A DNA stretch of 32,000 bases from Clostridia bacterium (GCA_017934955.1 JAGBIO010000006.1:67639-99638); one strand, 5' to 3'; counted from the first letter of the stretch, positions 1 to 32,000 are shown. Notes: generated by a model from the letters alone, not told the origin. A program made the numbers and translations.

Positions 1-443
1 TTTATACTAAAGTCGGAACATTCTGCCGGAAGAAAGCCATTATCGTAGCAGTCGACAGTTTGAATCAATCTGTTATCGATTGCTTTCCAGATAGGATTGA
101 TGTAATCCGGCGGAACACTTTTGTTCATCAATACGATGTCGCCGAAATCGCGCCAGAGTAATCCGGCGGAGGCATAGGGAACTCCGTTCCTGCGCTTTCC
201 GTTTCCACCGAGCTGATGATGGTCATAGCGGGTATAACCGATTTCGTGACCTACATCATAGACAACGTGTGGAATTTTTAAGTACTTAGGGGGATTGCTG
301 GTTCGAAGCAGGGAAACGTTTCCGTTAAACGCTTCAAACAGGATAACGGTTCCCAGAATCTCGTCCGGATGAAAACGGCCATCGTGTGTTACAAGAAGAT
401 GTCCCGTACATTCATCGAGGGTTTTAATGATTTTTAAACTCAT
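1..443 (-). CDS. MYG1/UPF0160 family metal-dependent hydrolase, partial (C-terminus lies outside the window)
   Basis: Not in the ORF track because it is truncated. The reverse strand gives ATG at 443-441, preceded by GGAGG. Translation: MSLKIIKTLDECTGHLLVTHDGRFHPDEILG...VYDVGHEIGYTRYDHHQ. This matches the MYG1 signatures GTHxGxFHxDE and DVGxxYDxxxxRYDHHQ. Confidence 0.7.
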   Translation of the reverse strand, partial: MSLKIIKTLDECTGHLLVTHDGRFHPDEILGTVILFEAFNGNVSLLRTSNPPKYLKIPHVVYDVGHEIGYTRYDHHQLGGNGKRRNGVPYASAGLLWRDFGDIVLMNKSVPPDYINPIWKAIDNRLIQTVDCYDNGFLPAECSDFSI

Positions 444-573
444 AAGTGTTCCTCCTTAAACGTCCAACTTCTAAAAAAAGAGAAGTTTAGTCATTAGAAA
501 ATAATTCATTAAATATTGTACCAAATTTCTATCGAAAAGTCAATATTATGTAAATGAAAATGAACATATATAG

Positions 574-727
574 GTTACAGGTCAGACTTAAAATTATAAA
601 AATGTTACGAACACTGTAGGGACAGCATTTATGCTGTCCACAGAAAAGGCAGAAAGCAGGACAGCATGAATGCTGTCCCTACAATGGTTGTAGCATCATT
701 ATAAAAAGCTATAGTCTGACCTGTAAC
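574..727. mobile_element. MITE-like element, copy 1 (154 bp, subfamily A)
   Basis: TIRs are GTTACAGGTCAGACT (574-588) and AGTCTGACCTGTAAC (713-727). Internal hairpins lie at 616-639 and 659-682. Flanks are ATATATAG and CTATATAG (7/8 identical). Confidence 0.75.
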
Positions 728-739
728 CTATATAGTTAC

Positions 740-935
740 AATTTGGACTTAAATTGTTACAAATATATCGGGACGTCGAGGACGCCGTCCCCTACCATGA
801 CGGCACAATCATCGTAGGAACACAATTTATTGTGCCCACGAAATAGGCAGAGATTAGAAATAGGACAGCATAAATGCTGTCCGTACAATGACGATGCAAA
901 AGCTGTAGGGACACAATTTATTGTGTCCGTACGAT
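740..935. repeat. Degenerate second repeat element with four hairpin units
   Basis: The left arm GACTTAAATTGTTACAAA resembles the MITE left arm with an internal deletion. Hairpin units lie at 770-795, 814-839 (CACAAT type), 863-886 (CAGCAT type) and 905-932 (CACAAT type). No right TIR is present. Confidence 0.6.
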
Positions 936-1030
936 AGATTGATTTGAAAAACAAAAACTTTGTCATTTTTATGGATTCGTTAGAGATTTTGGTGTATAAT
1001 AAACTATTCGATGATTGATGGAGGTTTTTT

Positions 1031-4000
1031 ATGCTGAAGAGTGGAGAAGTGGAGCGTTTTAATGAGATGGCGGGAGAGATGAGGACTTTTCGGGCGAAGA
1101 GATATTTTCGTGAAGGGAGAGTTCATATTGATGAGATTTCTGAAATTTTTCCCGGTTGTTTGGATATTTCGGCAAACGTAGAGGGAAAGATTGAAAATTT
1201 TTATTCGGTGGATGTTGAGATTGTGGATGGTGAAGTTTATCGGGCAAATTGTACTTGCGACGATAGCAGTACGATTTGTAAGCATATTTTGGCAACTTTA
1301 TATGCGCTTGAGGCGCGAGAGGTGGAAGAATTTTCTTCGGAAAATCGTTTTGAGAAGTTATTGTCTTTGTTTTCGGTTCAAGATAATCCGAATAAAGAAG
1401 GAAACGGGGATATTCGGATTGTTCCTTATGTGATAGAAGATGAATTTGGTGGATATGCAGTTGGTTTTAAGATTGGAAGGACGCAATTTTACAATTTAAA
1501 GAATTTATCGCAATTTTCCAATGCGGTGCGGCAGGAGCAGAGAGTTTATTATGGAAAAAAATTAGAGTTTGTGCATACCAAATCAGCTTTTGATACGCGG
1601 GATTTAAAGCTTTTGGAGTTTATTTTAACATATACCAATCTTATGGAGTATGCGAAGACTTCTTATGGCAATTATTGGAGTTCTTGTGGTACGCTTGCGA
1701 AATTTAATTTGCATGGAAGGTTGCTGGATGATTTTTTTGAATTGTTTGTGGGGAGAATGGTGGAGTTTTCTTCGGAGGAGTGTTTGTTTACCGATTTACC
1801 GGAGAATCCTCTGTTTGCGGTGAAAAGGAATGAAAAAGGAAAATGTGAAATTTCGTTTTTATTGGATAATTGTTCTTTGTTTGCAGGAGAAAAATATTTG
1901 TATTTGAAAACAGAGGATTGCTTTTTCCGTTGTCCGAGTGAGAAAGCCGGACTGATTAAATTTTTGTTGTTTTTTTCGGAGTCGAGGAAACAGCGTGTGG
2001 AATTTGAAGAGAAGGAGTTGCCGGAGTTTTTTTCGGTGATTCAGCCGTTTGTTTCGGAATATGTGGCAACGGAAGCATTGGGGGAGGAGCTGGTTGAGAA
2101 GTATAAACCAAAGGAACTTGCGGTGAAAGTTTTATTGGATATGGATAAAGCTGGTTCTGTGATTGCAGATATTCGATTTTGCTACGGGGATTTTGAGTTT
2201 AATCCGTTTGCGGATTTACAGTTTGAGGTGGCGAGAAATAAGCGGGCGGAAGAAGATGTGATGCAGATTTTCCATAACAGCGGTTTTCAGGTTCATTATG
2301 AGAATAAGAATATGTTGCTTACGGATGAGGAGCGGATTTATGGCTTTTTGACGAATGATATCAATTACTATATGGAGAAGTTTGAAGTTTTAGCGACGGA
2401 GGCGTTAAAGGCGCGAAAGTTAAAGCAGCCGAAACTTTCTTCGATTGGTGTGAAAGTGACGAATAATTTATTGGAGATACAGCTTGCGGATAGTGATTTT
2501 GATTTAGCAGAATTGTCGGAGATTATGAAGCGGTATCAAATGAAGAAGAAGTATTATCGTTTGAAGGATGGGTCGTTTTTGTCGCTTTCGGAGGAGGATA
2601 CGACGCTTCGTTTTTTGGATAATTTGACGAGTGGTGCGGAGTTTGATTTTAAGAATATAAAGAATGGTAGAATCCGGTTACCGGTTTACCGGGGTTTGTA
2701 TTTTGATAAGCTTTTGGCGGATATGGGAAATGTGCAGATTGAGAAGGCTGAGAGTTATAAGGATTTGGTGACTCTGAAGGAGGATAACGAAACGTTACCG
2801 AATTCGATGGAATCCATCTTGCGTGTTTACCAAAAGAAGGGATATCAGTGGTTGAAAACCTTAGAACATTATCATTTGGGCGGTATTTTGGCGGATGATA
2901 TGGGTTTGGGGAAAACGCTTCAGATGATTGCGGTGATTTTGAAGTATGTGGAAGATGGCGGAGATAAGCCGTCGATTGTAGTTTGTCCGAGTTCTTTGGC
3001 GTTAAACTGGGAGAATGAGATTCATAAGTTTGCGGGAGGTCTTCGTACTTTGGTGATGACGGGGAATGCGACTTATCGAGAAGGATTGCTTGAAAATTAC
3101 AATCAATATGATGTGGTGATTACGTCATATGATTTGCTAAAACGGGATATTGACTTGTATGAGGAGCGTAAGGCGGAGTTTAAGTTTGCGGTGATTGATG
3201 AGGCGCAATACATAAAGAACAGCAATACGCAAAATGCACGAGCTGTGAAGCGGATTTCGGCGGAGACCAAGTTTGCGCTTACCGGTACGCCGATTGAAAA
3301 TTCGCTTTCGGAGTTGTGGTCGATTTTTGATTTTGTGATGCCGGGATATTTATTTGGGTACAGCAAATTTAAGAAGAATTATGAGCTTCCGATTGTGAAG
3401 GAGAAGGATGAGGCTTCTTTGAATCGTCTTAAGATGTTGATTGAGCCGTTTATTTTGCGCCGGAATAAGAAGGAAGTTTTGACGGAACTTCCGGAGAAGA
3501 CGGTTAGCATTTTATATAACGAGATGCAGGAGGAGCAGAAGAAGCTGTATCTTGCGTATTTGGCGAATGCGAAGCAGGATTTGTGGCGGGAACTTGAGCA
3601 TTCGGATTTTGAGAAAAATAAGTTGAAAATTTTGGCTTTATTGACGCGACTTCGGCAGATTGTGTGTCATCCGGCGTTATTCTTAAAGGAGTATAAAGCC
3701 GGTTCCGGAAAGTTGGAACAGTGCATGGAGATTATTTCGGAAGCGGTTTCCGGGGGACATAAGATTTTGCTGTTTTCCGGGTTTACTTCGATGTTCGGGT
3801 TGATTGAGAAGGAACTGTCGGCACGTGGAATTTCGTATTTTGAGCTTACCGGACAGACGAAGGTGAATGAGCGAATTAAGCTTGTGGATGAGTTTAATAA
3901 GAATGAGGATGTTAAAGTGTTTCTGATTTCTTTAAAAGCCGGTGGTACAGGTTTGAATTTAACGGGTGCGGATGTGGTGATTCATTATGATCCATGGTGG

Positions 4001-4216
4001 AATTTGGCGGCGGAGAATCAGGCGACGGATCGGGCGTACCGAATCGGGCAGAAGAACAATGTGCAGGTGTATAAGTTGATTACGAAGAACAGTTTGGAGG
4101 AGAAGATTCATTTGTTGCAGGAGAAGAAAAATCAGTTGATTGATGACGTTTTGTCGACGGAGGAAGTGTTTATCAATCAGTTGAGTAAAGAGGATATTTT
4201 ATCGTTGTTTGAGTAG
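1031..4216 (+). CDS. SNF2-family helicase with N-terminal SWIM zinc finger
   Basis: GGAGG lies 7 nt upstream of the ATG. SWIM motif: CTCDDSSTICKHILATLYAL. SNF2_N motifs: LADDMGLGKT and DEAQYIKN. Helicase-C motifs: GGTGLNLTGADVVIHYDPWWN and QATDRAYRIGQ. Confidence 0.92.
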   Translation: MLKSGEVERFNEMAGEMRTFRAKRYFREGRVHIDEISEIFPGCLDISANVEGKIENFYSVDVEIVDGEVYRANCTCDDSSTICKHILATLYALEAREVEEFSSENRFEKLLSLFSVQDNPNKEGNGDIRIVPYVIEDEFGGYAVGFKIGRTQFYNLKNLSQFSNAVRQEQRVYYGKKLEFVHTKSAFDTRDLKLLEFILTYTNLMEYAKTSYGNYWSSCGTLAKFNLHGRLLDDFFELFVGRMVEFSSEECLFTDLPENPLFAVKRNEKGKCEISFLLDNCSLFAGEKYLYLKTEDCFFRCPSEKAGLIKFLLFFSESRKQRVEFEEKELPEFFSVIQPFVSEYVATEALGEELVEKYKPKELAVKVLLDMDKAGSVIADIRFCYGDFEFNPFADLQFEVARNKRAEEDVMQIFHNSGFQVHYENKNMLLTDEERIYGFLTNDINYYMEKFEVLATEALKARKLKQPKLSSIGVKVTNNLLEIQLADSDFDLAELSEIMKRYQMKKKYYRLKDGSFLSLSEEDTTLRFLDNLTSGAEFDFKNIKNGRIRLPVYRGLYFDKLLADMGNVQIEKAESYKDLVTLKEDNETLPNSMESILRVYQKKGYQWLKTLEHYHLGGILADDMGLGKTLQMIAVILKYVEDGGDKPSIVVCPSSLALNWENEIHKFAGGLRTLVMTGNATYREGLLENYNQYDVVITSYDLLKRDIDLYEERKAEFKFAVIDEAQYIKNSNTQNARAVKRISAETKFALTGTPIENSLSELWSIFDFVMPGYLFGYSKFKKNYELPIVKEKDEASLNRLKMLIEPFILRRNKKEVLTELPEKTVSILYNEMQEEQKKLYLAYLANAKQDLWRELEHSDFEKNKLKILALLTRLRQIVCHPALFLKEYKAGSGKLEQCMEIISEAVSGGHKILLFSGFTSMFGLIEKELSARGISYFELTGQTKVNERIKLVDEFNKNEDVKVFLISLKAGGTGLNLTGADVVIHYDPWWNLAAENQATDRAYRIGQKNNVQVYKLITKNSLEEKIHLLQEKKNQLIDDVLSTEEVFINQLSKEDILSLFE

Positions 4217-4316
4217 AGTTATATTGTATGGCTTGGGTATGAATAGACAAAAATTTCTAAGTAACACGTATAAATCACTTCTTATCCGCATAACATGGCG
4301 GTGAGGAGTGATTTTT

Positions 4317-5462
4317 ATGTGGAGAAAAGTAATTAGTATGATGTTGGTGTTGAGTCTCTTTTTTACTTCTTTTTCTTTTGCGGAGAATAAGTTGAATTTG
4401 ACGGGAAAGGCGGCTTATTTGATAGAAGCGGAAACGGGAGAGACTTTATATTCTTATAACGAACATGAGGTTCTTCGTCCGGCGAGTGTGACGAAGGTGA
4501 TGACGCTGCTTTTGATTATGGAAGCGTTGGAGGACGGAAGTATTTCTTTGGATGATTTGGTTCCGTGTAGTGAGCGGGCGAGAAAGATGGGCGGTTCGCA
4601 AATTTGGCTGAATGAGAATGAGAAACTGACGGTGAATGATATGTTAAAGGCGATTTGCGTGGTTTCGGCGAATGATTGTTGTGTGGCGATGTCGGAGTTT
4701 CTTGGCGGAAGCGAAGAGGTTTTTGTGGAGATGATGAATCAGCGGGCGAAGGAGCTTGGGATGAAGGATACGACGTTTAAGAATTGCCACGGAATCGATG
4801 AGGAGGGGCATGTGACTTCGGCGTATGATATTGCGATTATGTCGCGAGAATTGATTAAACATAAGAAGATTTTTGATTATACGACGATTTGGATGGATTC
4901 GCTAAGAGATGGAAAATCGCAGTTAGTGAATACCAATCGGCTGATTCGTTTTTATGATGGGGCGAACGGTTTGAAGACAGGTTCGACGTCGCTTGCGTTG
5001 TATAATTTGTCGGCGACGGCGAAACGGGATAATATGCAGTTGGTAGGTGTCATTTTGGGGGCGCCGACAACAAAGGATCGGTTTAATGACGCGACAAAGT
5101 TACTGGATTACGGTTTTGCGAATTATGCGGTGACGATGCTGGATGAGAAGGGGACGGAAGTAGGAGATACGAAAGTTGAGCGCGGTGAGGAGGATTTCGT
5201 GACGGGCGTGATTGCGGAGGACGTGAGTAAGCTGACCGAGAAGAAAGGGTTAAAGGGAGTAGAGAGACAAGTGAATTTTATGCGGTTAAAAGCACCGGTG
5301 AAGGCGGGAGAGCAGATTGGCGAAATGGTGTATTTAAAGGATGGTGCAGAGATTGCAAAAGTGGCGATTTGTGCGAAATATGATGTGGATAAATTGAGTT
5401 TTCCGAAGAGTTTTATGAAAATTTTTAACGGCTGGTTTCGGATGGGAAGAGAGACAGTATAA
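4317..5462 (+). CDS. D-alanyl-D-alanine carboxypeptidase (serine-type, PBP5/DacB/DacF-like)
   Basis: Motifs SxxK (SVTK), SxN (SAND) and KTG (KTGS), plus an N-terminal signal-like hydrophobic segment. ATG 4317 has a GAGGAG RBS 8 nt upstream; the ORF track starts at GTG 4308. Confidence 0.88.
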   Translation: MWRKVISMMLVLSLFFTSFSFAENKLNLTGKAAYLIEAETGETLYSYNEHEVLRPASVTKVMTLLLIMEALEDGSISLDDLVPCSERARKMGGSQIWLNENEKLTVNDMLKAICVVSANDCCVAMSEFLGGSEEVFVEMMNQRAKELGMKDTTFKNCHGIDEEGHVTSAYDIAIMSRELIKHKKIFDYTTIWMDSLRDGKSQLVNTNRLIRFYDGANGLKTGSTSLALYNLSATAKRDNMQLVGVILGAPTTKDRFNDATKLLDYGFANYAVTMLDEKGTEVGDTKVERGEEDFVTGVIAEDVSKLTEKKGLKGVERQVNFMRLKAPVKAGEQIGEMVYLKDGAEIAKVAICAKYDVDKLSFPKSFMKIFNGWFRMGRETV

Positions 5463-5481
5463 GTGAGAGGAATTTTGCAGC

Positions 5482-5580
5482 GGGGACGTTTTCATTTTGC
5501 GAAAAAAGAAGGAGATTTTGCAAAATGGAAACGTCCCCGTTGCGAAAAAGAAGGAGATTTTCGGAAATGGAAACGTCCCC
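5482..5580. repeat. Family-2 long hairpin repeat with duplicated 3' arm
   Basis: GGGGACGTTTTCATTTTGC (5482-5500) pairs with GCAAAATGGAAACGTCCCC (ending at 5538) over 19 bp with one G-U. The unit GCGAAAAAGAAGGAGATTTT..AAATGGAAACGTCCCC is repeated, ending at 5580. Confidence 0.7.
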
Positions 5581-5646
5581 GCCGAAAAAGGAGTTAATTA
5601 ATGCAGCATTTTTGACGACATAGAGGATAGGTGAGGTGGGACGTAA

Positions 5647-7155
5647 GTGGTTGGAATTAATAAAATTAATGAAGTGGCAGGAAATATGTTATTGAATAGG
5701 ATTTGGAGCGGCTCAGATTTTTATGAGTATGTTAAGAGTCCTGCGGTAATGAAGGTGATTCTTTCAGAATTAGTGAAAGAGGAGAGAAAGCGTGGAGAAT
5801 TTCAGGAAAATACGATATACATGAAGTTCTTAAAAGACGCAGAGCATAAAGTGGATTCTATTTTTTTAAGACGAAAAAATTTATATAATCGTTCGATGGA
5901 ATATGGTGTTGAAGAACGAAAGATGCCGGATATTAGCGAACATGGAGTTTGGTTGTGTAAAGATGGGGCTAATATGGCGGAGAAATCCATTATGAGCTTG
6001 ATGACGGAATTGCTTGAAATGACATCGGATGCACGATTGACACAGGATAAAAATGAATTGGTAAAGACAATTTTGGAGAGTCTTAGTGATTTAGAGAAGA
6101 TTGATCAGCAATTATTTCAAGAATATCAGGCTTATATCGAACAAGAAGCGCGAGATAAAACGAGTTCGGAGTTAACCCAAGAAAAGAAGGAGCAAATTAG
6201 TCCGGAACCGCTCCTAAGATTAGATGCCGGAAAGCACAGAAGAAGGCAGAATAGGGAAAATAGATTGCCTGACAGTGAGTATGTTTCAGAGTATTCCAGT
6301 CAGATTTCGATGGAAAATTTGAAAAAAGTTCCAAAGAAGCGTCGGATTCGTTATGTTGACAAGAAAGAGACCTTAGAGGAGGCAAAGAAATATCAAACAA
6401 ATCAGAAAAAGACCAATCCGAAGGTTGCACTTGCCTTGGCACTTTTGACGGCTTGTATTAGTGTTGGAAATTTTGCGGATGCATATTTTCAAAAACAATA
6501 TGAACAGGATAGTAAAAGGTTGGGAATTGAAACGACATATGCAATGGAAGATGAGGAGGTGCTTATTTTAACCAATCTTATTTTGATAGCAACGCAAGAC
6601 TCGGGAAATCATTATCGTGTGCCTAAAGAGATTATGAAAGAGTTTCAGGCGGATGAGTTATCGAAGGAAGAGTTTGTAAATGCAGTATTTGCAGATTTAG
6701 GAAAAAAAGTCCATAAGGGCGCGGATGTATCGGGAATTTTGGAATATCTTTCTGAAAATTTAGTGAAGTATAAAGTTTGTGAAGCGTTGAAAGCGGATAT
6801 TCGTCGTTATGGGGATCAGTCACATTATAAAGAATATGAAGATGTTTTGAGTATGGAGAATATTTCTTTGGAATTTTGCAGAAAAAAACCGGTTCAAGAC
6901 GCTTGGCGAATTAATTTGGGGGAGGACACTGTATTTGCAACAGATGCGTTTGAATACCAAATTCCTTCTGATATTCAGAAGATTATGTTTTATTGCCGAA
7001 AGGTTCCGAATTCTCCATTAAAGACATTTGCGTATGAAAAGGATGATATTCGAGGTTTGTATAAGGCATTAAATCAATTTCGTGGGACTGATTTAACGAT
7101 TTCGGGTAATAAATTGGTATCGAAAGGCAGAGTAAAGGATTTCCTTCGTGAATAA
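5647..7155 (+). CDS. Hypothetical bitopic membrane protein (502 aa), no recognised domain
   Basis: Long ORF with a GTG start after a GAGGTGGG RBS-like stretch. One predicted TM segment (VALALALLTACISVGNF) follows a lysine/arginine-rich linker. The start codon is uncertain; ATG 5686 is an alternative. Confidence 0.6.
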   Translation: MVGINKINEVAGNMLLNRIWSGSDFYEYVKSPAVMKVILSELVKEERKRGEFQENTIYMKFLKDAEHKVDSIFLRRKNLYNRSMEYGVEERKMPDISEHGVWLCKDGANMAEKSIMSLMTELLEMTSDARLTQDKNELVKTILESLSDLEKIDQQLFQEYQAYIEQEARDKTSSELTQEKKEQISPEPLLRLDAGKHRRRQNRENRLPDSEYVSEYSSQISMENLKKVPKKRRIRYVDKKETLEEAKKYQTNQKKTNPKVALALALLTACISVGNFADAYFQKQYEQDSKRLGIETTYAMEDEEVLILTNLILIATQDSGNHYRVPKEIMKEFQADELSKEEFVNAVFADLGKKVHKGADVSGILEYLSENLVKYKVCEALKADIRRYGDQSHYKEYEDVLSMENISLEFCRKKPVQDAWRINLGEDTVFATDAFEYQIPSDIQKIMFYCRKVPNSPLKTFAYEKDDIRGLYKALNQFRGTDLTISGNKLVSKGRVKDFLRE

Positions 7156-7191
7156 GAAAGTGGCGGATATAATATAACCGGGACGTTGGAA

Positions 7192-7345
7192 GTTACTAAT
7201 CAGACTTAAAATTATAAAAATGTTACGAACACTGTAGGGACAGCATTCATGCTGTCCACAGAAAAGGCAAAAAGCAGGACAGCATGAATGCTGTCCCTAC
7301 AATGGTTGTAGCCTCATTATAAAAAGCTATAGTCTGACCAGTAAC
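7192..7345. mobile_element. MITE-like element, copy 2 (154 bp, subfamily A) with perfect 8-bp TSD
   Basis: TIRs are GTTACTAATCAGACT (7192-7206) and AGTCTGACCAGTAAC (7331-7345). Hairpins lie at 7234-7257 and 7277-7300. A direct CGTTGGAA repeat flanks it at 7184-7191 and 7346-7353. Confidence 0.85.
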
Positions 7346-7374
7346 CGTTGGAATGTTAATTTGGTTTGTGTTTT

Positions 7375-7403
7375 TTGACAAATGCTGTAGAATATGATAA
7401 AAT
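7375..7403 (+). promoter_or_regulatory. Sigma-A-type promoter candidate for yebC
   Basis: TTGACA (7375-7380), a 17-nt spacer, then TAAAAT (7398-7403), about 40 nt upstream of the yebC start. Confidence 0.5.
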
Positions 7404-7441
7404 GATTCGCGTAAATAGCGTGATTTGAAAGGAGTATGAAT

Positions 7442-8167
7442 ATGTCAGGACACAGTAAATGGGCAAATATTAAGAATAAGAAGGAAAAAGCGGATTCACA
7501 AAGAGGTAAAATCTTTACGAAAATCGGAAGAGAAATTGCGGTTGCGGTAAAGTCCGGAGGACCAAATCCTGATGCAAATGCGAAATTGAGAGATATTATT
7601 GCGAAAGCAAAGGCAGCGAATATTCCGAATGATAATATCGAGAGAAGTATTAAGAAGGCTGCCGGTGACGGAGATACGGCAAATTATGAATCTTTGATGT
7701 ATGAGGGTTACGGTGCTGCCGGTGTGGCGATTATCGTTGAGGCATTAACGGATAACCGAAACAGAACGGCGGGAGATATGCGTCATTTATTTGATAAACA
7801 TGGCGGAAACTTGGGTCAAACGGGTTCCGTTGGCTTTATGTTTGATCGTAAGGGTGTTATTGTGATTGAGAAAAACGATAAGATTTCGGAAGATGATTTG
7901 ATGATGTTGGCATTAGATGCCGGTGCGGATGATTTTTCGGCAGAGGACGAATGCTATGAAATTTTAACGGCACCGGAGAATTTTTCGGCGGTACGTGAAA
8001 AGTTAGAATCAGAAAAATTGGAATTGGCAGAGGCTGAGATTAAATATGTTCCTCAAAATTATGTGCATGTAGAGGAAGAAGTTGCGGCAAAATTGACGAG
8101 ATTAATTGATGCCTTGGAAGATAATGACGATGTTCAGAATGTGTGGACAAACTGGGATGAAGAATAA
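7442..8167 (+). CDS. yebC: YebC/PmpR family DNA-binding transcriptional regulator
   Basis: The N-terminus [25 protein letters not shown] is the family hallmark. AAGGAG lies 7 nt upstream of ATG 7442; the track start 7436 is too close to the RBS. Confidence 0.92.
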
Positions 8168-10517
8168 GATTGAATTATTGGCTCCTGCGGGAGGATATGA
8201 GCAATTTATAGCGGCAGTGGAATCGGGTGCGGACGCGGTCTATTTAGGGGGCGCGTCTTTTAACGCACGGCATTCTGCTGCCAATTTTTCTGATGAAGAT
8301 ATAAAAAAAGTAGTGGAGTACGCGCATGTGAGGAATGTGAAGATTCATTTGACGTTGAATACATTAGTCCATGATGATGAGTTACCGGCAGTTTTGGAGT
8401 TTGCGAAGAAAATGTATTCTTATGGCGTGGATGCGTTTATTATTCAGGATTTGGGAGTCGCACATGAGTTAAAGAAGATGATTCCGGAGGCGGAAATTCA
8501 TTTTAGTACGCAGGGGACGATTTATCAGACGAGTGGTGTGGAATTCGGAAAGAGTTTGGGTTTTAAACGAGTGGTTTTGTCAAGAGAACTTAGCTTGGAC
8601 GAAATTGAGGAGATTTGCCGGAGTACCGATACCGAAATTGAAGTGTTTGTGCATGGGGCGTTATGTATCTGTTATTCGGGTCAATGTCGTTTGAGCAGCT
8701 TGATAGGAGAACGTAGCGGAAATCGCGGGAAATGTGCGCAACCTTGTCGTTTACCTTATGCGCTTTGTGAAGGAGAAAGGGAATTGACGAAGGACTCAAC
8801 AAGGGATTGCTTAAGTTATATTATGAGTCCGAAGGATATGTGTGGAATTCATGATTTGGTGCGGTTGATAAAAATCGGGGTTCGTTCCTTAAAGATTGAA
8901 GGGCGCTTGAAGTCGCCGGAGTATGTTGCTTGCGTGACGAGTATTTATCGGAAGTATATTGATTTGGCGTATGACCTGATTGAAAAGGGAAAAGAAGCGC
9001 GGTATCATGTGGCGGAGGAAGATGTCGAGAAGTTAAAGCAGGTATTTAATCGTGGCGGTTTTTCGAATGGTTATTATGAGAAGAAGTTAGGGAAGGATTT
9101 AATTTGTCGGACGCGTCCGAAACATTGGGGCACTTATTTAGGAAAAGTAGTGGCTTATCAGCCGCAGCGAGCACTGGTTACGGTGAAGTTGGCGCAGGAT
9201 ATTGCGGAGGGCGATGGAATTGAGGTTGTTCATGAGGGCCTGCCGGGAAATATTGTGACTTATCTTGAAAAAGACGGAAAGCAGGTAAAGAGTGCTTGTG
9301 CCGGAGATGTTGTAAAGCTTGGAGATATTCGTGGAACAATAAAGGCGGGAGAAGAGGTTTATAAAATTTCGGATAAGAAGTTAAATGCGGAATTAAAGAA
9401 AGTTACGGATGGAAAGTTTTATAAGAAGGTTCCGATTGGAGTTGAAGTAAAAGTTGAGTTAACTCAACCGATATCAGCTGAGTTTTATGATTTTGACGGG
9501 CATCGGGTTGTAACACGAAGTGAATTTGTTGCGATAGAGGCGGTGAATAAGGCGATTCGCGAGGAAGATATAGCGAAGGCGTTTGGAAAATTGGGAGATA
9601 CACCCTTTTCGTTATCAGAGTGTAAGGTTGAGATTAACGGAAATTGTTTGGTTCCGGTGTCGGTGTTGAATCAGTTACGTCGAGAGGGTTGTGAAGAACT
9701 TTATCAAAAGCGGGCATTTTCAGTAAAAGAATTGCCTTCTGCGAATTTGCAGAAACTTTCCATTGCTGAAAAGAAACGGGAAGGAAAGATTTCGGTTTAT
9801 TTGTATCGGGCGTCTGATTTAGAAGGTTTGGAGTTGGCGGATCGAATTTATCTTCCGCTAAAGGAGTATTCTGAGGAAATTCGGTTACGTTTTCCGGAAA
9901 AAGAAGTGGTCCCGTATCTTACGGCGGTTTCGCTGAGAAAGCAAATTAAGATTGATTCGGATTCTGTTTTGATTGGAAATCCGGGGCAGTTGGAATTGGT
10001 GAGAGATTGTAAAAATATTTATGCGGATATGTCTTTTAATGTCTTTCATTCTTATACGGCGGAACTTTTGAAAGAGTATGGGATAAAAGGTGTGAATTTA
10101 TCTTTTGAATTGAATTTGGAGGAAATGAAAAAGATAGAGACGGATTTGGAGAAAGAGGTTACCGTTTATGGCAGATTGCCGCTGATGATTAGTGAGCATT
10201 GTCCGATTGGGAGCGAGATAGCGGGGAAATTTCATTGTGGATTATGCCAAAAGAAGGATTATACCTTAAAAGACAGAACCGGCGAGAAATTCCCGATTTT
10301 GACGGATCCGGAAGTTTGTCGAATTCAGTTGTTAAACAGTAAGATTTTATTTGCACCGGAAGTGTGTGGTTATTTGAAAGAGGAAGTGGATTATTTCCGT
10401 GTGTATTTCTTTGAGGAAACGAAGGAAGAAAGAGAGAAGATTTTAAGACAAGTGAAAGTCGGAAAGAAGACAGAGACTTTTGGGTATACATCGGGTCATT
10501 TTTATAGAGGAGTTTAG
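8157..10517 (+). CDS. Peptidase U32 family protein (long form)
   Basis: Contains [19 protein letters not shown], which fits the U32 signature E-x-F-x2-G-[SA]-[LIVM]-C-x4-G-x-C-x-[LIVM]-S. The family-typical N-terminus [12 protein letters not shown] starts at ATG 8157 and overlaps the yebC stop by 11 nt. Confidence 0.85.
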
Positions 10518-10533
10518 TGTTATATTTTGCATC

Positions 10534-10557
10534 GGAGACGTTTCCATTTTGCAAAAT
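10534..10557. repeat. Family-2 hairpin arm, isolated copy
   Basis: GGAGACGTTTCCATTTTGCAAAAT is the reverse complement of the 5517-5538 arm with one substitution. GCGAAAAAAGAAG, another piece of the 5499 unit, follows it. Confidence 0.6.
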
Positions 10558-10636
10558 TGAGATAGAAAAAAGGCGAAAAAAGAAGAAAAAGATATTGAAG
10601 AAGTACTAAAAAACATGTTTAAAGATGCTTTATTTA

Positions 10637-10677
10637 GCAAAGGGGACGGTTCTATTTCTCAGAACCGTCCCCTTTGC
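10637..10677 (-). terminator. 17-bp perfect stem-loop downstream of the HD-domain gene
   Basis: GCAAAGGGGACGGTTCT (10637-10653), loop ATTTCTC, then AGAACCGTCCCCTTTGC (10661-10677). It starts 10 nt after the minus-strand stop. The U-tract is weak, so it may instead be a REP-like element related to family 2 (shared GGGGACG core). Confidence 0.5.
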
Positions 10678-10686
10678 TAAAACTCC

Positions 10687-11463
10687 TTATTTAATGGTAA
10701 CAACCGGAGCAGCGGATACTTGTTTATGCTTATCCACATAGTGAATGCTTTTATCCACAATGTCTTGTAGGGTTGTATTTTCAAAGCGCTTAAAAATATC
10801 ATAATGTTCTTTTTCTTTTTCATTGACAAATTCAATGAAGAGTTTATAAAACGGATTCCCGAGTCCTTTTTCTAATTCGGACTGGAGAATTTTTAGTGCT
10901 TCTTGCGTGCTTAACATCTCATCTCGATAGATACGAGGCTCTTTTAATGCGGTATAGATATCGGTAATTTCAAGCAAAGAAATAGCGGGTAAGAAACTGT
11001 AAATTTTCTTTTCTGAAAAATTCTTCGGATGATGGAAGAATACACTGGCAACAATATCATCGCTGAAGCCTAATTCACGAAGAAGATTTGCACTGTGTGC
11101 AGCATGTTTTGACATTTCTTTATATTCATCTTCTGTTAATTTTCCGGGTTTTGTCAAAATTTCTTTTCGAATTTTTATTTTTCCGATGTCATGCCACCAA
11201 CACAGTACAATTAACTTATCGTATTGTACCAATGTAAGATTTTTTATGTAATTAATAAACAAATCTCGTTCTTTATGTTTGATTTTCTTTGTTAAATCTT
11301 CTACCGACAATTTTCTGAGATAGTCCACAAATTCCATCATACAACTGGATAATTTCAATGAATGAGAAAAGGTGTCGATTTTGAGGTCACCATTTAAATT
11401 GACGATGTCGTTAATCGTCGCTCCGTATGTTTCAATCAGTAAATCTGAAAGATCTCTATCCAT
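10687..11463 (-). CDS. HD-GYP-related HD-domain protein lacking the GYP motif
   Basis: Motifs WWHDIGKIKI, ILTKPGKLTEDEYKEMSKHAAHS and ITDIYTALKEPRIYRDEM match HD-GYP blocks. FFHHPKNF replaces HHERxDGSGYP. ATG 11463 is preceded by GGAGG; the track start is an upstream TTG. Confidence 0.8.
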   Translation of the reverse strand: MDRDLSDLLIETYGATINDIVNLNGDLKIDTFSHSLKLSSCMMEFVDYLRKLSVEDLTKKIKHKERDLFINYIKNLTLVQYDKLIVLCWWHDIGKIKIRKEILTKPGKLTEDEYKEMSKHAAHSANLLRELGFSDDIVASVFFHHPKNFSEKKIYSFLPAISLLEITDIYTALKEPRIYRDEMLSTQEALKILQSELEKGLGNPFYKLFIEFVNEKEKEHYDIFKRFENTTLQDIVDKSIHYVDKHKQVSAAPVVTIK

Positions 11464-11581
11464 GAGATACACCTCCAAAAAATAACAATGCTGCTTAAAG
11501 TATACAATTATATTTTACCACTTTTTGCATTACTGTGTCAATTATTGGAGGACTGTTAATTTCAGGTAACATAGGAAGATG

Positions 11582-11706
11582 GTTACAAATTAGACTATAT
11601 CATTTTATAATAATTGCAGAATCATTGTAGGGACAGCATTCATGCTGTCCACAGAAGAAGCAGAAAATTTAATAAAACGATAAAAAGATATAGTCTGATC
11701 TGTAAC
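11582..11706. mobile_element. MITE-like element, copy 3 (125 bp, second hairpin deleted)
   Basis: TIRs are GTTACAAATTAGACT (11582-11596) and AGTCTGATCTGTAAC (11692-11706). There is a single hairpin at 11627-11650. No clear TSD; the flanks instead extend the inverted repeat (GATG/CATC). Confidence 0.7.
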
Positions 11707-11795
11707 CATCGGGGATATTTGCGTTTTGCGAAATGCTTGCTTTTTGTTGGCGTTTTCGGTATACTATAGCAAAATGAGAAGAATGTGGAGATGTT

Positions 11796-13742
11796 ATGGG
11801 GAAGAGTTTATTTATTGCGGAAAAGCCGAGTGTGGCGAAGGAGTTTGCGAAGATTTTGAAAGTGAATGCGCCGACGCGGGATGGATATATTGAGAATGAT
11901 CAGTATGTGATTACTTGGTGTGTGGGGCATTTGGTGAATATGAGTTACCCGGAGAAGTATGATGAGAATTTGAGGCGATGGTCTATTTCGACATTGCCTT
12001 TTTTGCCGTTGGAGTATAAGTATGAGGTAATTTCTTCGGTGGAGAAGCAGTTTGAGATTGTGAAAGGACTTTTATGCCGTGAGGATGTGGAGAAGATTTA
12101 TGTTTGTACTGACTCGGGGCGTGAGGGGGAGTATATTTATCGTTTGGTGGATCAAATGGCGGAAGTGGGAGAGAAGGATAAGCGGCGTGTTTGGATTGAT
12201 TCGCAGACGGAGGAGGAAATTTTGCGTGGGATTCGTGAGGCGAAACCGCTTGAGGAGTATAATTCTTTGGCGGATTCGGCGTATCTTCGGGCGAAGGAGG
12301 ACTATTTGATTGGAATTAATTTTTCTCGTTTGTTGACTTTGCTTTATGGCAGAGCGGTTTCGATTGTGGGGAAAGAGGAAAAAGTGGTAATTGCGATTGG
12401 ACGTGTGATGACTTGTGTGCTTGGCATGGTTGTGGATCGAGAACGGGAAATCCGAAATTTTGTGAAGACGAATTTTTACAAGTTAAATAGTGAATTTAAT
12501 ATCGGAGAGGAAAATTGCGTCGGAGAATGGCGTGCGGCGGAAGGTACGGCATATTTTAATTCGCCGTTGTTATATAATGATACGGGTTTTAAAAAGAAGA
12601 AGGATGCGGAGAAGTTAGCGGAGGAGCTTCGAAAAAATACGGAAGGAGAGATTGTGGAGCTTAAGAAGAAGCAGCAGAAGGAAAATGCGCCGCTGTTGTT
12701 TAATTTGGCGGAGTTACAGAATGAGTGTTCGAAGCGTTTTAAGATTTCTCCGGATGAGACGTTATCGGTGGTGCAGACGCTTTATGAGAAAAAGTTGGTG
12801 ACATATCCGAGAACAGATGCGAGAGTTTTGTCGACGGCGATTGCGAAGGAGATTGCGAAGAATGTGAATGGTTTGGCAAATCGTTGTGCGGATGATGTTG
12901 TGAAAGTGGCTGCGGGGAATGTGATTGGCAGAAAGTATTCTTTGAATTTACTGAAGTCAAAATATGTGGATGATTCGAAGATTACGGATCACTATGCGAT
13001 TATTCCGACGGGACAGGGATTTGAGAATTATTCGGGTTTGAAGGAGTTGGAGAAAGCGATTTACCAAATGATTGGAATTCGTTTTTTGGCAGTTTTTTAT
13101 CCGCCGGCGGTGTTTAATCGTGTTTCTATGACGGTAAAAGTGGGGGAAGAGCTCTTTTTTGCGAATACGAAAACGTGCAAGGAAATCGGATATTTGGAGA
13201 TTATGAAAGCAAATAAGGAGAACGGTGAAGCGAAGGAGACTTTGGGAAACTTGAAAAAAGGTCAGCTTTTGAAGTTGGAGAAGATTGAGGTAAAAGAGGG
13301 AGAAACGACGCCTCCGAGTCGTTATACGACGGGTACGATGATTTTGGCGATGGAGAATGCGGGAAAGTTGATTGAAGATGAGGAGTTAAGAGCCCAGATT
13401 AAAGGTGCCGGAATCGGGACGAGTGCGACAAGAGCGGAGATTATTAAGAAGTTGCAGAAGAATGCGTATATTTTGTGCAATTCTAAGACGCAGGTGATTA
13501 CGCCGAGTGTAAAAGGCGAATTGATTTACGAGGTAGTGAAGGACAGTATGCCGGATATGCTGAATCCGGAATTGACGGCAAGTTGGGAAAAGGGCTTGAC
13601 GATGGTGGCGAATCAGGAAATCGGTGCGGAAGTTTTTATGGAGAAGTTGGAGAATTATATTAAGCGTAAAGTGCATAATGCGGTGGAGAGGAAACCGTAT
13701 ATTAATCCGCCGAGAATGTTTAAGGATGTGAAGGTGGAGTAG
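11796..13742 (+). CDS. topB: DNA topoisomerase III (type IA)
   Basis: Toprim N-terminus LFIAEKPSVAKEFAKIL, the catalytic-tyrosine block LVTYPRTDARVL, and a 648-aa length typical of Firmicute TopB. Confidence 0.9.
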   Translation: MGKSLFIAEKPSVAKEFAKILKVNAPTRDGYIENDQYVITWCVGHLVNMSYPEKYDENLRRWSISTLPFLPLEYKYEVISSVEKQFEIVKGLLCREDVEKIYVCTDSGREGEYIYRLVDQMAEVGEKDKRRVWIDSQTEEEILRGIREAKPLEEYNSLADSAYLRAKEDYLIGINFSRLLTLLYGRAVSIVGKEEKVVIAIGRVMTCVLGMVVDREREIRNFVKTNFYKLNSEFNIGEENCVGEWRAAEGTAYFNSPLLYNDTGFKKKKDAEKLAEELRKNTEGEIVELKKKQQKENAPLLFNLAELQNECSKRFKISPDETLSVVQTLYEKKLVTYPRTDARVLSTAIAKEIAKNVNGLANRCADDVVKVAAGNVIGRKYSLNLLKSKYVDDSKITDHYAIIPTGQGFENYSGLKELEKAIYQMIGIRFLAVFYPPAVFNRVSMTVKVGEELFFANTKTCKEIGYLEIMKANKENGEAKETLGNLKKGQLLKLEKIEVKEGETTPPSRYTTGTMILAMENAGKLIEDEELRAQIKGAGIGTSATRAEIIKKLQKNAYILCNSKTQVITPSVKGELIYEVVKDSMPDMLNPELTASWEKGLTMVANQEIGAEVFMEKLENYIKRKVHNAVERKPYINPPRMFKDVKVE

Positions 13743-13746
13743 CAAT

Positions 13747-13771
13747 GGGACAGCATGAATGCTGTCCGTAC
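13747..13771. repeat. Solo hairpin unit between topB and truB
   Basis: GGGACAGCATGAATGCTGTCCGTAC. It matches the hairpin-2 unit of the MITE but lacks arms and TIRs. Confidence 0.8.
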
Positions 13772-13803
13772 GGGGATAGTGGGAGAGTTAGGATTAGAGG
13801 TGT

Positions 13804-14685
13804 ATGGTTATGGACGGGTTTTTGAATATTGAGAAAGAGCCGGGGATGACTTCGTTTGATGTGGTGGCGAAGGTGAGAAAATTGTTTCAGACCCGTTCTG
13901 TTGGGCATACGGGGACTTTGGATCCGAATGCGTCGGGAGTGCTGGTGGTTGCGGTTGGCTGTGCGACGAAGGCTATCTCTTATTTGGAGCAGGAGGACAA
14001 GGTTTATGCGGCGGAGTTGACGTTGGGGATTGAGACGGATACAGAGGATATTTGGGGGAAGACACTAAAGACTTGCGAATCGCTTGATACAATAAATTTG
14101 TCAGAAGAACGGATTCGAGAGGTGCTGGTGTCTTTTGTGGGGAAGATAGAGCAGGTTCCTCCGATGTATTCGGCGATTAAGATAAATGGGAAGAAGTTAT
14201 ATGAGTTGGCGAGAGCCGGAATGGAAGTGGAGCGTAGAGCGAGAGAAATTGAGATTTTTTCGATTGAGAATATTTCAGTAAATGGCTTAAAGGTGCGGTT
14301 TACGGTACATTGCTCGAAGGGGACGTATATTCGGACATTGTGTAAGGATATTGGAGAAAAGCTTGGCTGCGGTGCGGTGATGTCGGAGTTGGTGAGATTA
14401 AAGGCGGGAAATTTTGCATTGGATTCGGCTTGTAAGTTGGGGGAGTTGGAACAAAATTTTCAAAAATGTTTTGTTTCGATAGAAGAGGCGTTGAGTCGAT
14501 TTGAAAAGTTGGTGCTGACGGAAGAGGAGAGTCGGCTTTATCGAAATGGTGTTCCGGTGAAGACGGAAGTTGCTGAGGGACGGTATCGGGTTTATTTAGA
14601 GGATGAATTTTACGGAATTTGTTTGGTGAAAGATGGAGTGATTCGGAGTGAAAAGAAAATTAGCGGTAAGTCATTTGCAGAATAA
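13804..14685 (+). CDS. truB: tRNA pseudouridine(55) synthase
   Basis: GFLNIEKEPGMTSFDVV and the catalytic-Asp block GHTGTLDPNASGVL. ATG 13810 has better RBS spacing than 13804, so the start is ambiguous by 2 codons. Confidence 0.9.
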   Translation: MVMDGFLNIEKEPGMTSFDVVAKVRKLFQTRSVGHTGTLDPNASGVLVVAVGCATKAISYLEQEDKVYAAELTLGIETDTEDIWGKTLKTCESLDTINLSEERIREVLVSFVGKIEQVPPMYSAIKINGKKLYELARAGMEVERRAREIEIFSIENISVNGLKVRFTVHCSKGTYIRTLCKDIGEKLGCGAVMSELVRLKAGNFALDSACKLGELEQNFQKCFVSIEEALSRFEKLVLTEEESRLYRNGVPVKTEVAEGRYRVYLEDEFYGICLVKDGVIRSEKKISGKSFAE

Positions 14686-15049
14686 TTTGTTGAAGAAAAA
14701 GAGACATTTTACGGATAGTTTTAAGGATGCGATGGCGGGAATTTTTCATTGTTTGATGAATGAACGAAATATGCGGACACATTTTATTGCGGGAATTTTG
14801 GTGTTTGGAGCTGCGATTTATTTTAAGTTATCCGGTGTTGAGATTGCGATTGTTGGTCTTACGGTGGGCTTGGTGATTACAACGGAATTAATTAATACGG
14901 CGATTGAGAATACGGTGGATTTGGTGACGATGGAATATAAACCTCTTGCGAAGATTGCAAAGGATGTTGCGGCGGGAGCCGTGCTTTTAGCAGCTTTTAC
15001 GGCGGTTTTGGTGGGGCTTGCGCTGTTTGTGCCGAAGATTATGCGGTAA
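14648..15049 (+). CDS. dgkA: Diacylglycerol kinase / undecaprenol kinase family membrane protein
   Basis: FKDAMAGIFHCLMNERNMRTHF and ELINTAIENTVD are DgkA-family blocks, and three hydrophobic helices are present. The start is uncertain: GTG 14648 overlaps truB, and TTG 14687 lies just after the truB stop. Confidence 0.78.
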   Translation: MKRKLAVSHLQNNLLKKKRHFTDSFKDAMAGIFHCLMNERNMRTHFIAGILVFGAAIYFKLSGVEIAIVGLTVGLVITTELINTAIENTVDLVTMEYKPLAKIAKDVAAGAVLLAAFTAVLVGLALFVPKIMR

Positions 15050-15050
15050 A

Positions 15051-15290
15051 AGCAGGACAGCATTGCGGACGTAACACCGTGAGTGCAACGAACGGCTTGT
15101 ACGTCCTATACAAAGAAACTCCAAGAACGAAGTGATTGGAAAGTTTTGACTGTTAATGCTGTCCGTACAATGATATATTATAGGATAGAGTTAAAATTAT
15201 AAAAATGGTGCAAACATTGTAGGGACAGCATTTATGCTGTCCAAGGAAAATTCAGAGAAGCAGGACAGCATGAATGCTGTCCGTACGATA
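15051..15290. repeat. Hairpin-repeat cluster: one split hairpin unit plus a TIR-less MITE core
   Basis: AGCAGGACAGCAT (ending 15063) and AATGCTGTCCGTACAATG (from 15155) are separated by 92 nt. A MITE core follows, with arm TTAAAATTATAAAAATG and hairpins at 15219-15242 and 15263-15286. Confidence 0.75.
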
Positions 15291-15358
15291 GATTGGAAAA
15301 TATATAAATTAGAGGAGGCTATTATTTTTGAAAGCTGTGAAAATCTTGTGATTTCCTC

Positions 15359-15387
15359 TTGTTTACATATTGGGTTTGTGATAAAAT
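15359..15387 (+). promoter_or_regulatory. Extended -10 promoter candidate upstream of the T4CP-like gene pair
   Basis: TTGTTT (15359-15364), a 17-nt spacer ending in TGa, then TAAAAT (15382-15387). A second TATAAT lies at 15438-15443. Confidence 0.3.
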
Positions 15388-15481
15388 TATAGATGTAGTG
15401 TGATGAAATATGGTTAATTGTAGAATTTTTTTACCGATATAATCAATAGAAAATTTAGCTTTCAAAAGGGGTGGCTGTTCC

Positions 15482-17959
15482 TTGTTTGAGCAATTGAAGA
15501 AGAAATTTGACAATCCGGAGTTTTTGACGAAACTTTTTTATGGAATGACAATTGTTGTGATATTAAATCGATTAATTATGCTTTGCTTATTATTTGCGGG
15601 GAAAAATATGCTGATGACTTCAAACGAAATGTTTCGAGGTCTGTTTTGGCATTCGGAGGAATATGCGTTGGCATTTTTATTGCCGCTTGCAGGATTTGCG
15701 TATCTTTGTTCTTCGAAGTATGCGAGTAATACCGAAAATAAGATAAAAGGCTATTTTGTTACTTATCTGTTGCTTGCGACGATTACTTTTACGATGTTGG
15801 CACAGTGGGGGAATGAGTTTATTCTTTACGTGATTCGTTCGGTGGATAACGGAAATATTTTGCGATTGATTGCAAGCAGTGAGCAGGGAATGAAGATTTT
15901 CTTGGATGCTTTGCGGTACGGTACGTTATATCTTCCGATTTGTGTGGTTGCGATTACGCCTACGTCGATTGCATTGGTAATGGATAATGAACATCCGATC
16001 GGAAAGTTGAAGGCTTTATCTTTGCTTTCTTCGAAAACCAATCCGGATGCGGTTGGTGAGATGACTTGTGAGGTAAGACTTTGTGATGATCTTGATTCCG
16101 GTGCGCCGGTTATGGTTTCGGAGGCAAGAAGAATGGAGACCGTATTGGTACAGGGTGCTACTGGTACCGGTAAAACGTCTACGATGTTGTTGCCGATGTG
16201 TGCTTCGGATTTGAAGAAGAAGTATTTCTTCCGGGAAAAAGCGAAGGAGCTTGGTTTTAAGGCACTTAGCAGTGGTTGTGCGTATGTGAATGCGCCGTAT
16301 GATAATGAGACCTTAAATAATTGCTTTTCGCTTAACTTTTTACGTCCTATTTTTGGGCGTGAGAAGGAGTTTATGGAAATTTTGAAACCGATGATTAAGG
16401 GTGTTGATGAGGAGTCGAAGGAGATTATCTTTAAGGATCTTGGTATTACGGTTTTGGAGCCGGATGGAAATTTTATTGATGATTTTCGCTTGGTGGCGGA
16501 TAATTTGGGAATTATGGTGTATAAGATTGATCCGTTGGATCCAAATTCTTATGGAATCAATCCGTTTATTAATAAGAGTCCGGCGAAGGTGGCAAGTATT
16601 ATTTCGACGGTATTAAAGGGAATGTATGAGAGTGAAAATCCGGATTCGAGTAACGTTTTCTTTGGTCAGGTTACGCAACAGGCGTTGGAAAATTTGGCGA
16701 TTTTGTTAAAGGTAATGTATCCGAAACTGCATGATGGTGCGATGCCGACATTGGAGGATATGTTGGAGTGTTTATATAATTATGATGTTGTGGAAGATAT
16801 GTGTGAAGAATTAAAGCAAGATCCGGTTTTGAGTGTAAGATATGCGATTTTGATTAAATACTTTGAGAAGAATTTTTATAAGCCGCCGCTTGATATTAAC
16901 GGAAAACCGGTTTTGGGTACTGTGGGGAGTAACAGAAAAGAGACGGAATTGTTCTTATATGGTGCGACAACGCAGCTTGACAACTTGATGCGAAATAAGA
17001 AAGTTAGAAGAATTTTATGCAGTCGGGATAATAATATCGATTTGGATAAAGTGTTATCGCAGGGGTGCTGCGTTTCGGTTTGTACGCGGCGTGGAGAACT
17101 TGGTGCGTTATTGGCGAAGCCGTTTGGTATGTTCTATATTTTGACAATGCAGGATGCTGTTTTACGTCGTCCGGGAGATGAAAATACAAGAGTTCCGCAT
17201 TTTATGTATATCGATGAATTCCCGGATTTCGTGAATAAGGATACAGAGACATGCTTTACGTTATTCCGTAAGTATCGTTGCGGTATGACGATTGCGATTC
17301 AGAATTTGTCACAGTTGGAGAGAACAAAGTCAATGAAGTTTTATAAAGAGGTTATTACTTCGAACAGTAAGACGGTTGCGGTGTTTGGAGATACAAATAA
17401 GGAAGATAGTGAGTATTGGAGTAAGGCATTCGGTAAATATGAATATTGGGATATTTCCAGCTCGGCAAGTACAAAGCCGCTTAGTACGGTAACGAAGGAG
17501 GAGGCTTCTCCGGAGAAAATCGGTATGGGTGTTGACTTTACGGAAAATATTAAGCCGTATCAATTGAACGAGATGCCGTTTAGAACGTTATATTATAAAA
17601 CGCGTGATGCGGGCGGTAAACAGATATTCGGAAAGGGAACGACGGATTTCTTGGATAAGAAGTATTTGAAACAGTTTCCTACGAAGAAATATGATTTTGA
17701 GAGTTATGTGAATTATAATCCGGAGGATCCGGGTATGATTCATGAGGCTCCGGTGATTCGGAGCATTATTGATCAAGAAATTGAGTTAAATGATGCGATT
17801 GAGGGTAAGAACAGAGAGAGTATTGAGAAGGAGATGCTTTCTGAGAGAGAGTCTTTACAAAAAATGTTGAGCAGCAGTGAATTGCCGAAGAAGGAAAAGG
17901 CTTTTAAAGAGATTGAGTATATTGATGATATCGAAGTGGAGATTGATAAGAAAATATAG
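15482..17959 (+). CDS. Membrane-anchored P-loop ATPase, type IV coupling protein-like (TraG/TraD/VirD4 C-terminal-domain type), paralogue A
   Basis: About four N-terminal hydrophobic helices. Walker A GATGTGKTS (nt 16154-16180). IDPLDPNSYGINPF block. Walker B-like HFMYIDEFPDF (nt 17206-17229). The stretch FRKYRCGMTIAIQNLSQL...TVAVFGD fits the TraG-D_C pattern (DEF..R..g....QslsQL). TTG start. Confidence 0.8.
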   Translation: MFEQLKKKFDNPEFLTKLFYGMTIVVILNRLIMLCLLFAGKNMLMTSNEMFRGLFWHSEEYALAFLLPLAGFAYLCSSKYASNTENKIKGYFVTYLLLATITFTMLAQWGNEFILYVIRSVDNGNILRLIASSEQGMKIFLDALRYGTLYLPICVVAITPTSIALVMDNEHPIGKLKALSLLSSKTNPDAVGEMTCEVRLCDDLDSGAPVMVSEARRMETVLVQGATGTGKTSTMLLPMCASDLKKKYFFREKAKELGFKALSSGCAYVNAPYDNETLNNCFSLNFLRPIFGREKEFMEILKPMIKGVDEESKEIIFKDLGITVLEPDGNFIDDFRLVADNLGIMVYKIDPLDPNSYGINPFINKSPAKVASIISTVLKGMYESENPDSSNVFFGQVTQQALENLAILLKVMYPKLHDGAMPTLEDMLECLYNYDVVEDMCEELKQDPVLSVRYAILIKYFEKNFYKPPLDINGKPVLGTVGSNRKETELFLYGATTQLDNLMRNKKVRRILCSRDNNIDLDKVLSQGCCVSVCTRRGELGALLAKPFGMFYILTMQDAVLRRPGDENTRVPHFMYIDEFPDFVNKDTETCFTLFRKYRCGMTIAIQNLSQLERTKSMKFYKEVITSNSKTVAVFGDTNKEDSEYWSKAFGKYEYWDISSSASTKPLSTVTKEEASPEKIGMGVDFTENIKPYQLNEMPFRTLYYKTRDAGGKQIFGKGTTDFLDKKYLKQFPTKKYDFESYVNYNPEDPGMIHEAPVIRSIIDQEIELNDAIEGKNRESIEKEMLSERESLQKMLSSSELPKKEKAFKEIEYIDDIEVEIDKKI

Positions 17960-17979
17960 CGGATTGGTTTGGATAGGCG

Positions 17980-20298
17980 GTGAAGAGGTTGTTGATGTGG
18001 TTAAAGAAGAAACTGAAAGATAATGAGTTGATGTGTAAGGTTTTTTACGCTGCGACGGCGTTGGTGCTGATTAATCGGGTTTTTACTTTTATTGTGATGA
18101 TGCTGATTGGGAATGATGCCGGATTTTATCGGATTAGTATGTGGTCTTCCTATGAGTATACGTTGGCTTTTTTGTTGCCGCTTGCGGGATTTGCTCATTT
18201 TTGTTCTTCTTCTTATGCAAAGAATCGGTTTAAAAAGGTGAAGATGTTTAGTGCAACGACGATGATGATTGCGACGTTGGCTGCTTTTATGCTAGCGGAG
18301 TGGTCAAATCAATTGATTTGGTATTTCCTTTCTTTTTGGGGTTCGGATGTTGTGACGAGAGTTTTTTATGATGGTTACGGTATCGTGAGTTCGGCAGTAC
18401 GTTACGGGACGGTTTATTTTCCGCTATTGATGTTGTTTATTACTTCGGGCTATTTGTTTGATGCGATTTATTGGCCGGATTCAAAAGGGCAATTGTTGAA
18501 TTTAACTTTATTGGATAATGCACCGAATGCAATGCCGGTTGGAGAATATACTTGTGAAGTGGCTGTTTGTAAAGATGCCTTGACGGGAAAGCCGGTTGTT
18601 GTGCCGGAGAATCGCCGTATGGAGGCTACTTTGATTCAAGGTGCTACGGGTACCGGTAAAACGTCTACCTTGCTTTTACCGATGTGTGCGTCGGATATTG
18701 AAAAGAAATTTTTCTTCCGTGAACAAGCGAAGAAAGCAGCGATTGAGGCGTTGGATAAAGGATATGCGTATATTGAGGCTCCATTTGCGTTGGAGGAATT
18801 GAATGATAGATTTTCTCTTTCGTATATTAAACCGGCGTTAAACAAGGAAGAGGAGTTTAATGAGATTGTCTCGAAGTTTGTGAAATATGTGGATCCGATG
18901 ACGGGAGAGACGGTTTATAAGGATTTGGGTGTTACGGTTGTGGAGCCGGATGGAAAGTTTTGCAGTGATTTTAAGAAGGTTGCGGCAAATTTTGGAATAG
19001 AAGTGAAATCGATTGATCCGCAGGATCCGAATTCTTATGGTATGAATCCGTTTCAGATTGAGGATCCGGATGAGGTGGCAAGTATTATTGCGACGGTTTT
19101 ACAGGGAATGTATGAAAGCGAAAATCCGGGTGGAAACAATATTTTCTTTGGTCAGGTAACGCAGCAGGCTTTGGAGAATTTGGCGATTTTGCTTAAGGTG
19201 ATGTATCCGAGAATGCATGACGGACAGTTGCCGACGTTGGAAGATATGTTGAAGATGTTGTACGATTACAATATTGTAGAGTTGATGTGTGAAGAGTTGA
19301 AGAAGGATCCGGAACTTGCGGAGGAATATAAAATTTTGGTGAAGTACTTTGAGAAGAACTTTTATAATCCGCCGTGCGACTTAAACGGTCGTCCGATTCA
19401 GGGGACGGTCGGTAGTGGCAGAAAGGATACCGAGAAGTTTTTATATGGTGCTGCGACACAGTTGGATAACCTGATGAGACATGATATGGTGAAGCAAATT
19501 TTGTGTTCGAGAGATAAGAATTTGGACTTTGATGAAGTATTGAGAACGGGACAATGTGTGTCGGTTTGTACGAGACGAGGAGAGTTAGGTGCACTTTTGT
19601 CAAAGCCGTTTGGGATGTTCTTTATTCTTTCGTTACAAGCGGCGGTGCTTCGCCGTCCGGGTACCGAGAATACGAGAATTCCGCACTTTTTGTATATTGA
19701 TGAGTTCCCGGATTTCGTGAATAAGGAGACCGAGACATGCTTTACATTATTCCGTAAGTACAGATGTGCGATGATTGTGGCAATTCAGAATTTGTCACAG
19801 TTGGCACGGACTGAGTCAATGAAGTTTTATAAGCAGGTTGTTGTGTCAAATACAAAGACGCAGTTGGTATTCGGAGATACAAACGTGGAGGATAGTGATT
19901 ATTGGTCAGATGTTTATGGAAGAAGAGAAGTTCTTAAGGTGGGGAATTCTTTAGCGACGACTCCGATGGCGCAGGTGAAGGAAGGTTCTGCCGGTGTTTC
20001 GGGAGAAGATTACGGCGCAAGAGTTGCTATGACCGAGAAAATAAAGCCGCATGCGTTAAATCAGCTTCCGTTTAAGACGTTGTATTATGTTGTGAGAGAT
20101 GCGAAGGGAAATAAGCGTCAGGGTAAGGGTAAGACGGATTTCTTGAAGCAGAAGTATAAGGAGAAGCATGAACCGGAGAAATTTGATTTTACACGGTATA
20201 GAGCTTATTTTAGAACTTCGTTGAATGAGGGATATTGGAACGATAGTATTTCCGCACAGGAAGCGGCGGAAAATCGCTTCTTGGAAGGACAGTATTAG
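17980..20298 (+). CDS. Membrane-anchored P-loop ATPase, type IV coupling protein-like, paralogue B
   Basis: Same architecture and motifs as paralogue A: GATGTGKTS at nt 18640-18666, HFLYIDEFPDF at nt 19693-19716, and IVAIQNLSQL. It starts 21 nt after A ends. ATG 17995, with a GAAGAGG RBS, is an alternative start. Confidence 0.8.
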   Translation: MKRLLMWLKKKLKDNELMCKVFYAATALVLINRVFTFIVMMLIGNDAGFYRISMWSSYEYTLAFLLPLAGFAHFCSSSYAKNRFKKVKMFSATTMMIATLAAFMLAEWSNQLIWYFLSFWGSDVVTRVFYDGYGIVSSAVRYGTVYFPLLMLFITSGYLFDAIYWPDSKGQLLNLTLLDNAPNAMPVGEYTCEVAVCKDALTGKPVVVPENRRMEATLIQGATGTGKTSTLLLPMCASDIEKKFFFREQAKKAAIEALDKGYAYIEAPFALEELNDRFSLSYIKPALNKEEEFNEIVSKFVKYVDPMTGETVYKDLGVTVVEPDGKFCSDFKKVAANFGIEVKSIDPQDPNSYGMNPFQIEDPDEVASIIATVLQGMYESENPGGNNIFFGQVTQQALENLAILLKVMYPRMHDGQLPTLEDMLKMLYDYNIVELMCEELKKDPELAEEYKILVKYFEKNFYNPPCDLNGRPIQGTVGSGRKDTEKFLYGAATQLDNLMRHDMVKQILCSRDKNLDFDEVLRTGQCVSVCTRRGELGALLSKPFGMFFILSLQAAVLRRPGTENTRIPHFLYIDEFPDFVNKETETCFTLFRKYRCAMIVAIQNLSQLARTESMKFYKQVVVSNTKTQLVFGDTNVEDSDYWSDVYGRREVLKVGNSLATTPMAQVKEGSAGVSGEDYGARVAMTEKIKPHALNQLPFKTLYYVVRDAKGNKRQGKGKTDFLKQKYKEKHEPEKFDFTRYRAYFRTSLNEGYWNDSISAQEAAENRFLEGQY

Positions 20299-20307
20299 TA
20301 AAGAGAG

Positions 20308-20330
20308 GGCGAGCAGAAATGCTCGCCTTT
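20308..20330. terminator. Bidirectional terminator between the T4CP-like pair and yunB
   Basis: GGCGAGCA (20308-20315), loop GAAA, TGCTCGCC (20320-20327), then TTT. It sits between convergent genes, and the T-tract overlaps the yunB stop codon. Confidence 0.65.
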
Positions 20331-20982
20331 ATGTATTATTTTCATTTACCGGAGTTTGCTTTCCAAATTCGAAATAGGTGGAGGGGACATTGCCGAGGAG
20401 AATCGTTTCGGAGATGGGAATTTCGATCTCGATATTTTGGATGTCGGAGGAAATATTGGAAAGCACATTTACTTCACATCTGACTTTGATATAAATTCTG
20501 TGACGAGTTTGGTTGATTCCGGCGGAAGTAAATTCCGTTCGATATTCTGTGCCTAAGGTGTTGAGCGGGATAATTTTAATGGGAATTTCCGGACCGATGC
20601 CGGAAAGAAAATTCATTCCTGCTAAACTTCCTAAAGGGACTTTTACATAGATATTTTCTAAGTTGGAAAGTTTTTGAATAATTTCGGTATTGATTTCATT
20701 ATTTAGTTTATTCATAACGACGACGTTTGCGTTTACTGCATTGATTTCTCCTTCGGTATTGTATTGGTATTGGATGAGGGAGTCATCTCCGATTTCCTTC
20801 ATTTGTTCGTAAATCGTCTGATTGATGATTTCAAAAATGTGCGCATACACTTTTTCTTTGCTTAAAACATAAAATAAAGGAGAAAATTTGAAGACAATAA
20901 AGTAGATAATAAGAAAAAAAGTAGCTAAAAGAGCAGATATTGCGATTAATTTTCGCTTTCTTTTCCTGTAATAGAGCGCCAT
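20329..20982 (-). CDS. yunB: Sporulation protein YunB
   Basis: N-terminal TM segment. The C-terminal pattern SAGINQTRHRIYIKVRCEVNVL...IPISETILLGNVPSTYF matches the YunB family. AAGGAAG RBS upstream. Confidence 0.75.
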   Translation of the reverse strand: MALYYRKRKRKLIAISALLATFFLIIYFIVFKFSPLFYVLSKEKVYAHIFEIINQTIYEQMKEIGDDSLIQYQYNTEGEINAVNANVVVMNKLNNEINTEIIQKLSNLENIYVKVPLGSLAGMNFLSGIGPEIPIKIIPLNTLGTEYRTEFTSAGINQTRHRIYIKVRCEVNVLSNISSDIQNIEIEIPISETILLGNVPSTYFEFGKQTPVNENNT

Positions 20983-21027
20983 TGAATCACTTCCTTAAAA
21001 AAATATGAAAAAAATTTAAAAACTATA

Positions 21028-21056
21028 TTGACATTTTATTCATAATCTTATATATT
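21028..21056 (+). promoter_or_regulatory. Sigma-A-type promoter candidate for the tRNA cluster
   Basis: TTGACA (21028-21033), a 17-nt spacer, then TATATT (21051-21056), 20 nt upstream of tRNA-Val. Confidence 0.55.
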
Positions 21057-21076
21057 ATTACTTGTCCGGTTCACAT

Positions 21077-21152
21077 GGGCGTATAGCTCAGCTGGTAGAG
21101 CATCTGCCTTACAAGCAGGCGGTCATAGGTTCGAGTCCTATTGCGCCCACCA
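21077..21152 (+). tRNA. tRNA-Val (anticodon TAC)
   Basis: The cloverleaf was folded by hand. Acceptor GGGCGTA/TGCGCCC, anticodon loop CTTACAA, T-loop TTCGAGT, encoded CCA. Confidence 0.9.
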
Positions 21153-21200
21153 TGTAAAAAAATTTAAGAAGTCATTTTTGACTTCTTAAATTTTGAATCT

Positions 21201-21277
21201 GGCCCGGTAGCTCAGTTGGTTAGAGCGCTAGCCTGTCACGCTAGAGGTCGAGGGTTCGAGCCCCTTCCGGGTCGCCA
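21201..21277 (+). tRNA. tRNA-Asp (anticodon GTC)
   Basis: Acceptor GGCCCGG/CCGGGTC, anticodon stem CTAGC/GCTAG, loop CTGTCAC, encoded CCA. Confidence 0.9.
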
Positions 21278-21285
21278 ATGAAATG

Positions 21286-21309
21286 GGCGGGTTTTAAGCC
21301 CGCTTTTTT
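21286..21309 (+). terminator. Short GC hairpin plus T6 between tRNA-Asp and tRNA-Phe
   Basis: GCGGG (21287-21291) pairs with CCCGC (21299-21303) and is followed by TTTTTT. Confidence 0.5.
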
Positions 21310-21346
21310 CAAAGTTAAATGCTCGATTGAGTAAATAACAGAATAT

Positions 21347-21422
21347 GCCTTGATAGCTCAGTCGGTAGAGCAGGGGACTGAAAATCCCCGTGTCGGTGGT
21401 TCGATTCCGCCTCAAGGCACCA
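21347..21422 (+). tRNA. tRNA-Phe (anticodon GAA)
   Basis: Acceptor GCCTTGA/TCAAGGC, anticodon stem GGGGA/TCCCC, loop CTGAAAA, encoded CCA. Confidence 0.9.
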
Positions 21423-21430
21423 TAAAATAC

Positions 21431-21505
21431 GCGGGAGTGGCTCAGTGGTAGAGCACTGCCTTGCCAAGGCAGCTGTCGCGGGTTCGAGTCCCGTCTTCCG
21501 CTCCA
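21431..21505 (+). tRNA. tRNA-Gly (anticodon GCC)
   Basis: Acceptor GCGGGAG/CTTCCGC, anticodon stem CTGCC/GGCAG, loop TTGCCAA, encoded CCA. Confidence 0.9.
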
Positions 21506-21513
21506 AAAAGATA

Positions 21514-21559
21514 AATCCGTACAACTCGCTTTTAAAGCAGATTGTACGGATTTTGTTTT
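21514..21559 (+). terminator. Stem-loop terminator after tRNA-Gly
   Basis: AATCCGTACAA (21514-21524) pairs with TTGTACGGATT (21542-21552) and is followed by TTGTTTT. Confidence 0.6.
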
Positions 21560-21614
21560 GCCTAAAGTATGCAACCAGTATGCTACGCCAAAAAAGTAGA
21601 GAGAAGTTGAAAAG

Positions 21615-21968
21615 CTAAATTGATAGGAGTAAGTTCTGTTCGTTTAAGTAATTAGAATATTTTTCGTCTTGAGTTTCTTCAAATTTTGCGAAGACACTTG
21701 TATAGGTATCAAGGGTTGTGTCGATTTTTCTATGTCCTAATTTTTTCTGAAGTATTTTTGCATTCATTCCAGCCTCAATGCATCTGGTTGCATATGTGTG
21801 TCTTAGCATGTGGAATTTGGCATCATCTGAAATTCCGTATCTTTTGCAAAGTCGTTTGAAATAAGAATTCGTTTCGTTTGGGGTAACAAATGTGTTATCT
21901 TCATAATCCCAAAATAAAAGATTATATTTATTTTGAGGAGAACGAACTAGTGCATTTCTTAATATTTT
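21615..21968 (-). pseudogene. Tyrosine recombinase/integrase, C-terminal fragment only (117 codons open)
   Basis: Translation: ...FHMLRHTYATRCIEAGMNAKILQKKLGHRKIDTTLDTYTSVF. This includes the HxxR box and the catalytic Tyr region. The N-terminal two-thirds is missing, and the open frame abuts the stop of the upstream gene. Confidence 0.8.
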
Positions 21969-22145
21969 TTAGAGAATTTCGAATTTGTCTACTTCAGGAA
22001 TTAAAGCAAGTGAACTGCCATTTTCCCATTTTACATGAATTTGTTTTGCATCATCGATAAATTCAACAGTCCCAGTTAATCCACTTAGCATTTGAGGTTC
22101 ATTATTCATATAAATGAGTTTTATTTTTGTATCTTTATCAATCAT
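21969..22145 (-). CDS. DUF4314 domain protein
   Basis: KIKLIYMNNEPQMLSGLTGTVEFIDDAKQIHVKWENGSSLALIPEVDKF matches the DUF4314 pattern common in Firmicute mobile elements. AAGGAG lies 8 nt upstream of ATG 22145. Confidence 0.75.
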   Translation of the reverse strand: MIDKDTKIKLIYMNNEPQMLSGLTGTVEFIDDAKQIHVKWENGSSLALIPEVDKFEIL

Positions 22146-22419
22146 ATGTATTTTCTCCTTTAGCAAATTTCATAATATTAAGTCCGTCTTTAACACCAAG
22201 CAAATAGGCTTTTTTAGTGAAAAAGGCATTTTCGGTAGAAAGTTTAAGAGAATATTTTTCAAAAGCATTCTCTAGAGTTTTGTTTCCTTCAAATAGTTCT
22301 TCTAAATTTGTATCTTCATACTATTCAGGATAAAGTTTTAATAATTCGGTTCTGTCTTGTTTGGTAATTTCGTGTAGTTCATCTTCTCTTGATTCGTAGA
22401 GCTTATTAATAATATCCAT
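22138..22419 (-). pseudogene. Small ORF (93 codons) interrupted by an in-frame TAG at codon 33
   Basis: ATG at 22419 follows GGAGATGATTAC. Translation: MDIINKLYESREDELHEITKQDRTELLKLYPE*YEDTNLEELFEG...KFAKGENTYD. The TAG is at 22323-22321. The 3' end overlaps the DUF4314 start by 8 nt. Confidence 0.45.
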
Positions 22420-22547
22420 GTAATCATCTCCTTTGTTGTGTTGTATGTTAGCTCTGAATGAAAAAAATAATCAAGTAGATATGTAGAAAAAAATATTTTT
22501 AAATGATAATATAAAAATAAGCTGAATAAGTGTGAGGAGGAATGAAA

Positions 22548-24191
22548 ATGAAGAAGTTTTTGATAGGAGCAATTACATTAGGAACATTGCTTTTAACTCC
22601 AGCTTTTGCAACGGAAGTGAAAGCTAATCTGCCTATATTTGATGTATCTTTTAATGGAATAGAGATTGAAAACCAAAATAGACAATATCCACTACTTGTT
22701 TATAAAGATATAACTTATGTACCAATGACATATTATGATTGTCGTTATCTTGGTTTAATATCTAATTGGGATAGTGAAACCAATACGCTGTCTATTCAAA
22801 AGGATAATATTACTTGTGCTTATCGTGATTATAACTGGAAGTTGGAGAATTCAAGTAAATATCAAGCAAGAGTTTGTGATTTTAATATAATAGTAAATGA
22901 TAAAGTGATTGATAACTCAAAAGAAGAATATCCATTACTTACTTTTAGAGATGTAACATACTTCCCCTTAACTTGGCGTTTTGCAGTAGATGAGTTTGGA
23001 TGGGAGTATAGTTTTGATAGAGAAAATGGTTTGATTATAAATTCTAATAATATCCATGCAAAAATAGTAGACCTACCATATTGTAGTGGTATGGTTGCCA
23101 CAGATGGAGTATATTATTATTACAATGGTAAATCTGGTGAAAAAAATGTAGTTTATAGAGCGTTGGTATCAGATACTTCTAATCCACAAATAATTCATGA
23201 AATCCCAAATTCAGATTTGAGTAAAACAGCAAGTTTACAAATGATTAATGGAGAAGTTTATATTAATTACTTATGTGGTTCTGGTCCAACGATGAGTACA
23301 GAATATTATTATAAAATAGAAGATGATGGAACTTTAACAAGACAGAATCCAAGTAATTATTCGGGTGGAAAGCATGGATATAGTGAAGTAACTAAAGAGG
23401 CTAATGGTATTTTTGTAAAGGGTACTAATTATTTTGATGGTGCAACTAAAATAACATATACGATGAATGGTGTTGAAATGGAAGTAGAAGCTATTTCTGG
23501 TACAGTACAAATTGGTAGAAAAAGAAATGGAAATAAAGATTATAGTTCTAATATAAAAGATGACTATATACAGATTTATAAAGGAAAAATATATTATACA
23601 GGAATAGATTTAAGTACAACCGAAGATAGTGCCTTATATTGTATTGATACTGCAACAGGTAAAACTGAAAAAATTATAGATAGTGTTTGGGGCTTCTATG
23701 TTTATAACGGATGGCTAAATGAAGAACAAGCTAATAGCACAATGATTATTTATGATTCTAATGGAAGTATAATGCGTTATGAAGAACTTACGGGTAATAC
23801 AAGAATGATAGAAGAATGTGATATTGAAGATGTTGTACTTGTAGGTGCAACAGGAGATAATTGTATTTACACTGTTCAAAAAACATTAAAAGGCGATAGA
23901 ACAATAGTGAAAGCTTTTGGAGACTATGCTAATGGTTATAGTAGTATAAATGGAGAAATAATAGGAGATACTCAAATAGGCACTTATGTAAGTTTAAGAG
24001 ATGATAAATTAATAATACAACTTAGTGGAGAACCACAAGAAGATACAAGACTTTTAATTATTGACGGAAATAATTATTTAGACAAACAATTCTGTTCAGC
24101 TGATGTAGCAAGTGGAGTATTTCTATACAATAATACACTTTTGTATATGATTGAGAATAATAAGATTGTAAGGGTTGATTTAGAATATTAA
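22548..24191 (+). CDS. Secreted protein: signal peptide, two stalk-like YPLL repeats, C-terminal beta-propeller-like region (DUF5050-like guess)
   Basis: Signal peptide MKKFLIGAITLGTLLLTPAFA. The repeats QYPLLVYKDITYVPMTYY and EYPLLTFRDVTYFPLTWRF resemble copper-amine-oxidase N-terminal/stalk modules. The remainder is Y/G/T-rich strand-like repeats. GAGGAGG lies 7 nt upstream of ATG 22548. Confidence 0.8.
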   Translation: MKKFLIGAITLGTLLLTPAFATEVKANLPIFDVSFNGIEIENQNRQYPLLVYKDITYVPMTYYDCRYLGLISNWDSETNTLSIQKDNITCAYRDYNWKLENSSKYQARVCDFNIIVNDKVIDNSKEEYPLLTFRDVTYFPLTWRFAVDEFGWEYSFDRENGLIINSNNIHAKIVDLPYCSGMVATDGVYYYYNGKSGEKNVVYRALVSDTSNPQIIHEIPNSDLSKTASLQMINGEVYINYLCGSGPTMSTEYYYKIEDDGTLTRQNPSNYSGGKHGYSEVTKEANGIFVKGTNYFDGATKITYTMNGVEMEVEAISGTVQIGRKRNGNKDYSSNIKDDYIQIYKGKIYYTGIDLSTTEDSALYCIDTATGKTEKIIDSVWGFYVYNGWLNEEQANSTMIIYDSNGSIMRYEELTGNTRMIEECDIEDVVLVGATGDNCIYTVQKTLKGDRTIVKAFGDYANGYSSINGEIIGDTQIGTYVSLRDDKLIIQLSGEPQEDTRLLIIDGNNYLDKQFCSADVASGVFLYNNTLLYMIENNKIVRVDLEY

Positions 24192-24199
24192 AAAATTAA

Positions 24200-24229
24200 G
24201 GGGATTGTTGAACACAATCTCTTTTTTTT
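24200..24229 (+). terminator. Rho-independent terminator
   Basis: GGGGATTGT, loop TGAAC, ACAATCTCT, followed by a T-run. Confidence 0.7.
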
Positions 24230-24586
24230 AATATTTGATAATAATTAAAATATCATTTTTTAGGGGATTTTTTCAAAGTAATGCAGTAAAGAATGCAACG
24301 GGAACGGATTTTTAAAGATGTTTAGTCAGACTTTGACAAAAATCATATTGCTAAAACTCGCATAAACAGGGCTAAAAGCTGACTAGTCGGTTCATAAGAG
24401 GAGCTAAATAGCGGTTCTAATTTAACACAAGGAACCAGCCCCGTTTGAATAAGTATGCAACAAGTATGCAGTACCAAAGATGTCAAGGAAACTTATTGAA
24501 AGCAGAGAAAAGTAGGTATTGCCAAATTATCGCACAAAATGGGCATAGCAAAGTGGAAAACAGTGGAGAAGGGGAGAGAAGTTGCC

Positions 24587-24599
24587 CTTCCGCTCCAAA
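24587..24599 (+). repeat. Direct repeat of the tRNA-Gly 3' end (att-like)
   Basis: CTTCCGCTCCAAA is identical to 21495-21507. As at the tRNA, a hairpin (24606-24650) follows, then TTGTTTTGGCAAAAGTATGCC; compare TTGTTTTGCCTAAAGTATGCA at 21553. Confidence 0.7.
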
Positions 24600-24779
24600 T
24601 GAATGAAATCGTGTGATTTGCTGAACAAGCGAGTTACACGATTTTTGTTTTGGCAAAAGTATGCCAAAAAGATGCTCGGTCGAACGAGTTGAGAGAAGCT
24701 GAAGCAGGTTTGAAAATTTTGATTATGTACGATTTAACTGTTGGAATTCTTTATATGGAATAGGAAAGCGTGGGAGTAA

Positions 24780-25301
24780 CAAATAGCACATGGATTTATT
24801 CCAGTAACTCAAGTACAGAAGAAGGCAAATGAGGATGAAATTCCGTTCTTTTGGTGGCAAGAGGAAGGTTGGCTTACAATGTGAAACGGAGATGTGGTTA
24901 ATCAACAAGATGTAGTAAAATGGTTTATTCAAATGCGAAGTATGGGATTTAGGATAAATAATGTGGCTTTCGATAAATACAAATCAAGAGAATTTGTGAA
25001 GTTTATGGAACAAGCGAAGTTTAAGGTGCAAAATTTAGACCAGCAATATTGGAAGAAGTCAGAGGCTTTTAGAGATATTGAAAGAAAGATAAAGGACAAG
25101 AAATTTTATTATTTGCATAATAAGGCTTTTGAATATTGCATAGGAAATGTAAAGGCGGTTGAGGATGCTGACGAGCGAGTAAGGTTCGAGAAGGTTGCAC
25201 CTAAAAAGAGGATGGATTTGTTTGATGCTACTGTTATTGCTTGCAAGCAATATATAAATGATAAGGATAAGAAGAATAGATTGTCAGGATGGTTTAATTA
25301 G
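24780..25301 (+). pseudogene. Phage terminase large subunit, C-terminal remnant with in-frame TGA
   Basis: The frame opens after TAA at 24777. Translation: HGFIPVTQVQKKANEDEIPFFWWQEEGWLTM*NGDVVNQQDVVKW...NKAFEYCIGNVKAVEDADERVRFEKVAPKKRMDLFDATVIA. This matches the terminase C-terminal nuclease region. The TGA is at 24882-24884. The N-terminal ATPase domain is absent. Confidence 0.7.
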
Positions 25302-25384
25302 GAATAGAAATTATAATATAGGTGACGTAATTGAATTGTTCTTATATAATAATTTTATAATTATAGCTTTTGAAAGGAGCCAGT

Positions 25385-25954
25385 ATGCTTGATTATAATA
25401 GATATAAGAAATGTAAGAATACTTATGATAATTATATTGTTATATTAGAGTATAAATCATATATACAACTTTTTGATGTTGATGCATATATTATAGCTAA
25501 AATTTTAGACGTAGTCGATAAAATAGAAATTCTTGATGAATGTCAAACTCTTGAATTTAGTGTAGACATGTTAAAAAATATAGAAGAAAAATTAAGAAAA
25601 GATGGAATTAATTATATTATAATGAGAATGGACAAAAATATTTTGACTAAAGTGAGGTTTAATGTTAAAAGTAAATATGAAGAACTATGTCAAGAGGCAA
25701 AAATTAATCAATATATAAATAGTAAAAGAAATGCAAATTATGAACAGAAAGAAATTAGTGAAAATATTCCAAATAAGTTTGATGATATATGTTTTACTTG
25801 CATGAAATATCGTGGAAATGAATGTTTTGGAGGTCAAGTGTGTGATTTATATAAGAAATCACCTGATGTCTCAAAAGAAGAAATAAAAAATTGGCCAGAG
25901 TATGGAAGTGCTACATTTTATAAGTTAAAAGGTTATCATAGAAATAGAAAATGA
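25385..25954 (+). CDS. Hypothetical protein, possible MutS-domain-I-like N-terminus plus Cys-rich C-terminus
   Basis: AAGGAG lies 5 nt upstream of ATG 25385, and the gene has its own terminator. [38 protein letters not shown] aligns without gaps by eye to the MutS block [38 protein letters not shown]. C-terminal cluster: [18 protein letters not shown]. Confidence 0.7.
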
Positions 25955-25980
25955 ACTACATTTGTAGTTCATTTTTGTTT
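25953..25980 (+). terminator. Rho-independent terminator
   Basis: GAACTAC (25953-25959) pairs with GTAGTTC (25964-25970) and is followed by ATTTTTGTTT. Confidence 0.6.
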
Positions 25981-25995
25981 AAAGGAGTTGATTCA

Positions 25996-27166
25996 ATGTG
26001 GTTTAGAAATAAAACAAGAGCAGATTCAGTAACAATATGGCTAAATGGTAGTGATGCAAGAGATATATTATGTCCAAGTGGTTATACTCCACTTTCAAAG
26101 AATGAAGAAATAAGGCGATGCACTCATAAAATTGCTGACTTAGTATCCAATATGACTATAATGTTAATGCAAAATAGTACAAATGGAGATGTAAGAATAA
26201 AGAACAATCTTTCAAAAAAAGATAGATATTTATCCCAATAACAATATAATTCGTAAGAACTTCATATATAAAATAGTTACAGATATGATATTAACAGGTA
26301 ATGTAATAGTTTTGCCAAAGATAAAGAATAACTTAATAGATGACTTACAAATTCTAAATATAGATAGAGTAAGTTTTGAGGATGATGGAGAAAGTTACAA
26401 GATAAGATATGGAAGTATGATATTTTATCCTGATGAGTTTCTTCATTTTATTTTAATTCCTGATGATGATTATCCTTACAAAGGACAGGGATATACACTC
26501 ACAATAAAAGAAACTGTTTTGAATTTGTTGCAAGCAAATGCAACTAAAACAGGTTTTTTGAAATCCAAGTGGAAACCATCAATGATAATGTCTATCAATG
26601 CAGATGTTGAAGAATTGCAAGATCCTGAAAAAAGAAATAAGATACTTGGAAGTTACACTAAAACAACAGAAGTTGGTGAGCCATGGATAATTCCAGCTGG
26701 AGAAATAGATATTAAAACCATTCAACCTTTAACATTATAAGACCTCGCCATACAAGATAGTATTACTTTAGATACAAAGAAAATAGCGAGTGCCTTTGGA
26801 ATACCAGCTTTTATGGTTGGAATAGGGGAGTTTAAGAAAGAAGAATATAATAATTATATTTCGACAGTAATAATGTCATTCGCTCAGCTTATTCAATAGG
26901 AATTAAGCAAAAAATTATTATATGACCCAACGATGTATTTTAAGTTTTCTCCACGAAGTTTAATGCGGTATGATTTAGGAGAAAAAACGACCTATGTAAA
27001 AGAAATGGTTTCAGGTGGAATGCTAAACCGAAATGAAGGCAAAAACGAATTTGATTATTCGCCAGTAGATAATGAGGGAATGAGTGAATATATAGTGCTT
27101 GAAAATTATATACCAGTGGCAAAGGTAGGAGAACAAGAAAAGTTGCAAAAAGGAAATGTAATGTGA
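25996..27166 (+). pseudogene. Phage portal protein (HK97-type) with one frameshift and two nonsense codons
   Basis: There is a frame change at the A7 run (26214-26220), an in-frame TAA at 26738-26740 and a TAG at 26897-26899. The concatenated translation reads through as one portal-like protein: ...PWIIPAGEIDIKTIQPLTL*DLAIQDSITLDTKKIASAFGIPAFMVG.... Confidence 0.75.
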
Positions 27167-27196
27167 TATATTTTATATAAATATTAATTTTTATAG

Positions 27197-27571
27197 GTGA
27201 TAAAATTGAAATTAAAAAATTTTTTAATCGTTGTTAATGATATTGAAGGAGCAGTAAGATTTTATGAAGATTTATTTGGATTAAAGCCAATAGTAGATAA
27301 CGATGGGAATATAATTATGACAGATGGGCTTGTTTTACAAGATAGAAAATATTGGAGTGAATTTATTAACAAAGATATAAAATTTGAAAACAATTCAGCT
27401 GAATTATATTTTGAAGAAGAAAATATAGAAGAATTTATTATAAAGTTAGAAGCTTTATATCCACAAGTAAAATATGTTAATCGATTAATGACACATTCAT
27501 GGGGACAGAAAGTAATTAGATTTTATGATTTGGATGGGAATCTTATTGAAGTTGGAACACCAGTGAAATAA
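27197..27571 (+). CDS. VOC (glyoxalase/bleomycin-resistance) family protein
   Basis: LKNFLIVVNDIEGAVRFYEDLFGLKP and IRFYDLDGNLIEV are typical VOC beta-alpha-beta modules. The start is either GTG 27197 or TTG 27206. Confidence 0.75.
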   Translation: MIKLKLKNFLIVVNDIEGAVRFYEDLFGLKPIVDNDGNIIMTDGLVLQDRKYWSEFINKDIKFENNSAELYFEEENIEEFIIKLEALYPQVKYVNRLMTHSWGQKVIRFYDLDGNLIEVGTPVK

Positions 27572-27591
27572 ATGAATTGGAGGATATAAGT

Positions 27592-28008
27592 ATGATTTCA
27601 ATAGAGTATAAAGACAAATTAACTGATGAGATTTATGAAATGCTCGATGAAGAATTTAATAAATATGCAAAGAAGAATTGTGTAGAATGTAACTATAAAG
27701 ATTTTAATTTTGTAGCTAAAGATGGAGAAAAAATAGTTGGATTAATAACATGGCATTCATATTATGATGAGATACACGTTGGTGACTTAATAATTCTTGA
27801 AGAGTACCGAAATCAACAAATAGGCAGTCACTTGATAAAGAGTGTTGAGGAATATTTTAAAGGTAAAGAATTCAAAAATATTAATCTTACAACATATGAA
27901 TTTCAAGCCCCTGAATTTTACGAAAAATGTGGGTATGAGCTTGAATTTGTAAGAGAAAATAAGGCTAATCCTAAATTAAATAAATACTTTTTCATAAAGC
28001 ACTTTTAA
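27592..28008 (+). CDS. GNAT family N-acetyltransferase
   Basis: Acetyl-CoA motif region LIILEEYRNQQIGSHLIKSVEEY, plus FYEKCGYE. GGAGG lies 6 nt upstream of ATG 27592. Confidence 0.8.
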   Translation: MISIEYKDKLTDEIYEMLDEEFNKYAKKNCVECNYKDFNFVAKDGEKIVGLITWHSYYDEIHVGDLIILEEYRNQQIGSHLIKSVEEYFKGKEFKNINLTTYEFQAPEFYEKCGYELEFVRENKANPKLNKYFFIKHF

Positions 28009-28075
28009 TTTGATCGAATTCGATCCAATTAAAGGTGCTATGTCAATAGTTGGGGTTCACTTCAAGATCCGAAAA

Positions 28076-28236
28076 GTTACAGGTCAGACTTAAATTTATA
28101 GGGAAGGCATAAACACTGTAGGGACAGCATTCATGCTATCCTGCTTTCCGCCTTTTCTGTGGACAGCATAAATGCTGTCCCTACAATGATTAAGAAACAT
28201 TTTAAGGTATATATAAGGTTCATTCAGAACTGTAAC
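28076..28236. mobile_element. MITE-like element, copy 4 (161 bp, subfamily A, central segment inverted)
   Basis: TIRs are GTTACAGGTCAGACT (28076-28090) and ATTCAGAACTGTAAC (28222-28236; 12/15 match to the consensus). Hairpins lie at 28118-28141 and 28161-28184. TCCGAAAA flanks it at 28068-28075 and 28237-28244. Confidence 0.8.
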
Positions 28237-28244
28237 TCCGAAAA

Positions 28245-28415
28245 GTTACAATTCAGACTCAAACTTATAGTGAAGCCAGAAATACTGTAGGGACACAATT
28301 TATTGTGTCCGAGAAATAAGCCGATATTTAGAATTAGGACACAATGAATTGTGTCCCTACAAAGGAATACAGAACATTTCGGCCATATAGAAAATTATTA
28401 AGTCTGATTAGTAAC
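28245..28415. mobile_element. MITE-like element, copy 5 (171 bp, subfamily B stems)
   Basis: TIRs are GTTACAATTCAGACT (28245-28259) and AGTCTGATTAGTAAC (28401-28415). Hairpins are GTAGGGACACAATTTATTGTGTCC and GGACACAATGAATTGTGTCCCTAC. TCCGAAAA flanks it at 28237-28244 and 28416-28423. Confidence 0.8.
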
Positions 28416-28659
28416 TCCGAAAAGTATTTTCTGCCCTTACTTTTTGCATAAAGATGCTTATTAGAGTGAGTTAGGAGAAGTAGGCTTGAAGAAAGAGTAA
28501 GAAATTTTATGAAAAATGAAATGTAGATTTTATGTGAATTTTAAGTTTTCGCGAATCCCATTTGGATGACGGGATCCGCTTTGATAAAACTAATGCTATG
28601 ATTTTCTTCTGCCGATATGTTCTATATAAAAAGAATATTTTGGGAGATGAGGAATTAGG

Positions 28660-30387
28660 ATGTCAAGAGTCATTGATGATACGATATTATGTGATGCTTT
28701 GTTTGGATATGAGGAACTCGGTGATTTTTATGAATACGATATTGATGTTGAAGAATTTAGACAAGCTCTTAATAAAATTGAAAAATTGACAATTAATATT
28801 AAGCGTAGAGATGTATTAACAGAAGAAACCTTAGAGCAACTTAATTTACTCTTAAAGTATATGCAAAATTTGAAAGAATTAAGACTAAATAATAGAGCTA
28901 AAGAAAGAGCGGATATATCCTCTATTTTTGAGCAAATAACTTCGAATATAGAACTGATGCGTTTAGAAGGATTTGATTTGCCGAATGGTATTAGCCATGA
29001 TCTTGCTAACCAATTAGAAGAAATGCGATATTTTTCAATTTCCAAATGTAATATCTCTCAAATACCTCTTTTCCCTAAAGATGGTTGTCGGATAGTAATA
29101 GAGGAAGGAGTTACAGGAATATCGGATAGGGAATGTATTGATTTTTGTACAAAAAGAGAAGTAAAAAATAGTTTGTATGTTTCGGGAAATGATGAAGTTA
29201 TGAAAATGATAAGAGCTTTAGATGGTGAACCGTTGCCACTTGCTTTATATCAAAAATATAAAGACTTTATTCATAGATTCGGAGATATATGTATTTCAAT
29301 AGATGATGTAAGCCGGATAAATTTAGAACAGTTAGAAGAATTAAGATGTGATCAACATATAAAAAATATAGCGATAGAAGGTGGATGTTATAGTGTTGGT
29401 GACAAAAGCAATTGGTATTCGTTAGATGAATATGCGGCAGTTAGAAGAGAAATAGATAACATGATATCTCAAATAAAAATGCCGGAACAAGGTGATTTAG
29501 ATAGGGAGAAAAAAATATTTGCTCAAGTATATAAGTTACTTGGTAAAAGAATAAGTTATGACCATTATGCAGTTGATAATGCTGAAGGTAAATTAGATAC
29601 GGAACTTCAACATAATTGTAGAAATATGAAAAACGGGCTGCTTGGTATAGACAGAAATGGAAAAATTGAATATTTATCTGTTTGTGCAGGGTATGCAGAT
29701 ATTCTAAGAAATGTATTGGCGTGTTTCGATATAGAAGGAGAATTTGTAAGATCTAAGTCGGAAGTACAATTGGAAATTCGTAATGGGGCATATGAAGAAA
29801 AGAAGGATGAAAGCGGAAAAACAATTTATAAGAATGGCACGACAGATCCGATGGGACATGCTTATAATTTAGTACGGCTGGATGGTCGGAAATTTTATTG
29901 CGATTTAACATGGGATGCCAATAATATTAAGGTAGACAGATTTCCTTTGTGGAATTTTTTAAACTCGTATGAGCATTTTATGAAAAGCCATGAGGATGTT
30001 GGTTTTGATGAGAGAATGGCGGATAAGGAGGCAAATTTTTCTTTGCCGTTTGAAGATCAACAGCAGTTGTTTGGAGGGATTGCGAAAGAAGAAATAATGC
30101 AAATGATGCAAGAAAATTATTTGAGCGGATTTGTATCTCAATATTTGGAGTCTATAAAGCAAGGAGGGAAAGAAGTCGATTCCAAAACATTCTTAGATAT
30201 GATGCGTATTATAAAACAAGTAGAACAAGCTATTTTTAATAGAGCAGAAAATAAAGTTGCTAATATGCGTGTGAATATAGGAAGTGAGCCGTTTGTTTTT
30301 GAAACCGGAGATACTTCTAAATTGAATAATATGAAAAAGGATATAAATAGAAGGAGGATGAGGGAAAGTGGACATGAATCACGATAA
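28660..30387 (+). CDS. Cytoplasmic protein with LRR-like N-terminal region and transglutaminase-like Cys-His-Asp domain
   Basis: GAGGAA RBS upstream. Transglutaminase-core pattern: FAQVYKLLGKRISYD, SVCAGYADILRNVLACF (Cys) and GHAYNLVRLDGRKFYCDLTWD (His, Asp). The N-terminus has L-x-x-L-x-L periodicity. No signal peptide or TM segment. Confidence 0.8.
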   Translation: MSRVIDDTILCDALFGYEELGDFYEYDIDVEEFRQALNKIEKLTINIKRRDVLTEETLEQLNLLLKYMQNLKELRLNNRAKERADISSIFEQITSNIELMRLEGFDLPNGISHDLANQLEEMRYFSISKCNISQIPLFPKDGCRIVIEEGVTGISDRECIDFCTKREVKNSLYVSGNDEVMKMIRALDGEPLPLALYQKYKDFIHRFGDICISIDDVSRINLEQLEELRCDQHIKNIAIEGGCYSVGDKSNWYSLDEYAAVRREIDNMISQIKMPEQGDLDREKKIFAQVYKLLGKRISYDHYAVDNAEGKLDTELQHNCRNMKNGLLGIDRNGKIEYLSVCAGYADILRNVLACFDIEGEFVRSKSEVQLEIRNGAYEEKKDESGKTIYKNGTTDPMGHAYNLVRLDGRKFYCDLTWDANNIKVDRFPLWNFLNSYEHFMKSHEDVGFDERMADKEANFSLPFEDQQQLFGGIAKEEIMQMMQENYLSGFVSQYLESIKQGGKEVDSKTFLDMMRIIKQVEQAIFNRAENKVANMRVNIGSEPFVFETGDTSKLNNMKKDINRRRMRESGHESR

Positions 30388-30682
30388 TTATTCAATTGAT
30401 AAGGATGTATGTAGAGAAGTTTATATCATTTTGAATAAGTTGGATTTATATAATAGGCTTCCGGAAGAATTAAGAGCATATATAGAGAAAAATCAAAATA
30501 TGGAGTATAAATTTGATTTTAATGAGAAAGCACCTCTTTTTTATCAAATAAGTACCAATGAAACAAAATCTTTTTTGACGTATGTTTTTATAAAATATAT
30601 AAATACCAATAAGGCTGATATGGAATATTGCAAAAATGCAGTAATAGAAATAATGAAGAATGAAGTTTCTGAAAGTATATAA
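30374..30682 (+). CDS. Small hypothetical protein, apparently translationally coupled to the upstream gene
   Basis: ATG 30374 overlaps the upstream stop (30385-30387) by 14 nt, and GGAGGATGAGGG lies upstream. No recognised domain. The track start is GTG 30368. Confidence 0.6.
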   Translation: MNHDNYSIDKDVCREVYIILNKLDLYNRLPEELRAYIEKNQNMEYKFDFNEKAPLFYQISTNETKSFLTYVFIKYINTNKADMEYCKNAVIEIMKNEVSESI

Positions 30683-30915
30683 TGTTTTAATGAGCGGAGT
30701 AGTTTTCTGTATGTCAGGATAGTGATTATTCAGGAAAGCTACAAGCAATAAAATTTTTTGTACAAAGAATATATAGGATGATGTCTTGAAATTAGTGGAA
30801 TGTTTTTGGAATATTTTTTCAAAAAATTCAGCAAAATAAAATTTGAAATGTCGAGAACACCGTTCCCTATAATCGTTGCTTAATATATAAATTAAATAGG
30901 AAAGAGGAAGAGAAA

Positions 30916-32000
30916 ATGAAGGAAAAAATCTTGGAGGAAGCTCAAAAAATGAGCGAATATTTGGTTGAAAAACGCAGGTATTTACATAGAAATGCAGAGA
31001 CGGGATTTGATTTAGAAAATACGGTGAATTATGTGGAGGCGGCGCTTGTTGATATGGGGTATCAGCCGAAACGTTGCGGTAAGGCGGGACTTATTGCACT
31101 TGCGGGTGGCAAAAAGGAAGGCAAAGTGTTTCTGATTCGGGGCGATATGGATGCTTTGCCGATAAAAGAGGAAAGTGGTTTAGATTTTGCTTCGACGAAT
31201 GGGCGTATGCATGCTTGCGGGCATGATATGCATGTGGCGATGATGCTTGGAGCGGCGAAACTTTTGAAAGAACATGAAGAGGAAATTAACGGGACTGTAA
31301 AATTGATGTTTCAACCGGCGGAGGAAATCTTCGAAGGTTCTAACGATATGATAAAAAGCGGTCTTTTGGAAGAACCGAAGGTAGATGCGGCTTTGATGAT
31401 TCATGTGATGACAAATAATTCTTTTAAGCCGGGAACCGTAATCGTTTCTTCACCGGGAGTCAGTGCGCCGGCGGCGGATTATTTTGAAATAAAAATTCAA
31501 GGAAGCGGATGTCATGGTTCTATGCCGAACAAAGGCGTGGATCCGATTAATGTGGCGGCAAATATTTTTCTTGCTTTACAGGAGATTAACGCAAGAGAAA
31601 TTTCTGTGACGGAAAAGGCTGTTTTAACGATTGGAACTTTTCATGCCGGCAGTACGGCGAATGTTATTCCGGATACGGCTGTCATGGGAGGAACACTTAG
31701 AACATATAATGAGGGGACGAGGACTTTTATTAAGAAGAGAATGCAGGAAGTTTCAGAGGGAATAGCAAAATCGTTTCGAGCGAATGCGGAGGTGGTTTTC
31801 GGAAGCAGATGTCCTACCTTGGTGAATGATAAAGAACTTTCTTACAGCACTTCGGAATATGTGAAAGATTTGCTTGGAGAAGAGATGGCGTTTACGGTGG
31901 AGGAGCTCAATCGTATGTCCGGAAATGAAGAATCTGCTAAAAGTGCCGGTTCGGAGGATTTTGCGTATGTGAGTCATGAAGTTCCTTCGATTATGTTGGC
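30916..32000 (+). CDS. M20 family amidohydrolase (N-acyl-amino-acid amidohydrolase type), partial
   Basis: Not in the ORF track because it runs off the window. AGAGGAAGAG RBS, ATG 30916. Translation: MKEKILEEAQKMSEYLVEKRRYLHRNAETGFDL...IRGDMDALPI...MHACGHDMH...MFQPAEE. These are M20D metal-site blocks. Confidence 0.85.
   Translation, partial: MKEKILEEAQKMSEYLVEKRRYLHRNAETGFDLENTVNYVEAALVDMGYQPKRCGKAGLIALAGGKKEGKVFLIRGDMDALPIKEESGLDFASTNGRMHACGHDMHVAMMLGAAKLLKEHEEEINGTVKLMFQPAEEIFEGSNDMIKSGLLEEPKVDAALMIHVMTNNSFKPGTVIVSSPGVSAPAADYFEIKIQGSGCHGSMPNKGVDPINVAANIFLALQEINAREISVTEKAVLTIGTFHAGSTANVIPDTAVMGGTLRTYNEGTRTFIKKRMQEVSEGIAKSFRANAEVVFGSRCPTLVNDKELSYSTSEYVKDLLGEEMAFTVEELNRMSGNEESAKSAGSEDFAYVSHEVPSIML

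Follow-up and report, generated by a model that had tools for sequence, protein, structure and literature searches.

Genes for coupling proteins and relaxases are generally taken as hallmarks of mobile elements. The 32 kb stretch of Clostridia DNA analyzed here (the window) carries two adjacent genes for ATPases of the type IV coupling protein (T4CP) kind. An earlier interpretation made from the DNA alone (the sequence-only reading) had pointed out that no relaxase, VirB4, VirB6 or pilin gene lies nearby, and none was found in the 32 kb window. This raises the question of what a tandem pair of conjugation-type motors is for when it is placed among housekeeping genes.

The Tandem Genes

The two genes and the hairpin that follows them are as follows.

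15482..17959, plus strand, gene A, T4CP-like ATPase of 825 aa with a TTG start and the Shine-Dalgarno sequence AAGGGGTGG (ORF call)
17980..20298, plus strand, gene B, T4CP-like ATPase of 772 aa from the GTG at 17980 (ORF call)
20305..20330, no strand assigned, GC-rich hairpin flanked by the stop codons of B and of the convergent yunB (terminator scan match on both strands and direct reading)

An alternative start for B, the ATG at 17995, is the gene callers' choice, having the Shine-Dalgarno sequence GAAGAGG 5′ of it and yielding a 767-aa form identical to the database protein P0031 as called in other assemblies. This ATG is more probably the start of B than the GTG at 17980, the gap between the genes being 20 nt from the GTG or 35 nt from the ATG. 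The hairpin is likely to be a bidirectional terminator ending the A-B operon.

The adjacent genes had been called clear paralogues, with which BLASTP agrees (55% identity over 768 aa, E = 0). Broken down by region, identity between A and B amounts to 37% across the membrane domain, 66.8% across the ATPase domain (aa 191-660) and 47% in the part downstream, such that the by-eye estimate of about two-thirds for the ATPase domains was accurate. The further claim of long, nearly identical DNA runs was overstated, with nucleotide identity of 69% over the ATPase domain, 90% in the best 90-nt window and a longest exact run of only 23 nt.

Domain Architecture and Family Assignment

The domains of protein A and the motifs of both proteins are listed below.

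aa 1-170 of A, membrane domain
aa 190-660 of A, TrwB/VirD4-fold NTPase domain with an all-alpha insertion
aa 680-720 of A, small beta domain
aa 745-825 of A, disordered acidic tail
16154..16177, plus strand, Walker A (P-loop) of A, GATGTGKT, aa 225-232
17207..17224, plus strand, Walker B of A, YIDEFP, aa 576-581, with FRKYR and IQNLSQL downstream of it
17714..17956, plus strand, acidic C-terminal tail of A, with 22 D+E and 12 K+R among the final 85 aa, pLDDT <50
18640-18663, plus strand, Walker A of B, within gene B

Protein B has the same architecture without the C-terminal tail. Kyte-Doolittle analysis identified two strongly hydrophobic segments per protein (aa 21-39 and 149-167 in A, aa 25-43 and 145-163 in B) and four long helices were predicted by AlphaFold2 between residues 12 and 168, making the earlier count of about four N-terminal hydrophobic helices a reasonable one. 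Both proteins match Pfam TraG-D_C (PF12696; A 43.9 bits, B 33.2 bits, cutoff 22) and T4SS-DNA_transf (PF02534; A 39.2 bits, B 27.1 bits, cutoff 20.1), with B also matching TrwB_AAD_bind (34.1 bits, cutoff 20.5). In keeping with this, the top 39 PDB matches found by Foldseek for the AlphaFold2 model of A (pLDDT 75) were Cag-beta, TrwB and DotL (E 2.5e-11 to 5e-7, target TM-scores 0.46-0.70), led by Cag-beta (2.5e-11) and TrwB (~1e-10) with DndH, VirB4 and HerA coming after, which bears out the suggestion that A and B are coupling protein-type ATPases. A sequence search of the PDB gave no match either with a single protein or with the family profile. The best NCBIfam match of both proteins, the VirD4-like conjugal transfer protein conju_CD1115, reached 39.4 bits for A and 33.3 bits for B against a curated cutoff of 250, more distant relatives also falling below it. 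By Pfam and fold A and B are type IV coupling proteins, lying outside every curated family.

The motifs quoted in the sequence-only reading (EY.LAFLLPLAGFA..CSS.YA, GATGTGKTS, YIDEFPDFVNK.TETCFTLFRKYRC and IQNLSQL) were all found and are invariant or nearly invariant in an alignment of 28 family members at 41-72% identity. Walker A of A is invariant save for the nearly invariant T229 (at least 90%), while in A numbering the columns Y576-P581, F595-R599 and I606-L612 are invariant with the exception of the nearly invariant S610. The prospect, raised earlier, that the Walker motifs might not be conserved was thereby followed down to 41% identity, and the motifs were kept. Protein A ends in DDIEVEIDKKI, and its A orthologues share a terminal tail motif that no B orthologue has; in analogy to TraD of F, the tail is a putative substrate or relaxosome docking tail.

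Two other kinds of ATPase were considered on this evidence. A chromosome-handling translocase like SpoIIIE, FtsK or SftA, acting in division or sporulation, would likewise be a membrane-anchored ring ATPase, as predicted here, in a core-genome setting, and several loci have sporulation genes (the window yunB, and in relatives bofA and spoVT). However, Pfam FtsK_SpoIIIE (PF01580) covered the P-loop region alone at 14.8 and 13.9 bits, far under the gathering score of 24, the closest folds are T4CPs and not FtsK, and the partners described below are relaxase-like rather than division proteins. Nor was the proposed sporulation link through yunB supported, the sole other member of the window yunB cluster (L084) lying five ORFs downstream of the T4CP at its locus. 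Such a role is distinctly improbable. A component of anti-phage defence or DNA modification, for example a MADS mad8-like or DndH-like ATPase, would account for weak PADLOC mad8 matches (B 33.1 bits, A 23.4 bits) and for the DndH C-terminal domain among the Foldseek matches (E = 6e-7), but the T4CP matches surpass these by four orders of magnitude and the surroundings are those of housekeeping genes with no defence island and no methylase, nuclease or other system genes conserved nearby, making this reading very unlikely indeed.

Surroundings in the Window

The neighbours named earlier, truB, dgkA, yunB and a tRNA operon, were confirmed with the addition of topB and the identification of the tRNAs as Val-Asp-Phe-Gly. 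The base composition is core-like as had been proposed, with a GC of 0.38-0.43 for the pair and core genes against 0.27-0.34 for the island at 22-31 kb. The absence of a secretion channel, also claimed earlier, holds for the neighbourhood, where no T4SS gene is close by, and is a statement about the neighbourhood and not the genome.

11796..13742, plus strand, topB, DNA topoisomerase III (NCBIfam TIGR01056, 518 bits against a cutoff of 515.75)

In two relatives (L010 and L110) topB is directly downstream of the pair, a hint that it may be a loosely linked functional associate.

The pair was considered as the edge of the AT-rich island or prophage remnant and this was rejected, with yunB and four tRNAs lying in between and the island being absent from other pair-bearing species. 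An oriT beside the pair was rejected too: the perfect palindromes GGACAGCAT-NN-ATGCTGTCC upstream of A at 15223 and 15263 are a dispersed repeat and not pair-specific, since 11 intergenic copies are spread across the window.

Distribution and Vertical Inheritance

Relatives of A and B were identified in at least 550 species-level (species-representative) genomes, all of them metagenome-assembled genomes (MAGs) of uncultured Clostridia, usually as a single copy with an intact ORF of 770-920 aa. When 89 loci from 89 genomes were surveyed for T4SS genes within 10 kb of the T4CP, none had one (0/89), which answers for these neighbourhoods the question of whether such genes are always absent. Housekeeping genes recur as the flanks from species to species, either pth-rplU-rpmA-obg or a HU gene accompanied by a murJ-like one. 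In pairwise comparisons T4CP identity rises and falls with that of the flanking genes (Spearman coefficients: pth 0.81, L21 0.78, L27 0.77), and its mean of 54%, compared to 49% for pth, puts the T4CP on the level of pth in conservation.

An integrative conjugative or mobilizable element (ICE or IME) would be recognized by an integrase or boundaries together with patchy horizontal spread; no integrase was found among the window ORFs, none recurred in the 89 loci, and the correlations of 0.77-0.81 with housekeeping neighbours indicate vertical inheritance. The pair is therefore not seen to be the remnant edge of an ICE or conjugative plasmid, given 89 loci without a T4SS gene within 10 kb and co-divergence with pth and ribosomal genes. 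A phage or viral origin was rejected, with phage tblastn giving one marginal match at 16% coverage and a scan of IMG/VR giving none. A literature search on orphan or domesticated coupling proteins found nothing relevant. Taken as T4CP-type proteins that are locally orphan, in a housekeeping setting with no ICE edge, co-diverging with their neighbours and invariant in their Walker motifs, A and B are fairly described as a possibly domesticated chromosomal translocase, as had been suggested. Because the family is inherited with the core chromosome in hundreds of species and has no channel genes nearby, its role is probably not ordinary plasmid transfer.

Plasmid Relatives and Ancestral Partners

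A neighbour-joining tree gives the chromosomal clade a T4CP clade of large Clostridium plasmids as its sister group, the best plasmid homologues (30-35% identity) being on C. botulinum and C. beijerinckii plasmids that also encode VirB4 (DUF87), a T2SS/T4SS-family (VirB11-like) ATPase, a cell-wall hydrolase, a C39 peptidase and recombinases. In 34 of the 89 chromosomal loci the convergent neighbours of the T4CP are a protein of about 313 aa similar to Replic_Relax and then an S1-domain protein, and the same triad occurs in like gene order on the VirB4-carrying Clostridium plasmids. Plasmid homologues of the ~313-aa protein were found on 11 plasmids only, nine of these belonging to the plasmids that gave the ten best T4CP matches.

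The ~313-aa partner, a gene of relatives and not of the window, scored 25.3, 24.7, 22.5 and 19.2 bits with Pfam Replic_Relax against a cutoff of 25.3, while many of its database members have a precomputed PF13814 assignment and are called 'replication-relaxation family protein' by NCBI. The MOBC relaxases make up PF13814, and are paired with VirD4-type coupling proteins in IMEs (PMC5357655, PMC12857230). The predicted structure of the partner has a winged helix-turn-helix (wHTH) and an alpha/beta domain with a restriction-endonuclease-like fold, its best structural matches being FokI, AF2093 and PadR-type wHTH proteins at E ~5e-4, with the FokI match weak (E = 5e-4) and of low TM-score; a PDB search with the partner-protein profile gave no match. 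Repeats resembling an oriT upstream of the S1 gene in four relatives were unconvincing, being chance-level AT-rich repeats alone. On this gene order the ancestral neighbours of the T4CP are a putative MOBC-like (Replic_Relax) nuclease and an S1-domain protein. Since the triad is also found on VirB4 plasmids, a conjugative DNA-processing origin is clearly indicated, favouring DNA over protein as the substrate.

The same evidence bears on whether these are ordinary coupling proteins serving standard conjugation of an element or of the chromosome, with the genes for VirB4, a VirB6-like protein, hydrolase and relaxase lying away from the pair in the same genome. The fold and Pfam family, the VirB4-carrying plasmids of the sister group and the relaxase-like partner adjoining the T4CP in many relatives would all be expected. 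A search with the plasmid VirB4 gave, among the matches listed, element-type proteins all at least 44% identical and not assignable to the carrier MAGs. Conjugation genes are normally clustered and horizontally mobile, whereas here no locus of the 89 has a T4SS gene within 10 kb, no integrase is near the T4CP, and the gene has diverged in step with its ribosomal and pth neighbours, at the slow pace of a housekeeping enzyme. Unlinked conjugation of this kind is on balance doubtful.

Proteins are delivered by T4CPs such as DotL and Cag-beta, and a role in exporting effectors or surface proteins, or as the partner of a Tad/Flp-type pilus, was therefore weighed. In two relatives (L003 and L004) a complete Tad/Flp operon precedes the single-copy gene in the same orientation, and a conserved Tad-like pilus cluster has been reported in the uncultured gut clade TANB77 (PMC11680825). 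However, adjacency to a Tad operon is confined to one lineage, no conserved effector or chaperone candidate genes lie nearby, and the partners that recur, a nuclease-like wHTH protein and an S1/OB-fold protein, point to nucleic acid. Protein translocation is thus improbable.

One Duplication Within the Family

The pair is not a general property of the family, being found in five of the 89 loci plus L110 and L111, all in one sub-lineage, the gene otherwise being single-copy; a metagenome scan found no further pair-bearing locus. Nor is it always near yunB, other pair-bearing species having neighbours different from those in the window. In the neighbour-joining tree A and B form sister clades whose branching patterns agree, and they evolve at similar rates (59-72% identity among A orthologues, 59-67% among B orthologues), with A and B remaining adjacent across differing genomic contexts. 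These patterns indicate that the pair is one old duplication, retained in every descendant. Neither a relaxase-like nor an S1 gene was found in the window, and the same was true of the 10 kb on either side of the pair in every pair-bearing species.

The plasmid sister group, the disappearance of partner genes from the neighbourhood in several lineages and a degraded prophage ~2 kb from the pair in the window might suggest a dead remnant of a plasmid or ICE integrated long ago, functionless today. Against this stand intact ORFs in at least 550 species, invariant catalytic motifs, conservation on a par with pth and the keeping of both duplicates with congruent trees; a relic is highly improbable and strongly disfavoured.

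Proposed Mechanism

The reading we prefer, to which we give somewhat less than an even chance as a whole, is that the pair encodes a DNA translocation motor of conjugative descent that is fixed in the host and probably heteromeric (A/B), in which A and B would be the two subunits of a membrane-anchored, ring-forming, NTP-driven motor of the VirD4/TrwB kind. The gene would have come from the coupling protein of a clostridial conjugative plasmid and settled permanently in the chromosome of a lineage of uncultured gut Clostridia, with vertical inheritance under strong purifying selection since then. DNA would be cut or nicked by a DNA-processing partner, in many relatives presumably the adjacent MOBC-type wHTH and PD-(D/E)XK nuclease together with a two-S1-domain single-strand binder. 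The nucleoprotein would then be docked on the T4CP ring via the acidic C-terminal tail and the DNA strand pumped by the ring to or through the membrane. The DNA could pass into a channel encoded elsewhere, by an unlinked T4SS or a co-resident element, or alternatively no dedicated channel would be used, as with Streptomyces TraB or Thermus TdtA. In the window lineage the motor gene would have been duplicated once, with A retaining the docking tail and B losing it while both kept their catalytic motifs, and a mixed A/B ring with a division of labour would be the likeliest arrangement. In this lineage topB may help strand passage.

A stronger form of this proposal is that, in a large clade of uncultured gut Clostridia, the half of a conjugative plasmid that processes and couples DNA (T4CP, MOBC-type nuclease and S1/OB-fold protein) was domesticated and passed on vertically as a core chromosomal, host-owned system of DNA export or donation without a dedicated T4SS, resembling Thermus transjugation or Streptomyces TraB, with the window lineage using an obligate A/B hetero-hexamer in which one subunit type is tailed. 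In this full form it is speculative and we consider it unlikely.

Comparison With Known Systems

Like TrwB of R388, VirD4, Cag-beta and DotL, A and B have an N-terminal membrane anchor, a RecA-like NTPase domain with an all-alpha insertion, Walker A and B motifs and a TraG-D_C match. Unlike these canonical T4CPs they have a larger membrane domain (about four helices compared to two), an extra segment of ~90 residues after the P-loop and no sequence-level PDB match, and are chromosomal, vertically inherited, without adjacent T4SS genes and here in tandem. The closest relatives with an annotated context are the T4CPs of Clostridium and Thermoanaerobacterium plasmids (the C. botulinum pFWSKR40E1 family and C. 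beijerinckii p1), a sister clade at 30-35% identity over 75-80% of the protein that has the S1 and Replic_Relax-like pair in common with the family. These differ in being 920-1000 aa long and accompanied by VirB4, a T2SS/T4SS-family ATPase, hydrolases and recombinases. The T4CP-carrying Clostridium plasmids are uncharacterized and 'non-mobilizable' by MOB-suite.

The relatives also resemble streptococcal IME class 8, in which a VirD4-family coupling protein and a Replic_Relax/MOBC protein occur without T4SS genes (PMC5357655), the channel for modules with a VirD4-type coupling protein and a MOBC (PF13814) relaxase being supplied from elsewhere (PMC5357655). Whereas IMEs have an integrase, attachment sites and a patchy distribution, the family module is integrase-free and embedded among essential genes, in step with which it has diverged, and the window lineage has no adjacent MOBC-like gene. 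The resemblance to Streptomyces TraB and Thermus thermophilus TdtA, each a single membrane-associated hexameric ATPase working without a T4SS, is functional and hypothetical only, as TraB is FtsK-like, TdtA is HerA-like and both are on mobile elements, while A and B are VirD4-like and chromosomal. In T. thermophilus 'transjugation' TdtA acts with nuclease partners to push DNA out without a T4SS (PMC5365140). TraB and TdtA thus give an 'orphan' motor a precedent in function. The TcpA/FtsK-like coupling proteins of Firmicutes (pCW3, Tn916 and ICEBs1) are likewise membrane-anchored, being coupling-type DNA translocases that serve Gram-positive conjugation. Unlike TcpA, A and B fall below the FtsK_SpoIIIE cutoff with a fold nearer TrwB, and TcpA-type proteins pair with MOBT or tyrosine-recombinase-like relaxases and not MOBC (PMC5357655).

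Implications

With its fixed place among ribosomal and pth genes, its housekeeping rate of evolution and its presence in hundreds of species, this T4CP lineage behaves like a core gene, which would mean that a conjugative DNA motor has been taken over by the host. To our knowledge no hetero-oligomeric T4CP ring has been described, and the tailed A and tail-less B, as retained duplicates, offer a natural test case for such rings. For annotation, tools in which a T4CP or relaxase counts toward mobility would assign these loci wrongly, and the 'non-mobilizable' label given by MOB-suite to the VirB4-carrying Clostridium plasmids suggests an unrecognized MOBC-like class of relaxases. The carriers are abundant and entirely uncultured gut bacteria, in which a host-owned motor might be used for chromosomal gene exchange, for DNA release or for another task that crosses the envelope.

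The A and B Genes

The tandem paralogues A and B, membrane-anchored ATPases resembling type IV coupling proteins (T4CPs), occupy the following positions:

15482-17959, + strand: A, ORF of 825 aa
17980-20298, + strand (shared with A): B, ORF of 772 aa

In other assemblies of the same organism B starts at ATG 17995, which has a better Shine-Dalgarno sequence than the start at 17980 and gives a 767-aa protein identical to the database protein P0031. A GC-rich hairpin lies immediately 3′ of B and probably closes a two-gene A-B operon. The GC content of the pair matches that of the core genes, as the sequence-only reading had noted. The two proteins are 55% identical over 768 aligned residues; the ATPase domain is the most similar (66.8%), ahead of the C-terminal part (47%) and the membrane domain (37%). 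The claim that long runs are nearly identical at the DNA level was the only one to prove overstated, with the ATPase domains sharing 69% DNA identity and a longest exact run of 23 nt. Two mechanically called ORFs on the - strand are almost certainly spurious, one antisense inside B (19193-19603, 136 aa) and one overlapping tRNA genes (21236-21574, 112 aa).

Both A and B score above the Pfam cutoffs for TraG-D_C and T4SS-DNA_transf, as B also does for TrwB_AAD_bind. No curated NCBIfam model accepts either protein, the best being conju_CD1115 at 39 bits versus a cutoff of 250, and no PDB chain matched the sequence or the family profile. In an AlphaFold2 model of A (pLDDT 75), four helices at the N-terminus precede a RecA-type domain that carries an all-alpha insertion, and a small beta domain and a disordered tail follow. 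Foldseek comparison of this model, in keeping with the coupling-protein assignment made from sequence, gave the coupling proteins Cag-beta, TrwB and DotL as best matches, followed by DndH-C, VirB4 and HerA. Taken with the Pfam matches, this places A and B in the T4CP superfamily as genuine, though highly divergent, members.

Several hundred relatives, 760-920 aa long and almost entirely from MAGs of Clostridia, were recovered in a search of 5.8 billion proteins. An exhaustive search of 1.84 billion cluster representatives gave 150 at E <1e-30 and 2270 at E <1e-3, so that the family is small and distinct among T4CPs. A relative is encoded by at least 550 species-representative genomes, the carriers all being uncultured gut Clostridia; GCA_017450465.1, GCA_964316295.1, GCA_964308935.1 and GCA_050260055.1 are examples of carrier MAGs. 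Alignment of 28 members (41-72% identity) revealed about 130 invariant columns including FRKYR, IQNLSQL, Walker A and Walker B, such that the Walker motifs are conserved among orthologues.

Surroundings of the Pair in the Window

From the left, the window carries genes for an SNF2 helicase, dacA, yebC, a U32 peptidase and an HD protein, then topB (topoisomerase III), truB, dgkA and the A-B pair, with a convergent yunB, four tRNAs and an AT-rich island containing terminase and portal gene fragments to the right. One further ORF is without a Pfam or NCBIfam match:

5647-7155, + strand: 502-aa ORF between dacA and yebC

The AT-rich island (22000-31000, GC 0.27-0.34) follows the tRNA Val-Asp-Phe-Gly cluster. 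Its short ORFs match a terminase nuclease domain and a portal protein only in part, the mark of a degraded prophage. It also encodes glyoxalase and GNAT genes, and its two large ORFs (22542-24191 and 28660-30387) have no family match. GC skew is uniformly positive and very strong (+0.3 to +0.5 over most of 1-32000), and the + strand carries nearly all of the genes, an unusually pronounced asymmetry.

A perfect palindrome, GGACAGCAT-NN-ATGCTGTCC, is dispersed between genes in 11 copies versus 0 expected by chance, often paired 39-40 bp apart:

620-639, 659-678, 863-882, 7238-7257, 7277-7296 and 11631-11650: palindrome copies 1-6
13748-13767, 15223-15242, 15263-15282, 28122-28141 and 28161-28180: palindrome copies 7-11

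Among the fetched loci it was found only in the same-species contigs L112-L114, and may be a REP-like element or serve as operator for a global regulator.

Chromosomal Context and Inheritance

ORFs were called and clustered in 89 loci. The T4CP gene is flanked by housekeeping genes that recur across species, either with pth, rplU, rpmA and obg upstream or with HU and a murJ/spoVB-like gene upstream. The sequence-only reading had asked whether the gene is always duplicated and always without nearby T4SS genes; the former does not hold, with the gene being single-copy outside one sub-lineage, but the latter does in these loci. When every protein of two related plasmids was BLASTed against all 89 loci, only three had matches, the T4CP itself, a protein of about 313 aa and an S1-domain protein, and no T4SS genes were detected near any chromosomal T4CP copy. 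In pairwise comparisons T4CP identity rises and falls with that of the neighbouring genes (Spearman 0.81 for pth, 0.78 for L21 and 0.77 for L27), and on average the T4CP is as conserved as pth. Neither phage nor viral relatives of the family were found. From its context, its co-divergence and the absence of nearby T4SS genes and viral relatives, it follows that the T4CP gene behaves as a vertically inherited core gene and not as a mobile element. The main rival explanation, that A and B serve an ordinary T4SS encoded elsewhere in the carrier genomes, has this vertical inheritance against it, together with the lack of clustering with T4SS genes in 89 genomes.

In one single-copy lineage (L003, 1-12637, and L004) the T4CP gene directly follows, on the same strand, a complete Tad/Flp pilus operon comprising a CpaE-like gene, a T2SSE ATPase, two T2SSF genes, a Flp pilin, DUF5702 and a prepilin peptidase. 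The uncultured gut order TANB77 is reported to have a conserved gene cluster for a Tad-like pilus (PMC11680825).

The MOBC-Like Partner and Plasmid Relatives

In 34 of the 89 loci the convergent downstream neighbours of the T4CP gene encode the highly conserved protein of about 313 aa and then a protein with two S1 domains, as in this example:

L005 (locus of a relative), 13630-14574, - strand: MOBC-like gene

The ~313-aa protein reaches or narrowly misses the Pfam Replic_Relax cutoff, many of its database members are annotated with PF13814 and named "replication-relaxation family protein," and its model has a winged helix and a restriction-endonuclease-like domain. PF13814 is the family of MOBC relaxases, PD-(D/E)XK enzymes that include pAD1 TraX; those in streptococcal IMEs are paired with VirD4-type coupling proteins (PMC5357655, PMC3424549, PMC12857230). 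The MOBC-like protein has an invariant PQL....ED..H motif and a mean pairwise identity of 62% versus 49% for the T4CP over the same genome pairs, conservation that is unusual for a relaxase-type gene. Neither the MOBC-like nor the S1 gene occurs within 10 kb of the A-B pair in any pair-bearing species.

Among annotated T4CP homologues the closest (30-35% identical) are on C. botulinum and C. beijerinckii megaplasmids, which additionally encode VirB4, a T2SS/T4SS-family ATPase, a cell-wall hydrolase and a C39 peptidase, with the S1 and MOBC-like genes in the same order as in the chromosomal relatives. MOBC-like homologues were found on 11 plasmids only, nine of which belong to the set carrying the ten best T4CP matches. 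Neighbour-joining recovered the chromosomal family as a monophyletic group, with the clade of the plasmid T4CPs as its sister. The shared genes and the sister clade indicate that the T4CP family descends from the module for DNA processing and coupling of a clostridial conjugative plasmid.

MOB-suite types the plasmids L089, L115 and L116 (C. botulinum pFWSKR40E1) and L090 (C. beijerinckii p1), of 134-169 kb, as "non-mobilizable"; they nevertheless encode the T4CP, VirB4, the T2SS/T4SS-family ATPase, hydrolases and the MOBC-like and S1 pair. They are probably an unrecognised conjugative plasmid family with a relaxase missed by current typing tools.

The Duplicated Pair

The A and B clades are sisters with congruent internal topologies across six species (neighbour-joining tree) and have diverged at similar rates (A-A identity 59-72%, B-B 59-67%), consistent with one old duplication with both copies retained. 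The two genes stay adjacent though their surroundings differ in every pair-bearing species. Every catalytic motif is retained in both, and an acidic C-terminal tail that ends in a conserved motif (..DDIEVEIDK..) is confined to A, being absent from all B orthologues. The single old duplication with both copies kept suggests that A and B are subfunctionalised, a mixed ring being the simplest form. In the window topB (11796-13742) lies two genes upstream of the pair and in two related species (L010, L110) it is immediately downstream; its presence in all three closest species is a weak hint of a functional link.

Function and Novelty

The best-supported reading is that A and B would act as a host-fixed, conjugation-derived DNA translocation motor. 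Its substrate and transport direction are inferred, as is any channel partner. Other readings considered were an inert relic, a translocase for sporulation or segregation, part of a defence system and an exporter of proteins, with specific evidence against each. For a translocation motor, Streptomyces TraB provides a functional precedent for channel-independent DNA donation. Thermus TdtA provides another (PMC5365140). Both belong to ATPase families other than that of A and B. In the literature, coverage of which was incomplete, no account was found of tandem T4CP paralogues, nor of any T4CP lineage inherited vertically as part of the core genome. The kind of protein is known, and what is new is its genomic status as a fixed, orphan and duplicated T4CP, together with an unrecognised class of MOBC-like partner.
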